From Candidatus Daviesbacteria bacterium (lineage in GTDB: Bacteria > Patescibacteriota > Microgenomatia > Daviesbacterales > UBA10151), in contig JACOXI010000003.1 of NCBI GenBank assembly GCA_016176335.1, positions 386,477 to 450,476 of the forward strand: a stretch of 64,000 bases of DNA, read 5' to 3'. Both the position numbers and the translations under genes were made by a program. Positions 1-64,000 of this stretch are shown here, piece after piece. Within the stretch, counting starts at the first letter, position 1. Each line of letters begins with the position of its first letter. The notes below the pieces were generated by a model. That model saw only the letters and a list, made by a program, of their open reading frames with translations, did no database searches and was not told the origin of the DNA.

Positions 1-2
1 AA

Positions 3-899
3 TACGATACCGTATTTAACTTTTTTGATCACTTCCCAACCGTCAGACAACTGGTTACCCCTTACTGGGGGTATGGAGGATCTGTTCCTGGTCCAGGAGA
101 TGGGATGTCTTTCTTTTTAGGCGGGGCCAATTTATTAGTTTTTGTAACTGCGGGATTACTGCTTATTTTTAAATGGAAAGTAATCAACCGGCAAAACAAA
201 TTATTGATGATTTGGGTAATTAGTGCACTTGCTACTGCCATTTTTTTGATGAATTATCGCTCAACTTTTGTTTGGAATAATCTACCACTTCTTCCATATT
301 TTCAATTTCCCTGGAGATTTTTGATACTGGTAACCTTTTTTATACCTTTGCTGGTGGTAATTTTTGAAAAATTTAAATACGAGAAAGCACTTTTATTACT
401 TATTATGGCTTTCATTATTTTTCCAACATGGACCTTTTTTAGACCTGAAGATTTTTTAGGTCGAGAGGATGGTTACTATCTTAATCGCTATATACCCATT
501 CCTTCTGCAAGCAGCGAATATTTAAAAACCCAAGAAGAATATTTGAGATTGCCTAAAGCAACTGAAATTAGACCGGATAAAAATTTCCCATTACTTTTTC
601 CCGAGAACGGAATAAGAAGAGTGGATAAAATCAATGATTTAAAAGTAGCTTTTGAATTTGTTTCGGATAAAGGGGAGTTAATTAATTTAAACAAGTATTA
701 TTTCCCTGGTTGGCAAGCAAGAATTGATGGAAAATCAGTAGAAATTTTTGCAGGTAAGCCTTTTGGGCAAGTGAGTATATTCGTGCCTGCGGGATCTCAC
801 AAAGCAGAAGTTTATTTCCAAGAAACAAGTTTTAGAAAATTCTTAAACTTTGCTTCCTTGGGTGCATTTTTAGTATCATTGATGATGTTGTTAATATGA
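3..899 (+). CDS. 5'-truncated polytopic membrane protein with a YfhO-like C-terminal module (FPGWQARIDGK...GSHKAEVYF) and a C-terminal TM anchor
   Basis: The frame is open from the window start (codon phase from nt 3), so the gene begins upstream. Hydrophobic helices are followed by an ~110-aa soluble domain carrying the Y-x-P-G-W-x-A-x-V/I-D-G-K motif I associate with YfhO-family C-termini, then a terminal TM helix. It ends in an ATGA overlap with the next gene. Confidence 0.55.
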   Translation, partial: YDTVFNFFDHFPTVRQLVTPYWGYGGSVPGPGDGMSFFLGGANLLVFVTAGLLLIFKWKVINRQNKLLMIWVISALATAIFLMNYRSTFVWNNLPLLPYFQFPWRFLILVTFFIPLLVVIFEKFKYEKALLLLIMAFIIFPTWTFFRPEDFLGREDGYYLNRYIPIPSASSEYLKTQEEYLRLPKATEIRPDKNFPLLFPENGIRRVDKINDLKVAFEFVSDKGELINLNKYYFPGWQARIDGKSVEIFAGKPFGQVSIFVPAGSHKAEVYFQETSFRKFLNFASLGAFLVSLMMLLI

Positions 900-2155
900 G
901 TCTTTTAAAAAAACCGTTAGTTTTTATATTGATTGCAGGTATCTTCATCAGATTGTTTTTGTCGGCTACAACATTCCACAGCGATATTCAGCATTTTGAT
1001 CTGGCAGGGTATGTATTGGGCAAAGGAAATTTATCAAATTTTTATGACTACACTTTAAGTTTAAATAAGGACGACCAGTTTCTTAAAAAATATCCTGTTG
1101 CTGTATTCAATTACCCACCTACTACCTATTTTTATTTAGGGGGCCTAAATTGGATACTAACCAGTTGGACAGATCATGATTTCCATAACAACTTTTTATT
1201 TGATTTCACAAATACTTTAGGAGATTTAAGGTTATACCTACATTTAATCTTACTTAAAGTACCTTACCTACCTTTTGATATTTTTATAGCATATCTTTTG
1301 TACAATTTGTATGCTCTCAAAAGAGAAAAAATTTTAGCATTTACTCTTTGGATTTTTAACCCTTGGGTTTTGTATTCAACTTATATGATAGGTCAGTTTG
1401 ACATTATCCCAACAGCTTTTGTAGTACTTGCTTTGTATATGGTTGTCAAAATTGCCAATCTTAACAAAGCAGTCTTTCTGGCTGCGATATTGTTGGGGGT
1501 TGGTGCGTCTTTTAAAATATATCCACTTCTTTTCTTATTACCATTGGCTTTTCTTTTGCCGACTTGGTCAAAAAGAATACAGGCAATATTTTTAGGAGTT
1601 TCGGTATATGTGGTAACAATTCTGCCTTTTATCAATTCCTTAGGATATAGGTCTACGGCTCTAGCCGCAAACCAAATGTTTAAAAGTTTGTATGCACAAA
1701 TTCCTATTTCGGGAGGAGAAGGAATCATATTATTTGTGGTACTTACCGGATTTTTTTATCTTATTTATCTATACCGAGCAGGAAGCGCTGAAAATTTATG
1801 GCAGAGGTTTTTTGTTATTCTTCTTTTATTTTTTATATTCACACATTACCATCCTCAATGGTTCTTATGGCTTACTCCTTTTTTAATTATTGAACTTATT
1901 CATAGTAATTTTAAACACGCTTTCTTGTTACTTGTGATAGCCATTACATTCCTTGGGTCTGTATCTTTGTTTGAGCAGTCGCTATCAATAGGTTTGTTTA
2001 CACCACTTAACCCATCCCTTTATAATGGAGCTAATTTATGGCAGCTGCTTAATATAAAGTATGATCTAAATCTACTGCGAAGTTTATTCCAGAGTTTATT
2101 TGTCTCTGTTGCCGGATACCTTATTTACTACTATTTTCCCAAAAAATCCGGTTAA
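896..2155 (+). CDS. Polytopic integral membrane protein, putative GT-C-fold glycosyltransferase (DUF2029/GT87-like guess)
   Basis: 419 aa with more than 10 predicted TM segments and short loops rich in aromatics. It is in-frame with the next ORF, separated by a single TAA. Confidence 0.45.
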   Translation: MSLLKKPLVFILIAGIFIRLFLSATTFHSDIQHFDLAGYVLGKGNLSNFYDYTLSLNKDDQFLKKYPVAVFNYPPTTYFYLGGLNWILTSWTDHDFHNNFLFDFTNTLGDLRLYLHLILLKVPYLPFDIFIAYLLYNLYALKREKILAFTLWIFNPWVLYSTYMIGQFDIIPTAFVVLALYMVVKIANLNKAVFLAAILLGVGASFKIYPLLFLLPLAFLLPTWSKRIQAIFLGVSVYVVTILPFINSLGYRSTALAANQMFKSLYAQIPISGGEGIILFVVLTGFFYLIYLYRAGSAENLWQRFFVILLLFFIFTHYHPQWFLWLTPFLIIELIHSNFKHAFLLLVIAITFLGSVSLFEQSLSIGLFTPLNPSLYNGANLWQLLNIKYDLNLLRSLFQSLFVSVAGYLIYYYFPKKSG

Positions 2156-2161
2156 AAAACT

Positions 2162-3319
2162 ATGCTTAAAAACAAATTCATCTTGTTAGGTCTCATTTTG
2201 ACGATTTTATTGATTTGTTTTCTTTTTATTGTACCCTTTACAAATCAAGAGAAGTATTTAATCAGGCTTTCTGAAATAGATAGATGTTTTAAAGACGGTC
2301 AAATTCCCTGTAGATGGGTTTTGGGTTTAGAAGATTTTTACGGATCTCCCATATTTAATTACCATGCTCCGCTGCCTTATTATTTTGGGGAACTTATTTT
2401 TTTTATCACCAACAACCTGACAATTACCCTCAAAATAATATTCGCGGTTAGTCTAATAGGAAGCTATATATTCATGTATCTTTTTGCATACAAATTTCTA
2501 GGGAAATTCAGAGCCAATTCATCTGCGATTTTTTATACTGTGCTAGCTTTTTCAGCTATTATCTTATCCAATGAAGGATTAGGGTTAGCTTGGGGTCTGA
2601 TGTTTTTTCCTTTAATTCTTTTAAACTTAAACTTACTTTCACAAAAAATGAAAATTCAGAATTTTCTGTTTTCTTCTATATTTTTATCACTGCTAACACT
2701 CTCCGCAGATACAGCGCCTATTTTTCTTGGCTTAATTTTCCTGTGGGTAGGCTATCAATATATTCGGAAAAAAAGTTTCACTTTTCTTTTCTTGAGTCTA
2801 TCATCAATAATATTTGCATTTTTACTGTCCTCTTTTTATATTTTTCCCTCTGTTTTGGAAAGGAATTTAGTGCATAGCGTATCTATGAATGATCCGCTGC
2901 GTTTTTTGCCAAAATCAGTAGCAGAAAAACCGCAGATTGTGATAGATGCCAAGTACCAAATATTAACAGGGGATTCGGATGTTTCCAATTTTAAACAAGG
3001 TACTAATTGGTTGAGATTTGAAACAAATACAAGAACGCATACCATTATTCGTTTATCCCAAGTTTATTTTCCACATTGGAAAATATTTATTGACGGAAAA
3101 GAAGCACAAGTTGAATATAAAAACAACAGCTTAGGATTGATGACTATTATTTTAGGAGAAGGTAGCCACATTGTAGAAGGGAGATTGTTAGATACTCCGA
3201 TACGTGCAGTCTCCAATATTGTAACAGTAGTCTCGGTCATTGTTACTTTACTTTTATGGATAATTCAGTTTAAGAAGGTCCGTAACTCACTAAACTATTA
3301 TAAAAAAAGAGTAAACTAA
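2162..3319 (+). CDS. YfhO-like membrane protein (about 7 TM, then a C-terminal beta-rich domain with YFPHWKIFIDGKEAQVEY, then a TM anchor)
   Basis: The C-terminal motif is paralogous to the ORF ending at 899 and to the C-termini of ORFs 36764 and 48634. Confidence 0.55.
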   Translation: MLKNKFILLGLILTILLICFLFIVPFTNQEKYLIRLSEIDRCFKDGQIPCRWVLGLEDFYGSPIFNYHAPLPYYFGELIFFITNNLTITLKIIFAVSLIGSYIFMYLFAYKFLGKFRANSSAIFYTVLAFSAIILSNEGLGLAWGLMFFPLILLNLNLLSQKMKIQNFLFSSIFLSLLTLSADTAPIFLGLIFLWVGYQYIRKKSFTFLFLSLSSIIFAFLLSSFYIFPSVLERNLVHSVSMNDPLRFLPKSVAEKPQIVIDAKYQILTGDSDVSNFKQGTNWLRFETNTRTHTIIRLSQVYFPHWKIFIDGKEAQVEYKNNSLGLMTIILGEGSHIVEGRLLDTPIRAVSNIVTVVSVIVTLLLWIIQFKKVRNSLNYYKKRVN

Positions 3320-3329
3320 ATATAAAAAA

Positions 3330-4811
3330 ATGGCTGAAAGCGTTGAGCAGTTAGATCCAACTCAAGAGTTAACTACAGATGTTGTAAAAAAAAGGGCAGT
3401 TAGGGGAGCTGCCATTTTAACAGGCAGAAATATTTTGATTCAGGCTATTTCTTTTTTCTCCACAGCTCTTTTAACGGTATTTTTACTGCCTTCGGAGTTT
3501 GGAGTATTTTTTCTCGTCTCGGCAGTTATTAATTTTATGGCATATTTTGGAGATATTGGTTTTGCAGCTGCTTTAATTCAAAAAAAAGATCAGCTGACAG
3601 AAGAAGATCTCAAAACCGTATTTACCGCCCAGCAGGTATTAGTGGTAGTAATTTTAATCGCAGTCTTCATTATGACCCCTTTACTTCAAAATATTTATAA
3701 CTTGGATTATAAAGCTATATTGTTACTTTGGGCTTTAGGTTTTTCTCTCCTGATGTCTTCACTTAAAACAATTCCTACAGTCTTAATGGAGCGAAGACTG
3801 GAGTTTAACAAATATGTTGTGCCACAGATTGCAGAAACAATTATTTTTAATATAACTGCGGTTTTACTTGCATGGATGGGTTTTGGAGTGACAAGCTATA
3901 CAGTTGCCGTAATTTTAAGAAGTTTTTCAGGACTGATTATTACATATTTCATACAGCCTTGGATTCCATCCTTTTCTTTTTCAAAGCAGGCTTTTAAATC
4001 AGTACTAAAATTTGGAGTCCCATATCAGGCAAACACTTTGCTTGCTATGGTGAAAGATGATGGAATGATTTTATTTTTGGGAAGTATTTTAGGGCCTTCT
4101 GGAGTAGGGCTGTTGGGTTGGGCACAAAAGTGGGCATATGCACCTTTAAGATTTTTTATGGATCAGGTGATTAAAGTCACATTTCCCGCTTTCTCCAGAC
4201 TTCAAGATCAAAAACAAGAACTATCAAATGCGGTTTCAAAATCTATCTTCTTTGTTAGTATTCTGGTTTTCCCATCCCTTGTTATGTTAAATCTCTTGGC
4301 ACCAACCTTGGTTGAAATTATTCCAAAATATACTAAATGGAACCCTGCTTTAACCGCGTTACTGTTTATTAGCGTTACTTCCGCTTTGGCGTCCATTACA
4401 ACACCGCTGACAAATACTTTAAATGCCATAGGAAAAATTTCCATAACTTTTAGATTGATGATAATGTGGACAGTGACTACTTGGATTTTTGTTCCGTTTC
4501 TTACCATAAAATACGGATTAAACGGGGCGGCTACGGGTTTCACAATCGTTGGTTTGACATCTGTTGTTGCACTTTTCGTTATTTCCAAATATGTAAGTAT
4601 TAATTACATTCAAAGTGTGGGAAAACCTGTTCTTGCAACAATTACCATGGGACTTTTGGTATTTTTTGTCCGCTCCATTATCGGAACCTCGCTTACTCAA
4701 GTTATTTTAATGGTTGCAGTAGGTCTTATTTCGTATACACTATCTTTATTTGTTTTAGAACCTAATATACTAGCTAGTTTTAAAAAACTATTCATTAAGA
4801 AAGCAGAATGA
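3330..4811 (+). CDS. Wzx-type oligosaccharide flippase / polysaccharide biosynthesis protein (MOP superfamily)
   Basis: 493 aa with about 12-14 TM. The N-terminal region (ILTGRNILIQAISFFSTALLTVFLLPSEFGVFFLVSAVINF...AAALIQKK) is typical of Wzx/PST-family flippases. Confidence 0.7.
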   Translation: MAESVEQLDPTQELTTDVVKKRAVRGAAILTGRNILIQAISFFSTALLTVFLLPSEFGVFFLVSAVINFMAYFGDIGFAAALIQKKDQLTEEDLKTVFTAQQVLVVVILIAVFIMTPLLQNIYNLDYKAILLLWALGFSLLMSSLKTIPTVLMERRLEFNKYVVPQIAETIIFNITAVLLAWMGFGVTSYTVAVILRSFSGLIITYFIQPWIPSFSFSKQAFKSVLKFGVPYQANTLLAMVKDDGMILFLGSILGPSGVGLLGWAQKWAYAPLRFFMDQVIKVTFPAFSRLQDQKQELSNAVSKSIFFVSILVFPSLVMLNLLAPTLVEIIPKYTKWNPALTALLFISVTSALASITTPLTNTLNAIGKISITFRLMIMWTVTTWIFVPFLTIKYGLNGAATGFTIVGLTSVVALFVISKYVSINYIQSVGKPVLATITMGLLVFFVRSIIGTSLTQVILMVAVGLISYTLSLFVLEPNILASFKKLFIKKAE

Positions 4812-7800
4812 TTAAATTAGCAGTTACAATCTTATCTTTACTTTTTTTAGCCATAAACCCATTTGCAGTATTGGCAAACACTAACTCGTTCGTTTCAGTT
4901 GTAAATCCCATAAGAGGATCGGATTTTTGGGAAGATAAAGCACAAAATCCAAAAACAGCGGTCACGGGCCAAATGGACATTTTGGATAAATTTAATATTC
5001 CTGCAACTTGGCTGATAAGATATGACGCTTTATTCGAAACCGAGATTATAAACAAGTTGAAAGATGCGGCAGATGACGAGAAAGGGATATTTTTGGAAAT
5101 TACCCCGACTTTTACAAAAGATGCTGATGTTGGCTATCACAAGTCGGAAAACTGGCATGATGCCGGCAGTTCTTTTCTTTCCGGTTATGAAAGGGATGAA
5201 AGGATCAAACTTATTGATAAGGCATTTGCAAAGTTCAAAGACACATTCGGAATCTATCCGAAATCGGTGGGCGCCTGGTGGATTGACGCTTTTTCCCTTT
5301 CGTACATGCAGGAAAAATACGGAGTAGTTTCGGCCCTCATCGTTGCCGATCAGTATACAACCGATAATTATCAAATCTGGGGACAATTTTGGTCAACTCC
5401 TTATTACCCGTCCAAAAATAATATTTTGCATCCTGCTCAAACTGCCGCAAACAGATTGCCTGTTGTGATGACCCAATGGGCTGCTCGAGATCCGGTCAAC
5501 GCTTATGGAAGGGGAGTAGAAGAGAGTACTTTCAGCATTCAGGCGAATGATTATACTGACTACCACAATTTGAACACAAGCTACTTCTCATCGATGGTGG
5601 ATATTTATACCAAGCAGCAGTTTAACCAATTTGGGCATTTAACAGTGGGATTGGAAAATTCATATCCTTGGAAAAAGTATGCGAATGAATATAAAAACCA
5701 GATGAAAGTTTTGAGAGAAAAAAGTAACCAAGGACAGTTCTCCTTAGTGACAATGGAAAGCTTTGCCAATAGGTATAAAAATACATTTCCCGATCTTTCT
5801 CCCACTCAAATAATTGTTGCCGATGATTCCTTGGGTGGTTTCAAAAAAGCGGTTTGGTTTATGAATCCGTATTATCGGGTCGGCTGGTTTTACAACCAGG
5901 AAGGAAGTGTAATACGCGATATCCGCCAATACATTGACGGCGAAGAAGAACTTTGTTTTGTCCGAAGATGCGATGAAGTTAATTTTGGAACTTTTGCCAC
6001 CAGAGTTTTGGATGAGGTGACTTACGGGAATAATTGGATAATAGATGGCGGGAAAATTTCTGATTTTAATGTTTTGAAAAAAGGCGATAATTTTGTCATA
6101 ACATACTTAAATGAAGTAGGAAACTTACGAACTATAAAGTTTTTGCCTCGGGATATTAGTGTTGATGAAAAAATTTCATCAATTGATGGTGCAATTTTGG
6201 ATGCAATCAAACAGGATACGGTAGAACAAAAAAAGCAGAGTGAATTTAAGGAAGGCGGCTTTTATTGGGGTCCTATTAGCGTATTATCAAAGATAATTAA
6301 ATTCTCATTTTTCCTACTGATAGTATATTTGGTGCCAGGATTGGTTTTGACGGATAAATTATTTAACAAAGATAGTCCTTCGGTTTATTTAAAACGGGTA
6401 TTTCTAGCGCTGATCACAGGTTTTGTTTTACTGACTGGTGCATTCTATATTTTTAGCCTGTTAAATCTAAGATTCCTGATTTTCGTTTATATCTTATTAT
6501 TCTCATTTGTGTTTTTAAAGCTAAAACTTTTTTACCTACTTAAGATTAGGATACCTAAACCTGCTGACAAACTTACTTTGGCAACTGTTGTGCTGGTTAT
6601 TGCAGGAGTAATTTTCCAAAATATACCCAGCTTTAAAAATGGTTTGGTTTTTCCGTTCGGAATGGGATTTTGGGGTCCGAATACACATGATGGAATCTGG
6701 CACATAAGTTTGATAAACCAACTGATTAAGGGGTTGCCTGCCGGGAATCCTATCTTTGCAGATACAATACTTAAAAATTACCATTTTTTCTATGATTTAT
6801 TAATCGCAGCTACAGCATACCTTACTAAGATACCTATTTTAGATTTGGTTTTCAGATTCTATCCAATCTTGTTCTCATTATCTTTGGGAGTAGGTACTTA
6901 TTTTTTAGCAACTACTCTTTCGAAAAGCAGAATTGCAGTAATTCTTAGCCTTTACTTTGTTTATTTTGCAGGAAGTTTTGGCTGGATTGTGGAATATATA
7001 AAACAAAAAAGTTTTGGCGGAGAATCTGCATTTTGGGCTAATCAATCAATCTCGTTTAACTTAAATCCGCCTTTTGCGGTATCTTTGCTAATTATCATTG
7101 CTTTGCTTCTCCTTCTACATGGCAAGGAATCAAAAAGTTTAAAGGGAATCTTGGTAGCATCACTTCTGGCAGGTAGTTTAGTTGGATTTAAAGCGTATGG
7201 GGCAGTTTTAATTTTGGGTGCGTTACTCTCTATAGCAATTGTAAATATACTGAAGAAGGATTTATCATATCTTTTAATTTTTTTCTTTTCATCAATTCTC
7301 ACATCCTTAATATTTTTCTTAAATTTCCAACCCAGCCAGCAACTGATAATTTTTTCTCCATTTTGGTTTATTCATTCCATGATTGATTCGCCCGATAGGA
7401 TTGGGTGGGTCAGGTTATCTATTGCGAGAACTGTGGGTTTTGAAACAAGAAACTGGTTTAAGTTGATATCCGCGGAAGTCATAAGCCTGACCTTATTCAT
7501 TGTGGGAAATTTAGGAATGAGGATTTTAAGCATTGGATCTTTAATAAAAATCAAAAGTATAATTAAAGATCATAATCTTTTGTTTATTTTAGTATTTTCG
7601 ATATTATCAATATTTATTCCCATACTTTTTATACAATCCGGAAATCCCTGGAATACGATTCAATTTTTTTACTACGGTCTTTACGTAACCGCAGTAGTAA
7701 GCGGCATTGTTTTATCTTCTTTGATTTTTAATTTGCCTAGGGCACTATCTTTTTTAATAATAGTTTTCGTATTAATATTGACGCCGATTAACTCAATTAC

Positions 7801-8233
7801 CACCGCAAGCTATTACACTAATTACTTACCACATGGCAGAATTGATGGGAAAGAATTAGAGGCCTTAACATATTTATCTTTGCAAAAAGATGGTACGGTA
7901 CTCACATACCCCTACGACAAAAAACTAAAGGTTAAAATATCAGAACCCTGGCCTCTATTTGCCTATGATAGCACGGCATATGTATCCGCCTTATCAAACA
8001 AGGCCACTTTTCTGGAAGATGAGCCGCAAAATCAAATTCTTTTGACAGATTATAAAAAAAGATTAGTTGCTTCAAAAGATTTCTTTTTGAAACCGCAAGC
8101 AAACTTCATGAAAGAGAATAATATCCAATATATTTATTTACCTAAAAAATTTAATATGAGAATGAGTGAAAATCTATTATCTGTTGAAAATATTTTTGAA
8201 AATGAAGAAGTAATTATCTACAAAGTAAAATAA
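4808..8233 (+). CDS. Giant (1141 aa) membrane protein with three regions: signal peptide plus an ~450-aa extracytoplasmic carbohydrate-active-like domain, a >12-TM GT-C-like core with an HDGIWH motif, and an ~200-aa C-terminal soluble domain
   Basis: Signal peptide MIKLAVTILSLLFLAINPFAVLA. The soluble N-domain carries motifs (ATWLIRYDAL, HKSENWHD, WSTPYYP) loosely reminiscent of a deacetylase/hydrolase fold. The TM core is paralogous to ORF 8241 (FWGPNTHDGIWHISL vs FWSSQGHDGLWHVAS). There is an ATGA overlap with the flippase. Confidence 0.55.
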   Translation: MIKLAVTILSLLFLAINPFAVLANTNSFVSVVNPIRGSDFWEDKAQNPKTAVTGQMDILDKFNIPATWLIRYDALFETEIINKLKDAADDEKGIFLEITPTFTKDADVGYHKSENWHDAGSSFLSGYERDERIKLIDKAFAKFKDTFGIYPKSVGAWWIDAFSLSYMQEKYGVVSALIVADQYTTDNYQIWGQFWSTPYYPSKNNILHPAQTAANRLPVVMTQWAARDPVNAYGRGVEESTFSIQANDYTDYHNLNTSYFSSMVDIYTKQQFNQFGHLTVGLENSYPWKKYANEYKNQMKVLREKSNQGQFSLVTMESFANRYKNTFPDLSPTQIIVADDSLGGFKKAVWFMNPYYRVGWFYNQEGSVIRDIRQYIDGEEELCFVRRCDEVNFGTFATRVLDEVTYGNNWIIDGGKISDFNVLKKGDNFVITYLNEVGNLRTIKFLPRDISVDEKISSIDGAILDAIKQDTVEQKKQSEFKEGGFYWGPISVLSKIIKFSFFLLIVYLVPGLVLTDKLFNKDSPSVYLKRVFLALITGFVLLTGAFYIFSLLNLRFLIFVYILLFSFVFLKLKLFYLLKIRIPKPADKLTLATVVLVIAGVIFQNIPSFKNGLVFPFGMGFWGPNTHDGIWHISLINQLIKGLPAGNPIFADTILKNYHFFYDLLIAATAYLTKIPILDLVFRFYPILFSLSLGVGTYFLATTLSKSRIAVILSLYFVYFAGSFGWIVEYIKQKSFGGESAFWANQSISFNLNPPFAVSLLIIIALLLLLHGKESKSLKGILVASLLAGSLVGFKAYGAVLILGALLSIAIVNILKKDLSYLLIFFFSSILTSLIFFLNFQPSQQLIIFSPFWFIHSMIDSPDRIGWVRLSIARTVGFETRNWFKLISAEVISLTLFIVGNLGMRILSIGSLIKIKSIIKDHNLLFILVFSILSIFIPILFIQSGNPWNTIQFFYYGLYVTAVVSGIVLSSLIFNLPRALSFLIIVFVLILTPINSITTASYYTNYLPHGRIDGKELEALTYLSLQKDGTVLTYPYDKKLKVKISEPWPLFAYDSTAYVSALSNKATFLEDEPQNQILLTDYKKRLVASKDFFLKPQANFMKENNIQYIYLPKKFNMRMSENLLSVENIFENEEVIIYKVK

Positions 8234-8240
8234 TACTAAT

Positions 8241-10259
8241 ATGTATCAACTATTTCAAACAACAGTATTTTTTCTATTATTTATTGTTCTTTCAATTGTA
8301 GTTTTCTATATACCGGGATTCGCAGTAGTAGCCAGAATTAGAAAACAATTAGAAGATCAAGAGATTATTACATTATCTTTGGCATTGGGAATTGTTATTT
8401 TCGTTTTATCTGCCATTATTTTAGCTTTGCTAAATACTAGATACCTTTTATTACCTTTAATAATATTTCTAAATTTGTTTATTATTTCAAAAAATAAATT
8501 AGCTGCATTTTCCCCATGGAAAATATTTATTAAAAATAAAATACTTCTAATATTGATAGTATTGGGAATTCTAACTCAAGGATTTATTAATTTTCCCAGC
8601 GGTTATTTATATAAAGATGGTCTTCAATTTTGGAGTTCACAAGGTCATGATGGTCTCTGGCATGTAGCCTCAATGGAAGTAATTAAAAAGTCTATTCCTC
8701 CCCAAAACCCTGTTTTTTCAGGCGAACCACTTTATAACTATCATTATTTAGTTGATGGTTTAATGGGGGAATTTGCAAGAATTTTTCCTTTTTTCTCAAC
8801 ATTGGATTTATATTTTAGATTTTTCCCGGTAATTTTTTCACTCCTTATAGGGATAAGCGTTTTTGCATTTGTCAGAAGATGGCAAGAAAATCTTAAAATT
8901 GGGTATCTTGCTTTATTCTTTACTTATTTTGTTGGAAGTTTTGGCTATGTGGTAACTTTTATAAGAAGTGGAAATATTTTTGGAGGCGAGACTATTTTTT
9001 GGGCAGCACAACAGAATACTCTTTTGGGTAATCCCCCTCATGCGATTTCTCATGGTTTGCTGGCAGCCTTTTTCTTAAGCTTTTTATTTTATCTAAAGGA
9101 AAGAAAAACGATTTGGGTTGTAGTATCTTTTTTAATTGGTTCAACTTTAGCTGGTTTTAAAGTTTCAGGAGGATTTGTGATGTTAATGGGACTTGGAGCT
9201 GCTGCTTTAATTGATTTTATAAACAAGCGAAAATTCTTGAGTTTGCTGTTGCCTTTTCTGTTGGGAATGTCTAATTTTCTAACTTTTAAATGGATGACAT
9301 CTAATGGGAGTTCATTTTTAATGTTTTTACCTTGGTGGTTTGTTAGAACGATGATTGTAGATAAACTTGGCTGGATGGATTTAGAGTTAAGACGCCAGCA
9401 CTACCTTTCAAAGGGTACATGGAATGCATATCTTCGGGTTTTACAACTTGAGTTAATTGCACTTGCGATCTTTATTTTAGGTAATTTAGGCATGAGATTT
9501 TTAGGAATAATTGAGGTAATCAGAAAATTTATCTTAAGACAGGGGACATTTTTAAAAGATCCTATTGAAGTCATGCTTATTGTAACCATGTTAACAGGAC
9601 TTATTATGCCGATGTTATTTGTTCAAAAAGGACTCATCTATAATAATATTCAGTTCATGCAATATTTTCTTTTTATATTCGGTTTTTACGGGGCAATATC
9701 AACGTATAAAGTTCTGAACTATTTTAAGAATAAAGTAATTAAACTGATAGTCATTGGATTGATAATCGTTTTTTCCATACCCACAGTAATAGGTAACTTA
9801 GTTGAGTTGTATGGTCCAGGCAGGGCCCCCTTGGCCAAAATAACTAATTCCGATCTTGAAGCGCTTCAATACTTAAAGCAAAACTCCAAGAAAGATGCGG
9901 TCATATTAACCGTGCCTTATAATCCATTTTTAAGGGATAAATTTACAAACCAACCATGGCCAATCTATGCTTGGTATGATACCCCTTATGTTTCTGCTAT
10001 TACTGGTAGGTTTTCTTATCTTGCTTCTGAACATGTCAGGCTTTTATTTTATCCATCAACAGAAGAAAGAATAAAAAATAAGATTAAGTTTTTTGAGCAA
10101 TCAGATTTTTCTTGGAATAGGCAATTTCTAAAAAATGAAAGAATAAGCTATATTTATGCGGCACAAGATGAACTGATCAAACCCCTTGATATACAAAAAA
10201 ACAATTTGGAAATATTTTTTGAAAATAATGAGATAATTATATTCAAAGTGAAATCCTAA
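8241..10259 (+). CDS. Polytopic membrane protein, paralog of the core and C-terminal regions of ORF 4808 (putative GT-C glycosyltransferase, HDGLWH motif)
   Basis: 672 aa. It shares the loop motif and the C-terminal domain with ORF 4808 (…LEALQYLKQ…EIIIFKVKS vs …LEALTYLSLQ…EEVIIYKVK). Confidence 0.55.
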   Translation: MYQLFQTTVFFLLFIVLSIVVFYIPGFAVVARIRKQLEDQEIITLSLALGIVIFVLSAIILALLNTRYLLLPLIIFLNLFIISKNKLAAFSPWKIFIKNKILLILIVLGILTQGFINFPSGYLYKDGLQFWSSQGHDGLWHVASMEVIKKSIPPQNPVFSGEPLYNYHYLVDGLMGEFARIFPFFSTLDLYFRFFPVIFSLLIGISVFAFVRRWQENLKIGYLALFFTYFVGSFGYVVTFIRSGNIFGGETIFWAAQQNTLLGNPPHAISHGLLAAFFLSFLFYLKERKTIWVVVSFLIGSTLAGFKVSGGFVMLMGLGAAALIDFINKRKFLSLLLPFLLGMSNFLTFKWMTSNGSSFLMFLPWWFVRTMIVDKLGWMDLELRRQHYLSKGTWNAYLRVLQLELIALAIFILGNLGMRFLGIIEVIRKFILRQGTFLKDPIEVMLIVTMLTGLIMPMLFVQKGLIYNNIQFMQYFLFIFGFYGAISTYKVLNYFKNKVIKLIVIGLIIVFSIPTVIGNLVELYGPGRAPLAKITNSDLEALQYLKQNSKKDAVILTVPYNPFLRDKFTNQPWPIYAWYDTPYVSAITGRFSYLASEHVRLLFYPSTEERIKNKIKFFEQSDFSWNRQFLKNERISYIYAAQDELIKPLDIQKNNLEIFFENNEIIIFKVKS

Positions 10260-10260
10260 G

Positions 10261-11940
10261 ATGACAAAGAAAACATTTTTGTTGGTTTTAATATTAGCCT
10301 TGGCTACAATTTTGAGAATTTGGAAGCTGGATTCAGTTCCAGTGTCACTGTTTGGTGATGAGCTCGATGTTGGTTACCATGCTTATTCAATTTTAAAAAC
10401 CGGCAAAGATTACACAGGCAATACAGCATTATTTTATGTTAACTCGATTGCAGACAAGAAAGCCCCCCTTTATTCATATTTAGCAGTTCCTACTGTAGGA
10501 ATTTTTGGAATATCTCCTTTAGGTGTTCGTTTACCAGCTAGCCTATTTGGAATTTTGGGAGTATTACTTATTTTTTATGTTGTTAAGCTCATAACTTCTG
10601 AAAATATTGGTTTGATCTCTGCTGTACTGTTGGCTGTTTCTCCCTGGCATATTCAATTTTCTCGTTGGGGATTGGAACACACCTTAATGTTAGGATTATT
10701 TTTAGCAGGTATTTATTTTTTCTTTAAAAGTTTATCAAAAAATAAATGGTTGTTGGTATCTAGTGTCTGTTTTGCACTCACACCTTATGCTTATCATGCA
10801 GCAAAAATTTTTCTCCCCTTAATTTTAGTTGTTATGCTGATGATATTTTGGCGAGAGCTTAAAAAAGTCTCAAAAAGTTATTTCATAGTTTCCACATTAT
10901 TGATATTGATAATTGCTGGACCAGTAATCATAAGTAGCATTTTTGGAAATACCGCAGAACGTTTTAATTCTTTATCTATCTTGAGCGACTCTAAGAATGT
11001 TGGGGAGATAGGTTTTGATAGAGTCAAAGATATTCAGATGGAATCGCCTTTTGGTAGGCTATTTCATAATAAAATCACACTGCTTTTGGGAAAAATTGGA
11101 GAGAATTATTTTCGTTCTTTTTCAACAGAATTTCTATTCATCAGAGGAGATATTAATTTAAGACATTCAATTCTACAAAACGGTGAATTTTATAAGTATC
11201 AACTTTTCTTTTTAATTTTGGGATTAATATTTTTTACAGCTAAAATACCGAATCAAAAATACAAACTTTTTATAATATCTTGGTTACTTTTGTCCCCTTT
11301 TCCTGCTATGGTTACAACAGAGGGTGGTAATCATGCTGCAAGATTGTTCTTTATGCTACCAGTGCTGATAATCATTATCGCTACAGGAATATACTATAGT
11401 TATTTTACTTTAAGTAAAAAATTCCAAAGAATGTACATATTGGGTATGGCTTTATTGATTTTGTTAAGCTTTTTGTTTTACCAACATAATTATTGGATAC
11501 ACTATCCTTGGGATTCAGAGAGATGGTGGCAGGCAGGGTTTAAAGAGGCGATTCAATCAGTGGTTTCAGAAAGCAAAAATTATGATAAAGTGATTATCAG
11601 CCAAGCTGACGAACCGGCTCTGATTTCTTTCCTTGGTTACTCTGAATATCCTCCAGATCAATTTCAACAGAAGTACCCTTTAACTTCAGAAGATGTACCA
11701 AGTTTTGGCTCAATATCAAAACTGGATAAATATCATTTTCCTTCCATTGGAAAGGGAACCGATCTTTATAGCTTAGGATCTGTTTTACCTCCTAAAACTT
11801 TATACCTTGCTACAATAAAAGAGATAAATTTAAATCTTATACGTGAGCCGGAGCGTGTCCCAAAAGATCTTAAACTGATTAAATCAATCACTTATCCTTC
11901 AGGTGACCCTGCTTTTTATCTTTTCCAGAAAGCAATATAA
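10261..11940 (+). CDS. ArnT/PMT_2-family (GT39/GT83-like) GT-C glycosyltransferase
   Basis: The first extracytoplasmic loop has FGDELDVGYHAYSI (acidic DE/EL motif) and a ...KKAPLYSYL... (KPPL-like) motif. It has more than 10 TM and a C-terminal soluble domain shared with ORFs 17577, 19212 and 20813. Confidence 0.7.
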   Translation: MTKKTFLLVLILALATILRIWKLDSVPVSLFGDELDVGYHAYSILKTGKDYTGNTALFYVNSIADKKAPLYSYLAVPTVGIFGISPLGVRLPASLFGILGVLLIFYVVKLITSENIGLISAVLLAVSPWHIQFSRWGLEHTLMLGLFLAGIYFFFKSLSKNKWLLVSSVCFALTPYAYHAAKIFLPLILVVMLMIFWRELKKVSKSYFIVSTLLILIIAGPVIISSIFGNTAERFNSLSILSDSKNVGEIGFDRVKDIQMESPFGRLFHNKITLLLGKIGENYFRSFSTEFLFIRGDINLRHSILQNGEFYKYQLFFLILGLIFFTAKIPNQKYKLFIISWLLLSPFPAMVTTEGGNHAARLFFMLPVLIIIIATGIYYSYFTLSKKFQRMYILGMALLILLSFLFYQHNYWIHYPWDSERWWQAGFKEAIQSVVSESKNYDKVIISQADEPALISFLGYSEYPPDQFQQKYPLTSEDVPSFGSISKLDKYHFPSIGKGTDLYSLGSVLPPKTLYLATIKEINLNLIREPERVPKDLKLIKSITYPSGDPAFYLFQKAI

Positions 11941-11954
11941 TTAACATTAGTATT

Positions 11955-12860
11955 ATGAGCAAAGACATTTCAGTCATAATCAATACCTTAAATGAAGAGA
12001 AAAACATTGCAAGAGCAATTGAGTCTGTTAAATGGGCGGATGAAGTAGTGGTATGTGATATGCACTCCGAAGATAAAACTGTTGAGATTGCTAAAAAATT
12101 AGGCGCAAAAGTAATTTCCCATAAAAGGTTAGATTATGTAGAACCTGCCAGAAATTTTGCCATATCAAAGGCTTCTAATGAATGGATACTGATTGCTGAT
12201 CCTGATGAGGAGATTCCAGATCAGTTAGCCAAGAGATTAAAAGAGATTGCAAATAAAATGGAGCAGATAGATTATGTCAGAATACCCAGAAAAAATATTA
12301 TTTTTGGTAAATGGATGAAAGGAGCAATGTGGTGGCCTGACTTAAATGTAAGATTTTTTAGGCAAGATAAGGTTAAATGGACCGACAAAATCCATCGACC
12401 GCCAGAACTGTTAGGACAAGGATTAGACTTACCAGCAGAGGAAAAATGGGCGATTATTCATCATAATTATCAGACTATTGGTCAATTTATAGAGAGGATG
12501 AACCGTTATACCACAATTGAAGCAGAGGAATTAAAAAAGCAGGGATACGAATTTAACTGGCAAGACCTTTTTGATAAACCGTTAAATGAGTTTCTTTCAA
12601 GATTTTTTGCAAACCGAGGTTTTGAAGACGGATTACATGGATTGGCTTTAAGTTTATTACAGGGTTTTTCTTTTTTAATAATCTATCTTAAAGTGTGGGA
12701 AAATTCTTCATTCAAGGAAGCTGCGCTTAATCTGGCTGATTTGGAAGCAGACAAATCAAAGATGGGTTATCAAATAAATTACTGGATGAAGGAGATTAAA
12801 TCATCTAAAAATCCTTTTAAAAGATTTTTCTCGAAGTTTAAAGTTTATTTTTTTGAATAA
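11955..12860 (+). CDS. GT2-family glycosyltransferase
   Basis: The N-terminus ISVIINTLNEEKNIARAIESVKWADEVVVCDMHSEDKT is a GT-A fold with an acidic motif. It is a tandem paralog of the next gene. Confidence 0.75.
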   Translation: MSKDISVIINTLNEEKNIARAIESVKWADEVVVCDMHSEDKTVEIAKKLGAKVISHKRLDYVEPARNFAISKASNEWILIADPDEEIPDQLAKRLKEIANKMEQIDYVRIPRKNIIFGKWMKGAMWWPDLNVRFFRQDKVKWTDKIHRPPELLGQGLDLPAEEKWAIIHHNYQTIGQFIERMNRYTTIEAEELKKQGYEFNWQDLFDKPLNEFLSRFFANRGFEDGLHGLALSLLQGFSFLIIYLKVWENSSFKEAALNLADLEADKSKMGYQINYWMKEIKSSKNPFKRFFSKFKVYFFE

Positions 12861-12866
12861 AGAATT

Positions 12867-13670
12867 ATGTTAAGCGTTGTTGTACTTACGAAAAATGAAG
12901 AGGATAGAATAAAGGTTTGTCTTGAGTCTGTTAAATGGGCTGATGAGATTGTTGTAGTGGATAATGGATCGAAAGATAGCACCTTAGAAATAGCAAAAAG
13001 ATATACAGATAAAATTTTTAGTGTGAATCTGCAAGATTTTGCCGCATGGCGAAATTTTGCTGCAGAAAAAGTATTAGGGGATTGGATGTTATTTGTAGAC
13101 CCGGATGAGAGAGTACTTGAACCTTTAAAAAAAGAAATAGAAGGTATGATAAGCGTTTCGGATTTTTCCGCATATGCTCTTTCCCGAAAGAATATAATAT
13201 TTGGAACCGAGGTGAAGTATGGTCCATTCTGGCCTGATTGGGTAATCAGGCTTTTAAAAAAGGATGATTTTGAAACTTGGGTGGGGAAAATTCATGAATA
13301 CCCTAAATTTAAAGGCCAACTAGGATATAGCAAAAACTCTCTGTTACATCTGACTCATCAGGATCTTGATCGAATAGTTTTAAAAAGTTTGGCATGGAGC
13401 AAGATTGATGCCAAATTGAGGTTTGATGTTAACCACCCAAAAATGAGTGGCATCAGATTTTTAAGGATTTTTATCACAGAGTTTTTTCACCAAGGAATTA
13501 CAAGAGGCGGTTTTTTTGGCGGCACTGTTGGGGTAATGGATTCTATACTACAAGTTTTTAGCTTGTTCATGACCTATGTCAGGCTTTGGCAAATGCAACA
13601 AAGGAAACCACTAAGAGAAATTTATAGTGATATTGATAAAAAATTAATCGAAGATAACTTCAAATATTAG
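12867..13670 (+). CDS. GT2-family glycosyltransferase
   Basis: LSVVVLTKNEEDRIKVCLESVKWADEIVVVDNGSKDSTLEIAKRY, plus a DPDE motif. Confidence 0.75.
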   Translation: MLSVVVLTKNEEDRIKVCLESVKWADEIVVVDNGSKDSTLEIAKRYTDKIFSVNLQDFAAWRNFAAEKVLGDWMLFVDPDERVLEPLKKEIEGMISVSDFSAYALSRKNIIFGTEVKYGPFWPDWVIRLLKKDDFETWVGKIHEYPKFKGQLGYSKNSLLHLTHQDLDRIVLKSLAWSKIDAKLRFDVNHPKMSGIRFLRIFITEFFHQGITRGGFFGGTVGVMDSILQVFSLFMTYVRLWQMQQRKPLREIYSDIDKKLIEDNFKY

Positions 13671-14761
13671 TGAAACTTATGAAAATTGCTATTTATTCCC
13701 CGTATTTGGATACCTTTGGCGGCGGAGAGAAATATATGATGAGTATTGGCGAAATACTTTCCCAAAATAATTTTGAGGTAGATATACTTTTGGATAAGAA
13801 TTTGGAGAATAAGGATTGCAAGTATTTAAAAAATGAATTATCAAAAAGATTTAATTTGAATCTTGAGAGAGTATCTTTTATCAGAGCTCCAATAGGAGAG
13901 GGATCTAATTTTTTTTCGAGATTCTTTTTTTTAAAAAAATATACGGTATTTTTCTATTTGTCAGATGGTAGTATCTTTTATCCAACTGCCAGAAAGAACA
14001 TTTTACATATCCAATCTCCCATTATTGGACAACCTGCAAAAAGTTTATGGGGGAAAATAAAACTAAAGGGGTGGAATTTAATTATTTATAATTCGCAGTT
14101 TACCCAAAAATATTCTCAAAACAATTGGCCGCTGACGTCTCAAGTGATCTATCCCCCGGTTGATACTGAAAAAATTAAATTACTCGGGAAGAAAAATTAT
14201 ATTTTATCGGTAGGTAGATTTTTTGGTTACTTAAAAGACAAAAAACACGCAATTATGATCAAAGCATTTAAAGATCTGTATAAAGGTAAAAAAGTAGATG
14301 GTTGGAGTTTGTATTTGGTTGGAGTGGCATCAAAAGGAGATGAGCCTTATCTCATGCAATTACGCAATTTATCCAAAGGGTTTCCTATCAACTTTTATCC
14401 GAATTTAGCATATAACGCACTCATGACACTTTATGGACAGTCAAGTATTTACTGGCATGCTGCAGGTTTTGGAGAGGAAGATCCGACCAAGATGGAACAT
14501 TTTGGAATATCAACAGTTGAGGCAATGGCAGCAGGCTCTGTGCCAGTGGTTGTAAATGGTGGAGGACAAACAGAAATTGTAGAAGACGGAAAGAGCGGTT
14601 TTTTGTGGAATTCTCTAAAAGATTTGCAAAGATTTACAACTTCGTTAATTAAAGACCAAAATTTAAGGTCTAAATTATCACAAAATGCGGTTTTGGCTTC
14701 TCATAAATTTTCCAAAAAAAGATTTGAGAAAGAAATTTTAAAGGTAGTTGATTATTTATGA
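13670..14761 (+). CDS. GT4-family glycosyltransferase
   Basis: The C-terminal half has EHFGISTVEAMAAGSVPVVVNGGGQTEIVEDGKSGFL (EX7E-type retaining GT-B motif). The track start is a GTG at 13670; an alternative ATG lies at 13679. Confidence 0.75.
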   Translation: MKLMKIAIYSPYLDTFGGGEKYMMSIGEILSQNNFEVDILLDKNLENKDCKYLKNELSKRFNLNLERVSFIRAPIGEGSNFFSRFFFLKKYTVFFYLSDGSIFYPTARKNILHIQSPIIGQPAKSLWGKIKLKGWNLIIYNSQFTQKYSQNNWPLTSQVIYPPVDTEKIKLLGKKNYILSVGRFFGYLKDKKHAIMIKAFKDLYKGKKVDGWSLYLVGVASKGDEPYLMQLRNLSKGFPINFYPNLAYNALMTLYGQSSIYWHAAGFGEEDPTKMEHFGISTVEAMAAGSVPVVVNGGGQTEIVEDGKSGFLWNSLKDLQRFTTSLIKDQNLRSKLSQNAVLASHKFSKKRFEKEILKVVDYL

Positions 14762-16137
14762 AAAGATTTTTTCAAAAAACAACAGTCTGGGTATCAATTT
14801 TCTTTTTACTAAGCTCCATTTTTAGACTATCCAATCTTAATTTGATGGAGTTTAAATCTGATGAGGCTACAACCGTTTTTCAAACTATCCAGTTTTTTGA
14901 CCGTCCATATCTGATTGCGCGGGGTTTGATTTCAGGAACAGGAGTCTACAATTTTCCTTTGTTCAATTATTTGATAATTATTATTGCTGCTGTATCAAAA
15001 GATCCCCAAGTTTTAAGCTGGATGATTGCTTTAATCAACAGTGTACTGGTGGGTATTTTCTTCTTATTGGTTAAAAGATATTACAATTTTTTAACAGCTA
15101 TCCTGGCCGCAACACTTTTGGCATTTTCACCATGGGCTGTGATTTTCTCCCGCAAGATTTGGGCGCAAGATTTGATTAATCTTTTGCTGATTCCCATTCT
15201 ATGGCTGTTGCATGAGATTATTTTAAAAAAGACCACCAAAGTTTTTTTACCCCTATTTGCGCTGCTGACTTTATTAATACAGCTTCATGGTTCAGGATTA
15301 TTTTTTGCAGCCGTCACAGTAATTGTTTTGCTGATTTTGCGTGTCAGGGTGAAATTTAAACAAGCCTTAGCAGGCATTTTAATCGGGTTAATACCTATCC
15401 TGCCTTATGTTTTTTTTCAAATTAATTCCTATCCTTCATGCCCCGATTGCGAAGCTTTCTTAAACTACCAGCAGTCTTTTCGCATATTTGACTTTAACAA
15501 TTTCCTCAAGCCCTTTCAAATTATCAGCGGTTTAGGGTATCATTTTGTTTTAGGTAAAAGTTATACTGATTTTATTGCTGTTTATCCTTTAGTTAATCAA
15601 TTAAAATATATTTTCTTCACAGGATTTTTTGTTACTTTAATGGGTATACTTTTTGTGATTGCAAAAAAACAAAAGTATCTTTTTTTAGTTATATATTTTG
15701 TTACTCTTCCCTTTTTGTTCTTTATTACTAAAACACCAGCATATATGCATTATTTTGTTATCATTATACCCGTGAGCACTCTTTTATTTGCAGTCTCTTT
15801 AAGTACTGCCTATTCTTTTTTACGGAATAAGCTTTTGAGAGCATCCATCATAACCTATTTCTTGCTATTTCTTGCTTCAAACATTGCCTTCCTTATTTTC
15901 TTTAATAATTTTCTGGCAGTTAAAAAGCAAATTGACGGAGATTATGGACCAGTATACTCTGTGACCAAAAGCTTCATTGAAAAGGAAACAAGCGATTACA
16001 AAAGCCTGCCTTATTATCAATTTCTCAAAAGTTATGCTTACATGTATGCCCAGTCAAAAAATTTTCATACTAAACTGGGGGAATTTTTTTTGGAAAAAGG
16101 CGAATATGATTTAGCAGCACAGGAGTTGAAAAAATGA
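14758..16137 (+). CDS. PMT_2/ArnT-like GT-C membrane glycosyltransferase (divergent)
   Basis: The first loop has FKSDEATTVFQ...NFPLFNYL (DE and PL motifs). It has more than 10 TM and a short TPR-like C-terminal tail. There is an ATGA overlap with the GT4 upstream. Confidence 0.55.
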   Translation: MKRFFQKTTVWVSIFFLLSSIFRLSNLNLMEFKSDEATTVFQTIQFFDRPYLIARGLISGTGVYNFPLFNYLIIIIAAVSKDPQVLSWMIALINSVLVGIFFLLVKRYYNFLTAILAATLLAFSPWAVIFSRKIWAQDLINLLLIPILWLLHEIILKKTTKVFLPLFALLTLLIQLHGSGLFFAAVTVIVLLILRVRVKFKQALAGILIGLIPILPYVFFQINSYPSCPDCEAFLNYQQSFRIFDFNNFLKPFQIISGLGYHFVLGKSYTDFIAVYPLVNQLKYIFFTGFFVTLMGILFVIAKKQKYLFLVIYFVTLPFLFFITKTPAYMHYFVIIIPVSTLLFAVSLSTAYSFLRNKLLRASIITYFLLFLASNIAFLIFFNNFLAVKKQIDGDYGPVYSVTKSFIEKETSDYKSLPYYQFLKSYAYMYAQSKNFHTKLGEFFLEKGEYDLAAQELKK

Positions 16138-17573
16138 AGAAGCTAATAATTTTCCTGATAGTTTTAATTTTTACTTTTATTTTAAGAGCTCACAATTTTG
16201 ACCGCATACCGGCAATGGGACATTTAGAGGAGCAAATGTTTGCCTGGGCAGGAATTCACCTGATTGAAAGAGGAGTGCCACTTGCCTGGTCATCCTTGGA
16301 TTTTCCGGAAAGGGCCATAGTCTATAAAGGGCCAGTTTCTTATAAAGGCGGAGACCCAGTTGTTCATGTAAATTTAGTTCAGCCTTGGCTGGAGCAACCG
16401 CCACTTTTCTCACTTTTAGTAGGCAGTTTTGCTCATTGGTATAAGGTAGATCGTAATGGAGTAATTCCCACCTCATTTATAAGAACACCGATAGTGATAA
16501 TTTCAATTTTTACATCTGTGATGATTTTTTTGGTTGCCAGGCTTATTTCCGGTTATTGGACTGGTATTTTGGCGATGCTTATTTATGGTGTTACTCCTAT
16601 TTTAGTTTTAGGATCGAGATTGGCTGTGCCGGAAAACGTAATTGCTTTAGTATATCTTATAATTATCTACTTACTTCTAAAATTTCAGCAAAATCCAAAA
16701 TTTAAATTTATTGTTTTAATACCTTTGTTAGTAGGTATAGCAGGACTTTCTAAAGCCACAGGCTTTTTTATTATCTTTTTAGCAATTTATATTGTACTAA
16801 TAAAGCATCAATTTAAAAGAGCGTTTTATCTTTTTGTGGCTACTCTTCCTTTCGTGGCTTTATTTTTTGCCTACGGGCTTTATTTTGATCAAGAAATTTT
16901 TTGGAAGATTACTGCTATTCAATCATTTCGCCCGGTAGGTTTTGGAAACTTGGGTTGGTTTTTTGTTTCGCCAGCCTATGATATTACTGAACTGGTGGAT
17001 GGATGGTTTATTTTTTTGCTGCTTTCTGCGGCCTTTTTCCTTTTTTCTCCACAAGCGGGTCTGAAAAGGTTTATCAGTCTGTCTTTTATTTTCTGGCTAG
17101 CCGTGGTGATGGTTTCCGGAGGAGAGACAGATCTTTTACCTTGGTATAGATATCCTTCATATCCGCTGCTGGCAATTATGGGAGCTTGGGGTTTACAGAT
17201 TCTGGTCAAGCGGGCTGATTTCTTTGCCGCTTTTTTGACAACTGGATTGCTCTTGGGTAATAGGATGCTTTTGGTTAACCCTTTTCGTCCTAATATAACT
17301 CCTATAAATTTTAGATTGGTTTTTTTGCTACTTTTATTACCAGCTCTTTTAATAACAATTTTTAACAAAAGTTATTTGGAAAAACTTATTAAAGTGGTGC
17401 TTATTTTAGTCGTTATTACAGGCATGTATTTTAATACAAGTTATTTATACAATATCTTTGAATTGAAGTGTGAGAGTCGGACTTGTCCAATAGGACCTTC
17501 CACCAAGCTTTCTACTATTAGCTTCCCATTCATCTGGCGATGGCTGGTTTTAGGTGAACCTAAACTAAGATAA
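16134..17573 (+). CDS. PMT_2/ArnT-like GT-C membrane glycosyltransferase (divergent)
   Basis: HLEEQMFAWAGIHLIERG...PWLEQPPLFSLLVGSFAHW (acidic loop plus PPL motif), then many TM segments. ATGA overlap upstream. Confidence 0.55.
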   Translation: MKKLIIFLIVLIFTFILRAHNFDRIPAMGHLEEQMFAWAGIHLIERGVPLAWSSLDFPERAIVYKGPVSYKGGDPVVHVNLVQPWLEQPPLFSLLVGSFAHWYKVDRNGVIPTSFIRTPIVIISIFTSVMIFLVARLISGYWTGILAMLIYGVTPILVLGSRLAVPENVIALVYLIIIYLLLKFQQNPKFKFIVLIPLLVGIAGLSKATGFFIIFLAIYIVLIKHQFKRAFYLFVATLPFVALFFAYGLYFDQEIFWKITAIQSFRPVGFGNLGWFFVSPAYDITELVDGWFIFLLLSAAFFLFSPQAGLKRFISLSFIFWLAVVMVSGGETDLLPWYRYPSYPLLAIMGAWGLQILVKRADFFAAFLTTGLLLGNRMLLVNPFRPNITPINFRLVFLLLLLPALLITIFNKSYLEKLIKVVLILVVITGMYFNTSYLYNIFELKCESRTCPIGPSTKLSTISFPFIWRWLVLGEPKLR

Positions 17574-17576
17574 ATT

Positions 17577-19193
17577 ATGGATAAAAAAGTTAACATAGTT
17601 TTATTTACTTTAATACTGCTAATAGCCTTTCTCTTAAGATTCTATCAAGTTAATGATCTTCCTCCGTCTTTAAACTGGGACGAGGTGTCAATTGGCTATA
17701 ATGCTTATTCGATCTTCAAAACAGGTAGAGATGAGTGGGGGCAATTTTTGCCTTTAAGTTTTAGAGCCTTTGGTGATTATAAATTACCTCTTTACATTTA
17801 CCTGGATGTGCCGTTTGTGGCTATCTTAGGTTTGAATGAAATAGCAGTGAGACTTCCTTCTGTGGTATCGGGAATAGGGGTGGTAGTGCTTATTTTTCTG
17901 ATATTAAAAGAATTAACAAAGAGTATTTATCTTTCTCTTTGGGGGATGTTTATGAGTGCAATTCTGCCTTGGTTGGTAGTTTTTTCCCGTATTGCCTTAG
18001 AGGCAAATCTGGCTCTTTTTTTAACGACTGCTTCGTTTTATTTGTTTTTACTTTCTCAAAGAAAAAAGAAATTATTACCTTTATCTGCCATCCTCTTAGG
18101 GTTATCAACTTTCTCTTATAATAGCAGCAGAGTATTAGTCTTACCCTTTGTAATACTTGCAGCAATTTTTCTCTTTAGTTCTTCAAAGATTAAAGAAGTA
18201 TTTATTCCTTTAGTAGTCTTGCTAATATTTATTAGTGTGGCTTTCTTTCAAGCTCTTGCGGTTGATTCCGGAGCGAGGTATAGATGGACGACTATTCTGG
18301 ATGAGGGAGCAATCGAAAGCATCAATCAACTCCGCGGATCATCTAACCTGCCATCAATACTGAACCAATTGGTATATAATAAAGCTACTTATTTTCTGGT
18401 TGAATCCTCCAAAAACTACCTGTCTCATTTTGATCCGAATTTTTTATTTCTGAGGGGGGGATCAAACTTTCAATTTTCTGTCCCTGGAACCGGCCAAATA
18501 TACTTGGGAATGCTACCTTTTATTCTATTGGGAATTTGGCAAATGATGAAACAAAGGAAAAACTGGCAGCTGTTTATACTAGGTTGGATGCTGATTGCGC
18601 CAATTCCCGGGGCAATCACCAGAGATGCTCCTCATTCTCTAAGAACTATTTTTTTGACTATACCGTTACTTTTGAGTGCGGTTATAGGAATAAAATGGAG
18701 CAAGGATTTTTTACCTGCAAAAATTTTCCATCCCTTGTCAGTCCTTACAGTATTGGTACTGCTTGGTAGCACCTACATGTTTTGGCAAAACTATACTGGT
18801 GATTACCGAAAAGAATATTCCTGGTCTTGGCAATACGGATACAAGGAGGCTTTAGAGTTTGTCAAGACACATCAAGCCAATTATGATCGGATTGTTTTTA
18901 GTAAAATTTACGGTGAACCTCATGAATTTGTACTTTTTTACTTGAATTACGATCCTCATAAGTACCAAACCAGTAAAAATTTAATTAGGTACCGACAATC
19001 TGACTGGTTCTGGGTAGATAGATTTGACAAGTTTGAATTTATAAATGATTGGGAAATCAATGACAAGGTTTTAGGTATGAAGAATACTTTACTTATTACC
19101 AGCCCTCAAAATTTCCCGGCAAATTCTCAAATTTTAAAAACCATTAATTTTTTAGACGGAAAGAAGGCTTTTGAGATAGTAGCGGTGAACTAA
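17577..19193 (+). CDS. ArnT/PMT_2-family (GT39/83-like) GT-C glycosyltransferase, tandem paralog 1 of 3
   Basis: LNWDEVSIGYNAYSIFKTGRDEWG...YKLPLYIYL...RLPSVVSG, then more than 10 TM and a conserved C-terminal soluble domain. Contains a G7 tract at 18454-18460. Confidence 0.7.
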   Translation: MDKKVNIVLFTLILLIAFLLRFYQVNDLPPSLNWDEVSIGYNAYSIFKTGRDEWGQFLPLSFRAFGDYKLPLYIYLDVPFVAILGLNEIAVRLPSVVSGIGVVVLIFLILKELTKSIYLSLWGMFMSAILPWLVVFSRIALEANLALFLTTASFYLFLLSQRKKKLLPLSAILLGLSTFSYNSSRVLVLPFVILAAIFLFSSSKIKEVFIPLVVLLIFISVAFFQALAVDSGARYRWTTILDEGAIESINQLRGSSNLPSILNQLVYNKATYFLVESSKNYLSHFDPNFLFLRGGSNFQFSVPGTGQIYLGMLPFILLGIWQMMKQRKNWQLFILGWMLIAPIPGAITRDAPHSLRTIFLTIPLLLSAVIGIKWSKDFLPAKIFHPLSVLTVLVLLGSTYMFWQNYTGDYRKEYSWSWQYGYKEALEFVKTHQANYDRIVFSKIYGEPHEFVLFYLNYDPHKYQTSKNLIRYRQSDWFWVDRFDKFEFINDWEINDKVLGMKNTLLITSPQNFPANSQILKTINFLDGKKAFEIVAVN

Positions 19194-19211
19194 CTACGTT
19201 ATAATTAAAGT

Positions 19212-20816
19212 ATGAGGATTTTGCTGGGAATTTTTTTATTAGGTTTTATTTTGAGAGTTATTTTTTTAGATGTTGCTCCACCGGGGTTTAACGCTGATGA
19301 GGCAGCCTTAGGTTACAACGCTTACTCTATAATAAAAACCGGAAAAGATGAGTGGGGTACCAGTTTCCCTCTGGTTTTTAAATCCTTTTCAGATTATAAA
19401 CCTGGATTATATGTTTATTTGACCATCCCCTTTGTCTGGCTGTTAGGATTAAATGAGTTTTCAGTAAGAATACCTTCAATTTTATTAGGGTCCTTCTCAA
19501 TAGTGCTAATCTATTTTTTATCAAAAGAGCTGTTCAAGAAAGAAGCAGTAGCTTTAGCTTGCGCTTTTCTGTTAAGCATTTCCCCCTGGCATCTGCACTT
19601 TTCCCGGGGGGCTTGGGAAACCAATGCAGCCACTTTTTTTATCCTTTTAGGAGTATACACCTTTATTAAATCTTTTAAAAACCACCGCTTGTTATGGATA
19701 TCTGCAGCAGCTTTTATTGCCTCTATGTATACATATCAAAGCCCTCGGGTAGTAGTACCCGGATTAATTTTGTTATTTATAATCTTCTATTGGAAGAGAC
19801 TGGTGGTAAAGAAAAATATTCCGGTGGTTGTTCTGGCAGTCATCTTATTACTTCCGCTGGTTTTCATTCTAGTTAGCACAGCCGGCTTGGCCAGGTTTAA
19901 GGGGGTATCGATTTTCTCCGACACAGGTCCAATTAATCCGGTGAATGAAGAGAGAGGTCAACATCAAGATCCTTCCTCCTTTTGGATCAGATTCTTTCAC
20001 AATAAAGCAGAAGTTTACGCTCGTAATTTCTTCGGTCATTATCTTGATCATTTTAATCCTAACTTTCTCTTTACTTTGGGCGACCCTCTCAAAAGAAATA
20101 AAGTGCCTGATATGGGACAGATGTATATTTTTGAGATAGTAACTCTTGTTTCGGGATTATATTTTATTATCAGAAGTAAATTTAGTAATACTAAGGTAGT
20201 GTTTTTGTGGCTTCTGGTAGCTCCTTTAGCCTCTTCCTTGACTTATCAGACACCACACGCCCTAAGAGTTCATAATATGGTTATACCCCTCACTTTAATT
20301 TCCGGTTTAGGACTCGGTATGTTATGGGAAAATTTGCCGCGTCTTGCCTGGTCGGTAAAGTATCTAGCTAAAAGTGCGGTTGTTATAGTGATAGGTCTTT
20401 CTGTGGTCAGTTACTTGGATAGATATTATCTTCATTTGCCAAAACAATATGCGCTAGAATGGGAGTACGGTTTTTCTCAAGTGATACCATATATCGTAGA
20501 AAATCAAAATAACTATCAGAAGATTATCATTACAGACAGATACGACCAGCCTTATATCTTATTGTTGTTTTATTCAAAATATGATCCGGCAAGATATCAT
20601 AAGCAGAATAAAGAAATGGGCGAAGATAAATTTGGTTTTTTCACAATTACCTCTTTTGATAAATTCAATTTTAGACCAATAGGTAAAGAAGAAATTCACA
20701 AAAGTAAAAACACTCTATATATTGGAACAAATGAAGAAATTGGCGAAGATCAGATTCCATTGAAGGTGATTAATTTCCCAAATGGAATACCCGCCTTTAA
20801 GATTGTAGGGACTTGA
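19212..20816 (+). CDS. ArnT/PMT_2-family GT-C glycosyltransferase, tandem paralog 2 of 3
   Basis: FNADEAALGYNAYSIIKTGKDEWG...YKPGLYVYL...RIPSILLG. Same architecture as ORF 17577. Confidence 0.7.
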   Translation: MRILLGIFLLGFILRVIFLDVAPPGFNADEAALGYNAYSIIKTGKDEWGTSFPLVFKSFSDYKPGLYVYLTIPFVWLLGLNEFSVRIPSILLGSFSIVLIYFLSKELFKKEAVALACAFLLSISPWHLHFSRGAWETNAATFFILLGVYTFIKSFKNHRLLWISAAAFIASMYTYQSPRVVVPGLILLFIIFYWKRLVVKKNIPVVVLAVILLLPLVFILVSTAGLARFKGVSIFSDTGPINPVNEERGQHQDPSSFWIRFFHNKAEVYARNFFGHYLDHFNPNFLFTLGDPLKRNKVPDMGQMYIFEIVTLVSGLYFIIRSKFSNTKVVFLWLLVAPLASSLTYQTPHALRVHNMVIPLTLISGLGLGMLWENLPRLAWSVKYLAKSAVVIVIGLSVVSYLDRYYLHLPKQYALEWEYGFSQVIPYIVENQNNYQKIIITDRYDQPYILLLFYSKYDPARYHKQNKEMGEDKFGFFTITSFDKFNFRPIGKEEIHKSKNTLYIGTNEEIGEDQIPLKVINFPNGIPAFKIVGT

Positions 20817-22429
20817 TGACTAAGCAAGTAAAGATTTTTTTTCTTTTAATAATTCTTATATCGGCAATTTTGAGGTTTTATAAACTGGATGTTATTCCTC
20901 CTTCTTTGTCTTGGGATGAGGTTGCTAATGGTTATAATGCCTATACTATTGCCAATTGGGGCAAGGATGAATGGGGTAAAGTTTTTCCTTTAACTTTTAA
21001 ATCTTTTGAGGATGACAAACATCCGGTTCATATATATTTCACTGCTTTATCGGTTAAGCTATTGGGCTTATCAGATTTCAGCACCAGGTTTCCTGCAGCC
21101 TTATATGGAGTGTTAAATGTAGTAGTTATTTTTTACCTTGCCAAAACATTATTTGCCAGCAATTTAATGGGACTTCTTTCTGCATTATTTTTAGCGATCT
21201 CCCCTTACAATCTCCAGTTTTCCCGTTTTAATCATGAAGCTAATTTTGCCCTATTTTTCTTTTTGTTGGGTTTTTTGTTGTTTTTAAAAGGAATCCGGGA
21301 AAACAGAATATTTCTGCCTTGGGGATTTTTTAGCTTTGGAGTCAGTTTATTAAGCTATCATCCATCTAAAGTAGTTGTCCCTCCTCTAATTTTGCTGCTA
21401 ATAATATTTTTTTTCAAAGATTTACTTAAAATTAAAAAGTATTTCCTGATGGCTTTGTTGGCTTTATCTATTATTTTTATGCTGATGTTTTCGGATAAAG
21501 CTCTTTTAGGAGGAGCTAGAATCAAACAGACTTCTATAAATCGTGATAAAATTATCAAGACCTCCTTTTTTAAAAAAACGCACAATGAACTTCTGGGGAG
21601 AATGGAGGTTACGTTTAAACAATATTTATGGCATTTTGACCCAGGATATTTGTTTGTCACCGGCAGCTCAAATTCCAAATTCTCTATTCAAACCGTAGGT
21701 CAGTTTTATAAATCAGATGCACTTTTTCTGACAATTGGTTTGATCGGGCTAATTGCAGGTATCTTATTTGTGCCCAGTCTTAGAAAAAAATTATTGATAC
21801 TTTTAGTATGGGCAATATTATCTCCTTTACCCTCCAGTTTAGTGGAAGAAGCTCCTCATGCAGCCAGGGCCAGTTTTATGATGGGTAGTTGGCTGTTGAT
21901 TTCGGCCTATGGTTTTTATTTACTTATCATATTACTTCGAGGCAAACTGGCGAGAGCAACTATTCTGGTGTTAGGTTTGGCAGTGACTTTTTGGTTATTC
22001 AAAGACTATCTGATTGATTTTTACACAACTTACCCAAGGGAACATGGTATTGATTGGCAATATGGCATGAAGCAAATTGTTGAATACGTTAAGGAACATA
22101 ATGGATATTCCAGGGTATATGTGACGGATATTAGATTCCAGCCTTATATTTTCTTCCTGTATTATTTGAAAACACCTTTGCCGAAGTATTTGGAAACTGT
22201 TATCTTTACCCAAGATACAGAACATCGAAAATATAGCTTGGTTTCATCATTTGGTAAATATCATTTTGGCGATTGGGATCCTATTGAAAGCGAACTAACT
22301 ATGGGTGTTCTATATGCAGTTACTCCCAGTCAATATGATGGATTAAGGCACAGGGATGCATTTGATGTTAAAAAGATTATCTATTATCCTAATGGCACAA
22401 CAGCTTTTTATCTGGTAAGTAGCATATGA
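20813..22429 (+). CDS. ArnT/PMT_2-family GT-C glycosyltransferase, tandem paralog 3 of 3
   Basis: LSWDEVANGYNAYTIANWGKDEWG...RFPAALYG. ATGA overlap with paralog 2. Confidence 0.7.
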   Translation: MMTKQVKIFFLLIILISAILRFYKLDVIPPSLSWDEVANGYNAYTIANWGKDEWGKVFPLTFKSFEDDKHPVHIYFTALSVKLLGLSDFSTRFPAALYGVLNVVVIFYLAKTLFASNLMGLLSALFLAISPYNLQFSRFNHEANFALFFFLLGFLLFLKGIRENRIFLPWGFFSFGVSLLSYHPSKVVVPPLILLLIIFFFKDLLKIKKYFLMALLALSIIFMLMFSDKALLGGARIKQTSINRDKIIKTSFFKKTHNELLGRMEVTFKQYLWHFDPGYLFVTGSSNSKFSIQTVGQFYKSDALFLTIGLIGLIAGILFVPSLRKKLLILLVWAILSPLPSSLVEEAPHAARASFMMGSWLLISAYGFYLLIILLRGKLARATILVLGLAVTFWLFKDYLIDFYTTYPREHGIDWQYGMKQIVEYVKEHNGYSRVYVTDIRFQPYIFFLYYLKTPLPKYLETVIFTQDTEHRKYSLVSSFGKYHFGDWDPIESELTMGVLYAVTPSQYDGLRHRDAFDVKKIIYYPNGTTAFYLVSSI

Positions 22430-23193
22430 CAAAAATTTCAGTAGTTCTTGCAGTCCATAACGAAGAAGAAAATATCGGAAAATGTCTTGAGTCGGTTAAA
22501 GATTTATCATGGGAGACTATAATTGTAGATGGGGGATCTACGGATAAAACTTTAGATATTGCAAAAGAGTTTGGAGCCAGGATTATAGAAACAGAAAACT
22601 TTCAAAATTTCCATATAAATAAAAATAAGGCCATAGATGCAGCTAGAGGAGATTGGGTTTTACAACTGGATGCTGATGAGATTGTGACAAGGCAGTTAAA
22701 AGAGGAAATTCAAACAGTAGTTGAAGACCAAAAATATAATGGTTACTGGATTCCACGAAGAAACTTTTTTTTAACAAGATTTTTGACAAAGGGAGGACAA
22801 TATCCTGATTATACATTAAGACTTTACAAGAAAGGATTAGGCAGACTGCCAGGAAAAGATGTTCACGAACAGGCAATTGTAGAAGGCAGAGTAGGGTATT
22901 TGAAAAACGACCTGTTACATATGCGAGATAGAAACTTCTCGATTTATTTCAGCAGATTTAAAAGATATACGGATCTGTTGGCTTCTCAACTACACGAGAA
23001 AGGGCAAAGAGTTAATTTAATATCCTCAATAAACTATCTGTTTATCAAGCCTGTATGTTGGTTTATTAAATCCTATCTAAGGCACAGAGGGTATGTTGAT
23101 GGGTTTGCCGGATTTGTTTTTGCGCTTTTTTCTTCACTTCGATTCCCTGTTGCCTATTATAAATTATGGAGGCTTTATGCACGTAGCAATTAA
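22426..23193 (+). CDS. GT2-family glycosyltransferase
   Basis: ISVVLAVHNEEENIGKCLESVKDLSWETIIVDGGSTDKTLDIAKEFGARII, plus a DADE motif. ATGA overlap upstream. Confidence 0.75.
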   Translation: MTKISVVLAVHNEEENIGKCLESVKDLSWETIIVDGGSTDKTLDIAKEFGARIIETENFQNFHINKNKAIDAARGDWVLQLDADEIVTRQLKEEIQTVVEDQKYNGYWIPRRNFFLTRFLTKGGQYPDYTLRLYKKGLGRLPGKDVHEQAIVEGRVGYLKNDLLHMRDRNFSIYFSRFKRYTDLLASQLHEKGQRVNLISSINYLFIKPVCWFIKSYLRHRGYVDGFAGFVFALFSSLRFPVAYYKLWRLYARSN

Positions 23194-24250
23194 TGTAACG
23201 CCGTTAAAATCAGCTCATAAAAACAGAGGGATTGGTTATTATACTTACAATCTGGTCGAGAATCTGAAGAAAGATCAGAGCATTATAATTTCTACCTTTT
23301 CGGATACAGCTGAAGTTAAAGAGGCGGATATAATACATTATCCTTGGTTTGATTTTTTCTTTCATACTTTACCGCTTAGGAAAATTGCTCCAACAGTTGT
23401 GACAATCCATGATGTGATCCCGTTCATTTTTAAAGAACATTATCCTGTTGGAATTAAAGGCAGGATTAACTTTTTGCTTCAAAAAGTTGCCCTTAAAAAT
23501 TGCGGAGCCTTTATTACCGATTCCGATACGTCAAAACAGGATATTGTAAAACATCTAAAATTGGAAAGTAAAAAAGTTTTTTCAATACCTTTGGCAGCAG
23601 AAGACAGATTTAAACTGCTAAGCGACACAAAACTTTTATACGCAAAAAGGAAACTTAAATTACCAGACAGATATTTATTGTATGTAGGAGATGCTAATTG
23701 GGTTAAAAATATACCGTTTTTAATTAAAGCCTTCAAAAAACTTAAAAACATTTCATCTGACATGAATGACCTAAAGTTGGTCCTTGTTGGGGGGGTATTT
23801 CTCAAAAGAGTAAACAATATAAATCACCCGGAGCTGGAAAGTCTAAAATTAGCAAATAAGTTAATCGAAGGACAAGGATTAGAAGAAAGTATCGTAAGAG
23901 TCGGAAATTTGGAGCAAGATGAGCTTGTGGCCTGTTATAATTTGGCAACTGTCTACGTCCAACCATCATTTTATGAAGGATTTGGTCTGCCAGTTCTCGA
24001 GGCTTTTGCTTGTGGCGTACCTGTTGTCTGTTCGAATGGTGGAAGCTTACCGGAAGTTGGAGGAGATGCCGCACTTTTTTTTGATCCGCATAATTTGGAT
24101 CAATGTATAAATCTTTTGAGGGAGGTTTTGCAAAATATGTCACTTCGGGAAAAATTAATAAAATTGGGATTAAAGCAGGCAGAAAAATTTTCATGGCAAA
24201 AAGTTTTGGATGATACTAAAGCTGTCTATATGAAAACCTTAATGAGATGA
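23177..24250 (+). CDS. GT4-family glycosyltransferase
   Basis: FYEGFGLPVLEAFACGVPVVCSNGGSLPEVGGDAALFFDP. The preferred start is the ATG at 23177, preceded by GGAGG; the track ORF starts at 23093 inside the previous gene. Contains a G7 tract at 23789-23795. Confidence 0.75.
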   Translation: MHVAINVTPLKSAHKNRGIGYYTYNLVENLKKDQSIIISTFSDTAEVKEADIIHYPWFDFFFHTLPLRKIAPTVVTIHDVIPFIFKEHYPVGIKGRINFLLQKVALKNCGAFITDSDTSKQDIVKHLKLESKKVFSIPLAAEDRFKLLSDTKLLYAKRKLKLPDRYLLYVGDANWVKNIPFLIKAFKKLKNISSDMNDLKLVLVGGVFLKRVNNINHPELESLKLANKLIEGQGLEESIVRVGNLEQDELVACYNLATVYVQPSFYEGFGLPVLEAFACGVPVVCSNGGSLPEVGGDAALFFDPHNLDQCINLLREVLQNMSLREKLIKLGLKQAEKFSWQKVLDDTKAVYMKTLMR

Positions 24251-25524
24251 AAAGTATTAAGGATGCAATAAGACGCCCCTTTTTTTATGGCAGTGCCACA
24301 ATGATTATTGGCAGCAATGCTTCTAATTTTCTCAACTATATTTACCATCTGATTATGGGAAGATTACTTGGGCCGGCAAGTTATGGAGAACTCGCTACCC
24401 TACTTTCCTTAAGTGGGCTGTTGGTTATTATTCCGGCTTCGTTTAGTTTAGTTATTACAAAATACATATCTTCCGCTCATACAAATAAGGATGTAGAGAG
24501 TATCATCAAATGGTTTGACAAAAAAGTTTTTCTGGCAGGAGGAATTACATTCTTACTGATCTTTTTAACTTCACGGTATATTTCATCCTTTTTGAGTATC
24601 GGAGACCACCTATTAATTACTATTATTGGAGCTGGGTTTGTCTTTACCCTGCCCTTAATATTGAATAGATCAGTTTTACAAGGATTATTGAGATTTAAAC
24701 AGATGGTGATCATCATTTTAGTGGAGAGTGGTCTAAAACTATTGCTTGGAGCAGTGCTTGTTTATATTGGATTTTCGGTGGGAGGAGCTTTAGTTGGTCT
24801 TATAATTGCGGGATTTGTAGGGTGGCTTTTGTCCAGATGGTTTATTTCAGACTACATAAGAGGTGGAGAAGCGAAATCCCCGATTCTTAAACCTTTTGTA
24901 ATGTATTCTATTTCAGTTTTAATTTACTCTATAGCTATGACCTCTTTATATTCGACGGACTTAATTTTAGCTAAACATTTTCTATCTTCACACGATGCAG
25001 GTATTTATGCGGCGTTATCAACCTTGGGTAAGATTATCTTTTTTGGGGCAGGACCAATTGGCGCAGTCATGTTTCCGTTAGTAGCACAAAAGCAAAAAAA
25101 AGGAGAAAATTACACAACGGTTTTTAAGTACAGTTTTATTTTGACCAGTATTTTTGCTTTGACAATCCTCGCAGTCTATTGGCTACAACCTGCAATCGCT
25201 ATCCAGATTTTATATGGTTCGCGCTATCTTGAGGGAGTCAATCTTTTAATCTGGTTTGGAGTATTTATGATGTTTTTTACCCTTTCTTCACTATTTATTA
25301 CTTATAATCTTTCCCTGGGAAGGGTCAAGGTAGTGATACTTCCATCCTTGGCAGCAGTTGCCCAAATTGGGGGGATCTGGGTTTATCATGCGGACACAAT
25401 GACTATTGTTTCAATTTCGATTTTAGTGACTGCTTTACTGCTTGCAACACTCCTTATATACTCTAGCTATGGAAAAGTCTCTTATAAAAATAAGGTTAGT
25501 TTCAGTAATCGTCCCGGCATTTAA
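24247..25524 (+). CDS. Wzx/PST-family flippase-like polysaccharide biosynthesis membrane protein
   Basis: 425 aa with about 12 TM. The N-terminus FFYGSATMIIGSNASNFLNYIYHLIMGRLLGPASYGELATL is typical of the MOP flippase family. Confidence 0.65.
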   Translation: MKSIKDAIRRPFFYGSATMIIGSNASNFLNYIYHLIMGRLLGPASYGELATLLSLSGLLVIIPASFSLVITKYISSAHTNKDVESIIKWFDKKVFLAGGITFLLIFLTSRYISSFLSIGDHLLITIIGAGFVFTLPLILNRSVLQGLLRFKQMVIIILVESGLKLLLGAVLVYIGFSVGGALVGLIIAGFVGWLLSRWFISDYIRGGEAKSPILKPFVMYSISVLIYSIAMTSLYSTDLILAKHFLSSHDAGIYAALSTLGKIIFFGAGPIGAVMFPLVAQKQKKGENYTTVFKYSFILTSIFALTILAVYWLQPAIAIQILYGSRYLEGVNLLIWFGVFMMFFTLSSLFITYNLSLGRVKVVILPSLAAVAQIGGIWVYHADTMTIVSISILVTALLLATLLIYSSYGKVSYKNKVSFSNRPGI

Positions 25525-26290
25525 GCAGGAACAAACTATTGTCAGGGATTTAAAAAGAATTGGAGAGGTTTTAGGTAAACTCCGTTATCCGACAGAGTTA
25601 ATTTGTGTGGTAGACGGAAAAGTTGATGGGACCTTAAATAAGACCAAAATGTTCGCAAAGAAAAATCCCCATATAAAGGTAATTGGGTACGACACCAACA
25701 AAGGTAAGGGTTATGCAGTACGCTTTGGTATGGCAGAAAGCAAGGGAGATATTGTAGGCTTTATAGATTCTGGAATGGATATTAACCCGAATGGTTTGGC
25801 AATGCTTCTGGAGCATTTTGAGTGGTATGATGCTGATATAATAATTGGTTCTAAAAGACACCCGGTTTCCAAGGTTGATTATCCTTGGCAACGAAAAATT
25901 CTCTCCATGGGTTATCAATTACTGGTTTTTATACTTTTTGGATTAAAAGTTAGGGATACACAAGTTGGAATAAAATTTTTCAAGCGGGAGGTTTTGGAAA
26001 AAGTATTACCGAGACTTTTAGTAAAAGAGTATGCTTTTGATGTAGAGATACTGTCGGTTGCTGACTATTTAGGCTATAAGAGGATCTATGAGGCTCCCAT
26101 AGACATTAAACTCGGTTTTGGAGGAACCTCAACTGTCACAAGCAAAGCATTCCTGAAAGTAGTGTTTGCTATACTAAAAGATACACTGGCAGTTTTTTAC
26201 AGACTTAAATTACTCGAGTATTACTCGAGTAAAAATAAAAGAAAATGGAGGTTTGATCCTGAACTTAATTTCAGAGTTAATGTCGGATGA
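25469..26290 (+). CDS. Dpm1/GtrB-like GT2 polyprenol-phosphate sugar synthase
   Basis: VSVIVPAFKQEQTI...DTQVGIKFFKREVLE...FDVEIL resembles dolichyl-/undecaprenyl-phosphate glycosyltransferases. The alternative start at 25442 overlaps the flippase more deeply. Confidence 0.7.
   Translation: MEKSLIKIRLVSVIVPAFKQEQTIVRDLKRIGEVLGKLRYPTELICVVDGKVDGTLNKTKMFAKKNPHIKVIGYDTNKGKGYAVRFGMAESKGDIVGFIDSGMDINPNGLAMLLEHFEWYDADIIIGSKRHPVSKVDYPWQRKILSMGYQLLVFILFGLKVRDTQVGIKFFKREVLEKVLPRLLVKEYAFDVEILSVADYLGYKRIYEAPIDIKLGFGGTSTVTSKAFLKVVFAILKDTLAVFYRLKLLEYYSSKNKRKWRFDPELNFRVNVG
26209..26230. repeat. Perfect 11-bp tandem duplication (ATTACTCGAGT x2) inside the 3' end of the Dpm1-like GT2 gene
   Basis: Read directly from the sequence. 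It encodes LLEYYSS and creates two CTCGAG palindromes. Confidence 0.6.
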
Positions 26291-27420
26291 AGATTTTAAT
26301 CTTATCTTGGAGAGGGCCAAAGCATCCCAATGCTGGAGGAGCAGAGGTTTCAACGTTTGAACATGCAAAAAGTTGGGTAAAGGCTGGTTATGATGTCACC
26401 TTGTTTACTTCCGCTTTTGCAGGTTGTAAAGAGCAAGAGGTGATAGATGGAATAAAGATAAAAAGATGTGGTAGACAGATATTTGGAGTTCAATGGGAAG
26501 CTTTTAAATGGTACTTATTTGGCGAGCACCCCAAATTTGATTTAGTAATTGATCAATTTCATGGCATTCCCTTTTTTACTCCAATATATATTAAAGAAAA
26601 AAAATTGGCATTTATTCATGAGGTTACCAAAGAAGTTTGGAGACTAAATCCTTGGTCTTGGCCCTTTAATAGGATAGCTGCTTTTATTGGTGAGATATGC
26701 GAACCTTTGGTGTTTAAATTGTTATATAAAGAGATGCCTTTTATGACAGTGTCGCAGTCAACGAAGCAAGACTTAGTTGATTGGGGAATTCCCAAAAGCA
26801 ATATTACAGTTATACATAATGGTATAAATATCCCAAGAACAAAAAAGTTTCCACCAAAAGAGAAAAAGAAAACAGCCATTTTTCTTGGTTCTATAAGTAA
26901 AGATAAAGGAATTGAAGATGCAATTTATATCTTCAAAGAAATAGACAATATTGAGAAGGGTTGGCAGTTTTGGGTGGTAGGAAAATCGGATATGAGATAT
27001 TTGAATACCATTCAAAGATTAGCAAAAAATTTAGGAATTTTTCATAAGATTATTTTTTGGGGGTATGTAACGGAGAGTAAAAAATTTGAACTTTTATCGA
27101 AAGCTCATATTTTAGTTAACCCATCAATTAGAGAGGGATGGGGATTGGTAGTGATTGAGGCAGGAGGTGTAGGTACGCCGACAGCAGGCTATAATGTTGC
27201 CGGGTTAAGAAATTCCGTTATAAATGGCAAGACAGGACTTCTTTCCCACCCACATAATATCACAGCTTTAGCAATTAAAATTGTTAAATTAATGAATAAC
27301 AAATTGCGCTTAAGAAAGATGAGTCTTGATGCTTATTTTTGGAGCAAAAAATTTAGATGGGAAAATGCTTGTTGGGAAAGTCTAAAATTGGTTGAAAGCG
27401 TAGTCAGCGAAAAATATTGA
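26287..27420 (+). CDS. GT4-family glycosyltransferase
   Basis: REGWGLVVIEAGGVGTPTAGYNVAGLRNSVINGKTGLL. ATGA overlap upstream. This is the last gene of the long + strand run. Confidence 0.75.
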   Translation: MKILILSWRGPKHPNAGGAEVSTFEHAKSWVKAGYDVTLFTSAFAGCKEQEVIDGIKIKRCGRQIFGVQWEAFKWYLFGEHPKFDLVIDQFHGIPFFTPIYIKEKKLAFIHEVTKEVWRLNPWSWPFNRIAAFIGEICEPLVFKLLYKEMPFMTVSQSTKQDLVDWGIPKSNITVIHNGINIPRTKKFPPKEKKKTAIFLGSISKDKGIEDAIYIFKEIDNIEKGWQFWVVGKSDMRYLNTIQRLAKNLGIFHKIIFWGYVTESKKFELLSKAHILVNPSIREGWGLVVIEAGGVGTPTAGYNVAGLRNSVINGKTGLLSHPHNITALAIKIVKLMNNKLRLRKMSLDAYFWSKKFRWENACWESLKLVESVVSEKY

Positions 27421-27421
27421 T

Positions 27422-28420
27422 TCAAACTTTCCAATTCTTAGGCAAGAGAGGACTATCAATTTCTACAGTATCAAAACAAGATTTTTGGGGTCCTTGCCTT
27501 TTTGCATACTCCCAAGTGGATATGATACCTTTTAATAATGGAGTTTTATCTTGATAATGTAAATACTTAATTGCTTGGGTATGATCTGAAATAGCTATTT
27601 TAACTTCTTGTGGTCTATTGTCAAGATAGATTGGAGGAATATTTATACCCGAGACTTTTTGAATGATTTCTGATAACTGATTAAGAGAATAATCTTTTTC
27701 GGCTCCAATATTAAAAACCATGCCGTGGAAATTTCCGAAGCCACATTTAAATATCGCGTCGACTACATCGTCAATATAGGAAAAACATCTACGTTGATTA
27801 CCGTCACCGTAAATATAATAAGGCTGATTTTTTAAAAGGGCATTCATGAAAATAGTAATGACATTCCTATATGGATCTGTCATATTTTGTCTTGGCCCAT
27901 AGACATTGTGAGGTCTGGTAATAACGTATTCGAACTTATGAACTTTACTTAAGACTTCTAGTGTTTTTTCTATTGCTAATTTACTTATTCCATACAAATC
28001 TTCCGGTTCAGGCTTGTAAGTTTCTTTGAAGGGGGTTTGTAAAGCCCCGTATACTGCGATAGAAGAAGTGAAGACCAATCTTTTCATACCATTTCTTAAT
28101 GCAGGTACTAATGTATTAATAAATGCATTCCAGTTTCGGGAAGTAACATCTATAGGGGAAAACTGGGCTTTATTCTCCGCTGCGTTAGCAGCTAAATGAT
28201 AAACAATCTCAGGTTTTATTTTTTTGATGATTTTGTCGGCAGAATTTTTATTTCTTAGATCAACTTTATAAAACTCACTTTTGGGATTAATATTTCTTAG
28301 AAAACCTCCTGACAGATCATCAATTATTCTAACTTTATGGCCAGCTGTTACTAACCGATCAACCACATGTGACCCGATAAATCCTGCACCTCCTGTGACT
28401 AAAATGCTTTTTGATTTCAT
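27422..28420 (-). CDS. NAD-dependent sugar epimerase/dehydratase (extended SDR, UDP-sugar 4-epimerase-like)
   Basis: [18 protein letters not shown] Rossmann motif and YGISK catalytic YxxxK. The likely start is the internal Met ([13 protein letters not shown]); the track ORF extends to 28456. It is convergent with the GT4, with only 1 nt between the two stops. Confidence 0.7.
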   Translation of the reverse strand: MKSKSILVTGGAGFIGSHVVDRLVTAGHKVRIIDDLSGGFLRNINPKSEFYKVDLRNKNSADKIIKKIKPEIVYHLAANAAENKAQFSPIDVTSRNWNAFINTLVPALRNGMKRLVFTSSIAVYGALQTPFKETYKPEPEDLYGISKLAIEKTLEVLSKVHKFEYVITRPHNVYGPRQNMTDPYRNVITIFMNALLKNQPYYIYGDGNQRRCFSYIDDVVDAIFKCGFGNFHGMVFNIGAEKDYSLNQLSEIIQKVSGINIPPIYLDNRPQEVKIAISDHTQAIKYLHYQDKTPLLKGIISTWEYAKRQGPQKSCFDTVEIDSPLLPKNWKV

Positions 28421-28452
28421 ACCGCAAATATTAATTGCTTTTATGCTAAATA

Positions 28453-29166
28453 TCAACCAAAATATTTAGGTAAGCTGGAAAAATAGACTTTGGTAATTGT
28501 TTTGAAAACATTGAGACCATCTTTGAGGGCTTTGATTCCAGAGATACCTCCGACTCTTTTTGTGTATGTAATGGGAATTTGTACCAAGTTCATTCCCATC
28601 TTTGCTGCTTTTACCACCACCTCAGCTTCATATTCAAAATGCCTTTCCTTTAAATCCAAAGCTAGGAATGCATTTTTTCTAAATCCTTTAAATCCCGCCA
28701 TAACATCGGTAATTTTTCTACCGCAGGCAATTGATGTTGCAAGGGAAATTATCCAGTTGCCCAAAAGGTTTCTAAAGGTTATTGAGCCTTGTTCAACTTT
28801 TCCTCCATTAAACCGTGTACCTATAACAATATCAGCTCCCATCTCCAGTGCCTTAACAAATAAGGGTATCTCATATGGTTGAAATTGGTGATCGGTATCA
28901 ATTTGAATAATATAATTACCTTTGGCTGCTAAACCTCCTGCCCAAAAATCTGCACCTTTTCCTCGTTTAAAGGGAAATCTAATAATTCTATCAATCCTTA
29001 ATCTTTTGGCAATTGTAACTGTTTTATCCTTTGAGGCTGCATCTACTAAAATGATTTCTATGGGGAAAAATTTCTTTAAAATCTTGCAATCTTTTATAGT
29101 TCTGCCAATATTTTTCTCTTCATTGTAAGAAGTAAGAACTATGCTTACTAATTTTGGGGTGTTCAT
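28453..29166 (-). CDS. Dpm1-like GT2 polyprenol-phosphate glycosyltransferase
   Basis: VSIVLTSYNEEKNIGRTIKD...IIQIDTDHQ...DVMAGFKGFRKNAF matches the dolichol-phosphate mannose/glucose synthase family. Confidence 0.7.
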   Translation of the reverse strand: MNTPKLVSIVLTSYNEEKNIGRTIKDCKILKKFFPIEIILVDAASKDKTVTIAKRLRIDRIIRFPFKRGKGADFWAGGLAAKGNYIIQIDTDHQFQPYEIPLFVKALEMGADIVIGTRFNGGKVEQGSITFRNLLGNWIISLATSIACGRKITDVMAGFKGFRKNAFLALDLKERHFEYEAEVVVKAAKMGMNLVQIPITYTKRVGGISGIKALKDGLNVFKTITKVYFSSLPKYFG

Positions 29167-29262
29167 GTTAATTTACATTAGATTCAGGCTAGGGTATCCA
29201 ATATAAAATTGATTGTCAACTATTGCAAGGACTTCTTGATTTATAGTAGGATCGAGGTGTTA
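29167..29262. promoter_or_regulatory. Divergent intergenic region between the Dpm1-like GT2 (-) and the sugar dehydrogenase (+); probable bidirectional promoter region
   Basis: A 96-bp AT-rich gap at an operon polarity switch. TTGCAA/TATAGT-like hexamers are present but the spacing is not canonical. Confidence 0.25.
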
Positions 29263-30606
29263 ATGAGAGATAAACGCATCGCCATTTTTGGTATCGGGAG
29301 GATTGGGTTACCTCTCGCCTTAATACTAGCTGATAAAGGATTTCAAGTCACAGGGGTAGATGTGGATCCCTATAGAATTTCCTTACTGCGGCATAAGATA
29401 ATGCCGTTTACGGAAGAGGGAGCACAATCCCTCTTGGATAAACATAGTGGTAAAAAATTTCAGGTTTTTTCTCAGGAGCATGTTGATAGGATAGTAGTAG
29501 AAAATGAGATAATTATTTTTACTCTAGGTACTCCTATTGATGAAACATATAGCCCTAATTTTTCCGACATAGAAAAACTGATTAGAAAAATAGCACCAGT
29601 CATGAAACCCGGACATTTGATTATCTTAAGAAGTACAGTTTTCCCGGGAGCAACTGAACAGTTGGCAAGGCAGCTTGAAGAGCAAACGAAACTATCAATA
29701 GGAGATAATCTTTTTTTGGCATATTGCCCCGAAAGGATAGCAGAAGGGAAATCTATAGAGGAACTAACTCAAATTCCACAAATAATTGGTACCATAGACG
29801 AAATAAGCGCAGAAAAGGCAGCTAAAGTTTTTGAAAAAATTGCTCCGAAACTTTTATTTACAAATCCCAAATCAGCAGAACTGGCAAAGTTATTTTGTAA
29901 TATGTATAGGTATATTGATTTTGCGATTGGAAATGAATTTATGATGATAGCTGAAAGCTATGGGTGTAATATTTATGAGGTGTTGCATCTTGTGAATGAT
30001 AACTATAAAAGAGGTAATTTAAAATCCCCAGGTTTTACTGCCGGACCCTGTTTAGTTAAGGATGGATTTTTCCTGATAGATAAAAGCCCGTATATGGAAC
30101 TTGTGACAGCTGCCTGGAGATTAAATGAGAATGTTCCTGGTTATCTTTTATCAAGAGTGAAAGCAGAAATAAAGGATTTGCATAGAAAAAAGGTAGCAAT
30201 TTTAGGCTTGTCTTTTAAGAAGAATATAGACGACACAAGACACTCTCTTTCTCCAAAGTTGGAGCGTTACTTTTTGGCAGAAGGTGCCAAAGTGTCCCTA
30301 TACGATCCTTTTATTGACTCTCAACCTCTGGAAGATGTAATTAAAGATGCTGATATTTTAATTTTGGCGATTAACCACGATGTTTTTAAGAGTTTAAACT
30401 TTCAATATTTAGGCAATTTAGTATCTGAAGGCTGTTTAATATTTGATATCTGGAACATGTTTGGTACCGGAAAAATCCTCTTTTATCTAAAAGATGTCAT
30501 AGATAGTAATAAGTCTGTGACCACTGGCAATGGAGAAATAAAAAAATCTAATAGAAAGCACACAAGGCGTACACTCCAGCGTAGAGTATCTCTTTCCACT
30601 ACATGA
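29263..30606 (+). CDS. Nucleotide-sugar 6-dehydrogenase (UDP-glucose/GDP-mannose/UDP-ManNAc dehydrogenase family)
   Basis: RIAIFGIGRIGLPLALILADKGFQVTGVDVD (N-terminal NAD-binding) and catalytic FTAGPCLVKD (GGxCxxKD-like). The preferred start is the ATG at 29263, after GAGGTG; the track start at 29209 is a TTG. Confidence 0.7.
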   Translation: MRDKRIAIFGIGRIGLPLALILADKGFQVTGVDVDPYRISLLRHKIMPFTEEGAQSLLDKHSGKKFQVFSQEHVDRIVVENEIIIFTLGTPIDETYSPNFSDIEKLIRKIAPVMKPGHLIILRSTVFPGATEQLARQLEEQTKLSIGDNLFLAYCPERIAEGKSIEELTQIPQIIGTIDEISAEKAAKVFEKIAPKLLFTNPKSAELAKLFCNMYRYIDFAIGNEFMMIAESYGCNIYEVLHLVNDNYKRGNLKSPGFTAGPCLVKDGFFLIDKSPYMELVTAAWRLNENVPGYLLSRVKAEIKDLHRKKVAILGLSFKKNIDDTRHSLSPKLERYFLAEGAKVSLYDPFIDSQPLEDVIKDADILILAINHDVFKSLNFQYLGNLVSEGCLIFDIWNMFGTGKILFYLKDVIDSNKSVTTGNGEIKKSNRKHTRRTLQRRVSLSTT

Positions 30607-31559
30607 AAAAAAATCAAATATTAGTTACTGGTGGCGCAGGATTTATCGGTAGTGAAGTAGTCCGGCAATTACTTGAGAAAGGGTATCATGTAAGAGTTGC
30701 AGATGACCTAAGTAAAAAGATAGCTTACATCCCTCAAAGAGCTGAATTTCTAAAAATTGATTTAACCAAGAAGAAAGCAGCTCTTCGGGTCATGGAAAAT
30801 ATAGATTGTTGTATTCATTTGGCAGCTAAGATTGGAGGTATTGGTTATTTTCATAAATACCCGGCAACGATTCTATCTGAAAATAATAAGATGTATTCCG
30901 CAATCTTTGAAGCAGCAGTTGCGAAAAAAATCAAAAGAATTATATACCTTTCATCCTCGATGGTTTTTGAATCAACAAATATCTTTCCGTCTAAAGAGAG
31001 AGATATTGCAAATATACCTCCTCCAGTCAGTAGTTATGGTTTCTCTAAATTGGTGGGGGAATGGTATTGTAAGTCATTCAAAGAAGAATTTGGATTAAAT
31101 TATACTATCATTAGGCCCTTTAATGCCTATGGCATCAATGAACTTCCAGGAGAAGAGGCAGGAGATACTCACGTTATACCGGATCTTATTAAGAAAATTC
31201 TTACCGAGCAAAACCCATTGGAAATTTTAGGTAGCGGTAATCAAACAAGATGTTTCACTCACGTTACTGACATTGTCAGAGGAATTATTATGGCAATGGA
31301 ATCAAAAGAGGCAGAAAATGAAGATTTTAATATTGGTTCTGAAGAAGAGATTCGTATAAAAGATTTAGCAAAATATATCTTTGAAATTATTTATAAAAAC
31401 AAACCCTTAAAAATAAAATTCATTTCTGGATTTAAGTATGATATTAAAAGAAGAGTCCCATCCACTACTAAGGCGAGAAGGATTTTAGGTTGGAAACCAG
31501 AGAAGAAATTAGAAAGGGAGTTACCTATAATTATAGATTGGATTAAAATTCATATATGA
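30603..31559 (+). CDS. NAD-dependent epimerase/dehydratase (extended SDR; reductase/epimerase with an Fcl-like HVIPDLIKK segment)
   Basis: [18 protein letters not shown] and YGFSK (YxxxK). ATGA overlap with the dehydrogenase. Confidence 0.7.
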   Translation: MKKNQILVTGGAGFIGSEVVRQLLEKGYHVRVADDLSKKIAYIPQRAEFLKIDLTKKKAALRVMENIDCCIHLAAKIGGIGYFHKYPATILSENNKMYSAIFEAAVAKKIKRIIYLSSSMVFESTNIFPSKERDIANIPPPVSSYGFSKLVGEWYCKSFKEEFGLNYTIIRPFNAYGINELPGEEAGDTHVIPDLIKKILTEQNPLEILGSGNQTRCFTHVTDIVRGIIMAMESKEAENEDFNIGSEEEIRIKDLAKYIFEIIYKNKPLKIKFISGFKYDIKRRVPSTTKARRILGWKPEKKLERELPIIIDWIKIHI

Positions 31560-32392
31560 AGAAGAAAGATTTAGTCTCGGTAGTGATCACAACAAAAAAT
31601 GAAGAAGATGCGATAAGTAATCTTTTGGAAAGTATCACAAAACAAACATATAAAAACATTGAAATAATTTTAGTAGATAACAATTCAGAAGATAATACTT
31701 TGAAAATTGCAAGAAGGTTTAAGAAAGTCAAAGTTTATAACTGGGGTCCGGAAAGAAGTTCTCAAAGAAATTATGGTGCGAAAAAAAGTTTTGGGGAATA
31801 TCTCTTATTTTTGGATGCAGATATGAAACTCTCACCTAAAGTAGTAGAAGTTTGCGTCAAGATTACAAAATCAAAAAAAAATATTGGTTCGGTTGTGATT
31901 CCAGAACAATCTGAAGCTTATATGTTTTGGGAAAAGGTTAAAGCATTCGAAAGATCGTTTTACAATGAGAAGGGGGATCCGATAACAGATGCGGCCAGAT
32001 TTTTCAAAAGGAGTGTTTTTGAGAAAGCTGGAAGATATGATGAAACAATAACGGGTCCTGAAGACTGGGATCTTCCTGAAACCATAAGAGAGTTAGGGTA
32101 TAAAGATGGTAGGATTTCTGAAAAGATTTACCATCGGGAAAGGGCCACCTCCTTGATAGCCTTGTTTAAGAAGAAGTTCTACTATGGATTATATGCCCAT
32201 AAATATTTGAGAAAACATAATATCCCAATCGTTAGCCCTAAGACAGTCTATTTTTTAAGGCCTCTATTTTATAAAAGCTGGAAGAGATTGTTATCGCAAC
32301 CCTTGCTTGCTCTGGGGATGATTGCGATGCTTATCACACAAACATTAGGCGGAGGATCAGGTTATTTAATAGGTAGAATCAGGAAACTTTAA
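31556..32392 (+). CDS. GT2-family glycosyltransferase
   Basis: VSVVITTKNEEDAISNLLESITKQTYKNIEIILVDNNSEDNT, plus DADM. Confidence 0.75.
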   Translation: MKKKDLVSVVITTKNEEDAISNLLESITKQTYKNIEIILVDNNSEDNTLKIARRFKKVKVYNWGPERSSQRNYGAKKSFGEYLLFLDADMKLSPKVVEVCVKITKSKKNIGSVVIPEQSEAYMFWEKVKAFERSFYNEKGDPITDAARFFKRSVFEKAGRYDETITGPEDWDLPETIRELGYKDGRISEKIYHRERATSLIALFKKKFYYGLYAHKYLRKHNIPIVSPKTVYFLRPLFYKSWKRLLSQPLLALGMIAMLITQTLGGGSGYLIGRIRKL

Positions 32393-32397
32393 GCCGC

Positions 32398-33231
32398 ATG
32401 TCATTGCAACAGTCAAGAGATCTATTAAATAAATTACTCGGCAATGTAGGAGATATGTCCCTTAAAAGAAGGGCATCTAAAATATTAGAGGGGTTGGATT
32501 TAAAAGTGGGAGATAAAGTTTTAGATGTTGGCTGCGGAGATGGATTTTTTTTGTATTTGATATCCACCTTACCAATTAAATTGAGTTTGGTAGGTTTTGA
32601 TAATGACAAAAAAATCTTAACTATAGCCAGAAAGAATTTGGCTCATAAAAGATTAAGACTAGTAAACGGAGACGCTACTGCAATGCCTTTTGCGGAAAAC
32701 AGTTTCAACCAAGTAATCATGACGGAAGTTTTAGAACATGTACAAAACGAAAGAAAATCCGTATCCGAAGTGTATAGAGTTTTAAAACCAAACGGTATAC
32801 TTGTTCTTACAGTCCCCGGTTACAATTTCCCGTTTCTTTGGGACCCTTTAAATTGGATTTTACAAAATATTTTCGGAACCCATATTTCCGGCACTAATTT
32901 TTTTGCCGGAATTTGGGCCAGACATCTAAGGCTTTACAAAAGAAATAATCTGAAAAAGCTAATCAAAAATGCAGGTTTTAAAATTGAAGAGGCGGAGGAG
33001 CTAACTACACGATGTCTACCTTTCAACCACTATCTGGTTAATTTGGTAGCCAGGCTTTTATATGATGTTAAGCCGAGTTTTGTCACTTTGGAGTCTTTAA
33101 GCAAGTTTAAAAATGCCAAAAAGCCATTACTTATCAGATTAGCTTTTTTCTTAGTTAATACTTTCGATAAATTAAATGATATTCTACCGGGTAAAAACGG
33201 CCTAAATATTTATATTAAGGCCAGGAAATAA
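32398..33231 (+). CDS. Class I SAM-dependent methyltransferase
   Basis: VLDVGCGDGFF (motif I) and ...MTEVLEHV... Confidence 0.7.
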   Translation: MSLQQSRDLLNKLLGNVGDMSLKRRASKILEGLDLKVGDKVLDVGCGDGFFLYLISTLPIKLSLVGFDNDKKILTIARKNLAHKRLRLVNGDATAMPFAENSFNQVIMTEVLEHVQNERKSVSEVYRVLKPNGILVLTVPGYNFPFLWDPLNWILQNIFGTHISGTNFFAGIWARHLRLYKRNNLKKLIKNAGFKIEEAEELTTRCLPFNHYLVNLVARLLYDVKPSFVTLESLSKFKNAKKPLLIRLAFFLVNTFDKLNDILPGKNGLNIYIKARK

Positions 33232-33232
33232 T

Positions 33233-34249
33233 TTAAGTTTGCAAAAACTGTCTAAAATCAGAGAACAGGGATTTGGATGAAAAAAGAGCATAGTCTTTTT
33301 CAGACAAAGACTTTGCCCCAATTTTTTTAATTTTATTTCTTGAAACAATAATATCAGGAAGATGAAATATAACCCAAATTAGAGATGTTAATCGAACCCG
33401 GCCCATATTCCAGTTCCTTCGAATAATCCACTCATAAAGGATGATCAGTTGGTACAATAAAATTGTGACAGGTAAAGATTTAAGTAGCAGCCAGACAGGA
33501 TAATTTTTCAGCATAGTAATTAACCTGTTTTTATTAAAATGCCATTTAACTTTTACCCTGATGAAATCTGCCAGATCCGTGGCTGCCCTTTTATGATATA
33601 TAACTGCATCCGGAAACCTTTTAACTTTATAACCTAACCTTCTTACTCTTAGTGCCAAATCCATATCCTCATAACCTATACCAAAAATGGGGTCATACCC
33701 ACCTAGTTTTTCAAAAATGCTTTTTCTTATCACACAGGCAGAACCGCTTGCAGAAAGTATTTCTTCAACATGGTTATATTGTCCTTTATCGATTTCTCCA
33801 AAGCCAATGGTAACTGGGTTTCCGAATATATCCATGCTTTCACCGGCGCTGTCTATTTTTTTATGATCCGTGTAGTTTAAAAGTTTACCTTGCGCAATTG
33901 CTAATTTTTTATCTTTTTCAAATTCTTTGACTAAATTATTTAAGTACGTTTTTGTTATAGCCACATCATTATTAAAATATGCTAGATATTTACCGGTTGC
34001 TTTCTCTGCTCCTAAATTTAATCCTTGACTGTACATGTTGATTGGGTTCTCCAAAACAATGCAATTTTTGTAATTTTTAAACCTTTTGTTAAGATATTTA
34101 ACACTATCATCAGTTGAGGCATTATCCACAACAATTAATTCCCAATTAGGATAGCCTGGTTTGATTAGAAAGTTTATACAAGCACCAATTAAGTTAAGCT
34201 GTACACCATTAATATTTGAAACAATCATTGATACTGTAGGCTTTGTCAT
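33233..34249 (-). CDS. GT2-family glycosyltransferase
   Basis: VSMIVSNINGVQLNLIGACINFLIKPGYPNWELIVVDNASTDDS, FNNDV and a GYEDMD-type motif. Confidence 0.75.
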   Translation of the reverse strand: MTKPTVSMIVSNINGVQLNLIGACINFLIKPGYPNWELIVVDNASTDDSVKYLNKRFKNYKNCIVLENPINMYSQGLNLGAEKATGKYLAYFNNDVAITKTYLNNLVKEFEKDKKLAIAQGKLLNYTDHKKIDSAGESMDIFGNPVTIGFGEIDKGQYNHVEEILSASGSACVIRKSIFEKLGGYDPIFGIGYEDMDLALRVRRLGYKVKRFPDAVIYHKRAATDLADFIRVKVKWHFNKNRLITMLKNYPVWLLLKSLPVTILLYQLIILYEWIIRRNWNMGRVRLTSLIWVIFHLPDIIVSRNKIKKIGAKSLSEKDYALFSSKSLFSDFRQFLQT

Positions 34250-34293
34250 GCTGTCGATTATACATTAAAAAAGAAAGGTTGTAGAATGAAAAA

Positions 34294-35448
34294 ATGAACA
34301 TACTTTTAATATCTCCATATTTTTCACCCGCCGTTGGTGGCGTTGAGACTCACTTGACCGATCTTTGTAAATACTTGGTATCAAAAAAGCATCAAGTTTT
34401 TGTGAGAACTTATAAAGCCATGGGAGTAAAAAATAGAGGAGAGACAGAGGAAGAAGGTAAGTTTTTAAAAATTCACAGATTTTGGTGGCCGGATTTTAAC
34501 TTAATCTTTAAATTAGAAAAATATCCCGTATTAAAATTCCTATATCTTTTTACTGGTTTATTTTTTGATTGTTTCATTTTTATGATTAAAAATTCAAAAA
34601 AAATAGATGTTATTCAATCACATGGATTTATTGCAGCCATGATGGGTGTAATTTTGGGAAAATTATTTAATAAAAGAGTAGTAATTAACACACATGTCGG
34701 TTTTAGATTCAACAAGGGTTTTATGACCGAAATAATAAAATGGACTTTGTTAAATTCAGATAAAATTCTTGTGCTAACCACTGGTATTAAGAAATCGCTT
34801 GTTAATTTGGGAATACCCGAAAAGAAAATTGATATTTACCACTACTGGGTAGATCAAAGAATTTTCAAAAGACAAAAAAATGGCAAGGAAAAATTGGGCT
34901 GGAAGGATAAATTTATTGTGTTATTTGTGGGAAGATTAATTGAGGTTAAAGGGGTCAAAAAAATATTTGATCTTGCTAAAGTATTAAAAGATATGAGATT
35001 TGTCATAATAGGATTAGGGCCTCTTGCTCATCAGTTAAAACAAAAATCCTCAAGTTATAAAAACGTTGAGTTTGTTGGCAAGATAGATAATGAAAATTTA
35101 CCGCTATATTATAGTGCTGCTGATATTCTTTTGATTCCATCCCAACTTATTGAGCAAGAGTATGGAGAAGGGATACCAAGGGTTATGATTGAAGCGTTAT
35201 CTTGCGGTTTGCCTGTTATTTCTACAAAATCAGGCGCGATTTCGGATATTTTTAGTGATCGAATAGGCATTTTGGTTGAAGATGACATTGAATCAATGAG
35301 AAAGGCGATAGAAAAGTTTTATAAGAATAAAATCTATTATCAGATCATTGCGGAAAATTGCCGTCGATACGCGTTGAATCATTTTAGCATAAATAATGCT
35401 CACATAATCGAAGAGAGTTTATTCTGGTTTTTAAAAAAGTTTTTATAA
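34294..35448 (+). CDS. GT4-family glycosyltransferase
   Basis: EQEYGEGIPRVMIEALSCGLPVISTKSGAISDIF. Divergent from the GT2 at 34249, 44 bp away. Confidence 0.75.
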   Translation: MNILLISPYFSPAVGGVETHLTDLCKYLVSKKHQVFVRTYKAMGVKNRGETEEEGKFLKIHRFWWPDFNLIFKLEKYPVLKFLYLFTGLFFDCFIFMIKNSKKIDVIQSHGFIAAMMGVILGKLFNKRVVINTHVGFRFNKGFMTEIIKWTLLNSDKILVLTTGIKKSLVNLGIPEKKIDIYHYWVDQRIFKRQKNGKEKLGWKDKFIVLFVGRLIEVKGVKKIFDLAKVLKDMRFVIIGLGPLAHQLKQKSSSYKNVEFVGKIDNENLPLYYSAADILLIPSQLIEQEYGEGIPRVMIEALSCGLPVISTKSGAISDIFSDRIGILVEDDIESMRKAIEKFYKNKIYYQIIAENCRRYALNHFSINNAHIIEESLFWFLKKFL

Positions 35449-36635
35449 ATTCTTTTATAATTATATTTTCTTGCTAATTTAAGAGCACTTTTAGAATATT
35501 TAGTTTGAAATTTGATGAGATTGCCGACAGACCTAATAAAATTTGCTTTATCATGGTAATCTACTACAATTCCTGCCTTGCTCTTGTTTATTTCGTTGGA
35601 GAAAGGGGTAACATTTGTACAGATGACTGGTACACCAACACTAAGATAAGTTTTTATTTTTGAGGGATCAGCAAAATAGGCAGGATTATTGGTGGTTGGA
35701 GTATAAGTCGCAACTCCTATAGACCATTTCTTCATAATTTTTGTGACTTTTTCGAGGGATTCGATATAACCATAAAATTTAACTATTTTTTGATAATATT
35801 TTAATCTTTTCTTTAACTTATCCTCATATGGACCAGAACCGACAATTTCAATTTTTAAGTCGGGAAGATTTTTTAAGATTTTAGGTAAAGTATCAACCAA
35901 TAAATCTAACCCTTGGGATTGTTTTATTACTCCTAGATAACCAATAGTAGGTATAGACTTCCGCATAAGTTTAATGGGTTTGACATTGGCTCCGATTGGA
36001 ATTACGGGATGGGATTTATTTTCAGGAAATAAGCCAAACTTTTTTCTAATTTTTTGTAATTTGGCGCTAAGAAAAAAGGTATGAGTAGATTCTTGAGCAC
36101 CAAATTTATCTAAATGCCAATAGAGCGACCTCATAATTTTTACTTCTAAAGAATTACCTTGGGTGGGATAATAGTCCCAAATCCAAAAAATAGTTTCATT
36201 GACTATCCCTATTTTCTTAAGAATAATTCCTAGCCAGGCTGTTAATGCATTGACTGAAAAAAAATAATCAAACTTATTTCCTCTAATCCTTAAAAGAAAA
36301 ATCCACCAAAGAAGTTGTAATAAAAATAGTGTTCCAGTTATGGGAAGTAAAAAGTATAACAATGACTCCGGGACGCTAAGATTAAAAAAAGTTAGACGAT
36401 ACGCTTGTTGTCCTCTTTTATATATTGTAAGTGTATTTTTTTGTTTTGCCTTTCCTAATTTATGAAATTGAAATGAGAAATGAGCAACAAATAAAAAATT
36501 TTCTACAAAAAAATCTAAAATGTTGCCAGCGTTATCATATGGTGCAAAATTTGCATAAATTATCGCTTTGGGTATTCTCATCTGAACCCTGTTTCCTGTA
36601 ACGGTAATAGTAACGTAGACAAGTTTTGATTGCAA
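35400..36635 (-). CDS. GT4/GT-B-like glycosyltransferase with one N-terminal TM helix (start uncertain)
   Basis: The C-terminal half (GYLGVIKQSQGLDLLVDTL...VGVPVICTNVTPFSNEINKSKAGIVVDY) is GT-B-like. It overlaps the convergent GT4 by 49 nt. Confidence 0.55.
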   Translation of the reverse strand: MQSKLVYVTITVTGNRVQMRIPKAIIYANFAPYDNAGNILDFFVENFLFVAHFSFQFHKLGKAKQKNTLTIYKRGQQAYRLTFFNLSVPESLLYFLLPITGTLFLLQLLWWIFLLRIRGNKFDYFFSVNALTAWLGIILKKIGIVNETIFWIWDYYPTQGNSLEVKIMRSLYWHLDKFGAQESTHTFFLSAKLQKIRKKFGLFPENKSHPVIPIGANVKPIKLMRKSIPTIGYLGVIKQSQGLDLLVDTLPKILKNLPDLKIEIVGSGPYEDKLKKRLKYYQKIVKFYGYIESLEKVTKIMKKWSIGVATYTPTTNNPAYFADPSKIKTYLSVGVPVICTNVTPFSNEINKSKAGIVVDYHDKANFIRSVGNLIKFQTKYSKSALKLARKYNYKRIYKNFFKNQNKLSSIM

Positions 36636-36763
36636 TGTAAAAATGCTTATATCCCAGATGTATACAAAGATTTTGGAATAAAAAATTTGTGGTATTATTC
36701 GTGAGGGATAAATATAAGTTATATGCCCTATAAATCTTTGGTATAAAAAATTCCAAATGACAA
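36636..36763. promoter_or_regulatory. Divergent intergenic region between the GT4 (-) and the 850-aa membrane protein (+); probable bidirectional promoter region
   Basis: A 128-bp AT-rich noncoding gap at a polarity switch. No defined consensus elements identified. Confidence 0.2.
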
Positions 36764-39316
36764 ATGATAGCCTTTATGACTAGTAAAGTTAGTGTCATTA
36801 TTTTAATTACCATTTGTTTCTTTTTTACCCTTTCTTGGTACAAGCATGGTTTGATTATAGGTGGAGCAGAAGAGGGCTTGATTTTTCTCGATCCGCATAA
36901 AACCCAAGATTTATACAAATATACATGGGAAGATATACATTACGGTGGACCACAGACTGTTACCGTGACCCGTTACCCAAATTTTGTCTTTTTAGGATAT
37001 CTTAAAGATCTTGGTGTTCCCTCTGCTTTAATACAAATATTTACTTTCTTAACTTTAATTCTTACTTCAGCTATCTTTACATATCTTTTTGCAAAAGAAA
37101 TTTTAGGCAATAAACAAATGTATTGTTTACTTGCAGCATTGTTTTATATTGGGAACACTTTTGTTTTTTTCAATATTTGGCATCGATTTTTATTAGCAAT
37201 GTTTTTTTTTGAGCCTCTCTTACCAGCCTCCATATATTTTCTTTACAAAGTTTTTAAGACAAATAATATTTTATATTTGTTGTCCTTTCTTTTGATCTCT
37301 TTTATTTTATCATCAGCTTTTTCATTACCATCTAACGTAATTACGTTATGGGTCGTATTGTTTTTTCTCTTACTCTCAAATCTGATTGAAATTAGAAAGT
37401 CTTCAATATCTTTACTTAAATATGTAGGATGGTTTGTACTTTTTCTTTTGAGTTGGGTTTTAACTAATCTTTGGTGGATTATACCTTTAAATTATCAGGC
37501 AACGGTAGTATATTCACCTGTCTTTGGTACAAATGAAAACATTGCGGTGTTAAGAAGTATAAGTAACCAATTTCCGTTTCTAACCGCTATAACACTTGGT
37601 TACAAAAGTATGCTTTCAATGCTACAAGGAATAATTAGTTTTGTCATGCTACTTGTCGTATGGCTTGGTTTCAAGGAGACGAAATCTAAAGATACGAGGA
37701 ACTTCTTATTAATAATAGTACTTGTTAGTTACTTTGTTTTAAATGGATCTAATTTTCCCACCGGAAAGATATTTGAATTCTTTTTTGAGAAGATCTCTCA
37801 ACTTCAACTTTTGAGAAATCCTTACGAGAAATTTGGGATTGTTCTTACTTTTGCATACTCACTGCTTTTTCCCTTAGGAATATTATATCTGTCAAAAATT
37901 TCTCGATATATCTCTATATTTTTAGTAATTTTGATATTTGGTTTTCTATTTATTCCTGTTTGGGGAGGAAAGGTTTTCGGAGATGACAATATAAATTTTT
38001 ATGTCAGTGTTCCAGCTGATTACAAAAAGGTTAATGAATTATTAAATCAGGATACTGACGAATTCAGGATTTTACAATTGCCGCTTTTAGTAAGTGGAGG
38101 CTTAGCATACAACTGGCCAAATAAATATTTTGGTATACCTCCAAATTCCTTTCTTTTCGATAAACCTTCTCTTGAAGGTTTGGTATCAATGAAGAATCCT
38201 GATAATTACTGGAGGGCATTAAGAGAGGGTTTTTATACTGGAAAGATTAGACAACTGTTAAAATACGCAAATATAAGATACCTGGTTTTGCATAAGGATA
38301 TAGATACAGATTATTCTCAGTCTGAAGATACAGAGACAACTTTATTTTATTTAAACCATGGAATTATTCCAGATTCTCTTTCCTCCTTTCGGATTTGTCA
38401 CGATTTAACAGAGCTAACATATATTTTTAGAAAAGTTCAATTTTTCGGAGAGTGTAAATTAGATTCCCTAAATTCAGATTGGTCGAATATAAACTTTCTA
38501 AGTTTTGAAATGCAATCAGACGGTGCAGGTCAAATTAGGGTAGATATTGTCGATCGGGATGGGCAGCGCTTGGTCTTTGAAGGCAAATCAGAAAATATTT
38601 ATACGCTATCTGAAAACGAAGTCAACAAAACAAAGCTGTTTACTTTAAACATAAAAGTTCCCACTGAAAAGTATGCAAAGTTTTCTCCTATTAATGTAGA
38701 TCATCTCGAATTAACTTTTATTCCAAGTTCAGTTAATCTAATTCCGAAAGTAAGGATCGGGAGTATCTATTTGGATAAGGGGACGACAATAGCAAATGAC
38801 TACTGGAGTAAAATTTATTCCACTGCTAATTTGGAAATTTATCGGATTAATGACAGCTATTTCTATCCAAGAATATATGCAGTCGGCAGTCTATTGGAAG
38901 TTGATAATTGGAATTCTTTATTAAAATTAAATTCCTTGCCGGATGCTTTTTATCTTAGGGATCAACAAGATAAAGATATTAATTACGACACAAATTTAGA
39001 CAAACCTGATATCGAGTTTAAAAAAATAAATAATACAAGGTATGAAATTTACATAAAAAATGCAAAAACTCCTTTTTGGCTAGTGTTTTCCGAAACTTTT
39101 TCTCCTGATTGGAAAGCCAAATTAAGAAACGGCCAGGAGTTTGCACATTTTACTGTAAACGGATTTACTAATGGTTATTTTATCAATCAAACTGGCGATT
39201 TCACGCTTGAGCTAGAGTATATTGTTCAACAAGGAATTGAGAAATATAGAGCAATTTCGCTTCTGGCGTTTATTGCGATTGTAATAATTGCGACTCTTAA
39301 AAAGAGAGCTTTTTAA
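36764..39316 (+). CDS. Large (850 aa) GT-C-like membrane protein with a YfhO/AftD-like C-terminal module
   Basis: The N-terminus has GGAEEGLIFLDPHKTQD..., then about 13 TM, a long extracytoplasmic region, and a C-terminal FSPDWKAKLRNGQEFAHFTVNGFTNGYF (FxPxW motif) followed by a TM anchor. Confidence 0.55.
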   Translation: MIAFMTSKVSVIILITICFFFTLSWYKHGLIIGGAEEGLIFLDPHKTQDLYKYTWEDIHYGGPQTVTVTRYPNFVFLGYLKDLGVPSALIQIFTFLTLILTSAIFTYLFAKEILGNKQMYCLLAALFYIGNTFVFFNIWHRFLLAMFFFEPLLPASIYFLYKVFKTNNILYLLSFLLISFILSSAFSLPSNVITLWVVLFFLLLSNLIEIRKSSISLLKYVGWFVLFLLSWVLTNLWWIIPLNYQATVVYSPVFGTNENIAVLRSISNQFPFLTAITLGYKSMLSMLQGIISFVMLLVVWLGFKETKSKDTRNFLLIIVLVSYFVLNGSNFPTGKIFEFFFEKISQLQLLRNPYEKFGIVLTFAYSLLFPLGILYLSKISRYISIFLVILIFGFLFIPVWGGKVFGDDNINFYVSVPADYKKVNELLNQDTDEFRILQLPLLVSGGLAYNWPNKYFGIPPNSFLFDKPSLEGLVSMKNPDNYWRALREGFYTGKIRQLLKYANIRYLVLHKDIDTDYSQSEDTETTLFYLNHGIIPDSLSSFRICHDLTELTYIFRKVQFFGECKLDSLNSDWSNINFLSFEMQSDGAGQIRVDIVDRDGQRLVFEGKSENIYTLSENEVNKTKLFTLNIKVPTEKYAKFSPINVDHLELTFIPSSVNLIPKVRIGSIYLDKGTTIANDYWSKIYSTANLEIYRINDSYFYPRIYAVGSLLEVDNWNSLLKLNSLPDAFYLRDQQDKDINYDTNLDKPDIEFKKINNTRYEIYIKNAKTPFWLVFSETFSPDWKAKLRNGQEFAHFTVNGFTNGYFINQTGDFTLELEYIVQQGIEKYRAISLLAFIAIVIIATLKKRAF

Positions 39317-40310
39317 GTAACCATTTTATTTCCGATATTGCGTATGCAATCACCATTCCGAAACAAATTAACGGATGCAAAAACCAAGCTCGATCCCGAA
39401 TCCTTGCATACCCCCTCACACTTTCAATAAAAGGAATAATAAATGTGAAAGAGAAAATAATGTATTTTGTCAGGTTGATTCGATCTTGATAAGAATTCCA
39501 ATTAAATACTAGATATTTTCTTTTACCTCTGTTTTGATCATAAAACTGTTCTTTTGCCTCAATTCTTCTTTTTATTAAATCAATTATATTGGCTTTTTGG
39601 GTGTGAATAATTGAATTATTTACAACTCCAAAAGTATTATATCCGAGGTCGAGAAGCTCACTAAAAGCATCTGTATGCATGTATGTTTCATAATCCTTAA
39701 CCACTCTCTTCATAACACTTGTTAGAAACAAGTGGCCATTGTCACCCAAAGTAGGTAGATTATCTTGATTAAACTGTACGATGTAATAATCCTGAGTTTT
39801 TTTTATAACTTTCCCCTTATTATATTGAGTCTTGTCCATCCGTATTTTTTCTGTTTTATTAAGGTAGTATAGTGTTGGATCAGGTGATCCAAAAAGCGCA
39901 CAGTATCTTGTTGTAGCAGGCATATCTTTGTGATAAGAGTTATATGCGCTGAATGTGCAAAAAACTTTACCATCCTCTATAAAGGGTTTAACCATTTTTA
40001 AAAGCCAGTCGCTTGATGTAAGGATATTATCTGATTGAAGCATGAGAATTAGATCCCCTTTTGCCTTTTTAATTGCTATACCAACACGAGCTTCGTCTTT
40101 ATCTTTTAAATCTTTTCTTACTATTACCAAACAACCGTATCTTCTTGCCAGTTCGGGGCTCTTATTGGTGGATCCACCATCCATGACAATATGCTGAATT
40201 AACTTTTTTGGATATTTTTGTAGCTTAAGCGAATCTAAAACCTGCTTAAAAGTCGGTATATGACTATCTAATACACCTGTAATAACAGTGATCGAGGGAA
40301 GATTTTTCAT
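39297..40310 (-). CDS. GT2-family glycosyltransferase
   Basis: ITVITGVLDSHIPTFKQVLDSLKLQKYPKKLIQHIVMDGGSTNKS, plus LMLQSDN. Confidence 0.7.
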   Translation of the reverse strand: MKNLPSITVITGVLDSHIPTFKQVLDSLKLQKYPKKLIQHIVMDGGSTNKSPELARRYGCLVIVRKDLKDKDEARVGIAIKKAKGDLILMLQSDNILTSSDWLLKMVKPFIEDGKVFCTFSAYNSYHKDMPATTRYCALFGSPDPTLYYLNKTEKIRMDKTQYNKGKVIKKTQDYYIVQFNQDNLPTLGDNGHLFLTSVMKRVVKDYETYMHTDAFSELLDLGYNTFGVVNNSIIHTQKANIIDLIKRRIEAKEQFYDQNRGKRKYLVFNWNSYQDRINLTKYIIFSFTFIIPFIESVRGYARIRDRAWFLHPLICFGMVIAYAISEIKWLLKKLSF

Positions 40311-40326
40311 TTTTTTATTAAGTCTT

Positions 40327-41862
40327 TCATGGGATATAAAGCTTTCCAGTTAAGTATTCTCTTACCCGAGGTGTGATATTTGTTAGAGTTTTTTTTTGAA
40401 GTTGGAATGTATAAACATTTTCAATAGGTATTTTTATGGGATTATAGCCGTATCTTTTTAGTTCTTTGCTTTCCGGCCCGCTTAAAACATCAATTAAGCT
40501 CTCCATGTTGTCGGCAGGAAAGGGGGATTTTTGGTAATCCATTCCAAATCTTGGATCAATAAGCATCATATGATAGGAAAATCCAAAAGTTATAGCATTA
40601 TACAGATAAAAAGGATTATCTGAAATAAATAGAAAAACTGACGGAGCATCATTTTTTGGCGCCCCAATTTGTGATGTTATAAACTTGAATTGTTTTTCAG
40701 CATCTTCTGCTAATCTTCCATTTTCAGATAGCATATCAAAATAATTCCTCAAGCTGATTAAGTTAATAATGATTATTATATTTATGAAACTAATCGCCAA
40801 AATTTTATAAAATTGATTTCTTTGTCTTAAAAGTTCTGACAAAAGAATTGCAAACGCTACCAATATATATGCACCGGGTATAATTAGATATCTGTGGTCA
40901 GAAGATAATGTTCCCGCAGGACCAAACACTATCAAAGGAATTATTAAGAAAAAGACGGACACAGATAAACTAATTAAAGTGAAGAGATATTTTTGAGAAC
41001 GGAGCTTGATAAGCATGATAGGTAGACCTAGGAAGATTAAAATAACCAAAAGGGCTTTTAATTCGTTTGTTATCTTAAATAAAGTATCAGGTAGTATTGC
41101 ATTCTCAATGTTTGAGAAAATGCTTAATATAAAGTTTTTCCATTGACTTACAGATTGAACAAAAGAATTCATATAAACAGTATCATCTGATGATCTAGTT
41201 AAAAATCTATAACCAAGAATCGGAGAGAAGAAAACGAGGATTTGAAATAAAAACCTCTTTAAATTCTGTATATTAATTTTCCCTATATTAGAGATAATTA
41301 GTAGAGGAGTGATGAATAGAAGTCCATGCATTCTGTTTTGAGTTACGATGAATGATGATGTAAGAATAAGAGATGTTAATATGCCCCGTTTTGATAATTG
41401 AAAATCTTTTGAATAATATAGGTAGATAAATAAATTAAAAAGTGTAATTGAAATATAAGTATTCATATTAAATACCCAGTTAGTTGTTTCTATTCCTGCA
41501 AACATGCAAGCAAAGAAGACAGACGAAAGAAAGCCGGCTCGTTTATCCTTACTTGCAGCGGAGACTGCAGGATAGAAAGAAATTGCAGCAATAACTCTAA
41601 GGATTATGGATACCAGATAGTATGGAAAAGGATTAAAAGAAAATAATCTATAAATAATTCCCATAATGATATTTGCAAACACATAATTACCATAATCAGT
41701 AGAGTAATTTGTTAAATCAAAGTGTGACCCAAAAGCAGTAAAGTCTTTAATATATCTATAAAGAGTCAACCAACTATCACCATCTAAGGCAAAATGCAAA
41801 CTTTGTCCTATTGCGAAAAAAGTAATAAAAATCATTAGCAGGGAAAATAAAGTAAATTTCAT
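40327..41862 (-). CDS. Polytopic membrane protein, GT-C-like candidate of unassigned family (DGDSW loop motif)
   Basis: About 12 TM; paralog of ORF 44795-46738 (FALDGDSWLTLY vs LALGGDDWGIHY). The preferred start is the Met at 41862, in an ATGA overlap with the MTase upstream; the track start is 41901. Confidence 0.45.
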   Translation of the reverse strand: MKFTLFSLLMIFITFFAIGQSLHFALDGDSWLTLYRYIKDFTAFGSHFDLTNYSTDYGNYVFANIIMGIIYRLFSFNPFPYYLVSIILRVIAAISFYPAVSAASKDKRAGFLSSVFFACMFAGIETTNWVFNMNTYISITLFNLFIYLYYSKDFQLSKRGILTSLILTSSFIVTQNRMHGLLFITPLLIISNIGKINIQNLKRFLFQILVFFSPILGYRFLTRSSDDTVYMNSFVQSVSQWKNFILSIFSNIENAILPDTLFKITNELKALLVILIFLGLPIMLIKLRSQKYLFTLISLSVSVFFLIIPLIVFGPAGTLSSDHRYLIIPGAYILVAFAILLSELLRQRNQFYKILAISFINIIIIINLISLRNYFDMLSENGRLAEDAEKQFKFITSQIGAPKNDAPSVFLFISDNPFYLYNAITFGFSYHMMLIDPRFGMDYQKSPFPADNMESLIDVLSGPESKELKRYGYNPIKIPIENVYTFQLQKKTLTNITPRVREYLTGKLYIP

Positions 41863-42416
41863 TTTTGAATAAGAAATGCTATATGGGAGAAAGGGTACCA
41901 AAAGGGTTTCCTCATTACTTTTACTTCTAATTTTACATGAAGCTTTTTAAAAAGACTCTTCCATTCTGACAAATCCCTGAAAGATAAAGGTGTGCTTAGA
42001 TCTCCATAATGAAATTTATTAAGGGTAGCATCACTAATTTTTGCCACAAGACTCGGTTTCATTTCAAATATTAGTACTTTTTTGGCAACTCTTAAAGCAT
42101 CCTTTATAAGATTTTCTTGATTTTCTTTTGGAATATGATGGAGTACATCGTTTAATAAGGCCGTATCAAATTTACGTTTAAACTTTGGTAATTTGTCACT
42201 GGCCATTTTTTTAAAAGGAATATCATTATAAATCAAGTAATTTTTTATATCACACGCTTGTAGTTGTAATGAATAATGATGCCTTAATAGTTTTGTAATA
42301 GTTCCCCTACCGCAACCAATATCTAACACTCTTTCATTTTCTTTGAGCCATTTATCATAGGCTGTGGTCATCAGACGGAAGCGATAGGATGATGTTTTTT
42401 GGAAGATATTCATCAC
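41859..42416 (-). CDS. Class I SAM-dependent methyltransferase
   Basis: VLDIGCGRGTITKLL (motif I) and LLNDVLHHI. Confidence 0.7.
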   Translation of the reverse strand: MMNIFQKTSSYRFRLMTTAYDKWLKENERVLDIGCGRGTITKLLRHHYSLQLQACDIKNYLIYNDIPFKKMASDKLPKFKRKFDTALLNDVLHHIPKENQENLIKDALRVAKKVLIFEMKPSLVAKISDATLNKFHYGDLSTPLSFRDLSEWKSLFKKLHVKLEVKVMRKPFWYPFSHIAFLIQK

Positions 42417-43180
42417 TTTTTATCATTTTTTGCTAAAACTATCAGTGCGTTACCATAAGATATGAATTTTTTGAAAAATACATATTGAATAATGAAAATG
42501 GGCAGCCACAAAAAGGAAGTTCTGTCTAGAATAGATGATATGATTGGTATGTTCCAAGCATAGGAAAAAGAGCTTTGTTCGGTTTGTTTCTCTCTATCTA
42601 CTACTCTTTTTTTATTGCTAATTATTTTAGTGTAAATCCTTCGAAGAGCCCAAAAGACAGGGAAAGTGTAATCGCAAAAGATAATTGGTTTAAATCCAGC
42701 TTTGATGAGTTTTTCTTTTAATTCATTTTGGGTATATCTTCTAAAATGTCCATAAAAGTTGTCATCCCATCTCCATTCTTTAGGATTACTTGGGGTAGCA
42801 ATGACTAAATGTCCGTGCCGCGATAACAACAAATTAGCCTTTCTTAAAGCAGAAGTATCATCCTTGATATGTTCTAAAATATCGAACATTAAGACAGTAT
42901 TATATTTACCGGAAACTTTTGAAAAGAATTTTTTTTCCATCTTTACCTTTTGGTATCCTTTTAAATTTTCCTTGGTAATATTTACAGCTTTGCGAGAGTA
43001 ATCAATTGCTACGCCTTCCCAACCTTTACTTGCTAAATGTTTAGATAAGTATCCGGTTCCGCAGGCAACATCAAGAAATGGTGGCTTCAGATAGTATTTC
43101 TCAATAAGCTTATTCAGTATAAATAGAGCATAGTTATTTAGAGGTTTGAAATTAGCCATATTATTTTTTGATGATTCCAA
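42413..43180 (-). CDS. Class I SAM-dependent methyltransferase
   Basis: FLDVACGTGYLSKHL and MFDILEHI. ATGA overlap with the MTase downstream. Confidence 0.7.
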   Translation of the reverse strand: MESSKNNMANFKPLNNYALFILNKLIEKYYLKPPFLDVACGTGYLSKHLASKGWEGVAIDYSRKAVNITKENLKGYQKVKMEKKFFSKVSGKYNTVLMFDILEHIKDDTSALRKANLLLSRHGHLVIATPSNPKEWRWDDNFYGHFRRYTQNELKEKLIKAGFKPIIFCDYTFPVFWALRRIYTKIISNKKRVVDREKQTEQSSFSYAWNIPIISSILDRTSFLWLPIFIIQYVFFKKFISYGNALIVLAKNDKK

Positions 43181-43958
43181 ATTCCTGAAATCTAAAAAAA
43201 ATAGCTTTAATTTTATTTGTAAACTTTTTAAAAGTCTTTTCGTAACTTATATCGTCACTGACTAAAAGTCCATTTTTTTTAATATATGGCCAGCAAGTTT
43301 CATATTCAAAAGCCATAGTTTTATCCGAATGCTCACTGTCATGAAAAAATATATTGATTTCGCCTAATTCTTTAAGTAAGACTGGTAATTTATCACGAGT
43401 ATTTCCTAAAAAAAGTTTCCAGTTTGTCTTTAAATTAGCCGGTACCAGAAATCCTGGTATTTTTCCGGCTGGCAAACTGTCCAGATGAAGTTTATGATTT
43501 CCGTATATATACCACTGAAAAGGAAGATCTATTGAATAAAGTTTACCAAACCCGTTGTCTTTTAATGCTCGCAATATATATCCTGTAGATTCTCCTGCTG
43601 CTACTCCAGTTTCTACAACATTTTTTGGTTTTAGCTTTCTGACCAAAAAATAAAGAATTTGAAATTTACTCCAAAGATGAGGTTCTAAAACTTCATAACT
43701 TTTCTGTTTTGTATAATCAAAACTTTTTCCATATTTTTTATAAAGCAGAACTGTTTTATTAATTGCAGTTGTTGCTTTTTTAGTGTGTTTTTCAACTAAT
43801 ACATTTTTTGCAAAAAATCTGGGAGAGGCAATTAATTTTTCAAGAATAAATACTAAAATTGCGGGAGTTTCTTTGGGATTATTTATCCAGAATTTTAATA
43901 AAGTAATCGATAATTCTTTAACCCACAACAAGGCTCTTTTTAGATATTTTAATTCCAT
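43161..43958 (-). CDS. SAM-dependent O-methyltransferase, TylF/MycF-like (Methyltransf_24-like)
   Basis: VVETGVAAGESTGYIL ... FHDSEHSDKTMAFEYETCWPYIKKNGLLVSDDI. Confidence 0.55.
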   Translation of the reverse strand: MELKYLKRALLWVKELSITLLKFWINNPKETPAILVFILEKLIASPRFFAKNVLVEKHTKKATTAINKTVLLYKKYGKSFDYTKQKSYEVLEPHLWSKFQILYFLVRKLKPKNVVETGVAAGESTGYILRALKDNGFGKLYSIDLPFQWYIYGNHKLHLDSLPAGKIPGFLVPANLKTNWKLFLGNTRDKLPVLLKELGEINIFFHDSEHSDKTMAFEYETCWPYIKKNGLLVSDDISYEKTFKKFTNKIKAIFFRFQEFGIIKK

Positions 43959-43998
43959 TTTCTTGCAAGATTAATATGGCTAGGTTAACATTACGACA

Positions 43999-44856
43999 AT
44001 GAGCAATGCAACAGGGAAGGCGCTTGTTTCCATCATAATTCCTGCATTTAATGAGGAGAGAATTATCGGTAAGTGTCTGGAATCTGTTGCCAGACAGAGT
44101 TTTAAAAACATAGAAGTTGTTTTGGTTGATGATTGCTCAAGTGATAATACTAATGCTGTAGTCCAAGATAAGATTAAAAAATTGAAGTTAAATCTTAATT
44201 TGATAAGTCTTAAGAGTCACCAGGAAAGAGGAAAAGTAAGAAACTTAGGCTCTAAAAAAGCGAAAGGAGAATACCTTTTATTTATTGATGCAGACATGAT
44301 ACTGACTAAAAAAGTTATTGCAGAATGCCTAACTAAAATTATGGGTAAACTGGATATAGGTGGGATTATTATTCCGGAGGAATCTAGGGGAGTTGGATTT
44401 TGGGCAAAGTGTCGGCGCTTAGAAAAAAAATGCTACCTCGGAGATGACAGTATAGAAGCTGCCAGATTTTTTAAAAAAAATGCTTTTTGGAAAGTTGGAG
44501 GTTGGGATGAAGAGATGATATCGGGAGAGGATTGGGATTTAACCAGAAGGATTAGAGAAAAGTATGAAGTTATAAGAGTCAATGCTGAAATTCTCCATGA
44601 CGAAGGCAAATTAACCCTTTGGATGGTCGCCAAAAAGAAATTTTATTATGCTTTCAAATCAGGGATATATCTTAAAAAATATCCTTTAAAAATAACGGAT
44701 TTATTTTTTTTCATTTTTAGACCTGCATATTTGAAAAATTGGAAATTGATTCTTTCAGATCCTACCCGCGGAGCAGGTATGTTTTTTTTGAAAGCTATTG
44801 AAATGTTTGCGGGAGGGATAGGGTACCTTTTTTCAAAGCTTCCAAATCTACCTTAA
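43999..44856 (+). CDS. GT2-family glycosyltransferase
   Basis: VSIIIPAFNEERIIGKCLESVARQSFKNIEVVLVDDCSSDNT, plus DADM. Confidence 0.75.
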   Translation: MSNATGKALVSIIIPAFNEERIIGKCLESVARQSFKNIEVVLVDDCSSDNTNAVVQDKIKKLKLNLNLISLKSHQERGKVRNLGSKKAKGEYLLFIDADMILTKKVIAECLTKIMGKLDIGGIIIPEESRGVGFWAKCRRLEKKCYLGDDSIEAARFFKKNAFWKVGGWDEEMISGEDWDLTRRIREKYEVIRVNAEILHDEGKLTLWMVAKKKFYYAFKSGIYLKKYPLKITDLFFFIFRPAYLKNWKLILSDPTRGAGMFFLKAIEMFAGGIGYLFSKLPNLP

Positions 44857-46738
44857 GCTTTTCTCGTACCTGTTCGGTAACGTTGTACATCTCTTTATTT
44901 TGTAGGGCAAATGCATGAATTCTGTCAATTGTTGTCGGAATTGGTTTACGGCCTTGTTTAATTAGGTATCTTCCATCATAAACAGAGGAAAGTATGCTTT
45001 CATATTCATTGACGACCATGAATGTGCTGTAATCCCAGTTTCTGGTATTGTAGAATATGGAGGCTCTTCCGTAGAAACCAAAACGTATTGCTTCAGCAAT
45101 TTCGGCACTTTGTTGGTCGGTCAGCAGCAAGAAAATATTCAACCCATCTCTATCGATTTTGGAGACTTCGGTTATGATTATATTCCAAAATTTGGTATCA
45201 ATTTGCTTACTTCTGTAAGTTGCAACATAGGTTAAATAATCGTTTGCAAACATAACGTGCATAAATATAAAAAGTACGATTAGCAAATAAGTGATTCCTA
45301 ATAAAAAAAATTTTCTTTTTTTATTTAAATAATCTATCGTAATAAACGAAACTACTGCCATCCAGATTGCGAGACCTGCTCCTTGTTGAACAGAATACCT
45401 TCCCCAGGTAAGTATGATTCCATATGGACTTATAATCCATGGAAACAGTATGAAAGTAAACATCCATCCCAGTCCTAACAAAAGCATTAGGGCAATAAGT
45501 GGTTTAGTATTTTTGAGTAAGAAAAATAACCATACGGAAAAAATAATAGTAAATCCGCCAACGAGAGCAAAGGCAACTCTCGGGTATGAAAAAGTGTTTA
45601 TATTAACTTTTTGAAGGAGATAGATAAATAATATCCAAAAACATAAATTTAAAATATACAAAAAAGAAACCTTTTTTTTAATTCTTGCGAAATAAAGAAC
45701 AATATATGTTAATCCACCGTATACCAGAGAAATGGGAAGTATATAAGAAAAGAAGGTGAAAGGGGGTCTCCAAAGTAGAGATATTTGTGAAAAAGGAATT
45801 TTGTTCCAAAGCATATCCGGCATAATATAATTTCCCAGTGTTGCAATTGGATCAATAATTAAATCCGACTGTCCGGCAATAAATTTTTGCCTTAAAAAGT
45901 CAATTCCTTCCAACGATCTTTGGGTATTCCACTCCCTTGCACCGTAGCCGTTGCCTATAAAGAAAGGCCCGATTTCAAAACCTTTTATTAAATGGTCTCT
46001 GATTAAAAAATACAAATCACTAACCCCGTATAGAATAATGTAGTTAGTAACGATAAGAATAAATATTCTTAGGGAAGCAATTTTCAGATTAAACTTTTTT
46101 CCGTCGATCAGCCACCAGCCCAGCTCTAAAATTAAAATAAGGGGTATCATTCCGTGCATTCTAGGGGGGGATACAACAAGAGCGCTCGCAAATAGCAAAG
46201 CAGAAATTATTAGTGGTTTGATTTTTAAAGTTTCTTTTGCTTTAAAGTACCAAACAAAGAATAATGTCAATATGCCGATACCTAATATATGGTTGTAATT
46301 GAAGGCCCAGTCCGTTGCCTCTATCCCCAAATAAGTTACCGCAAAAAAACAGCTTGCCAAAAAAGCTATCATAGTTTCCTCGGTAATCTTTTTGAGAAGA
46401 TAGAAAAGACTCAAAGCGACAAGTACTCTTGATATAAATGATGCGAGAAAATAATAAAATGGTTCATATCCAAAGACTCTACTGATGATGGAGAGGAAAA
46501 AATAATGAGGGCAGTATGTACAAAAATAAGTAAATGGGTTAAAGTAACTAGCCTCTTTTCTAATATCGAAGATTCCCCAAATAAGATAGTGTATCCCCCA
46601 ATCATCCCCTCCTAATGCTAAGTTGAAAGCGCCCCTTACAGTAATAAATGATAAAAAAGAGATAAAAATAATTAAGAGAACAAATGCACTGAAAGATTTT
46701 TTTCTGTAAGTTGTTTCTAGTTTCTGTTCTAATTGCAT
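44795..46738 (-). CDS. Polytopic membrane protein, GT-C-like candidate (GGDDW loop motif), paralog of ORF 40327
   Basis: 647 aa with about 14 TM. Contains a C7 tract on the coding strand (G7 on + at 46164-46170). Confidence 0.45.
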   Translation of the reverse strand: MQLEQKLETTYRKKSFSAFVLLIIFISFLSFITVRGAFNLALGGDDWGIHYLIWGIFDIRKEASYFNPFTYFCTYCPHYFFLSIISRVFGYEPFYYFLASFISRVLVALSLFYLLKKITEETMIAFLASCFFAVTYLGIEATDWAFNYNHILGIGILTLFFVWYFKAKETLKIKPLIISALLFASALVVSPPRMHGMIPLILILELGWWLIDGKKFNLKIASLRIFILIVTNYIILYGVSDLYFLIRDHLIKGFEIGPFFIGNGYGAREWNTQRSLEGIDFLRQKFIAGQSDLIIDPIATLGNYIMPDMLWNKIPFSQISLLWRPPFTFFSYILPISLVYGGLTYIVLYFARIKKKVSFLYILNLCFWILFIYLLQKVNINTFSYPRVAFALVGGFTIIFSVWLFFLLKNTKPLIALMLLLGLGWMFTFILFPWIISPYGIILTWGRYSVQQGAGLAIWMAVVSFITIDYLNKKRKFFLLGITYLLIVLFIFMHVMFANDYLTYVATYRSKQIDTKFWNIIITEVSKIDRDGLNIFLLLTDQQSAEIAEAIRFGFYGRASIFYNTRNWDYSTFMVVNEYESILSSVYDGRYLIKQGRKPIPTTIDRIHAFALQNKEMYNVTEQVREKLKVDLEALKKGTLSLPQTFQ

Positions 46739-46761
46739 TTTATGAGGTAGAATTCTACAGT

Positions 46762-47997
46762 ATGAAAAATACTAAACCTTCAATTTATATTATCGCACTC
46801 TCTTCTTTGGGACAAGGACTTTCCGGAGGAGACAGGATATATATTGAGCTTGCAAGAAGATGGAGTAAAAAGCACCTAGTGACTGTTATCGTTTGGGAAG
46901 AAGGACGGGAGATGTTGCAAAGACAACATCTAATAGATAATGGACAATGGTTAATGATTAGAACTCTGAAGATGGGGGGATGGTGTAAATTTGGCTTTAT
47001 TATCTGCTACTTTGCACGGATCATTCGCTCTTTAATTTTTGCTTTGACATTTGATGTATCAACTATCAATTATCAACCATCAGCCACGATTTATTCTGCT
47101 TCTGAATTTTGGATGGATTCACTGCCGGCTTTTATACTTAAGGTGCGCTTCTCAAAAATGACTTGGGCAGCGGCTTGGTATCAGACCGCCCCAAACCCGT
47201 TTAAAGGTTTTGCCGAAGGGAAAAGAGATAAAGTTTATAGATTTAGGACATTTTTATATTGGTTTGTCCAACTTCCTATCAAGCCTCTGATTTCCAAATT
47301 TGCAGATTATGTTTTGGTTAGTAATCAGAAGGAGAAGAGACAATTTCCTAAACTTGTAAAAAAAAATAAGGCAATAGTTTTTTTGGGAGCAGTTGATACT
47401 GAAGCAATATCGGAGTATATCAAAACACACAAGAGAATAATAGATAAAAAATATATTGGAGTTTTTCAGGGAAGATTTCATCCTCAAAAAGGCGTTGTCG
47501 AGTTAATTGATATTTGGAAGTTAGTAACTAAAAAAATACCGCATGCAAAACTGGCGATGATCGGGGACGGGCCTTTAATGGCAGATGTGAAGGAAAGAAT
47601 TCGAAACCTTGGACTTGAAGATAATGTTATCTTATTTGGATATCAATATGACGGCGATAAAAAATATTCAATTTTTCAAAGCAGTAAAATAGTTGTACAT
47701 CCGTCATTTTATGATAGTGGCGGTATGGCAGCAGCAGAGGCAATGGCTTTTGGGCTACCTGCTGTTGGCTTTGATTTAAAAGCATACACCTCCTATTATC
47801 CAAAGGGTATGATAAAAGTTGCAGTTGGAGATCTTCAGGCTTTTGCAAAGAAAATATTAGAACTTAATGAAAATGAAATTTTATATCATCAACTGGGGCT
47901 AAACGCAAAAGCAATGATCATGAGTCAATTTTCCTGGAATAAAAGGGCAAAGGAGATACTATCCACCTTAGAAATTCAAAATCAAAAGTTAAATTAA
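46762..47997 (+). CDS. GT4-family glycosyltransferase
   Basis: GGMAAAEAMAFGLPAVGFDLKAY. The preferred ATG at 46762 lies after the divergent membrane gene; the track start at 46711 is a TTG inside it. Confidence 0.65.
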   Translation: MKNTKPSIYIIALSSLGQGLSGGDRIYIELARRWSKKHLVTVIVWEEGREMLQRQHLIDNGQWLMIRTLKMGGWCKFGFIICYFARIIRSLIFALTFDVSTINYQPSATIYSASEFWMDSLPAFILKVRFSKMTWAAAWYQTAPNPFKGFAEGKRDKVYRFRTFLYWFVQLPIKPLISKFADYVLVSNQKEKRQFPKLVKKNKAIVFLGAVDTEAISEYIKTHKRIIDKKYIGVFQGRFHPQKGVVELIDIWKLVTKKIPHAKLAMIGDGPLMADVKERIRNLGLEDNVILFGYQYDGDKKYSIFQSSKIVVHPSFYDSGGMAAAEAMAFGLPAVGFDLKAYTSYYPKGMIKVAVGDLQAFAKKILELNENEILYHQLGLNAKAMIMSQFSWNKRAKEILSTLEIQNQKLN

Positions 47998-47998
47998 G

Positions 47999-48637
47999 AT
48001 GACAAATACATTCCCGCCCACATACAAATTAATACTCAAGCACCTGTTACCAAAAGGATTCCTAAAGGTTTTGGATTTAGGTTGTGGAGTTGGTGCTGCC
48101 GCAGAGGTTTTAAATAAGGGCAAGATCCATCAGTTTTTCGGTGTAGATATATACGAGCCTTATCTTAAGATATGCAGAAGGAGTGGGTTTTATAAAAAAG
48201 TTACAAAGGCTGATTTAAGAAATATAAATTTTAACAAAAAAAGCTTTGATGTGGTGATTTTATTTCAGGTGATAGAACACCTTAACAAAAAAGATGCAAA
48301 AAAACTCATCCGAAAAGCCGTGAGTGTTGCAACTAAGGCAGTGCTTATTTCCGTCCCAAATGGTCATTGTGATCAGGGAGTTTACGATGGAAATATTTAT
48401 AATAAACACAAATCAACATGGAATGCTGCGGATTTTAAAAAAATGGGCTTTAAAGTATATGGCCAAGGTTTAAAAATCATATACGGTTCTCGCAGTTACG
48501 AGGGTCGGATAGGGGCAAGCTGGTGGCAGAAAATAGTTGTCCCGCTTTCAATAATACTCCTTCCATTGGTGCTGATTTTTCCCGAGATTGCAGTGCAGCT
48601 GATAGGTGTAAAATATTTAGGAGGTGCAAGTAAATGA
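47999..48637 (+). CDS. Class I SAM-dependent methyltransferase
   Basis: VLDLGCGVGAAAEVL and ILFQVIEHL. Confidence 0.65.
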   Translation: MTNTFPPTYKLILKHLLPKGFLKVLDLGCGVGAAAEVLNKGKIHQFFGVDIYEPYLKICRRSGFYKKVTKADLRNINFNKKSFDVVILFQVIEHLNKKDAKKLIRKAVSVATKAVLISVPNGHCDQGVYDGNIYNKHKSTWNAADFKKMGFKVYGQGLKIIYGSRSYEGRIGASWWQKIVVPLSIILLPLVLIFPEIAVQLIGVKYLGGASK

Positions 48638-51600
48638 TGCATATTTTAAAAAAATTTGACACAAAAGTTATTTTCGTTCTTTTTTTCATTTCACTGTTTT
48701 TGGTTTTGATTTGGTTGCCGAACAATAAAATTATTGCCGGCGGAGATATAGGCATCCCAACTTATGCTCCTCAAAAACAACTTGAGGAGGTTACAAGTTC
48801 CTGGTGGGAATCTCACGCCACAGGAATCTCAAGCCCTGTAACTTATACCGCAGTACCCTTTTATTTAACCCTTTCGATACTGGAAAAACTGGGAATGGAT
48901 TCGGGCATGACTCAAAAAATAATCTTCTTTACCATTCTTTTTGGAAGTTCCTTAAGTATCTATTATTTGGGATTGAACTTTTCATTTAATAAATGGACGT
49001 CTCTTATTGCATGCTTGTTTTATATCTTTAATCTAACCTCCTTATCGGTTTGGCAAAGGGGAGTGCATAACGCCATGTTAATGCTTCTTTTGGTACCTCT
49101 TTCTCTTTTAATTTTGGTCTGGGGAATCAAAAATAAAAAATATGTTTCTATCTTAATAATAAATGTAGTTTCTTTTTTACTAGCCTATGTGTTTGGCGCA
49201 TTAGGTTTTCTGTTCTCTCTTTGGTTGCTCTGGACAGTTTACATAGCGGTAATATTGTTTGATTCTTGGAGTGATAAATTGGCAAGAAGATTTCTTTTAA
49301 CCTATTTTTTTCTATTGATAATTTCTTGGATTGGAAGTAATTTGTGGTGGATTACTAACCTTTTACAATCAAGCAATTATACCTTGGGTCAATTTACCCA
49401 AGGTGAACTAATGAGTAGAGGGTCGGATGTTTTAGCGGCTTTAAAGCCTTACCATGAGCCCTCAATTATATTACGGGGCTTAAGCAGATTTTATCTATAT
49501 GTTGTTCGTGACTGGGGGGAAATATATTCACACCCTCTTTTTATAATGCTTTCCTGGGTTCCCACACTGATAATCTTTTATACCGCCCTCATAAGAACCA
49601 ATTATAAGTTGACTCCTTGGAGATTTTTAATTGTATTGACTGTTTTAGTGCTGGCATTATCTAAAGGAGTGAACCCTCCTTTGGGAGAGTTAAACAGAAT
49701 TCCTTTTGATCTGTTTCAATTCCTTGCCCCGCTTCGAAACACATATGAGAAAGTGGGAATCCTTTTAACTATACCTTTCTCGTTGCTTTTTGCTTTAGGT
49801 ATTAATCAAATTATTTCAATCTTTAAAGCAAAAAAAATGGATTATCTACACTTACCACTACTAGTTGTAATCGTTATGTGTTTAATAGTTTTAGTCTGGC
49901 CGCTTTGGCTGGGTAAGTTATTTGTAAGCGAGGGAAGAAAGTATGCAGTTTCTATCCCGTCATATTATTCGCAGGCCAACAGTTGGATAAAAAGTAAAAT
50001 AGAAGCAGATGATACCAGAATTCTGCATCTTCCGTTATCTTGGGGTGAATCTATAGATTATAACTGGAATTATACAGGTGTCGAGCCAAGTCAATATTTT
50101 TTTAATGGATCATCCATCGGGTATCAAATCGGTGTACCTCCCGTCGACTCAAGAATAAGAGATATTCTACTGCTTATACATAAACAAGATACACTAAATA
50201 TTCAAAAAGCGCTTGTGTCATTAAATATTGGCTGGGTTGTTGTCCACAATGAAACATTGTTCAGAGACAGAATCTTAGAAAATCCAGAAAGAATTGATGC
50301 TTGGCTTGCCACCAAGCCACCATTTATAGAATACAAAACAGATTTTGGACCGCTTTCAATATGGAGGGTTAAAGATGAATATCGAGCAAGACATTTTTAT
50401 TCATCAGGTAAGTTAGTTCGTAGAGGTATACCCAATCCAACTTCTTCTTTAAATGTCTGGAATGAGATAAATAATTTAAATGATAGCTTCCTGACTGAAA
50501 TTCAAAAGGAACAAAGTTTGGATAAATTTATCTTTAAAAATACAATTATCCCGACAAGTAAAATAAAATATTCACCTTTAGGGTTGATAGATAAAGAAAC
50601 AGCGATAAATGATATCGCAAAAGTTGGTTTCCTGCCTGATTCACCCCTTTTTGTACTAACCCTGTTTAAGGAAAGTTTATTTTCCTTCTTAAATCAAAAC
50701 GATCGGGTCATAAACTGTTTTGATTTAAGCGGGAAGAGACTGAAAGAAGTTGTACTTTTAAAAAGAGGTCGGAGGTTGGAAGAAGCAGATAAAGCAATAA
50801 AAAGATATGAAAATCAGTTTAAAGAATGTATTAGTGTGGGGAAAGATACATTGAGCATTTATTTAAATACCCCCCAGGCGAGAGATTTAATTCTTAGTCA
50901 GCTAATCAGACAAAAAAACATTTTGGAAAATGAGTTTGACGAACAAAGCTTAAAGGAGGCTGTAAATCAAGTTAAAGATATTTTGAATGAATATCTTGCT
51001 AAGTTAGGCTTGGCACCAAAATATAATCCTGTCAAACAGAATTTAGGTAAGCAATTGATTGTTTTTGATTACCTTATTAACAAAAAAGGGGATTATTCAG
51101 TAGAGCTTAAGGAAGTAGACGAACAACTAATCAAAAATCCACCCCAAATTATTCAGATTGATAATAAAGCAGTTGATTTTTCCGCTGCAGAGGTTGGTGT
51201 AAATATCATTAGGTATCCGCAAATTAGACTGGATGAGGGGTTTCATGAAATCCAGCTGGAAACAGGTGAGGAGAAAAATATCCTAACTGATCTTTATGAT
51301 AACAAAAAACTACATCCGGATCCAGGGTTTACTTATCAAAAAGATCCGGAAAGTGGGGAAGGTTACTTCCGGGGGGCTCCCTCCAACGCAATAGTCAGTT
51401 TAATATTTGATATTCCAAATGTAAGTATTGAGGATATATATGAGGTGAGTTTTGATATTTATCATGTAGGTGGCACAGCACCTATGTTTATTATGACTCA
51501 TGATACTGACCCGACCGATTCCCATGGGTTAATAAAGCCCGCAGTCAGCAGAAATATTGATTTTAGTACTTATCCATCAGGATGGAGAAATGTGAAATTA

Positions 51601-52101
51601 AGTTACACCCCGGTATTAAATGCTACCTCTGCCAGAATGATTTTTATGTTATCCCCGCAAACGGGATTAAATAATCCCACAGAAGTATTATTAAAAAACA
51701 TCAGCATTAGAAAAGTTTTTCCTTATCAGCTGGTATTGGAGGAGGATAATCCATCTGTAATGCCACTGGGTACTGCCGAAATAAAATCTGTAAAGCTAAA
51801 TCCTACGGAGTACGAGATTAATTTAACAAATCAAAAATTACCGTATATCTTGATTTTTTCAGAAACTTTTCACCCACTTTGGCAAATAACAGATTCTTCC
51901 GGTAATAAAATAGATTTGCCTCATTTTAGCATCAATGGATTTGCAAACGGTTGGTTTGTTGATAAAGAGCTTGCTGACAGAATTAAGGTAAAGTTTATGC
52001 TTCAGAATGCCCTGACACAAGGTATTATTATCGCTGTTATATTTTTTATCTTTTCGTCTATTTTTCTTATCTATTTGGATCAACGAGGAAAAATAAAATG
52101 A
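48634..52101 (+). CDS. Giant (1155 aa) GT-C-like membrane protein with a long extracytoplasmic region and a YfhO/AftD-like C-terminal module
   Basis: The N-terminus has IAGGDIGIPTYAPQ... and there are more than 13 TM. The C-terminus has FHPLWQITDSSGNKIDLPHFSINGFANGWF plus a TM anchor. Paralogous in architecture to ORF 36764. ATGA overlap with the MTase. Confidence 0.55.
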   Translation: MMHILKKFDTKVIFVLFFISLFLVLIWLPNNKIIAGGDIGIPTYAPQKQLEEVTSSWWESHATGISSPVTYTAVPFYLTLSILEKLGMDSGMTQKIIFFTILFGSSLSIYYLGLNFSFNKWTSLIACLFYIFNLTSLSVWQRGVHNAMLMLLLVPLSLLILVWGIKNKKYVSILIINVVSFLLAYVFGALGFLFSLWLLWTVYIAVILFDSWSDKLARRFLLTYFFLLIISWIGSNLWWITNLLQSSNYTLGQFTQGELMSRGSDVLAALKPYHEPSIILRGLSRFYLYVVRDWGEIYSHPLFIMLSWVPTLIIFYTALIRTNYKLTPWRFLIVLTVLVLALSKGVNPPLGELNRIPFDLFQFLAPLRNTYEKVGILLTIPFSLLFALGINQIISIFKAKKMDYLHLPLLVVIVMCLIVLVWPLWLGKLFVSEGRKYAVSIPSYYSQANSWIKSKIEADDTRILHLPLSWGESIDYNWNYTGVEPSQYFFNGSSIGYQIGVPPVDSRIRDILLLIHKQDTLNIQKALVSLNIGWVVVHNETLFRDRILENPERIDAWLATKPPFIEYKTDFGPLSIWRVKDEYRARHFYSSGKLVRRGIPNPTSSLNVWNEINNLNDSFLTEIQKEQSLDKFIFKNTIIPTSKIKYSPLGLIDKETAINDIAKVGFLPDSPLFVLTLFKESLFSFLNQNDRVINCFDLSGKRLKEVVLLKRGRRLEEADKAIKRYENQFKECISVGKDTLSIYLNTPQARDLILSQLIRQKNILENEFDEQSLKEAVNQVKDILNEYLAKLGLAPKYNPVKQNLGKQLIVFDYLINKKGDYSVELKEVDEQLIKNPPQIIQIDNKAVDFSAAEVGVNIIRYPQIRLDEGFHEIQLETGEEKNILTDLYDNKKLHPDPGFTYQKDPESGEGYFRGAPSNAIVSLIFDIPNVSIEDIYEVSFDIYHVGGTAPMFIMTHDTDPTDSHGLIKPAVSRNIDFSTYPSGWRNVKLSYTPVLNATSARMIFMLSPQTGLNNPTEVLLKNISIRKVFPYQLVLEEDNPSVMPLGTAEIKSVKLNPTEYEINLTNQKLPYILIFSETFHPLWQITDSSGNKIDLPHFSINGFANGWFVDKELADRIKVKFMLQNALTQGIIIAVIFFIFSSIFLIYLDQRGKIK

Positions 52102-52406
52102 TTTTAATAGAATCGCTTGTAATTTTATTACCTATGATTGTCTTCTATATACTTGGTGCGCAAAATAAAAATCTGCACCCTGAATTTTTGATTAATTTTA
52201 TCTTCATAGTTTTATTTATTAGTTTGTTTATTTTTAGAAGCGGTAACATTCGTCATATGTATCTTGCCTTTGCACTACTCTTACTGGCAGTTTTTGCCAG
52301 TGTATTTGGACTGAATAATTTTCTCTATATTTCAAGCAGTTTGTCCTTAGGCTTATTAATACTTGGGATTATTAATATGTTGTTGTTTAAAAAAGAGGAG
52401 GCATGA
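52098..52406 (+). CDS. Small (102 aa) hydrophobic membrane protein of unknown function
   Basis: Three to four TM helices; ATGA overlaps on both sides. Confidence 0.4.
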   Translation: MILIESLVILLPMIVFYILGAQNKNLHPEFLINFIFIVLFISLFIFRSGNIRHMYLAFALLLLAVFASVFGLNNFLYISSSLSLGLLILGIINMLLFKKEEA

Positions 52407-54007
52407 GAAAAAATCTAGTTTCAGCAATTGTGGTAACAAGGAATAGAAAGCAAGATTTAATAAGATGTATAGGGTCTTTAAGTCATTCCGAATATAATCA
52501 ACTTGAAATGATTGTAGTTGATAACGCTTCCTTTGCCCCTGTTTCAACTTGGCTAAATAGGCAATACCCAAGAGTCAAAGTCATAACAAGCAATAAAAAT
52601 TTAGGGGCTGCCGGAGGGAGAAATTTAGGTTTTAAATTTGCAAAAGGGGAGACCTTTCTTTTTATGGATGATGATTCTTTAGCGGATAGAACAATGGTCG
52701 GTGAGCTTGCCAAAATACTCAAGGGTAGAAAAGATGTTGGAATTGTTCAGCCAAAAATTTACGACATGGAAAGAAAAAATGTGTTACAGGGAATCGGCTG
52801 TGACATTAATTTGCTCACAGGCAGAGTTTCTGCTGTAGGCATTAGAGAGAAAGATCTTGGACAATACGACAGGCTGATAGAAATTTCTGGAGTGGGCTGT
52901 ATTTGGATGGTCGAAAGAAAAGTAATTGAGAAAATTGGTGGATATGATGAAGACTACTTTATTCCATATGAGGATTTGGATTTTTCATTTAGAGCAAGAA
53001 TGGCTGGCTTTAAGATTTTATTTGTTCCTACTGCAAGAGCCTGGCATAAAGGAATAAAGTCAACGTTTATCAGTCCGCTTATTGATTATATTGGTATTAG
53101 AAATAAAGAAAGGGCATACAGAGTAAGTCGAAACAAGATAATTTTTATGAGAAAAAATGCACCTTTGTTAAATTTTCTAATTTTTATTTTTGTTATTAAT
53201 CCAATATATTTACTCGTTCATTCAATTTTAATTTCCTTAACCGGACGTTTTGACGTATTAGTAAAATACTGGTTGGGTTTTATATCGGGTATATGGTATG
53301 CAGTCAAATATGAAAATCTAATTCTTAAGCTTTACAATGATATAGATAAGCAACTAATAGGGTTCAAATATCATCTGATGGTTTGGACAGATCCTATCTG
53401 TTGGGTGATTGATAAATCCGCAAAGAACATTCTGGATGTTGGAAGCGGACTAGGTATACCGATGGAATTAATAAGAAGGAGAATGAAAGTTCAATATGCA
53501 GTTGGGATAGACAAATTTAGGCCGTATATAGATTATCTAAAAAGTAAGAAAGTACATGATAAGTATATTTTAGGAGATGTAAGAAAAATGAGATTTAGAG
53601 CAAAATCTTTTGATGTAGTTTTTGCATCAGATTTAATTGAACACTTGCCAAAAAAAGATTCATGGAAGTTGATAGAAAATATGGAGAGAATTGCTAAAAG
53701 ACAAGTAATTGTTACGACATCCTTAGGCTACTTTTTTCATCCGGCAGTTGATGGAAACCCACTTCAGTTACATAAATCGGGTTTTCACCCGCAGGAATTT
53801 GAAATAAAGGGATATAAGACTTTTAAGTACGGAAGAAAAGAAATACTCGGAACGAATGGATGGGTGCATACTATTAATTTCGATTCTTTAAAAAAGTTAT
53901 TATTTTTGGTTAATTCTTTATTTTTTCCACTTTTTATAATTTTTCCCAATTTCGGTAATTATTGCTTTATTGCTTACAAAAATACGGAAAATAATAAGTA
54001 TAATTAG
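52403..54007 (+). CDS. Fusion protein: N-terminal GT2 glycosyltransferase, central TM helices, C-terminal class I SAM methyltransferase
   Basis: N-terminus VSAIVVTRNRKQDLIRCIGSL...EMIVVDNAS...FMDDDS. C-terminal domain ILDVGSGLGIPMEL...VFASDLIEHL. Confidence 0.65.
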   Translation: MRKNLVSAIVVTRNRKQDLIRCIGSLSHSEYNQLEMIVVDNASFAPVSTWLNRQYPRVKVITSNKNLGAAGGRNLGFKFAKGETFLFMDDDSLADRTMVGELAKILKGRKDVGIVQPKIYDMERKNVLQGIGCDINLLTGRVSAVGIREKDLGQYDRLIEISGVGCIWMVERKVIEKIGGYDEDYFIPYEDLDFSFRARMAGFKILFVPTARAWHKGIKSTFISPLIDYIGIRNKERAYRVSRNKIIFMRKNAPLLNFLIFIFVINPIYLLVHSILISLTGRFDVLVKYWLGFISGIWYAVKYENLILKLYNDIDKQLIGFKYHLMVWTDPICWVIDKSAKNILDVGSGLGIPMELIRRRMKVQYAVGIDKFRPYIDYLKSKKVHDKYILGDVRKMRFRAKSFDVVFASDLIEHLPKKDSWKLIENMERIAKRQVIVTTSLGYFFHPAVDGNPLQLHKSGFHPQEFEIKGYKTFKYGRKEILGTNGWVHTINFDSLKKLLFLVNSLFFPLFIIFPNFGNYCFIAYKNTENNKYN

Positions 54008-54011
54008 ATTT

Positions 54012-55196
54012 ATGAAAAGGTTGGAAATATTTAAAATTTTTATAGTTTGGAGGGTGGTATTATTTGCAGTGTCAGCTTTGGCAATTCTTTTTATTACTGA
54101 TTTTGGAGTAAGGTTTCCTTATTATAATACGGTATTGGAGCCAACTGGACTACCTTCTTGGGTATGGGGCTTTGGAAATTTCGATGGGGTGCATTATTTA
54201 AGAATTGCTCAAGATAGTTACAGCGCGCAGTATTCGCAGGCTTTCTTTCCTTTGTACCCGTTACTCATAAGAATATTTACGGAAGCGAATATTCTTTTAC
54301 CCAAAGATCCCAATCTTGACACGCGAATTTATGTAGATCCAACCTTTTTCTATAGCGGATTGATACTTTCAAATCTAATTTTACTAATAGCTTTATATTT
54401 TTTTTACAAATTAGTTATCCTCGATTACAAAAAAGAGATTGGCCTAAAATCTATTATATTACTGCTTGCTTTTCCGACTGCTTTTTATTTCGGGTCGATA
54501 TATACCGAATCTTTGTTTTTGCTTCTTGTAGTTGGATTTTTCTATTTAATGAGAAAACAAAATTTTATTGCCGCAGGAGTATTGGCAGGATTAGCCTCCG
54601 CCACCAGAATTTTCGGACTTTTGCTTCTACCTGTGTTTCTTGCCGAACTATACTTAAAAATTAAGAATAAAGAGATATCGTTAAAAAGCGAACAATTTGT
54701 CAAAGCTCTGATTGGGATTTTACTTGCCCCTACGGGTATCCTGCTTTATATGCTTTATCTACGGTTTGAATTTGATAATCCCCTATATTTTTTAACTTCC
54801 CAGCCACTGTTTGGGGCAGAAAGGAGAAATGAAATTATTCTATTGCCGCAAGTTCTGTTCAGGTACATTAAGATTTTTTTAACTGTTTCCCCAATTTCAT
54901 TACCTTTTTTCAATGCTTTTTTAGAATTTTCTTTTACTCTGATAGCTTTAGGTCTATTGTTTGTTTCATTTAAGAAAATTAGATTCAGTTACTTTATATT
55001 CACTTTTGGTAGTTTGCTACTGCCAACACTTACAGGAACCCTCTCTTCGATGCCAAGGTATTCTTTAATGTCGTTTCTTATGCTCCCATTTTTAGTACGG
55101 TTTTCAGGAAGACATTTTAAATTAGTGGTGGTTTCGTTTATACTCTTACAAATGATCCTAGTTGGTCTTTTTACCAGAGGATATTGGGTGGCTTGA
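54012..55196 (+). CDS. PIG-V/GT76-like GT-C mannosyltransferase-family membrane protein
   Basis: FDGVHYLRIAQDSYSAQYSQAFFPLYPLL resembles the WDxxHxLxIAExGY...AFFPLxPL signature of PIG-V-type mannosyltransferases; more than 8 TM. The alternative start at 53970 lies within the previous gene. Confidence 0.5.
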   Translation: MKRLEIFKIFIVWRVVLFAVSALAILFITDFGVRFPYYNTVLEPTGLPSWVWGFGNFDGVHYLRIAQDSYSAQYSQAFFPLYPLLIRIFTEANILLPKDPNLDTRIYVDPTFFYSGLILSNLILLIALYFFYKLVILDYKKEIGLKSIILLLAFPTAFYFGSIYTESLFLLLVVGFFYLMRKQNFIAAGVLAGLASATRIFGLLLLPVFLAELYLKIKNKEISLKSEQFVKALIGILLAPTGILLYMLYLRFEFDNPLYFLTSQPLFGAERRNEIILLPQVLFRYIKIFLTVSPISLPFFNAFLEFSFTLIALGLLFVSFKKIRFSYFIFTFGSLLLPTLTGTLSSMPRYSLMSFLMLPFLVRFSGRHFKLVVVSFILLQMILVGLFTRGYWVA

Positions 55197-55198
55197 AA

Positions 55199-55858
55199 AT
55201 GAAAATATATTTAGTCATACCGGCATATAATGAAGCCAAAAGAATTGACAATTTGCTTGAAAGTCTTAAGGGGGTTAACCTTCCTGTCATTTTGGTTGAT
55301 GACGGATCTTTTGATAAAACTTTTCAGTTGGCAAAAAAATATCCGGTTACTGTTTTGCGGCACAAAGTAAATCTGGGAAAAGGTGCAGCGCTTAAAACCG
55401 GTTGCGAAGCGGCAATTCTGCTAGGTGCTAGTGCTGTAATTTTAATGGATTCTGATGGGCAGCATAAAGCTTCTGATTTGCCTAAGTTTGTTGGAAAAAT
55501 TAGCATGGAAACATATGATGTTGTTTTTGGTTCAAGGAATTTAAATATAGGAGTTCCTTTGGTGCGATATATTGGGAATAAAATAGAATCAGTATTAATC
55601 TCGTTATTATATGGAATCTATATTTCAGATCCGATATGTGGTTTCAGGGCAATGACTAAAAAAGCATACCAAAAAATGAAGTTGGAATCAGCGGGATATG
55701 ATATTGAAACAGAAATGGTGATTAAGACTAAACATTTTGGTTTCAAGTATTGTGAGGTGCCTGTGGAAACTGTATACTATGATAAGTTTAAAGGGGTGAC
55801 AATTTTGGATGCGTTGGGAATATTTACTAATATATTAAAATGGAAAATATTTAAATGA
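55199..55858 (+). CDS. GtrB/Dpm1-like GT2 polyprenol-phosphate sugar synthase
   Basis: IYLVIPAYNEAKRI...VILMDSDGQH...DPICGFRAMTKKAYQ...GYDIETEM. Confidence 0.7.
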   Translation: MKIYLVIPAYNEAKRIDNLLESLKGVNLPVILVDDGSFDKTFQLAKKYPVTVLRHKVNLGKGAALKTGCEAAILLGASAVILMDSDGQHKASDLPKFVGKISMETYDVVFGSRNLNIGVPLVRYIGNKIESVLISLLYGIYISDPICGFRAMTKKAYQKMKLESAGYDIETEMVIKTKHFGFKYCEVPVETVYYDKFKGVTILDALGIFTNILKWKIFK

Positions 55859-56211
55859 TCTTAGGACTACAAGTTATTGCTTTAGTATTTGCATTAGTAA
55901 TGATTTATTTTGCTTACCTTCATTATAGAAGGGGTGAAATCAACGGCTTGGAAATTTTATTTTGGCTTACTGCGTGGATGGGAGCAATATTTATAGCAAT
56001 ATTTCCTGAAGCTTTTCGTGCTTTCTCTGCAACAATTGCAGTTAATAGAGCCTTTGACCTTGCTATGATTGGAGCATTTATATTGGTTATTCCAACTGTT
56101 TATGTTTCATATATCAGAACAAAAAGAATAGAAAAGAAAATAGAAGATTTGGTAAGAAAGGAATCTTTAAAACCTTTGGATGAGCTACAGAAAAACAGAA
56201 AGTCTACCTAA
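55855..56211 (+). CDS. DUF2304-like small membrane protein
   Basis: YLHYRRGEINGLEILFWLTAWMGAIFIAIFPEAF... then a charged C-terminal tail. This pattern accompanies GtrB-like GT2 genes. ATGA overlap upstream. Confidence 0.5.
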   Translation: MILGLQVIALVFALVMIYFAYLHYRRGEINGLEILFWLTAWMGAIFIAIFPEAFRAFSATIAVNRAFDLAMIGAFILVIPTVYVSYIRTKRIEKKIEDLVRKESLKPLDELQKNRKST

Positions 56212-56980
56212 GATTTCAATTGTGATCCCCTCCTATAATAAAGCCTCTTATATAGAGGCTACTTTGAGCTCGATAATAAATCAAGGGTACCCAAATCTGG
56301 AAGTTATTATTCAGGATGGCGGATCAAAAGATGGGACTGCAGAGATAATAAAACGATATGCGAAAAAGTATCCAGAAATTTTTCGATGGTCTTCAAAAAA
56401 GGATAAGGGCCAATTGGATGCAATAAATAAAGGGCTTGAAAAATCAAGCGGTGAAATATTGACATACATTAATGCCGATGATGTTTATAAAGATGGCTCG
56501 TTGTTAGAAATAGGCAGATATTTCCAGAAGAATACAAGTACTCTTTGGGTGACAGGCTATGGAGATATTATAGACAAAGATGGGAAAATTATTTCTCGAT
56601 TTGTGACCAGTTATAAAAATACCCTTCTTGATATTAATAAATTCTTTCTACTTATTATTGTTAATTTTATTACTCAACCTTCAACATTTCTAAGCAGAAA
56701 AGCATATCTGCAATTTGGACCTTTTACAGGTACAAGAAATTATGTAATGGAATATAATTTATGGCTGAAAATAGGAAAGTCTAAGATGCCTTATATAATC
56801 AAAAAAACTTTATCCAGTTTTAGGTTAACTGCTGACAATATTTCTTCTACCTCAGCAAAGGAACTATTAAAAGTGGACAATAAAATTACAAAAAAATATA
56901 CCAACAACGGTTTACTTTTTGCTTTACATAAGCTTCATAATCTTGGTAGAATTTTCATGTTAAAATTTTTAAAAAAATGA
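56180..56980 (+). CDS. GT2-family glycosyltransferase (paralog of ORF 62245)
   Basis: LPKISIVIPSYNKASYIEATLSSIINQGYPNLEVIIQDGGSKDGT...KDKGQLDAINKG...NADDVY. Confidence 0.7.
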   Translation: MSYRKTESLPKISIVIPSYNKASYIEATLSSIINQGYPNLEVIIQDGGSKDGTAEIIKRYAKKYPEIFRWSSKKDKGQLDAINKGLEKSSGEILTYINADDVYKDGSLLEIGRYFQKNTSTLWVTGYGDIIDKDGKIISRFVTSYKNTLLDINKFFLLIIVNFITQPSTFLSRKAYLQFGPFTGTRNYVMEYNLWLKIGKSKMPYIIKKTLSSFRLTADNISSTSAKELLKVDNKITKKYTNNGLLFALHKLHNLGRIFMLKFLKK

Positions 56981-57840
56981 GAAGTAAACAAAATCGGGAG
57001 GTTTTGCAGTTAGAATTAAAAGCCACAGAACTGCGCAAGCAAATTTTAGAGATGATTGTTACAGCTCGTGGAACACATATTGCCAGTGCATTTTCAATAG
57101 TTGAGTTAGTACTGTATCTTTACAAGAACGTTTTACGTATTGACCCAAAAAATCCAAATGAAGAAAAAAGAGATAAATTTGTCCTAAGCAAAGGACATGG
57201 TTGTGCCGCACTGTACGTTGTTTTAGCTGACCTTGGTTTTTTCCCAAAAAAACTCCTCAATACATTTACTTCTTTTGGTAGTATCTTGGGAGGACATCCA
57301 GATAGATCAAAAATACCAGGAGTTGAAGTTTCAACCGGGTCCTTGGGTCATGGGTTTTCTGTAGCGGTCGGATTTGCCCTGGCAAATAAAATGAATCACT
57401 CTAAATATCGGGTTTACTGTCTTGTTGGCGATGAAGAATTAAATGAAGGAAGTAATTGGGAAGCAGCCCAGATAGCAGCACATCACAAATTGGATAATCT
57501 ATCGTTAATAATTGATGAAAACAAGCTTATGATAAGTGGCTTTATGAAGGATATTTTAGATTCCTTTTCACTTAAAGAAAAATTTCGTGCCTTCGGATGG
57601 AACACGATCGAAGTTAATGGGCATAATTTCTCTGATTTAAGCGAAAAATTCAAACTAGCGCCAATTAAAAATGGTAAGCCGATAGTCATGATCGCTGATA
57701 CTATAAAGGGGAAAGGGGTAAGTTTTATGGAAAATAAAAAAGAGTGGTATAGTGTTCTTCCAGACGAAGAACAAATGGATGTAGCAGTAGAAGAGTTAAA
57801 CAGCAATATTGAAAAGCTAAGAGAACAGCTGGAAATATAA
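56977..57840 (+). CDS. Transketolase, N-terminal (TPP-binding) subunit
   Basis: SKGHGCAALYVVLADLGFF...GSLGHGFSVAVGFALA...CLVGDEELNEGSNWEAAQIAAHHKLDNLSLIIDENK. ATGA overlap with the GT2 upstream. Confidence 0.85.
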   Translation: MRSKQNREVLQLELKATELRKQILEMIVTARGTHIASAFSIVELVLYLYKNVLRIDPKNPNEEKRDKFVLSKGHGCAALYVVLADLGFFPKKLLNTFTSFGSILGGHPDRSKIPGVEVSTGSLGHGFSVAVGFALANKMNHSKYRVYCLVGDEELNEGSNWEAAQIAAHHKLDNLSLIIDENKLMISGFMKDILDSFSLKEKFRAFGWNTIEVNGHNFSDLSEKFKLAPIKNGKPIVMIADTIKGKGVSFMENKKEWYSVLPDEEQMDVAVEELNSNIEKLREQLEI

Positions 57841-57870
57841 GCAAAGTTTGAATTTTAATGGATTAAAATT

Positions 57871-58794
57871 ATGAGAGATTCATATGTAAGTGCCATATAC
57901 AATGCAACTAAAATCAACAGTAATGTACTTTGTATTGTTGGTGATATCGGCTCTTTTCTGCTCCGACATTATATTGAAGACTTTCCTGCAAATTATCTTA
58001 ATCTAGGGGCGGCTGAAGCCAACATGGTAGGAGTAGCTGCTGGGCTTGCCATGTCTGGAAAAATTCCCTTTGTATATACAATAACTCCGTTTATTACAGC
58101 TAGATGTTATGAACAGATCAAGCTTGATGTTTGCCATAATAGGGCAAACGTAAAACTTGTTGGAGTTGGAAGTGGCGTTTCCTATGGAACAATGGGATCG
58201 ACCCATCATTCTCTCGAAGACATTGCAATTATGAGAGTTCTTCCAAACATGACAATTTTTTCTCCCTCGAATAAGCAGGAGGTTGAAGAGGCGGTATTTG
58301 CTGCCATGAAACTCAAAGATCCTGTGTACATAAGGTTAACGTTGACTGCGAATTCGACTGATAAATATAGAGGTAAGTTTGAAATTGGAAAGGCTCGCAT
58401 TGTTCGAAAAGGACAAAATGCTGCAATTATGGCCACCGGCGATATGGTAAGCATTGCAATTAATGCGGCGAAAGCTCTAGAAAAAAATAATATTAATTGT
58501 TTTGTAATTGACTTTCCTACTTTAAAGCCGATCGATGAGTCTTTAATAAAGAAGTTATCTGAAAAGTGCAAGGCAATTATTTCTATAGAAGAGCACAGTG
58601 TAGTTGGGGGATTAGGCAGTACCATTGGTTCTGTACTATCGCAGTATCCAAATAACAAGACTTGCTTCAAAATACTTGGATTTAATGATGTTTTCTGTGG
58701 CGAATACTCCAGCGATAAATTAAAGTTATTTGAAGAATATGGTCTTTCAACAAGAAACCTCGTAAAAACAATGCTTGACCTTTTCAATTCATGA
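57871..58794 (+). CDS. Transketolase, C-terminal (pyrimidine-binding) subunit
   Basis: LGAAEANMVGVAAGLAMSGKIPFVYTITPFI...YGTMGSTHHSLEDIAIMRVLPNMTIFSPSN. Confidence 0.85.
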   Translation: MRDSYVSAIYNATKINSNVLCIVGDIGSFLLRHYIEDFPANYLNLGAAEANMVGVAAGLAMSGKIPFVYTITPFITARCYEQIKLDVCHNRANVKLVGVGSGVSYGTMGSTHHSLEDIAIMRVLPNMTIFSPSNKQEVEEAVFAAMKLKDPVYIRLTLTANSTDKYRGKFEIGKARIVRKGQNAAIMATGDMVSIAINAAKALEKNNINCFVIDFPTLKPIDESLIKKLSEKCKAIISIEEHSVVGGLGSTIGSVLSQYPNNKTCFKILGFNDVFCGEYSSDKLKLFEEYGLSTRNLVKTMLDLFNS

Positions 58795-58911
58795 AGCAAT
58801 TAATAAATCCAATTTCAAAAATTATTATCAAAGACTCGAAAAAGGTTTTAAATAGATCTGACTTCTCAACCTTTAAAAATAAGTCAATTTTTGAGTACCA
58901 GTGATGTATAC

Positions 58912-59015
58912 TTGGATTTGACAAAGATTAGAAAGGAATTCAATAAACGTCATTTTGTTCCGTTAGAGGAAGGATTAAGAACTACGATTACTTGGCAAAA
59001 AAAATTATATGTCTA
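58912..59015 (+). pseudogene. Probable remnant of the C-terminus of an SDR sugar epimerase/dehydratase (LDLTKIRKEFNKRHFVPLEEGLRTTITWQKKLYV*)
   Basis: Translating this 215-bp gap gives a terminal ~33 aa matching the D.(S/T)K....LG(W/F).P...LEEGL..T..W tail of extended SDR epimerases. There is no matching start or N-terminal domain upstream. Confidence 0.3.
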
Positions 59016-59947
59016 ACAAATCCAGGAAGAAGTTAACACTTGTTACAGGAGCGGGAGGACTCTTGGGATACGCCATTCGACAGCTCGCTCCCAAAGATAC
59101 TGATTATATCACCCGCAGTGATGGAGATTTAACTGATTTTGCAAAGACGAAAAAGATATTTCAGAAAATCAAGCCTAACCAGGTTATACATCTGGCCGCT
59201 GAAGTAGCAGGTATTGGAGGCAATATGATGCATTCAGGTAAATTTTTCAGAGATAATATTATGATTAACATAAATATCTTTGAGGCTGCACGGATAAACG
59301 GCGTTGATAAACTTATCTCATTTATGTCTACTTGTGTTTTTCCTGATAAATGTAAGTATCCTCTAAATGAAAAGGATATTCAAAGCGGCCCCCCGCATCC
59401 TTCAAACTTTGGATACGCTTACGCAAAAAGGATGCTGGAAGTACAAAGTGCTGCTTATCGCAAAGAATGGGGCTGTAATTTTATCGTAGCTATACCTACC
59501 AATATATATGGTGAAAATGACTTTTGGAATTTAGAAGATGGCCATGTGGTACCCTCATTAATTCATAAATGTTTTCTGGCCAAAAAGAATAAAGAAGATT
59601 TCATAGTGTGGGGAAGTGGCAGGCCGCTACGTGAATTTGTTTATTCGCAGGATGTCGCCAAACTAATCTTATGGGCGATAGATGAATATAATGAGGAATC
59701 TCCCATTATTTTTACCAATAGCAAGGAGAGTAGCATTAAAGACCTTGTTGATCTGGTTGTAAGGGAAGTAGGTTTTAAAGGTAAAGTAATTTTTGATAGC
59801 ACAAAACCTGAGGGGCAATTTAGAAAACCATCTGATAATAGCAAGCTAAAAAAGTATCTACCTAATTTCAAATTCACCCCGCTTGATAAAGGTATTAAAA
59901 ATACAGTTGAGTGGTTTATCAAAAACTATCCAAATGTTCGAATGTAG
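59009..59947 (+). CDS. fcl: GDP-L-fucose synthase (GDP-4-keto-6-deoxy-D-mannose 3,5-epimerase/4-reductase), eukaryote/TSTA3-like
   Basis: LTLVTGAGGLLG...IHLAAEVAGIGGNMMH...STCVFPDKCKYPLNEKDIQSGPPHPSNFGYAYAKRM...IPTNIYGENDFWNLEDGHVVPSLIHK...VWGSGRPLREF. From memory, this aligns closely along its whole length with metazoan GDP-fucose synthase. Confidence 0.75.
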   Translation: MSNKSRKKLTLVTGAGGLLGYAIRQLAPKDTDYITRSDGDLTDFAKTKKIFQKIKPNQVIHLAAEVAGIGGNMMHSGKFFRDNIMININIFEAARINGVDKLISFMSTCVFPDKCKYPLNEKDIQSGPPHPSNFGYAYAKRMLEVQSAAYRKEWGCNFIVAIPTNIYGENDFWNLEDGHVVPSLIHKCFLAKKNKEDFIVWGSGRPLREFVYSQDVAKLILWAIDEYNEESPIIFTNSKESSIKDLVDLVVREVGFKGKVIFDSTKPEGQFRKPSDNSKLKKYLPNFKFTPLDKGIKNTVEWFIKNYPNVRM

Positions 59948-59952
59948 CAGCA

Positions 59953-60888
59953 ATGAATAATAATAGAATACATCTTACTCCAAGAGATTTTGAGGTTGTT
60001 TTTCAGGATAATTTATCTGAATTCGTAAAGAAAAAAATTAAACACTTTAATTTCTTAGCCCAAATGGTATCTGTACAGGATAGAGATAAGATTTTGTTAA
60101 AAATCATAAAGACTCTTCTTGACCCACAGGTGGCCAAAGCCGGTAGGCATAGGCAGCTGCAATGGGAAAAAGGGTGGGCAGAAAATTTGAAAGCATTAAA
60201 GAGCCATAAAATCGAGTCAATAATTCCTCTTTATTTTGGCAAGTATAATGTTGTTAGGTGGAGACAGGAATTTTTAAGGCCAAGATCTTCAAACTTTGAG
60301 TACAATATGTTGGCAGTAATACAATATTGGTTATTCGATAAATATTTAAGATCTGCAGAGTGTATTTATGAGTTTGGTTGTGGCACTGGTCACAATCTGC
60401 TAAGAGTGAGGGAGATTAATCCAAAAGCACAAATTTGGGGACTTGATTGGACTCACTCCTCACAAGAAATTATCAAAATGATAAGTGCTGATAAAAATGA
60501 CTCCAGATTATTTGCCGATAACTTCGACTTTTCTAATCCCGACAAAAATTTCAGTCTAAACAAAAAGTCAGTAGTATACACTGTTGCTGCGCTAGAGCAA
60601 TTAGGAGATAATTTTCAGCCCTTCATTGATTTTTTATTGGAGAAGAAACCTGAGATTTGTTTACACATTGAACCAATTGCCGAATTACTTAACGAAGAAA
60701 ATCTAGTTGATTATTTATCGATACTTTATTTTAAAAAAAGAAATTATCTCAGCGGATTTCTATTAAAATTACGGGAATTGAAAGAAGCAGGGAAAATCAA
60801 GATTCACATGGCCAAACGTACTTTCATTGGTAGTTTATATATCGAAGGTTATTCTGTCGTTGTCTGGTCTCCTGTTTTTAAAACTTAA
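59953..60888 (+). CDS. Class I SAM-dependent methyltransferase
   Basis: IYEFGCGTGHNLLRV (motif I). The preferred ATG at 59953 follows the fcl stop; the track start 59911 lies inside fcl. Confidence 0.55.
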   Translation: MNNNRIHLTPRDFEVVFQDNLSEFVKKKIKHFNFLAQMVSVQDRDKILLKIIKTLLDPQVAKAGRHRQLQWEKGWAENLKALKSHKIESIIPLYFGKYNVVRWRQEFLRPRSSNFEYNMLAVIQYWLFDKYLRSAECIYEFGCGTGHNLLRVREINPKAQIWGLDWTHSSQEIIKMISADKNDSRLFADNFDFSNPDKNFSLNKKSVVYTVAALEQLGDNFQPFIDFLLEKKPEICLHIEPIAELLNEENLVDYLSILYFKKRNYLSGFLLKLRELKEAGKIKIHMAKRTFIGSLYIEGYSVVVWSPVFKT

Positions 60889-61077
60889 TTGAAAGATTAT
60901 GGAGGCTGTTTCATCAAAAAGTTACCTACAACCAATATTATGAAATTTTCCCTAAATTTAAGGTGTCTTGCCTAAACTTCTTTGAGAAGATCCACCTTTT
61001 CCAAAAAGAAATGAGGACACTACTAACTAATAGTTTTCAACTAATTCCCACCCAAAAGTTGCAAATTGCAGTTAGTT

Positions 61078-61118
61078 AGGTATACCATTGCTAATACCTC
61101 TCTTCGGATTTCTTTTGA
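61078..61118 (+). terminator. Weak candidate hairpin plus T-rich tail in the convergent gap
   Basis: AGGTAT (61078-83) pairs with ATACCT (61094-99), leaving a 10-nt loop, and is followed by CTCTTCGGATTTCTTTTG. The stem is only 6 bp and AT-rich. Confidence 0.15.
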
Positions 61119-61146
61119 AAGTTCCTCGAGCTTTTTTAATTCCATG

Positions 61147-62226
61147 TTATTGCTTTAAATTTCTAAACCATTCTGAAGTAATTACTAAACCTTCATTTAA
61201 GGAGACAAAGGTTTTTTTTTTAAATTCAGAAAGATAGCGATTATTATCTAAGGTTAATATTAGTGGTGTACCTCTTACCGCTCTTTCTTTAAATTTGTTA
61301 TTAAATTTTGCCTGGTTAATTTGGGCTATTAATTTTGCAAGGTTTTTAATCGTAGTAGTTTCCTTACCGCATGCATTATAGACAATTTCTCTTCCGTTAA
61401 GCATTATATTTAAAAGCACCTCAATCATATCAGTTATGAAGCAAAAAGTTCGCTCCGCCAGGCCTTCATCCATCATTATAATTTCCTTCGCTTCTTGAGC
61501 TTTCTTTATAAATTCTGAAATTACCCGTTTATCATCATATTTTACTCCTGGACCATAGGCAATAAGCGCCCGAGCTATTTTAATTTTAATTTTTTTACTA
61601 AAAAGATAGCAAATAGTTTCGGCAAGGCGTTTTGATTCAGAGTAAATTGCCCGGTCTGTTAATGTATTCACATTACCAAAGTATGTTTCCTTTGTTGGAA
61701 CATGAGTTTTATCTGCCTCTCCATATACTTCTGCTGAGCTTAAATAAAGAAAAATTGCCCGGTTTTTCTCAGATTGTTCAAGAAGATCAAACAAGACATC
61801 TATATTTAGACTAACAGTTTCTTTTGGGTATTCTAAAAATTTTTTAGGTTGGGCGTAGGTTGCGCAATGAATAAGATATTGAAACTTGAGATTTTTTAAC
61901 AGTTCATTTTTTGTAAGGTCTCGTTGTATATACCTGATTGTTGCCGATTGCGGCATCCATAATTCTCGCGAAGATCGATGAATTGCTATAATCTTGAGAT
62001 TCAGTTTTTCTCTTTCGTTTAAAAAATCCAAGTAAGCTACGAGGTTTGATCCTATAAGTCCACTTGCTCCGGTAATGAGAATGGTTTTGTCTTTTAATTG
62101 GGTGCAGTTAAGAACGGTAATTGTGGAGTAATATTCTTGAATGAATTCTTGTAAAGTCTTCATACATTGGGTTATTCTACTCATTTTTTTATTGCGAAGC
62201 AACAAGCTTGTCTTATTTATTAGCAA
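61147..62226 (-). CDS. NAD-dependent epimerase/dehydratase (extended SDR)
   Basis: ILITGASGLIGSNLVAYL and YSESK (YxxxK). The start is uncertain: the maximal ORF starts at a TTG at 62226 with an AAGGA upstream, and in-frame ATGs lie at 62184 and 62163. Confidence 0.65.
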   Translation of the reverse strand: MLINKTSLLLRNKKMSRITQCMKTLQEFIQEYYSTITVLNCTQLKDKTILITGASGLIGSNLVAYLDFLNEREKLNLKIIAIHRSSRELWMPQSATIRYIQRDLTKNELLKNLKFQYLIHCATYAQPKKFLEYPKETVSLNIDVLFDLLEQSEKNRAIFLYLSSAEVYGEADKTHVPTKETYFGNVNTLTDRAIYSESKRLAETICYLFSKKIKIKIARALIAYGPGVKYDDKRVISEFIKKAQEAKEIIMMDEGLAERTFCFITDMIEVLLNIMLNGREIVYNACGKETTTIKNLAKLIAQINQAKFNNKFKERAVRGTPLILTLDNNRYLSEFKKKTFVSLNEGLVITSEWFRNLKQ

Positions 62227-62244
62227 TTACTTATCCTTCATATT

Positions 62245-63129
62245 GTGAGATTTCCTACAAAACTGTATACTATGTTAGATTTAAAAATAAGGAAAATGAG
62301 AGACAACTTACCTAAAATTTCTATAGTAATGCCTTGTCTTAATTCGGTCGACTTCATTGAAAGATCAATAAGATCAGTTATTGAACAAGAATATAAAAAT
62401 ATTGAACTCTTTATAAAAGACGGTGGTTCTAGTGATGGTACCTTAGAAATAATTAGACATTATGCTAAAAAGTACCCACGTTTACTAAGGTGGATTTCTG
62501 AAAAGGATAAAGGGCAGGCAGATGCAATTAATAAGGGTATGAAAAAAGTAAATGGAGATATTTTAACTCATTTAAACGCAGATGATGTTTATAAAGAGGG
62601 TGCATTAAGAAAAGTTTCCGAATATTTTATGAAAAATCCTAATGTAATGTGGGCATATGGTAAGGCTGATATTATAAATGCCAATGATAAGGAAATAAGA
62701 AGGTGGATTACTCTTTATAAGAATTTTTGGCTGAAAAATTATTCTTACAACACGCTTCTAGTGTTGAATTATATTTCTTCAATGGCTTGTTTTTGGAGAA
62801 AAGAGGCAGCCAAAGAGGTAGGAGAATCGGACATTAATCAGCCTTTTGTTATTGATTATCATTATTGGTTAAGACTAGGAAAAAAATATAAGGCAGGAGT
62901 TATAAATGAGTATCTTTCAAGTTTCAGAATAAGCTATTCAAATAAAAGCAGTATAGCTTTTGTTAAACAATTTCAAGATGAATTTAATGTTGCCAAGAGA
63001 TTTACCAATAATAATTTAATTCTTTTTTTACATCTTTTACATTATAACCTAATAATTTTTATATATTCCATTTTAAAAATTATTAAGAATTTTACTTCTA
63101 GAAATTCAAATATCCAGGGTAGTGCATAA
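62245..63129 (+). CDS. GT2-family glycosyltransferase (paralog of ORF 56180)
   Basis: LPKISIVMPCLNSVDFIERSIRSVIEQEYKNIELFIKDGGSSDGT...KDKGQADAINKG...NADDVY. Confidence 0.7.
   Translation: MRFPTKLYTMLDLKIRKMRDNLPKISIVMPCLNSVDFIERSIRSVIEQEYKNIELFIKDGGSSDGTLEIIRHYAKKYPRLLRWISEKDKGQADAINKGMKKVNGDILTHLNADDVYKEGALRKVSEYFMKNPNVMWAYGKADIINANDKEIRRWITLYKNFWLKNYSYNTLLVLNYISSMACFWRKEAAKEVGESDINQPFVIDYHYWLRLGKKYKAGVINEYLSSFRISYSNKSSIAFVKQFQDEFNVAKRFTNNNLILFLHLLHYNLIIFIYSILKIIKNFTSRNSNIQGSA

Positions 63130-64000
<871 letters not shown>

What the first reader, a model, noticed from the sequence alone, without database searches (positions are those of the whole stretch)
4808..10259. Two paralogous 'HDGxWH' membrane proteins of an unassigned GT-C-like family, one carrying a ~450-aa secreted N-terminal carbohydrate-active-like domain
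ORFs 4808 (1141 aa) and 8241 (672 aa) share a TM core with a conserved loop (FWGPNTHDGIWHISL / FWSSQGHDGLWHVAS, NP(I/V)F, NYH(F/Y)) and a C-terminal soluble domain. I cannot place them in PMT_2, YfhO or STT3. ORF 4808 additionally has a signal peptide and a large periplasmic domain with HxxxxH and RYD motifs, like a deacetylase/hydrolase fold. A fusion of a polymer-modifying domain to a transferase would couple de-N-acetylation or trimming with glycosyl transfer. This is a candidate novel family.
Basis: partly seen in the sequence, partly recalled or inferred. Interest (0 to 1): 0.55.

Follow-up and report, generated by a model that had tools for sequence, protein, structure and literature searches.

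The report
Uncurated CPR membrane glycosyltransferase pair
Two neighbouring genes of a Candidatus Daviesbacteria genome encode members of a large, uncurated family of GT-C-fold membrane sugar transferases that nearly always sits just after a lipid-sugar flippase gene; one copy carries an exported domain from a hydrolase/deacetylase fold family of unknown function, so this is a new family and a new domain fusion within a known enzyme class, with the exact reaction still unknown.

Summary
ORF 4808-8233 (1141 aa) and ORF 8241-10259 (672 aa) are paralogs (30% identity, E=7e-76). Neither hits Pfam, NCBIfam or PDB sequences.

AlphaFold models are confident (pLDDT 91 and 93). The shared core is a GT-C fold: the top 20 Foldseek hits are STT3/PglB/AglB, DPY19, AftA/AftD and ArnT.

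The N-terminal domain of ORF 4808 is a seven-stranded beta/alpha barrel plus beta-sandwich. It is closest to PDB 3lm3 (DUF3863) and more distantly to CE4, GH57 and GH38. It has no invariant histidine, so CE4-type metal-dependent de-N-acetylation is unlikely.

The family has about 1740 clusters at 50% identity, mostly in Microgenomates-group CPR. In 76 genomes a Wzx flippase lies directly upstream of 55 of 68 long-type genes, usually with overlapping stop and start. GT2-GT2-GT4 genes usually follow. The fusion recurs in 35 genomes and 28 of those keep the tandem.

Both paralogs keep all family-invariant residues, which face outside the cell.

Best reading: an outward-facing, lipid-linked-donor glycosyltransferase acting after Wzx, with an accessory glycan-binding or trimming domain. 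The exact reaction (en-bloc transfer, polymerisation or decoration) is unresolved. Verdict: new family and fusion variant of a known kind.

The parts
3330..4811 (+). Wzx/MOP-family flippase (493 aa), conserved upstream partner; its TGA stop overlaps the ATG of ORF 4808 (ATGA)
   Evidence: Pfam Polysacc_synt_3 E=3e-54. NCBIfam MOP flippase hits are below cut-off. Overlap read. Directly upstream of 55/68 E-type genes in other genomes.
4808..8233 (+). Long paralog ('E-type', 1141 aa): signal peptide + DUF3863-like exported domain + 14-TM GT-C core + C-terminal soluble domain
4808..4879 (+). Signal peptide or signal anchor (aa 1-24, MIKLAVTILSLLFLAINPFAVLAN)
   Evidence: Hydrophobic peak at residues 4-22. 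Equivalent N-termini in P0121, P0123 and P0129. Cleavage was not tested.
4880..5797 (+). Seven-stranded beta/alpha barrel of the glycoside hydrolase/deacetylase superfamily, DUF3863-like (aa 25-330). Invariant residues: R36, E91, E97, Y110, W116, R132, D160, D181, Q182, D186, W191, W224, R227, Q245, D248, E283
   Evidence: AF2 pLDDT 93.2. Foldseek top hit 3lm3, E=1.9e-15. Profile vs 3lm3 E=1.2e-6. Invariant columns.
5798..6181 (+). Beta-sandwich subdomain of the exported domain (aa 331-458), also aligned to 3lm3
6269..7813 (+). Membrane core of the long paralog (aa 488-1002): three add-on helices plus an 11-helix GT-C core
6686..6703 (+). HDGIWH motif (aa 627-632) in the first outside loop of the GT-C core; D628 is the candidate catalytic base
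   Evidence: D is 100%, W 98% and H 99% conserved in 128 sequences.
7814..8230 (+). C-terminal extracytoplasmic alpha/beta domain of the long paralog (aa 1003-1141)
   Evidence: Aligned to the C-terminal domain of ORF 8241.
8241..10259 (+). Short paralog ('F-type', 672 aa): 14 TM helices plus C-terminal domain, no exported N-domain; starts 7 nt after ORF 4808
8646..8663 (+). HDGLWH motif (aa 136-141) of the short paralog; D137 is the candidate catalytic base
9813..10256 (+). C-terminal extracytoplasmic alpha/beta domain of the short paralog (aa 525-672)
   Evidence: AF2 secondary structure. Foldseek match to the AglB C-terminal globular domain 3vu0: TM(target) 0.51-0.53, probability 0.99-1.0, but E=0.2.
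2162..3319 (+). Conserved cassette partner 'C': polytopic membrane protein, weak PF10131 (PTPS_related) hit
10261..11940 (+). PMT_2-type GT-C 'G', frequent downstream partner of the short paralog
   Evidence: Pfam PMT_2 E=5.8e-13. 38/61 F-type genes are followed by a PMT_2-type gene.
11955..14761 (+). Conserved cytoplasmic glycosyltransferase trio: H (GT2, 11955-12860), I (GT2, 12867-13670), J (GT4, 13670-14761)
   Evidence: H and I lie downstream of 46/68 E-type genes.

Best explanation
The two genes are paralogous members of an uncurated GT-C-fold (GT-C_A-like) integral-membrane glycosyltransferase family. In the genomes sampled it is found mainly in Microgenomates-group CPR bacteria; the window is Candidatus Daviesbacteria. 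The minimal enzyme is 11 TM helices plus a C-terminal extracytoplasmic domain. The window proteins carry three extra N-terminal helices. Shown: fold, paralogy, family size, domain architecture, conserved residues and gene neighbourhood. Inferred mechanism: cytoplasmic GT2/GT2/GT4 enzymes build a glycan on a polyprenyl-phosphate carrier. [quoted passage not shown] The GT-C then uses it as donor and transfers sugar to an extracytoplasmic acceptor. The invariant Asp of the DGxWH loop (D628 / D137) would act as catalytic base. The other invariant outward-facing residues (H, NYH, D, GGE, K307/K795, R, Q, N) would hold the phosphate, any metal and the sugar. My preferred sub-model, at about 40%, is en-bloc transfer (an oligosaccharyltransferase- or ligase-like step), because the nearest structures are STT3/AglB/PglB and DPY19. 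The exported N-domain of the long paralog is an accessory carbohydrate-binding or carbohydrate-cleaving module of the DUF3863 lineage. It would act on the same acceptor or product. It is not a CE4-type metal deacetylase. Both paralogs look catalytically competent and probably differ in donor or acceptor specificity. The confidence given (0.6) is for the general statement: a GT-C glycosyltransferase acting after Wzx with an accessory glycan-active domain. GT-C fold membership alone is about 0.85-0.9.
For: Paralogy. GT-C fold: AF2 pLDDT 90.9, pTM 0.92; the top 20 Foldseek PDB hits are all GT-C enzymes with probability 1.00 and E from 1.7e-8. Minimal core: many family members of 520-600 aa start at profile position ~95-104, which is TM4 of ORF 8241. 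This places the DGxWH loop right after the first core helix, where GT-C enzymes carry their small extracytoplasmic domain (general description in PMC11127046). Conservation: D137, W140, H141, N166, Y167, H168, D172, E250, W254, Q257, N264, K307, W366, N415, R419, Q462, N468 and Q471 are at least 97% conserved across 128 sequences of four subtypes, and both window proteins keep them all. Topology: K/R-rich short loops are cytoplasmic and all conserved loops face outside, on the same side as the exported N-domain. Wzx coupling: Wzx is directly upstream of 55/68 E-type genes, with gaps mostly -4, -8 or -1 nt; the window has the ATGA overlap. Cassette C-Wzx-E-(F)-(PMT_2)-GT2-GT2-GT4 across 76 loci. 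H and I match GmaR/SunS-type GT2 rather than GtrB/DPMS-type polyprenyl-phosphate sugar synthases. N-domain: pLDDT 93.2; 3lm3 is the top structural hit (E=1.9e-15, TM 0.61/0.67) and a profile hit (E=1.2e-6). Its invariant acidic and aromatic residues lie at the C-terminal ends of all seven barrel strands. Fusion: conserved in 35 genomes, with two different linker types of 3 TM or 1 TM, and found on independent assemblies. A standalone N-domain gene lies inside the cassette in L051 and L042.
Against: There is no biochemical data for any member. Foldseek TM-scores are only 0.42-0.49, and I could not superpose coordinates, so equating D137/E250/K307/R385 with the catalytic residues of PglB or ArnT is inference. 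There is no sequence-level link to any curated GT-C family: Pfam and NCBIfam are empty and hhalign against the window's PMT_2 paralogs gives 2.7% probability. The OST signature WWDYG is absent. No priming phosphoglycosyltransferase was found in the window. Donor type and acceptor are unknown. The closest relative of the N-domain (3lm3/DUF3863) is itself uncharacterised, so catalysis versus binding is undecided. F-type genes occur without E-type genes in 10 loci, and E-type genes occur without F or the N-domain in many Woesebacteria. The tandem and the fusion are therefore not obligatory.
Confidence: 0.6

Rival explanations
1. Wzy-like polymerase. The GT-C joins Wzx-flipped lipid-PP-linked repeat units into a polymer. 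The exported hydrolase-like domain sets chain length or releases the product.
For: Tight Wzx adjacency. No Wzy_C, EpsG, Wzz or other polymerase model hits anywhere in the window. The cassette has two conserved polytopic membrane proteins (C and E), as a polymerase plus ligase pair would require. The CAZy polymerase clan GT-C3 is described as having an N-proximal long loop with conserved Asp, His and two Arg (PMC10920833), which superficially resembles this family.
Against: All structural neighbours are GT-C_A transferases. No SEDS, WaaL or WzyE structure is among the top 50 hits. In my recollection (not tested here) characterised Wzy polymerases are about 350-450 aa and lack the C-terminal globular domain present here. 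No sequence relation to polymerase Pfam models was found. I could not test GT122-124 HMMs directly.
Confidence: 0.2
2. Three-component decoration system. One GT2 makes a polyprenyl-phosphate monosaccharide, the MOP-family flippase exports it, and the GT-C adds single sugars to an existing surface polymer, as in Gtr, ArnT or GT136 systems. The N-domain would then act like the carbohydrate-binding modules of EmbC, AftD or GT136.
For: GT-C enzymes with extra extracytoplasmic carbohydrate-binding domains, and a MATE/MOP flippase partner, are documented for GT136 (PMC11127046). AftA, AftD and ArnT are also significant structural hits. H has weak NCBIfam hits to AglJ and dolichyl-phosphate hexose transferase models, far below cut-off. 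The 11-TM core with a long loop between core TM7 and TM8 resembles ArnT or GT136 more than the 13-TM PglB.
Against: H and I hit GmaR and SunS but not GtrB- or DPMS-type synthases in the PDB at E<=1e-3. No transmembrane helix is apparent by eye in their sequences; this was not formally tested. In my understanding Wzx-type flippases usually move lipid-PP-oligosaccharides. The conserved GT4 and second GT2 have no obvious role in this model.
Confidence: 0.2
3. One reading: the N-domain is a CE4-like de-N-acetylase, and its action is coupled to glycosyl transfer by the fused GT-C.
For: CE4 deacetylases (HP0310, PdaC, Bc1960, PgdA, ArnD) rank 2-19 among structural hits.
Against: There is no invariant His in 48 diverse homologs. 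The Asp-His-His metal triad and the catalytic His of CE4 are therefore not conserved. The invariant residues are Glu, Asp, Arg, Trp and Tyr. The top hit is DUF3863 (3lm3), not CE4.
Confidence: 0.06
4. Not an enzyme: a transporter or scaffold that only looks like GT-C, with the N-domain as an inert spacer.
For: There are no curated family hits and no biochemical data.
Against: Transporter folds score E>0.2 with probability <=0.12, against 1.00 for GT-C. About twenty polar residues are near-invariant and cluster in outward-facing loops. N-domain invariants sit on the active-site face of the barrel.
Confidence: 0.04

Closest known systems
Oligosaccharyltransferases STT3 / AglB / PglB (CAZy GT66, GT-C_A)
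   Same: Best structural matches (8age_A E=1.7e-8; AglB 7e9s; PglB 3rce). Polytopic core followed by a C-terminal extracytoplasmic globular domain that resembles the AglB C-terminal domain (3vu0, TM 0.52). Conserved acidic residues lie in the first and second outside loops. The gene cluster, with a Wzx-type flippase and cytoplasmic GT2/GT4 enzymes, resembles pgl/agl loci in my recollection; I did not check this against a reference cluster.
   Different: No PF02516 hit. No WWDYG motif; the equivalent region reads P-x-(Y/F)-x-(Y/W)-x-(S/T/D)-T-x-Y-(V/I)-S-A. The core has 11 helices (14 in the window proteins) rather than 13. The motif set is different (DGxWH, NYH, GGExxFW). Sequence identity is 11-14%.
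ArnT / PMT_2 / GT136-type lipid-P-monosaccharide GT-C enzymes (GT83, GT39, GT136)
   Same: GT-C_A fold, with a catalytic Asp expected in the first outside loop and an 11-13 TM core. Some (EmbC, AftD, GT136 ORF12) carry accessory extracytoplasmic carbohydrate-binding domains and work with a dedicated flippase (PMC11127046).
   Different: ArnT is a weaker structural hit (E about 1e-3). hhalign against six PMT_2-type paralogs from the same window gives 2.7% probability. The accessory domain here is N-terminal and of the hydrolase/deacetylase barrel type, not a CBM.
DUF3863 (PF12979), PDB 3lm3, BDI_3119 of Parabacteroides distasonis, 'putative glycoside hydrolase/deacetylase'
   Same: Top structural match over 423 columns, covering both barrel and beta-sandwich. 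Profile-level sequence match E=1.2e-6 with shared GY-P-S, Q..D, P-YPS and PA motifs. Weak PF12979 hits in 7 of 48 relatives and in the precomputed annotation of the window protein.
   Different: 16% identity. The window protein itself is below Pfam detection. DUF3863 is soluble, is represented structurally by a Parabacteroides protein, and has no known function. Here the domain is membrane-tethered and fused to a GT-C.
CE4 polysaccharide/peptidoglycan deacetylases and GH57/GH38 (same barrel superfamily)
   Same: The seven-stranded beta/alpha barrel fold (Foldseek probability 1.0).
   Different: The CE4 metal triad and catalytic His are not conserved. TM(query) is only 0.26-0.40. The GH57 and GH38 catalytic residues were not mapped.
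Wzy-type polymerases of CAZy clan GT-C3 (GT122-124)
   Same: Act after Wzx. Described with an N-proximal long outside loop carrying conserved Asp, His and Arg (PMC10920833).
   Different: No C-terminal globular domain is known to me for those families (from memory, not checked). No sequence link was found with the tools available. A structural comparison was not possible.

Membership tests
GT-C superfamily (GT-C_A structural class) | Polytopic membrane fold shared by STT3, PglB, ArnT, PMT, Emb, Aft | tested here: met
   AF2 pLDDT 90.9. The top 20 Foldseek PDB hits are all GT-C, probability 1.00, E 1.7e-8 to 1.5e-3, TM 0.33-0.49.
GT-C superfamily (GT-C_A structural class) | Small extracytoplasmic domain or loop after the first core TM helix, carrying an invariant acidic catalytic residue | tested here: met
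   Minimal family members begin at TM4 of ORF 8241. The following 70-residue loop has two short helices and D137, which is 100% conserved in 128 sequences. The catalytic role itself is inferred.
GT-C superfamily (GT-C_A structural class) | Conserved residues on the extracytoplasmic face | tested here: met
   Positive-inside analysis plus the exported N-domain fix the orientation. No experimental topology.
GT-C superfamily (GT-C_A structural class) | Uses a polyprenyl-phosphate-linked sugar donor | not testable with these tools
   Only contextual evidence: Wzx is directly upstream in 55/68 cases.
STT3/AglB/PglB oligosaccharyltransferase (GT66, PF02516) | Match to the STT3 sequence model | tested here: not met
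   No hit at E<=1 in any of 48 members.
STT3/AglB/PglB oligosaccharyltransferase (GT66, PF02516) | WWDYG motif at the start of the C-terminal domain | tested here: not met
   The region reads PIYAWYDTPYVSA (ORF 8241) and PLFAYDSTAYVSA (ORF 4808). Only P572 and Y583 are family-invariant.
PMT_2 / ArnT-like (PF13231, GT83/GT39) | Match to the PMT_2 model or profile similarity to bona fide PMT_2 proteins | tested here: not met
   No Pfam hit. hhalign against six window PMT_2 paralogs gives probability 2.7%. UniRef's automated name 'RgtA/B/C/D-like' on some members suggests an older or borderline InterPro match.
YfhO (PF09586) / PF10131 | Match to the model | tested here: not met
   No hit.
DUF3863 (PF12979) | Match to the Pfam model at gathering threshold | tested here: not met
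   The window protein gives 0 hits at E<=0.1. 7 of 48 relatives hit, best E=1.8e-4. The precomputed annotation lists a 'weak' hit.
DUF3863 (PF12979) | Same fold and domain composition as 3lm3 (barrel plus beta-sandwich) | tested here: met
   Foldseek E=1.9e-15, TM 0.61/0.67 over 423 columns. Profile E=1.2e-6. Best described as a distant sister group.
CE4 / NodB polysaccharide deacetylase | Asp-His-His metal triad and catalytic Asp/His motifs | tested here: not met
   No invariant or >=90% conserved His among 48 homologs.
Wzy polymerases (Wzy_C, EpsG, CAZy GT122-135) | Match to the family models | tested here: inconclusive
   No Pfam polymerase model hits, but the CAZy GT122-135 HMMs are not available here.

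The most novel reading that the evidence does not exclude
The family is the missing post-Wzx enzyme of a Microgenomates-specific surface-glycan pathway: an oligosaccharyltransferase- or ligase-like GT-C that founds a new CAZy GT family. In Daviesbacteria-type genomes it is physically fused to an active glycosidase or transglycosidase of the DUF3863 lineage. One polypeptide would then both transfer a lipid-linked glycan and trim or remodel the acceptor or product on the cell surface. This would also give DUF3863 its first function.
Probability: 0.22. Interest if true: 0.7.

Novelty: new variant of a known kind. Interest (0 to 1): 0.5.

Why it matters
CPR/Patescibacteria make up a large part of bacterial diversity, yet little is known experimentally about how they build their cell surface. 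This window is a glycan-biosynthesis island of more than 60 kb. The family studied here is the only conserved membrane enzyme placed directly after the flippase in a cassette that recurs across Microgenomates. If characterised, it would add a GT-C family with its own motif set (DGxWH, NYH, GGExxFW, K, R, Q/N) to the CAZy classification. It would show how these reduced-genome bacteria attach or polymerise surface glycans. The conserved fusion would also give a first functional handle on DUF3863, a structure-known but function-unknown domain. It could be a useful enzyme for glyco-engineering. It is not a new kind of biology: the fold, the donor logic and the cassette logic are all known types.

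Tried and rejected
1. Sequence searches of both proteins, and of 48-member profiles, against Pfam, NCBIfam and PDB sequences gave nothing for the core.

2. hhalign of the family profile against the six PMT_2-type GT-Cs in the same window gave probability 2.7%, so this is not a divergent PMT_2.

3. I tested whether the C-terminal part of standalone N-domain proteins (P0153) is the same module as the GT-C C-terminal domain. BLASTP was not significant, so I dropped the idea.

4. P0264 (1639 aa) looked like a Rosetta-stone fusion of Wzx + N-domain + GT-C. A search with its junction found no other protein spanning both halves; maximum coverage was about 52%. I treat it as a singleton, possibly an indel artefact at the ATGA overlap, and do not use it as evidence.

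5. I looked for further copies of either module in the window and found none.

6. Literature searches for DUF3863, PF12979, 3LM3 and BDI_3119, and for GT-C or oligosaccharyltransferase combined with Patescibacteria, CPR or Microgenomates, returned nothing relevant.

7. I tried to type the partner GT2 enzymes to decide the donor class. Only generic, sub-threshold hits came back.

8. An obligate heterodimer of the two paralogs, as in EmbA/B or Pmt1/2, is not required. Each type occurs alone in many genomes. A facultative complex was not testable.

Full report
**Observation**

The window carries ORF 4808-8233 (1141 aa) and ORF 8241-10259 (672 aa) on the + strand. BLASTP aligns residues 504-1141 of the first with 19-671 of the second at 30% identity, E=7e-76. 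The paralogy is therefore real. The stop codon of the upstream Wzx gene overlaps the start of ORF 4808 (ATGA). Only 7 nt separate ORF 4808 from ORF 8241. Composition is uniform across the window at about 31-38% GC. ORF 8241 is 100% identical to a hypothetical protein of a Candidatus Daviesbacteria MAG. The exact 1141-aa protein is encoded on independent assemblies of two other sequencing runs, so the fusion is not an assembly artefact.

**Curated libraries**

Pfam and NCBIfam give no hit for either protein or for the isolated N-domain. A Pfam scan of 48 family members at E<=1 gives only noise. Sequence and profile searches of the PDB find nothing for the core. A profile-profile comparison with the six PMT_2-type GT-C proteins of the same window is negative, at 2.7% probability. 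UniRef gives some short-type members the automated name 'Glycosyltransferase RgtA/B/C/D-like domain-containing protein', while NCBI calls the same proteins hypothetical.

**Structure of the core**

An AlphaFold2 model of ORF 8241 built on a 48-sequence alignment is confident (pLDDT 90.9, pTM 0.92). Its 20 best Foldseek matches in the PDB are all GT-C enzymes. They are yeast and human STT3, C-mannosyltransferase DPY19, AglB, PglB, AftA, AftD and ArnT, with probability 1.00, E=1.7e-8 to 1.5e-3 and TM 0.33-0.49. Transporters score at chance level. The C-terminal 150 residues form an alpha/beta domain that resembles the C-terminal globular domain of AglB (3vu0, TM 0.52; the E-value of 0.2 is weak).

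**Topology**

The model has 14 helices. Short K/R-rich loops alternate with long conserved loops. The exported N-domain of ORF 4808 precedes helix 1. Together these features fix an N-out/C-out topology in which every conserved loop faces outside.

**Family size and architecture**

An exhaustive profile search of 1.84 billion cluster representatives finds 1740 clusters at E<=1e-3 and 883 at E<=1e-30. Three architectures recur:
- About 520-600 aa, starting at profile position ~95-104, which is helix 4 of ORF 8241.
- About 650-690 aa, covering the full profile.
- Fusions of 985-1190 aa.

The minimal enzyme is therefore 11 helices plus the C-terminal domain, and the three N-terminal helices of the window proteins are an add-on. 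The DGxWH loop then lies directly after the first core helix. This is the position of the small extracytoplasmic domain typical of GT-C enzymes (PMC11127046).

**Conserved residues**

I aligned 128 sequences of four subtypes taken from 76 genomes. The following are at least 97% conserved: D137, W140, H141, N166, Y167, H168, D172, E250, F253, W254, Q257, N264, K307, W366, N415, R419, Q462, N468 and Q471 (ORF 8241 numbering). In ORF 4808 these are D628, W631, H632 and so on. Both window paralogs keep all of them. The leading H of 'HDG' is conserved in fewer than 93% of sequences.

**The N-terminal domain**

Residues 1-480 of ORF 4808 give a very confident model (pLDDT 93.2, pTM 0.91). It consists of a signal-like helix, a seven-stranded beta/alpha barrel, a beta-sandwich and a linker helix. 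The best structural match is 3lm3, the JCSG structure of DUF3863 annotated 'putative glycoside hydrolase/deacetylase' (E=1.9e-15, TM 0.61/0.67 over 423 columns). It is followed by CE4 deacetylases, PuuE, ArnD, GH57 and GH38. A profile of 48 homologs also finds 3lm3 by sequence (E=1.2e-6), with shared motifs in both barrel and sandwich. Some relatives have weak PF12979 hits.

The invariant residues are R36, E91, E97, Y110, W116, R132, D160, D181, Q182, D186, W191, W224, R227, Q245, D248, E283 and R357. They fall at or just after the C-terminal ends of all seven strands, which is the active-site face of such barrels. No His is invariant or even 90% conserved, so the CE4 metal site is absent. The domain is therefore a functional pocket, catalytic or binding, but not a CE4-type de-N-acetylase. 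I found no paper on DUF3863 or 3lm3 function.

**Conservation of the fusion and the tandem**

In 76 loci from species-representative genomes I found 68 long-type (E) genes, 35 of them fused to the N-domain at 985-1190 aa. I also found 61 short-type (F) genes. E is directly followed by F in 28 loci, with gaps of -4 to +3 nt in 23 of them (full range -20 to +16). Two linker types exist, three helices or one. In L051 and L042 the N-domain is a separate gene inside the cassette. Many Woesebacteria, Shapirobacteria and Amesbacteria have only the minimal E-type gene.

**Gene neighbourhood**

Wzx lies directly upstream and on the same strand for 55 of 68 E-type genes, and the commonest gaps are -4, -8 and -1 nt. 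Two GT2 genes follow in 46 of 68 loci, usually together with a GT4 gene. A PF10131-like membrane protein usually precedes Wzx. F-type genes are more often followed by a PMT_2-type GT-C (38 of 61), and they occur without E in 10 loci. In Daviesbacteria the two modules appear merged.

The window as a whole is one large glycan island. It holds at least 12 GT2 genes, 6 GT4 genes, at least 10 GT-C-like membrane proteins, two Wzx genes, methyltransferases and nucleotide-sugar enzymes. No priming phosphoglycosyltransferase, Wzz, LCP or Wzy_C model is detected. The partner GT2 enzymes are generic. Their nearest solved relatives are GmaR and SunS, not GtrB/DPMS-type polyprenyl-phosphate sugar synthases.

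**Interpretation**

Shown: the GT-C fold, a large and coherent family with its own invariant outward-facing residues, a conserved fusion to a DUF3863-like barrel, and near-obligate coupling to a Wzx flippase and cytoplasmic glycosyltransferases.

Inferred: the enzyme uses the Wzx-flipped, polyprenyl-phosphate-linked glycan as donor at the outer face, with D137/D628 as catalytic base. I favour an en-bloc, OST- or ligase-like transfer at about 40%, because the nearest structures are OSTs and DPY19 and the architecture includes an AglB-like C-terminal domain. A Wzy-like polymerase and a three-component monosaccharide-decorating GT-C are each at about 20%. The N-domain most likely binds or cleaves the acceptor or product glycan.

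The enzyme is not a member of GT66, because there is no STT3 model hit and no WWDYG motif. It is not a member of PMT_2 or of CE4 either.

**Novelty and score**

The fold and the pathway logic are known. The family, its motif set and the GT-C plus DUF3863-like fusion are not described in the curated libraries or in the literature I could search. I rate it a new variant of a known kind, with moderate interest (0.5). It has real value for CAZy classification and for CPR envelope biology, but no unexpected principle has been demonstrated.

Noticed in passing
window 10261-22429: A run of six PMT_2/PMT-type GT-C paralogs (10261, 14758, 16134, 17577, 19212, 20813; 459-559 aa), interrupted only by GT2, GT2 and GT4 genes. 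This is an unusually dense array of lipid-linked-donor glycosyltransferases for a small CPR genome.
   Followed up: partly
window 36764-39316 (+) and 48634-52101 (+): Two large membrane proteins (850 and 1155 aa) with no Pfam hit. They are paralogs of each other (26% identity over about 535 aa, E=2e-35) and share an N-terminal 'II(G/A)GG..G' segment. They may be another unassigned membrane glycosyltransferase family.
   Followed up: partly
window 40327-41901 (-) and 44795-46738 (-): A second paralogous pair of membrane proteins with no Pfam hit (524 and 647 aa; 33% identity over about 210 aa, E=1e-26). ORF 44795 is weakly similar to the PMT_2-type ORF 10261 (E=8e-7).
   Followed up: partly
loci L001, L003-L007, L013, L025, L030 and others: Many loci with the same CPR-type cassette and 40-76% identity carry NCBI record titles such as 'uncultured Gammaproteobacteria', 'Bathyarchaeia archaeon', 'Clostridia bacterium' or 'Spirochaetia bacterium'. 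These look like placeholder or wrong taxonomic labels on MAGs.
   Followed up: no
P0264 (1639 aa): A single database protein joins a Wzx flippase, a signal-anchor-like helix, the N-domain and the GT-C core in one chain. The arrangement is topologically plausible. No second example was found, so it may be an indel artefact at the ATGA overlap.
   Followed up: yes
P0195 (same genome, NCBI locus tag HYS96_04650), P0228, P0153: The DUF3863-like domain also occurs in 600-680 aa proteins with other C-terminal parts. One type has a multi-helix membrane tail, and one of these is in the same Daviesbacteria genome. Another has a single helix plus a soluble domain. These architectures outnumber the GT-C fusion among the top hits.
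   Followed up: partly
window 1-899: ORF 105-899 is listed from an internal ATG and appears to be the C-terminal part of a gene cut by the window start. Its relatives in other loci are about 450-580 aa, and it is distantly related to ORF 2162-3319.
   Followed up: partly
window 56977-58794: A split transketolase (N-terminal and C-terminal halves as two adjacent genes) sits inside the glycan island, next to an epimerase/dehydratase gene at 59009-59947.
   Followed up: no
window 52403-54007: A GT2 domain fused to a SAM-methyltransferase domain in one 534-aa protein. It is followed by a PIG-V/GT87-like membrane mannosyltransferase-type protein at 53970-55196.
   Followed up: no

Follow-up and report, generated by a model that had tools for sequence, protein, structure and literature searches.

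An ordered array of predicted GT-C-type membrane glycosyltransferases in Candidatus Daviesbacteria and its counterparts across the Microgenomates

Among the closest described systems, ArnT is the undecaprenyl-phosphate-L-Ara4N:lipid A transferase, while the GT-C sets of mycobacteria and corynebacteria act serially outside the membrane, using polyprenyl-phosphate sugar donors in the synthesis of one envelope glycan. The acidic motif of GT-C enzymes (DxD, DD or DE) is defined as lying shortly after the first transmembrane helix (TM1), in the first extracytoplasmic loop (EL1), and an E-E pair is an accepted variant (PMC6801728). A full-text literature search for CPR, Patescibacteria or Microgenomates together with PMT, GT39, GT83, ArnT or GT-C returned no account of arrays of such genes, and one Microgenomates genome paper mentions just '29 genes of glycosyl transferases'. 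CPR (Patescibacteria) bacteria, whose envelope chemistry is very poorly characterized, have genomes of about 1 Mb, yet at least 64 kb is given over to glycan genes in the genome examined here.

The DNA analyzed (the window, 64 kb) originates from Candidatus Daviesbacteria (Microgenomates, CPR) and represents a sugar-coat gene cluster with six related GT-C membrane sugar-transferases inside it. The six genes are real and ordinary for their kind, and belong to an ordered array common to the whole bacterial group. The array is a lineage-typical part of a known enzyme superfamily and not an oddity of one genome.

Composition of the array and family assignment

The six plus-strand open reading frames, designated A to F, were recovered where an earlier sequence-only reading had placed them (Table 1). 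Six is a minimum count; the window contains more GT-C-type or candidate polytopic proteins. Over their whole length A, D, E, and F are paralogous, with blastp identities of 30-34% (30-31% over the full length for A against D, E, and F; 34% for D against E) at E values of 4e-54 to 1e-93, far beyond chance. B and C, proposed as divergent members, proved to be distant true homologs, with hhalign probabilities of about 97% against the family profile (B, E 2.5e-11 over 329 columns; C, 97.0%, E 1.1e-10). F is 538 aa long if started at the TTG at 20813, while the gene calls in loci L001 and L002 use the ATG at 20816.

Table 1. Positions of the array genes, their motifs and domains, and neighboring genes within the window.
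Feature	Coordinates	Strand	Assignment and distribution
A, GT-C paralog, 559 aa	10261..11940	+	Orthogroup '18'; PMT_2 5.8e-13, STT3 1.9e-7
A, D33-E34	10357-10362	+	
A, C-terminal domain	about 11473-11937	+	
GT2, small	11955-12860	+	Glycos_transf_2 (3.8e-20 and 6.8e-17 for the two small GT2 genes)
GT2, small	12867-13670	+	Glycos_transf_2 (as above)
GT4	13670-14761	+	Glycos_transf_1 4.8e-23
B, divergent GT-C, 459 aa, without C-terminal domain	14758..16137	+	PMT_2 22.6 bits; hhalign 97.3%
C, divergent GT-C, 479 aa, without C-terminal domain	16134..17573	+	PMT_2 2.3e-10, PMT 4.9e-5
D, GT-C paralog, 538 aa	17577..19193	+	Orthogroup '42'; PMT 2e-8, PMT_2 1.3e-7
D, D35-E36	17679-17684	+	
D, C-terminal domain	about 18768-19190	+	
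E, GT-C paralog, 534 aa	19212..20816	+	Orthogroup '36'
E, D29-E30	19296-19301	+	
E, C-terminal alpha/beta domain, residues 405-534	20424-20813	+	
F, GT-C paralog, 537 aa from ATG at 20816	20816..22429	+	Orthogroup '23'; PMT_2 5.1e-17
F, D34-E35	20915-20920	+	
F, C-terminal domain	about 22025-22426	+	
Downstream GT2	22426-23193	+	Pfam; ortholog downstream of array in 75/80 loci
Downstream GT4	23177-24250	+	Pfam; ortholog downstream of array in 66/80 loci
Wzx/MOP-type flippase	24247-25524	+	Pfam; ortholog downstream of array in 35/80 loci
DPM1/GtrB-like GT2	25442-26290	+	Pfam; ortholog downstream of array in 46/80 loci
Downstream GT4	26287-27420	+	Pfam; ortholog downstream of array in 27/80 loci
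Candidate polyprenyl-phosphate-hexose synthase, GT2, 237 aa	28453..29166	-	Orthologs in 22/80 loci
PIG-V-type GT-C	53970-55196		PIG-V Mannosyl_trans2 6.9e-12
Second candidate polyprenyl-phosphate-sugar synthase, GT2, 224 aa	55184..55858	+	Directly after PIG-V-type GT-C

Pfam and fold comparisons supported the GT-C fold and the PMT_2/ArnT-type assignment of the earlier reading. The whole-protein gathering score of Pfam PMT_2 (PF13231, 26.1 bits) was passed by A (49.8 bits), C (41.3), D (32.4), E (48.1), and F (63.0), and missed by B (22.6). For Pfam PMT (PF02366, gathering score 22.7 bits), D (34.6), E (30.0), and C (23.4) scored above and F (19.0) below, and no match was obtained for A or B; PMT_2 outscored PMT for C, E, and F, with D the exception. 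A also exceeded the Pfam STT3 gathering score with a partial match, and the archaeal STT3 model reached 15.8 bits against a cut-off of 450. Every NCBIfam match of these proteins was far below cut-off and the ArnT model was absent from the matches; the Pmt equivalog (NF058602, cut-off 800 bits) gave 15.9 bits for A and nothing for the other five. No MIR domain was detected by Pfam in any of the six proteins. NCBI names E a 'glycosyltransferase family 39 protein'.

Hydropathy and the AF2 model of E revealed the topology of the GT-C_A type, namely about 11-13 TM helices with a long first external loop. In the secondary structure of E, TM1 spans H2-16 and EL1 residues 17-65, with about 12 further helices to residue 412, and the three-dimensional fold is common to solved GT-C enzymes. 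The best Foldseek match was STT3A in 8b6l (E 1.4e-7), and the best fold matches included OST and Pmt structures; 6p25, 6p2r, and 7bvc appeared among the fold matches. A to F are thus predicted from their sequences to be integral-membrane glycosyltransferases of the GT-C_A type within the PMT_2 superfamily, and orthologs of neither ArnT nor Pmt.

The triplet D-E-F had been described as fused by ATGA overlaps, which was not observed: a 3-nt gap separates C from D, an 18-nt spacer separates D from E, and E and F meet at TGATG with 1 nt in common (or TTGA with the TTG start). Of these junctions, ATGA occurs only between F and the downstream GT2 (22426). The genes are closely packed on one strand in an operon-like manner. 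Terminator-like sites were not above chance, and a division of the array by internal promoters or terminators was rejected, their counts being at chance level.

Catalytic loop and C-terminal domain

As the sequence-only reading had anticipated, A, D, E, and F have a common EL1 motif, D-E...GY(N/H)AY...(K/R)D(E/Y)(W/T)G. Ahead of TM2 all four carry D-(Y/K/D)-K; the Lys of D-Y-K aligns with the E-K-P-P Lys of ArnT 5ezm and with F-E-K-P of E. coli ArnT. The position of the acidic pair also agreed, with DE directly after TM1 and D29-E30 opening the EL1 helix (H28-43) of E. In hhalign the S-D-E of B and the L-E-E of C align with the D-E pair. Besides S-D-E after TM1, B keeps the SPW..FSR motif, while C, where L-E-E replaces D-E, carries the motifs E-Q-P-P-L and GSR. 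Alignment with ArnT by hhalign and hmmsearch began only at the G-D-W/F-E-K-P stretch, so the equivalence of DE to the ArnT residues rests on its position after TM1 and on collinearity by eye.

The Asp-Glu pair (D29 and E30 in E) was kept in 338/338 alignable family members, and D46 (338/339), R86 (341/344), R132 (337/348), R228 (335/343), and R352 (348/348) were similarly conserved (E numbering). Between paralogs, EL1 was the most conserved region (48% identity), and EL4, TM9-12, and the C-terminal domain were the most divergent (27-31%), a pattern that fits common chemistry with possibly differing acceptors.

The proposed conserved C-terminal domain was present in A, D, E, and F but absent from B and C. 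Where present, it is real and family-specific, a soluble region of about 125-150 aa that follows the last TM helix and ends in ...NG..AF. Directly after the last TM is a conserved W-(Q/E)-Y-G motif, which resembles WWDYG, the peptide-binding motif of oligosaccharyltransferases. The idea of a carbohydrate-binding module was not borne out: the fold is small and of alpha/beta type, and its only matches were generic Rossmann-like ones. The predicted location of this alpha/beta domain of about 125 aa is outside the membrane, where it probably positions the acceptor, a role that is a guess since no informative structural match was obtained. It matched no OST domain. The domain is widespread, with 2,637 representative clusters at 50% identity, and is described by no domain library.

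Orthogroups, gene order, and neighboring genes

Copy number and gene order were compared across 80 related Microgenomates loci (±10 kb). The median was 4.5 family members per locus, and each locus had between 1 and 6 that were full-length (up to 7 counting end-truncated ORFs); the set in the window, regarded earlier as unusually large for a bacterium, is therefore not so in this lineage. The recurrent order of orthogroups was 18-29-42-33-36, and that of the window is 18(A) ... 42(D)-36(E)-23(F). In 42/80 loci an ORF had A as its best match, and in 73/80 an ORF matched D best, upstream of the E ortholog; the orthogroup of E was present in all 80. The order of these three was conserved across Woese-, Collier-, Shapiro-, Ames-, Blackburn- and Daviesbacteria. 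The '33' member, found between D and E in most other lineages, is missing from Daviesbacteria; orthogroup 23 (F) occurred only in the window and in three Daviesbacteria-like loci (L005, L012, and L015), and the outer (5') members of the arrays were the most variable orthogroups. Orthologs were up to 82% identical. Identity between the paralogs is just 30-34%, which points to old duplications. Recent tandem duplication was ruled out by clustering, which put the paralogs in separate conserved orthogroups.

Between A and B (11955..14761) lie two GT2 genes and one GT4 gene for cytoplasmic Leloir-type transferases. The same GT2-GT2-GT4 order was found in L005 and L012, and L015 retains only the second GT2 and the GT4. 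The module downstream of the array recurred in the related loci to varying extent, counted as best-hit orthologs (Table 1). Within it, the best solved relatives of ORF 25442 were Dol-P-Man synthase 5mlz (9e-13) and GtrB 5ekp. Over its full length, ORF 28453 matched the NCBIfam models for AglJ (1e-33), Dol-P-hexose transferase, ArnC, and PpgS, in each case below the cut-off, and in the PDB it matched 5mlz (2e-17) and ArnC (6e-8), suggesting that it likely makes a lipid-linked donor. ORF 55184 matched PpgS (3.4e-33, positions 2-218 of 226, below cut-off), and its solved relatives were 5mlz (3e-19), ArnC, and GtrB. Neither an initiating phosphoglycosyl transferase nor a GtrA-type small flippase was found in the window, and no ArnA-, ArnB- or ArnD-type genes were present within its 64 kb.

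The neighborhood also contains pairs of polytopic proteins without Pfam matches, X/Y (4808 and 8241), 36764/48634, and 40327/44795. X/Y could not be shown to be extra family members, with hhalign probabilities below 1% even with 29 sequences and no PDB match. UniRef labels some X/Y homologs RgtA/B/C/D-like.

Proposed function and comparison with known systems

Homology and fold were observed, as were conserved motifs, synteny, and genes resembling donor synthases, and it is considered reasonably probable that the array consists of ancient, non-redundant polyprenyl-phosphate-sugar-dependent transferases acting outside the membrane. In this scheme, the DPM1/GtrB/ArnC-like GT2 enzymes (25442, 28453, and 55184) would load single sugars onto polyprenyl phosphate at the cytoplasmic face, and the lipid-linked sugar would then be flipped across the membrane. 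Each GT-C enzyme, with its invariant Asp-Glu and conserved Arg/Lys, would pass the sugar to an acceptor outside the membrane, which may be a glycopolymer or a protein. The paralogs would act one after another in non-redundant steps, differing in sugar, linkage or acceptor position, toward one lineage-typical cell-surface glycoconjugate, with a lipid-linked core supplied by the neighboring GT2/GT4 enzymes and exported via the Wzx-type flippase. A hetero-oligomeric complex, or separate protein-acceptor specificities, would fit the conserved gene order equally well.

The latter arrangement, in which the paralogs are protein O-glycosyltransferases (like bacterial Pmt, Pseudomonas TfpW or streptococcal PgfM1/PgfM2), each with its own secreted, pilin or S-layer targets, is possible but on the unlikely side. 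It is consistent with the PMT scores of D, E, and C, the family 39 name given to E, the OST and Pmt structures among the top fold matches, the likeness of W-(Q/E)-Y-G to WWDYG, and the weak PgfS-like matches of neighboring GT2 genes. However, the 15.9 bits of the equivalog model, the absence of MIR, and the Wzx flippases and many GT2/GT4 genes around the array, typical of polymer synthesis, argue against it. Obligate hetero-oligomers of adjacent paralogs in the style of Pmt1-Pmt2 or EmbA-EmbB, forming one or two complexes, are thought rather unlikely. Solved GT-C relatives form such dimers, and dimer-forming relatives are among the fold matches (6p25, 6p2r, and 7bvc); furthermore, orthogroups 42, 33, and 36 strictly co-occur in fixed order across loci, and the junctions are translationally coupled or nearly so. 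Against this, all members keep a complete catalytic motif, so none looks purely structural, and the partnership is not obligatory since Daviesbacteria are without the '33' member.

The sequence-only reading had proposed a diversifying expansion, with each paralog having its own specificity. The per-paralog role is in keeping with one orthogroup each and an order conserved across Microgenomates, but a lineage- or genome-specific expansion diversifying the glycoconjugate (for example, for antigenic or phage-receptor variation) is doubtful. The restriction of F-type genes to Daviesbacteria-like loci, the varying full-length copy number, and the variable 5' members would suit it, while the breadth and conserved order of the A, D, and E orthogroups, the low identity between paralogs against the high identity between orthologs, and the failure of the window paralogs to group together point to ancient, syntenic duplications. 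That part or all of the array encodes GT-C-fold proteins of a non-catalytic kind (such as an Agl23-type flippase-associated protein or a PIG-U-like scaffold) is very improbable: TIGR03663 (Agl23, flippase activity-associated) was the best NCBIfam match of A, D, E, and F (E 1e-8 to 1e-12), but at 32-48 bits against a cut-off of 126 and over the N-terminal third only, and the D-E pair and several Arg are essentially invariant among 348 members, with the E-E of C still an accepted variant (PMC6801728).

Building on the proposed extracytoplasmic transferases, it is possible, though less likely than not, that the Microgenomates possess an ancient, syntenic assembly line outside the membrane, in which three to six or more GT-C paralogs with a new C-terminal domain make a lineage-defining glycoconjugate or glycosylate surface proteins. 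If so, the domain, of alpha/beta type, would carry W-(Q/E)-Y-G at the WWDYG position, ultrasmall and probably episymbiotic cells would depend on the product of the array, and the array would be the Microgenomates counterpart of the mycobacterial Emb/Aft/Mpt set; X/Y, 36764/48634, and 40327/44795 would then represent further unrecognized GT-C families in the same pathway. Ancient, ordered, catalytically intact, and common to Microgenomates, the array offers a concrete target for learning what these cells display at their surface.

Similarity to characterized enzymes by sequence is marginal. ArnT (GT83; PDB 5ezm/5f15) was the sole solved protein reached by sequence (E 3e-4, residues 66-228 only). 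Its first external loop is collinear with that of E (DE..Y.......GDW...FEKP...FG.NNFGVR in ArnT, DE..GYNAY...G.DEW...DYKP...LGLNEFSVR in E) and, like A, D, E, and F, it has a soluble domain after the last TM helix. However, E. coli ArnT received an hhalign probability of just 1.6%, arguing against orthology, arnABCD context is lacking here, and the CPR host is not known to have lipid A to modify. GT39 enzymes (yeast Pmt1/2/4 and bacterial Pmt) resemble the array in D-E after TM1, in the Pfam PMT matches of C, D, and E, in the NCBI family name, and in their multi-paralog sets, but the array proteins have a C-terminal alpha/beta domain instead of MIR in a large loop. The earlier comparison with Pmt expansions stands as a loose analogy, the proteins falling short of the Pmt equivalog cut-off and of orthology with ArnT. 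STT3/AglB/PglB (GT66) share the best Foldseek match, the STT3 match of A, and W-(Q/E)-Y-G after the last TM; however, the array proteins are without a true WWDYG, have a far smaller C-terminal domain, and showed no second DxD or TIXE/SVSE motif.

The systems GtrA/GtrB/GtrC, CsbB/YfhO, and PgfS/PgfM1/PgfM2 likewise combine a GT2 polyprenyl-phosphate-sugar synthase with GT-C transferase(s), and 25442, 28453, and 55184 are nearest to GtrB, ArnC, and Dol-P-Man synthase, with weak PgfS matches. Those systems have one or two GT-C genes, whereas up to six occur per array here, within a Wzx-type polysaccharide cluster without a GtrA-type flippase. With the mycobacterial EmbA/B/C, AftA-D, PimE, and MptA/B, the fold alone is in common, with no sequence relationship; Emb and AftD have large carbohydrate-binding domains where the array proteins have a small alpha/beta unit, and the array resides in a genome of about 1 Mb. 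The likeness lies in their organization, as both have several GT-C paralogs, some in tandem, and a PpgS-like GT2 is present in the window.

Kinship, junctions and catalytic motif of the six GT-C proteins

All six ORFs that the sequence-only reading had called GT-C paralogs (A to F) exist as described. Four of them, A, D, E and F, align with one another over their full length (30-34% identity, E 4e-54 to 1e-93) and share the first-loop motif D-E...GY(N/H)AY...(K/R)D(E/Y)(W/T)G, a D-(Y/K/D)-K motif ahead of TM2, and SPW..FSR after TM4. E is 100% identical to MBI2018516.1, named 'glycosyltransferase family 39 protein [Candidatus Daviesbacteria bacterium]' at NCBI, which places the organism in Microgenomates (CPR/Patescibacteria). 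A, C, D, E and F scored above the Pfam PMT_2 gathering score of 26.1 bits and B fell under it. B and C, which lack the C-terminal domain, had weak similarity to the other paralogs by blastp. When orthologs of each, drawn from related loci, were put into small alignments and compared with the family profile by hhalign, both were joined to the family, and the description of six paralogs with two divergent members was therefore right.

Features discussed, with window positions. Numbers of loci are from the best 80 of >494; PMT_2 values are Pfam bits.
Feature	Position	Strand	Assignment or match	Related loci
	896-2155	+	GT-C-type membrane protein; weak GT87, 24.6 bits vs gathering score 25	
	2162-3319	+	GT-C-type membrane protein; weak PTPS_related match	
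	3330		Wzx/MOP flippase (Pfam)	
X	4808-8233	+	paralog of Y, 30% identity over ~650 aa, E 7e-76; no Pfam match	
Y	8241-10259	+	paralog of X; no Pfam match	
A	10261-11940	+	PMT_2 49.8	orthogroup 18; best hits 42/80
B	14758-16137	+	PMT_2 22.6; hhalign 97.3%, E 2.5e-11, 329 columns, S-D-E aligned on D-E pair	
C	16134-17573	+	PMT_2 41.3; hhalign 97.0%, E 1.1e-10, 172 columns, L-E-E on D-E pair, E-Q-P-P-L on D-Y-K-P-G-L	
D	17577-19193	+	PMT_2 32.4	orthogroup 42; best hits 73/80
E	19212-20816	+	PMT_2 48.1	orthogroup 36; 80/80
F	20816-22429	+	PMT_2 63.0	orthogroup 23; window, L005, L012, L015 only
	22426		GT2, downstream of E ortholog	best-hit ortholog 75/80
	23177		GT4, downstream of E ortholog	best-hit ortholog 66/80
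	24247		Wzx-type (Wzx/MOP) flippase (Pfam), downstream of E ortholog	best-hit ortholog 35/80
	25442		DPM1/GtrB-like GT2, downstream of E ortholog	best-hit ortholog 46/80
	26287		GT4, downstream of E ortholog	best-hit ortholog 27/80
	28453	-	GT2	
	36764-39316	+	polytopic, 850 aa, paralog of 48634 (blastp 5e-36); no Pfam match	
	40327-41901	-	polytopic, 524 aa, paralog of 44795 (blastp 1e-27); no Pfam match	
	44795-46738	-	polytopic, 647 aa; no Pfam match	
	48634-52101	+	polytopic, 1155 aa; no Pfam match	
	53970-55196	+	GT-C-type membrane protein; PIG-V Mannosyl_trans2, 6.9e-12	
	55184-55858		PpgS/DPMS-like GT2	
	56977-58794		split transketolase (Pfam)	

The proposal that ATGA overlaps fuse the D-E-F triplet did not hold, since D and E are separated by an 18-nt spacer and E and F share a single base (TGATG), or 4 bases if F uses the TTG at 20813 as opposed to the gene-caller ATG at 20816. 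C and D are separated by a 3-nt gap, and an ATGA overlap was found only at the F/GT2 junction. Taken as its longest ORF (23093-24250), the GT4 that follows shares 101 nt with the preceding GT2; on identical contigs gene callers place its start at 23177, which leaves an overlap of 17 nt. In this region, the starts of the mechanical ORFs are unlikely to be the true ones.

The AlphaFold2 model of E (49-sequence alignment) had a pLDDT of 90.2 and a pTM of 0.91. Foldseek comparison of this model with the PDB returned GT-C enzymes only, down to E ~0.1, including STT3A, Pmt4, ArnT, PglB, ALG12, AglB, ALG9, EmbC, and DPY19. Structural matches, given as match value and aligned length, included ALG12 (25.7, 409), AglB (24.9, 368), ArnT (24.2, 393), Pmt4 (22.5, 324), and STT3B (22.5, 377). 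Aligned lengths end at ~410 of 534 residues; as modelled, the matches cover the membrane part of E, not the C-terminal domain. In the model TM1 spans H2-16, and the D29-E30 pair stands at the start of helix H28-43 in the first external loop. GT-C enzymes have their essential DxD/DE motif at the same site, after TM1 in the first external loop (PMC6801728).

Conservation was counted over 348 aligned family members from 80 related loci (the best 80 of >494). The D-E pair was present in 338/338 covering sequences, and further conserved sites were D46 (338/339), R86 (341/344), R132 (337/348), R228 (335/343), and R352 (348/348). Given the D-E pair and these sites, all paralogs look catalytically competent, as predicted from the alignment. 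The first external loop (EL1) was the most conserved region between paralogs (48% identity), and EL4, TM9-12 and the C-terminal domain were the least (27-31%).

The C-terminal domain and the array in related loci

Beyond the end of the last TM helix, near residue 405-412, A, D, E and F run on for another 125-150 residues. A profile of the four C-terminal domains, searched against 1.84 billion representative proteins, matched 2,637 clusters at E <=1e-3 and 991 at E <=1e-10. Among the 150 best-scoring proteins listed, the domain was at the C-terminal end of every full-length match (~520-595 aa), and is thus tied to the A/D/E/F GT-C family; shorter matches look like gene fragments. A separate AlphaFold2 model of the domain (pLDDT 90.1, pTM 0.85) was a small alpha/beta unit, and the domain is not a beta-sandwich carbohydrate-binding module. 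ArnT, PglB and AglB were absent from its top 60 matches, the periplasmic domain of E. coli ArnT was not detected from it, Pfam gave no match even at E up to 1, and PDB sequence matches were spurious. With no placement by structure, Pfam or PDB sequence, the domain is uncatalogued. A W-(Q/E)-Y-G motif comes directly after the last TM helix (W in 229/348, Y in 271/348, and G in 330/348 members from the best 80 of >494 loci); it resembles the WWDYG motif of oligosaccharyltransferases, as a lead only.

Scanning a single genome for each GTDB species yielded >494 loci with relatives, of which the best 80 were kept and all of their ORFs searched with HMMs for the full-length protein and for the C-terminal domain. 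Among these 80, 41 were titled Patescibacteria/Microgenomates (Davies-, Woese-, Collier-, Shapiro-, Ames-, and Blackburnbacteria), 35 'uncultured Gammaproteobacteria/Pseudomonadales', three 'uncultured bacterium' or 'bacterium', and one 'Spirochaetia'. The 35 all belong to one third-party MAG assembly set, which includes OZ246397.1, a 615-kb 'chromosome', and match the named Microgenomates loci in gene order; their titles are probably a labelling artefact, either a placeholder or mis-assigned taxonomy. GT-C arrays are the rule among the best 80 loci, with 1-6 full-length members per ±10-kb locus (median 4.5) and six members in 19/80.

Average-linkage clustering of the 348 members from the same best 80 loci yielded orthogroups with a conserved gene order, e.g. 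18-29-42-33-36 in many Woesebacteria-type loci. B, C and the intervening GT2-GT2-GT4 genes were common, in part, to the Daviesbacteria-like loci L005, L012 and L015, and the '33/31/30/32' member found between D and E in most lineages was absent from the window. Conserved, ordered orthogroups indicate that the paralog duplications are ancient, with each copy kept, which argues for non-redundant roles. The same ancestry argues against a genome-specific expansion.

Glycan gene content and further GT-C candidates

According to Pfam scans of every window ORF >=150 aa, the entire 64 kb is a glycan-biosynthesis supercluster, with 13 GT2 genes, six GT4-type genes, two flippases, 5-7 methyltransferases, four epimerase/dehydratases, one UDP-glucose dehydrogenase, and numerous polytopic membrane proteins, a large investment for a ~1 Mb genome. 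Neither an initiating phosphoglycosyl transferase nor a GtrA-type flippase was detected among these ORFs. The window has a G+C content of ~34%, its + strand carries about 80% of the genes, and GC skew is positive in all 2-kb bins but one, the cumulative skew climbing almost steadily from 1 to 64000. Skew and strand bias suggest that a single replichore contains the whole window, its genes running in the direction of replication. Promoter-like and terminator-like sites within 4000-23900 were not above chance, which, with the tight packing, fits one long operon in the array region.

The best solved relative of GT2 proteins 25442, 28453 and 55184 was the Pyrococcus Dol-P-Man synthase 5mlz (E 9e-13, 2e-17, and 3e-19, respectively), followed by ArnC and/or GtrB. 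NCBIfam matches were full-length and sub-threshold for 28453 and 55184 (AglJ, PpgS, ArnC, PgfS) and partial for 25442 (PgfS, ArnC). From these likenesses, all three are expected to make polyprenyl-phosphate monosaccharide donors for GT-C enzymes. GT2 55184 directly follows 53970, suggesting a donor-synthase/transferase pair.

The X/Y pair lies between the Wzx flippase at 3330 and A, which it directly precedes. Its conserved motifs are HDG.WH, NP.F...L.NYH, GSFG, FGGE..FWA.Q, and NPP, and X has an N-terminal extracytoplasmic part of ~480 aa without a Pfam match. Neither protein matched NCBIfam or the PDB, and hhalign against the PMT_2-type family gave <1%. The 320 homologs found were mostly 'hypothetical' CPR proteins, some Y homologs being labelled 'Glycosyltransferase RgtA/B/C/D-like domain-containing protein' in UniRef. 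The pair may represent a Wzy-like polymerase or a GT-C family not yet recognised. Proteins 36764 and 48634 share one layout, with ~11 TM helices at the N-terminus, a soluble region of large size and a TM at the C-terminus; compared with the GT-C family by hhalign, they gave 77% over 73 columns. Both 40327 and 44795 carry a DGD/GDD motif after TM1 (hhalign 61%), and 44795 matched A by blastp (5e-8) with GGDDW aligned on GDELD; by these similarities they are probably further distant GT-C enzymes. Counting the polytopic pairs without Pfam matches and the matches of 896, 2162 and 53970, the window may hold 9 to 15 GT-C-type proteins, so that the earlier count of six is a minimum.

Proposed mechanism and comparison with known systems

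In the best-supported scheme, GT2 synthases would make polyprenyl-phosphate sugars, these would arrive at the membrane's outer face, and each GT-C paralog would there use the invariant D-E pair to attach a particular sugar, or form a particular linkage, on an extracytoplasmic acceptor. We infer the donor, acceptor, sidedness, and sequential action of the paralogs; what was observed is their homology and fold, the invariance of the motif, synteny, and genes resembling donor synthases. Which acceptor is chosen probably depends on the divergent EL4 and C-terminal domain, and the GT2/GT4/Wzx module suggests a scaffold in the form of a lipid-linked oligosaccharide or polymer. Protein acceptors, as in Pmt-, TfpW- or Pgf-like systems, are a serious alternative, and paralogs acting as hetero-oligomers would be compatible with glycan and protein acceptors alike.

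The six proteins are predicted to work like ArnT/Pmt-type GT-C_A enzymes. Orthology to Pmt was rejected (Pmt equivalog 15.9 bits vs a cut-off of 800; no MIR domain), as was orthology to ArnT (no arn context and no significant full-length similarity), and the window GT-C proteins failed the tests for oligosaccharyltransferase membership. In one paper on a Microgenomates genome, the sole mention is of '29 genes of glycosyl transferases' (PMC7143001). Our full-text literature search found no description of a conserved ordered array across Microgenomates, of a dedicated C-terminal domain of array GT-Cs, or of such a GT-C-type gene density in a ~1 Mb genome. The GT39-family naming at NCBI and the PMT_2 placement by Pfam are already known. 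At the system level, the nearest analogues of the array are the mycobacterial Emb/Aft/Mpt/PimE set and the GtrB/GtrC-type three-component glycosylation systems.

Follow-up and report, generated by a model that had tools for sequence, protein, structure and literature searches.

The gene at 52403-54007 on the forward strand of the stretch of Candidatus Daviesbacteria DNA analysed here (the window, ~64 kb, which holds glycan genes only) encodes a three-part protein in which a glycosyltransferase family 2 (GT2) domain, a two-helix membrane hairpin and a class I SAM-dependent methyltransferase (MTase) with a hydrophobic anchor of its own are joined in one polypeptide. This protein is probably a membrane-anchored bifunctional enzyme of glycan assembly, which would place a sugar onto a lipid-linked glycan and then carry out a methylation, and most likely it builds a methylated cell-surface glycan. 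The system belongs to a known kind, of which it is a variant not characterised so far. No member of the fusion family or of its operon has been studied experimentally, and among papers on glycosylation in Patescibacteria (CPR), on AftD in CPR and on GT-MT fusions in CPR we found none that deals with either. To our knowledge, no experimental work has dealt with the surface glycans of Microgenomates or of other Patescibacteria. These organisms are tiny and mostly episymbiotic, and their surface presumably mediates contact with the host.

Architecture of the fusion protein

52403..54007, forward strand: whole GT2-TM-MTase fusion (534 aa; single ORF)
52421..53065, forward strand: GT2 (GT-A) catalytic domain (residues 7-221; D40, DDD89-91, ED190-191; Pfam PF00535/PF13641/PF13632)
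53165..53308, forward strand: transmembrane helical hairpin (residues 255-302; AlphaFold2 helices, hydropathy, K/R residues, GxxSG)
53411..53983, forward strand: class I SAM methyltransferase domain (residues 337-527; Pfam PF08241/PF13649)
53882..53941, forward strand: hydrophobic helix-turn-helix within the MTase (residues 494-513; AlphaFold2 and a KD17 maximum of 2.28)

An earlier note, made from the DNA letters, had read this gene as a GT2-TM-class I MTase fusion, and the reading was borne out: both catalytic domains score above Pfam thresholds, AlphaFold2 (AF2) predicts a hairpin between them and the motif ILDVGSGLG occupies residues 343-351. The same note had allowed that the two halves might be separate ORFs because of a frameshift. 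The ORF list shows neither an internal stop nor a frameshift in 52403-54007, an NCBI entry for a Ca. Daviesbacteria 'glycosyltransferase' matches the product with 100% identity, and full-length homologs (~505-545 aa, 45-77% identity) with collinear architecture are found in at least 119 clusters, all of them from Patescibacteria. With one ORF here and a full-length protein in more than 100 homolog clusters, an assembly artefact or frameshift is ruled out.

The N-terminal half belongs to glycosyltransferase family 2 (inverting GT-A) by profile, motif and fold alike. Glycos_transf_2 (PF00535) covers residues 7-178 (E 7e-23; 81.8 bits against a cut-off of 23.3), PF13641, PF13632 and PF10111 also exceed their cut-offs, and the match of the GT2_3 models runs on to about residue 221. 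In an alignment of 27 sequences that are 46-77% identical to the window protein, the catalytic residues of both halves are invariant, among them D40, the DXD motif D89-D90-D91 and E190-D191 of the GT2 domain. Foldseek finds the GT-A fold of the model close to that of ppGalNAc-T2 (E ~6e-14) and GlfT2 (5e-13).

The C-terminal half is a class I SAM-dependent MTase, identified by motif I, by D370 as the acidic residue that closes strand 2, by the seven-stranded Rossmann-like fold and by profile. Methyltransf_11 and Methyltransf_25 match residues 343-434 (E 3e-12), both above their gathering scores (for PF08241, 47.3 bits against 21.2), and motif I (LDxGxGxG, residues 344-351, with L344, D345, G349 and G351) and D370 are invariant in the same alignment, as are D392, D404, EH413-414 and N452/Q455/H457. 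The AF2 model of this half has a pLDDT of 93.5 and a pTM of 0.89. For the full-length protein the mean pLDDT is 89; its pTM is only 0.62, which limits the mutual placement of the two active sites and counts against the interpretation given above.

Between the two domains the model has a hairpin of helices 255-279 and 283-302 (pLDDT >90), preceded by a K/R-rich amphipathic helix (235-252). A membrane hairpin here agrees with the family-averaged hydropathy and with the eight K/R residues upstream of it (in residues 232-254), and the region carries a conserved GxxSG motif. The linker that follows consists of two short helices (306-317 and 319-327) and varies in length, being ~19 residues shorter in several of the aligned homologs. 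Both catalytic domains lie on the same side of the hairpin in the model. Within the MTase, strand 521-527, the last of the Rossmann sheet, comes after helices 494-506 and 508-513. As modelled, this helix-turn-helix is probably a monotopic or re-entrant membrane anchor: because the final Rossmann strand comes after it, the chain returns to the cytoplasm, and a third membrane-crossing helix at this C-terminal hydrophobic stretch is ruled out.

The fusion is part of a conserved operon

46711..47997, forward strand: GT4 glycosyltransferase of the conserved operon (Pfam PF00534)
47999..48637, forward strand: stand-alone paralog of the MTase half of the fusion, found by BLASTP (212 aa; PF08241 (MT_11), E 9e-15)
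48634..52101, forward strand: AftD-like GT-C giant (1155 aa; 24-29% identity over ~1130 aa to carriers of PF11847, GT-C_AftD)
52098..52406, forward strand: small membrane protein (102 aa; start overlaps the AftD-like stop, stop overlaps the fusion start)
33233..34249, reverse strand: GT2+TM paralog of the N-terminal half of the fusion (30% identity over 284 aa, E 3e-30)
36764..39316, forward strand: second AftD-family GT-C (850 aa; N-terminal 512 aa 26.5% identical to 48634, E 9e-36)

Synteny was assessed across 22 related loci. In 20 of the 22 a conserved operon is present that comprises, in this order, a GT4, a GT2-TM protein, a paralogous anchored MTase, the fusion and one or two AftD-like GT-C giants, each of which has a small membrane protein next after it. 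An AftD-like gene is adjacent to the fusion in 20 of the 22 loci, at most two genes downstream, and also in the window. A homolog of the GT4 at 46711, with 46-58% identity, stands on the upstream side of the fusion, again in 20 of the 22. From 46711 to ~57840 the start and stop codons of the window genes overlap. The analysis defines a lineage-wide operon made up of two GT2-TM proteins, a GT4, paralogous anchored MTases (up to three in a module) and AftD-like giants, each with a small partner.

The GT2-TM and MTase halves are fused in 15 of these loci; in the other seven they are split, or the GT2-TM part alone is present. Locus L021 has them as separate genes with a clean ATGA overlap, and P0011 has gone the other way, with a second MTase fused on (GT2-TM-MT-MT); otherwise either half is joined to GT2 or MT modules only. 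Both halves also have stand-alone paralogs. The MTase at 47999 is 31% identical to the fusion MTase over 176 aa (BLASTP E 2e-29), shares its DGN..HKS motif and hydrophobic hairpin (KD17 2.75 at residues 179-195), and has homologs immediately 5' of the fusion in L004, L005, L007, L009, L013, L017 and L023. The GT2 protein at 33233, with a hydrophobic segment at about residue 261, has homologs in that position in L003, L012, L015, L019 and L021.

The giant at 48634 falls in the AftD family by transitive homology through PF11847-positive proteins, the window copy itself scoring below the Pfam threshold. Its predicted topology starts with ~10-12 TM helices, continues with a large extracytoplasmic domain and ends in a TM helix. 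The plan is that of mycobacterial AftD, a GT-C arabinofuranosyltransferase whose N-terminal GT-C membrane domain is likewise followed by a large external domain and a C-terminal TM helix. The hosts differ, AftD being actinobacterial and 48634 belonging to a Patescibacterium, and Pfam searches of the window showed no gene of the DPA pathway (UbiA-type DPPRS, DprE1/E2). The second family member, 36764, has homologs in most related loci, of which the one in L003 carries PF11847. The small protein at 52098 belongs to a syntenic family of ~102-120 aa proteins with 3-4 helices that stand next after nearly every AftD-like gene; it has no Pfam match and no GtrA or SMR signature, and Pfam searches at E <=5 with this small ORF and with the large membrane proteins that lack annotation gave nothing usable.

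A model for assembly of the glycan, and the acceptor of the GT2 domain

53970..55196, forward strand: PIG-V/GT87-like GT-C (Pfam PF04188, E 7e-12; directly downstream, with a 38-nt overlap with the 3' end of the fusion gene)
55184..56211, forward strand: PpgS-like polyprenyl-phosphate sugar synthase (GT2, 224 aa) and its DUF2304 partner (NCBIfam PpgS, AglJ; PF10066)

According to the model that we favour, the GT2 and MTase domains would both lie in the cytoplasm, tethered by the two-helix hairpin and the linker of variable length, while the hydrophobic helix-turn-helix would dip the MTase domain into the membrane surface. The GT2 domain would use a nucleotide sugar as donor and glycosylate a hydroxyl group on a glycan intermediate that is membrane-bound and probably polyprenyl-linked, after which the tethered MTase would methylate the newly added sugar or a neighbouring one, and the anchored paralog 47999 may put on a further methyl group. 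The intermediate would presumably then be flipped, candidates being the Wzx-like proteins at 3330 and 24247, and the AftD-like and other GT-Cs would extend it outside the membrane, using polyprenyl-phosphate sugars from the PpgS-like/DUF2304 pair. That pair lies 1.2 kb downstream of the fusion and is kept in L002 and L019. Such a sequence of events resembles LM/LAM assembly, where cytoplasmic GT4/GT2 steps are followed by external GT-C steps. The model builds on the domain identities, invariant catalytic motifs, membrane elements, fusion/fission pattern and synteny observed here; from these we infer the nature of the acceptor and of the sugar, the site and role of methylation and the sequence of the reactions. 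Should a methylated glycan be the product, its O-methyl sugars could mark these organisms in environmental samples, and with the fused enzyme one would have a compact means of coupling glycosylation to methylation on lipid carriers.

Counted in favour of this model are the fused and split (Rosetta-stone) pattern, the otherwise exclusive joining of either half to GT2 or MT modules, the operon, the affinity of the GT2 domain to hydroxyl-acceptor enzymes and the finding that the MTase of the fusion lies outside the quinone MTase families. Counted against it, besides the low full-length pTM, are that Pfam found no initiating phosphoglycosyltransferase in the window, and that GtrB-type lipid-donor synthases, too, have a GT2 with a 1-2 helix anchor beside a GT-C (PMC11127046). 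The GtrB/GtrA/Gtr(GT-C) systems and mycobacterial PpgS-Rv3632-Rv3779 share with the present locus the triad of a GT2 so anchored, a small membrane protein and a GT-C (PMC11127046). The GT2 domain of the fusion differs in lying outside the polyprenyl-phosphate synthase subfamily. We know of no MTase in either system.

By analogy with that layout, the GT2+TM part could charge polyprenyl phosphate, the anchored MTases could methylate the polyprenyl-phosphate sugar in the cytoplasm, to which SAM is confined, the small protein could flip it and the AftD-like GT-C could transfer the methylated sugar to a surface glycan. Such a scheme would suit a fusion that is nearly always beside, and often translationally coupled to, an AftD-like GT-C, after which comes a small protein of 3-4 helices; MTases with membrane anchors of their own are what a lipid-embedded monosaccharide substrate would lead one to expect, and O-methyl sugars added outside the membrane would be accounted for. 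It would also introduce a new step in extracytoplasmic glycosylation, an external O-methyl sugar route without known precedent. We nevertheless consider it unlikely, although slightly less so than the other alternatives. Equally unlikely is the reading that the conserved triad (GT2+TM, its anchored MTases being fused or adjacent; AftD-like GT-C; small membrane protein) forms a new three-component system in which the sugar is O-methylated before flipping.

Against it stands the GT2 domain itself, which in the matches listed shows no affinity to polyprenyl-phosphate sugar synthases (GtrB, DPMS, ArnC, PpgS) in sequence or structure. In Foldseek and PDB profile searches the whole catalytic domain aligns with ppGalNAc-T and GlfT2, and its acceptor half (to about residue 220, including ED190-191) with such hydroxyl-acceptor GT-As only, whereas DPMS aligns over residues 3-114 only and GtrB is absent from the best 60 of 86 PDB profile matches. 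The best NCBIfam models are likewise those of sugar-acceptor enzymes, namely a rhamnosyltransferase (residues 32-265), MftF, EpsD and GlfT1, with scores that stay far from the curated cut-offs (TIGR01556 rhamnosyltransferase, 74 against 200 bits; GlfT1, 45 against 330). No polyprenyl-phosphate synthase model is among the 25 of 36 NCBIfam matches listed, in contrast to 55184, which matches such models only (PpgS 115 bits, AglJ 96 bits). E190 and D191 do not vary, as expected of a catalytic base that acts on a hydroxyl, the GT4 and second GT2-TM protein of the operon fit stepwise cytoplasmic assembly, and the small protein lacks a GtrA or SMR match. GT2 enzymes of the GlfT2/GlfT1/WbbL type, which act on polyprenyl-diphosphate-linked acceptors, align with the fusion over the whole catalytic domain in GT-A fold, DXD and ED, but unlike it have no integral TM hairpin and no MTase.

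Chain capping and processive synthesis

GT and MT modules do occur together in single polypeptides elsewhere: WsaE of the Geobacillus stearothermophilus S-layer glycan (PMC2943079) and ORF6 of Klebsiella pneumoniae O7 (PMC11231755) are multi-module proteins that combine methyltransferase and GT2 rhamnosyltransferase. Like them, the fusion has class I SAM MT and GT2 modules in one chain and is proposed to act on a lipid-linked glycan at the cytoplasmic face. By this analogy, the earlier note's suggestion of a terminal O-methyl cap that ends the chain would have the MTase methylate the non-reducing terminal sugar supplied by the attached GT, halt elongation and so set chain length; the relationship of the GT2 half to the rhamnosyltransferase and GlfT families, some of whose members are polymerising enzymes, would be in keeping with this. 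The comparison fails in its particulars, and we regard a capping role as improbable, more so than methylation of a lipid-linked donor. WsaE, WbdD and Klebsiella O7 ORF6 are soluble multi-module proteins of ABC-transporter pathways, with a coiled-coil ruler in the Klebsiella systems (PMC2943079, PMC11231755). In WsaE and ORF6, which are soluble or peripheral, the MT is N-terminal and the cap is recognised by a Wzm/Wzt ABC transporter, and ORF6 adds kinase and CBM modules to the ruler; in the fusion the MT is C-terminal with its own membrane anchor, the linker is a TM hairpin with two short helices, of variable length, and neither a coiled coil nor an ABC transporter was found. An ABC ATPase signature (an ORF with Walker A and LSGGQ) is absent from the window and from the 33 fetched loci (10-kb flanks; L008 repeats the contig region of L001), and there are no ABC Pfam matches among window ORFs of >=110 aa or the genes of L001-L003; instead, the Wzx-like proteins at 3330 and 24247 are the sole flippase candidates in the window. 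The conserved partners of the fusion, unlike those of WsaE and ORF6, are GT-C enzymes, and up to three paralogous anchored MTases per module suggest several methylations rather than one cap.

Another alternative is a processive polymerase that would alternate GT and MT cycles to make a polymethylated homopolymer. In mycobacterial methylmannose polysaccharide, mannosylation and 3-O-methylation alternate in this way. The longest structural alignment of the GT half (~350 columns) is with the processive polymerase GlfT2, and a covalent tether with extra MT copies would fit repeated cycles, but the GlfT2 similarity is at the level of fold (16-18% identity), direct evidence of processivity is lacking and the other single-step GTs of the operon (GT4, second GT2-TM) fit a defined oligosaccharide better. 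This alternative, drawn by analogy, we hold to be more doubtful still than capping.

The methyl acceptor and the other methyltransferases

The nearest solved relatives of the fusion MTase in Foldseek (E 9e-12 to 3cc8; ~1e-10 to PfPMT and LahSB) include phospho-base/lipid N-MTs, RiPP MTs and sugar O-MTs alike. As these neighbours are generic (TM-score 0.5-0.6, 15-19% identity), the fold does not point to a substrate, and with N-MTs and sugar O-MTs both near, a sugar hydroxyl as methyl acceptor cannot be demonstrated in this way. A non-sugar acceptor, such as a lipid or phospho-base group (a phosphoethanolamine substituent or scavenged phospholipid) or a protein, might be read from the membrane anchor of the MT domain and from the presence of Plasmodium phosphoethanolamine N-MTs and the bacterial phosphatidylethanolamine N-MT 8ys9 among its top neighbours, but is the least probable reading of all, given that this similarity is generic, that RebM and AtmM, which are sugar O-MTs, stand in the same Foldseek list, that every context seen has the MT domain either fused to a GT2 or encoded next to one, with joining otherwise to GT/MT modules only, and that Pfam showed no phosphoethanolamine transferase in the window.

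Besides the fusion and 47999, the window carries these MTases:

32398..33231, forward strand: soluble class I MTase (277 aa; PF08241 (MT_11), E 6e-22)
41859..43958, reverse strand: three consecutive MTase genes (41859-42416, PF13489; 42413-43180, PF13489; 43161-43958, PF13578)
59911..60888, forward strand: probable MTase (325 aa, with an ATG at 59953; it follows a GDP-fucose-synthase-like reductase)

The earlier note had counted six further MTases besides the fusion, and the count holds with one reservation: five, 47999 among them, are solid, and the sixth (59911/59953) is weak. The latter is probably an MTase as judged from its sequence, in which a clear EFGCGTG motif I is surrounded by sub-threshold matches to four MTase Pfam families, the score for MT_31 being just 22 bits against a cut-off of 27; its neighbour 59009 scores 227 bits to Fcl. 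The genes at 41859, 42413 (both MT_23) and 43161 (Methyltransf_24, E 1e-17), all on the reverse strand, are of differing subfamilies, and NCBIfam assigns none of them to a curated family. For 43161 the earlier label of a TylF-like O-methyltransferase found no support: neither the TylF family nor any solved TylF-like enzyme is matched, and there is no Pfam match at E <=0.001 beyond PF13578, no NCBIfam match and a best PDB match of E 0.23. PDB sequence searches with 59911 and 43161 gave nothing significant.

Membership of ubiquinone or menaquinone MTase families, against which the earlier note had wanted its proposal checked, was not seen. None of the window MTases reaches the UbiE, UbiG or MenG cut-offs (27-64 bits against 103-216): the fusion scores 26.8 bits to UbiG and 42413 scores 48.5 (cut-off 103), and 32398 scores 63 to UbiE (216) and 63.8 to MenG/UbiE (158). 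From the gene context, the fused or adjacent halves and the exclusive joining of either half to GT2 or MT modules, it is very likely that the window MTases act in a glycan pathway. That they O-methylate sugars we infer, since neither sequence nor fold proves a sugar acceptor.

Seven MTases in one locus had been taken to suggest extensive O-methylation of sugars, as a rare and strong chemical signature. Related loci carry ~2-4 MTases per 21 kb, so this number is not exceptional for the lineage, and homologs of the soluble enzyme at 32398 (45-49% identity) recur in L002, L013, L018 and L020.

Architecture and conservation of the fusion protein

The ORF at 52403-54007 (+) is a single unbroken frame of 534 amino acids, 100% identical to the NCBI entry 'glycosyltransferase [Candidatus Daviesbacteria bacterium]'. 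The fusion of a GT2 glycosyltransferase, membrane helices (TM) and a class I methyltransferase (MT) that an earlier note had read from the sequence is borne out by Pfam, which recognises both halves above gathering scores (Glycos_transf_2 at residues 7-178, E 7e-23, extended to about residue 221 by broader GT2_3-type models; Methyltransf_11/25 at residues 343-434, E 3e-12, with the ILDVGSGLG motif at 343-351), and by the same collinear architecture in at least 119 clusters (~505-545 aa, 45-77% identity), whose source names are Patescibacteria in every case. Residues D40, D89-D91 (DXD), E190-D191-x-D193, H215, K219, R237, N244 and K245 of the GT2 half are invariant in the alignment, as are L344-D345, G349 and G351 (motif I), D370, D392, D404, E413-H414 and a family-specific N452/Q455/H457 motif in the MT half.

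In an AlphaFold2 model of the full-length protein, built on an input alignment of 27 sequences (mean pLDDT 89.1, pTM 0.62), the catalytic domains are separated by a K/R-rich helix (235-252), two long helices (255-279 and 283-302) and two short linker helices. Helix 255-279 is strongly hydrophobic when hydropathy is averaged across the family, helix 283-302, with its conserved GxxSG packing motif, is more amphipathic, and eight K/R residues lie upstream of the pair. Because the membrane crossings are even in number, the nucleotide-sugar-dependent and SAM-dependent domains are both predicted to lie on the cytoplasmic side. A further hydrophobic stretch, 494-513 (hydropathy maximum, KD17, 2.28), takes the form of a helix-turn-helix in the model, ahead of the last Rossmann strand (521-527); since that strand comes after it, the model rules out a third membrane crossing here and the stretch is predicted to be a monotopic or re-entrant anchor. 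The model of the MT half has a pLDDT of 93.5 and a pTM of 0.89.

When 1.84 billion representatives were searched exhaustively with HMMER, 575 proteins matched at E up to 1e-30. Of the 50%-identity clusters listed, about ten contain the full-length collinear fusion, and many of the others are GT2+TM-only (~300 aa) or MT-only (~230 aa) proteins. The gene is fused in 15 of 22 evaluable loci and GT2+TM is a separate gene of ~301-318 aa in the remaining 7 (L017-L023 of the fetched loci around fusion homologs, L001-L033); in L021 the split genes share a 4-nt ATGA overlap and the break falls precisely at the linker. One homolog (P0011, locus L011) is GT2-TM-MT-MT, with an extra MT domain fused on, and all other joinings of either half are with GT2 or MT modules only (GT2-TM-GT2, GT2-MT-GT2, MT-MT, MT-FkbM-type MT). 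Module shuffling of this kind is reported for enzymes of glycan assembly (PMC11231755), and the pattern is good evidence that the two activities share one pathway and related substrates.

Some genomes have a longer GT2+TM protein of 880-900 aa, extended at its C-terminus by ~580 residues that match nothing in Pfam, with a separate methyltransferase gene after it (L022 10945-13659; L023 8713-11382; proteins P0123, P0124, P0127 and P0128).

A conserved operon with AftD-like proteins

The 10-kb flanks of homologs at 22 evaluable, distinct Microgenomates loci, with ORFs classed against the window's proteins (named by start position), have a recurring order. It begins with a GT-C protein of the AftD family resembling 36764, a GT4 (46-58% identity to 46711) and a GT2+TM protein of ~300-345 aa that is a paralog of the fusion's N-terminal half or of 33233; there follow an optional 47999-like methyltransferase, the fusion, an optional methyltransferase of 214-242 aa (48-55% identity to the fusion's C-terminal half) and one or two AftD-like proteins of 1000-1200 aa. 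In 20/22 loci the fusion has an AftD-like gene at most two genes downstream, often overlapping the fusion's stop codon, and the GT4 is upstream in 20/22. The window has the same genes permuted: GT4 46711, MT 47999, AftD-like 48634, small ORF 52098, fusion. We label 48634 AftD-like because it shares 24-29% identity over ~1130 aa with homologs carrying PF11847 and its topology agrees with AftD.

Nearly every AftD-like gene is followed, usually with overlap of its stop codon, by a gene for a membrane protein of ~102-120 aa with three or four hydrophobic helices, no Pfam match and a conserved C-terminal GSxGxG...YLPxLxKxGYxEKL; 52098 is a divergent member. Possible roles for this family are that of an accessory subunit to the GT-C enzyme or of a flippase for lipid donors.

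Small membrane proteins
Window 52098-52406
L001 14970-15302 and 18553-18894
L003 15692-16018
L004 15670-16008 and 19449-19784
Others in further loci

The same Patescibacteria-type operon is found, at ~50% protein identity, on contigs from binchicken co-assemblies whose title is 'uncultured Gammaproteobacteria bacterium' (L005, L009, L010, L015, L016, L019, L020, L021); this label looks like a placeholder or error.

Pfam and NCBIfam annotation finds glycan machinery throughout the 64 kb, and from 46711 to ~57840 consecutive genes overlap at start and stop codons.

Glycan-related genes of the window
Wzx-like flippases: two
Glycosyltransferases: roughly 13 GT2 and 7 GT4
GT-C-type membrane proteins: ~13-15 (PMT_2, GT87, PIG-V, PTPS-related, AftD-like, giants without annotation)
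Nucleotide-sugar dehydrogenase: one
SDR epimerase/dehydratases: five, one GDP-fucose-synthase-like
55184-56211: PpgS/AglJ-like polyprenyl-phosphate sugar synthase (GT2, 224 aa) with DUF2304 partner
56977-58794: transketolase split into N- and C-half genes (also L002 17830-19579, L026 13918-14730)
896 (GT87-like), 2162 (PTPS-related), 10261, 14758, 16134, 17577, 19212 and 20813 (PMT_2-type): GT-C-type ORFs of 896-22429
4808-10259, 40327-41901(-), 44795-46738(-): large membrane proteins without Pfam/NCBIfam match

The PpgS-like/DUF2304 pair, kept in L002 and L019 at 64-68% identity, resembles the mycobacterial PpgS-Rv3632 pair and likely supplies donors to the many GT-C enzymes. The split transketolase lies within the glycan operon; in other genomes it adjoins a 61147-like SDR enzyme, with a DegT aminotransferase as well in L002, a setting which suggests that a chain-extended or branched sugar is made. 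The stretch 896-22429 is very dense in GT-C-type membrane transferases, four or five of them tandem paralogs, and 10261 has an additional match to the N-terminal domain of STT3 (31 bits, cut-off 24.5), hinting at a putative oligosaccharyltransferase-like enzyme. The unmatched proteins may belong with the GT-C enzymes too, or be polymerase-like. Residues 504-1141 of 4808, its C-terminal half, are paralogous to 8241 (30% over 672 aa), and 40327 and 44795 have their N-terminal 215 aa in common (33%). Neither an ABC-transporter ATPase nor an initiating phosphoglycosyltransferase (Bac_transf or Glycos_transf_4) was found in the window or in L001-L033, and therefore initiation and export are encoded elsewhere or are unconventional.

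Methyltransferases and substrates

Six further methyltransferases had been counted in the window. Five are solid class I enzymes by Pfam (32398, 41859(-), 42413(-), 43161(-) and 47999), while 59911 (ATG at 59953) has sub-threshold matches only, around a clear EFGCGTG motif I, and no solved relative in a PDB sequence search. The 'TylF-like' label given to 43161 finds no support in Pfam, NCBIfam or PDB searches, and a set of seven is typical of related loci, not exceptional. None of the seven reaches a curated NCBIfam cut-off; quinone methyltransferases, against which the proposal was to be checked, are ruled out by UbiE/UbiG/MenG scores of 27-64 bits against cut-offs of 103-216. Of the six, 47999 alone is specifically paralogous to the MT half of the fusion (31% identity, 176 aa, E 2e-29); it shares a DGN..HKS motif and has a more hydrophobic hairpin than the fusion's (KD17 2.75).

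The best NCBIfam models for the GT2 half, all far under cut-offs, describe enzymes that act on sugar acceptors (rhamnosyltransferase TIGR01556 over residues 32-265, MftF, EpsD, PgaC, HpsN, GlfT1), and its Foldseek neighbours are ppGalNAc-Ts and GlfT2, the latter over ~350 columns. Among the best 60 of 86 matches in a PDB profile search, only ppGalNAc-Ts (query 6-221) and GlfT2 (14-217) align the acceptor half and ED motif; DPMS, which is a polyprenyl-phosphate enzyme, aligns over residues 3-114 only, and GtrB is not among the matches listed. Unlike the fusion, GT2 55184 has NCBIfam matches to polyprenyl-phosphate sugar synthases (PpgS, AglJ) and to nothing else. Given these affinities, the predicted acceptor is most likely a hydroxyl, of a sugar in a lipid-linked intermediate or possibly of lipid, and not a polyprenyl phosphate. 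Homology points to no particular substrate for the MT half, whose Foldseek neighbours are generic (TM-score ~0.5-0.6) and mix 3cc8 (a putative Bacillus methyltransferase), phosphoethanolamine N-MTs, LahSB, phosphatidylethanolamine N-MT, TleD and the sugar O-MTs RebM and AtmM. Context, namely the fusion to a GT2, the methyltransferase's own anchor and a glycan-only locus, argues for a membrane-bound glycan.

A model for the fusion and its alternatives

The best supported reading, which we consider probable, is that the fusion glycosylates and then methylates a lipid-linked glycan on the cytoplasmic side of the membrane. According to this model, the GT2 domain would add a sugar to the lipid-linked glycan, the MT domain would then methylate the same glycan and the anchored paralog 47999 would add one more methyl group; after flipping, AftD-like and other GT-C enzymes would elaborate the glycan outside the membrane. 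A methylated glycan is the likely product, as the earlier note had proposed.

A Gtr-like three-component system using lipid donors methylated beforehand is suggested by the grouping of a GT2+TM protein, a GT-C enzyme and a small membrane protein (cf. PMC11127046), but is unlikely given the contrary evidence on the GT2 subfamily from NCBIfam, the PDB profile search and the contrast with 55184. A little less likely still is the chain-terminating methyl cap to which the fusion had been compared. The comparison has a genuine precedent: WsaE joins an N-terminal methyltransferase to two rhamnosyltransferase domains (PMC2943079), and Klebsiella O7 ORF6 combines MT, kinase, CBM, coiled coil and two GT2 modules (PMC11231755). 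However, such terminators depend on an ABC transporter, and those of Klebsiella on a coiled-coil ruler as well (PMC2943079, PMC11231755); the fusion family is without the ABC-transporter terminator machinery in the window and fetched loci, and the predicted structure contains no such ruler. The analogy is not supported. An alternating GT/MT polymerase is improbable, and a non-sugar methyl acceptor is the least probable of these readings.

The fusion also differs from WsaE and ORF6 in being membrane-integrated, with a TM hairpin as linker and a self-anchored methyltransferase; across its family zero to two MT copies are fused on. No publication on the fusion or operon was found in the literature on Patescibacteria/CPR glycosylation, AftD and GT-MT fusions. 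Multi-module GT-MT proteins are already known; the membrane-integrated form with an AftD-like operon and a small partner is a new combination, and in the searches run here the fusion together with the AftD-like operon occurs in Patescibacteria only.
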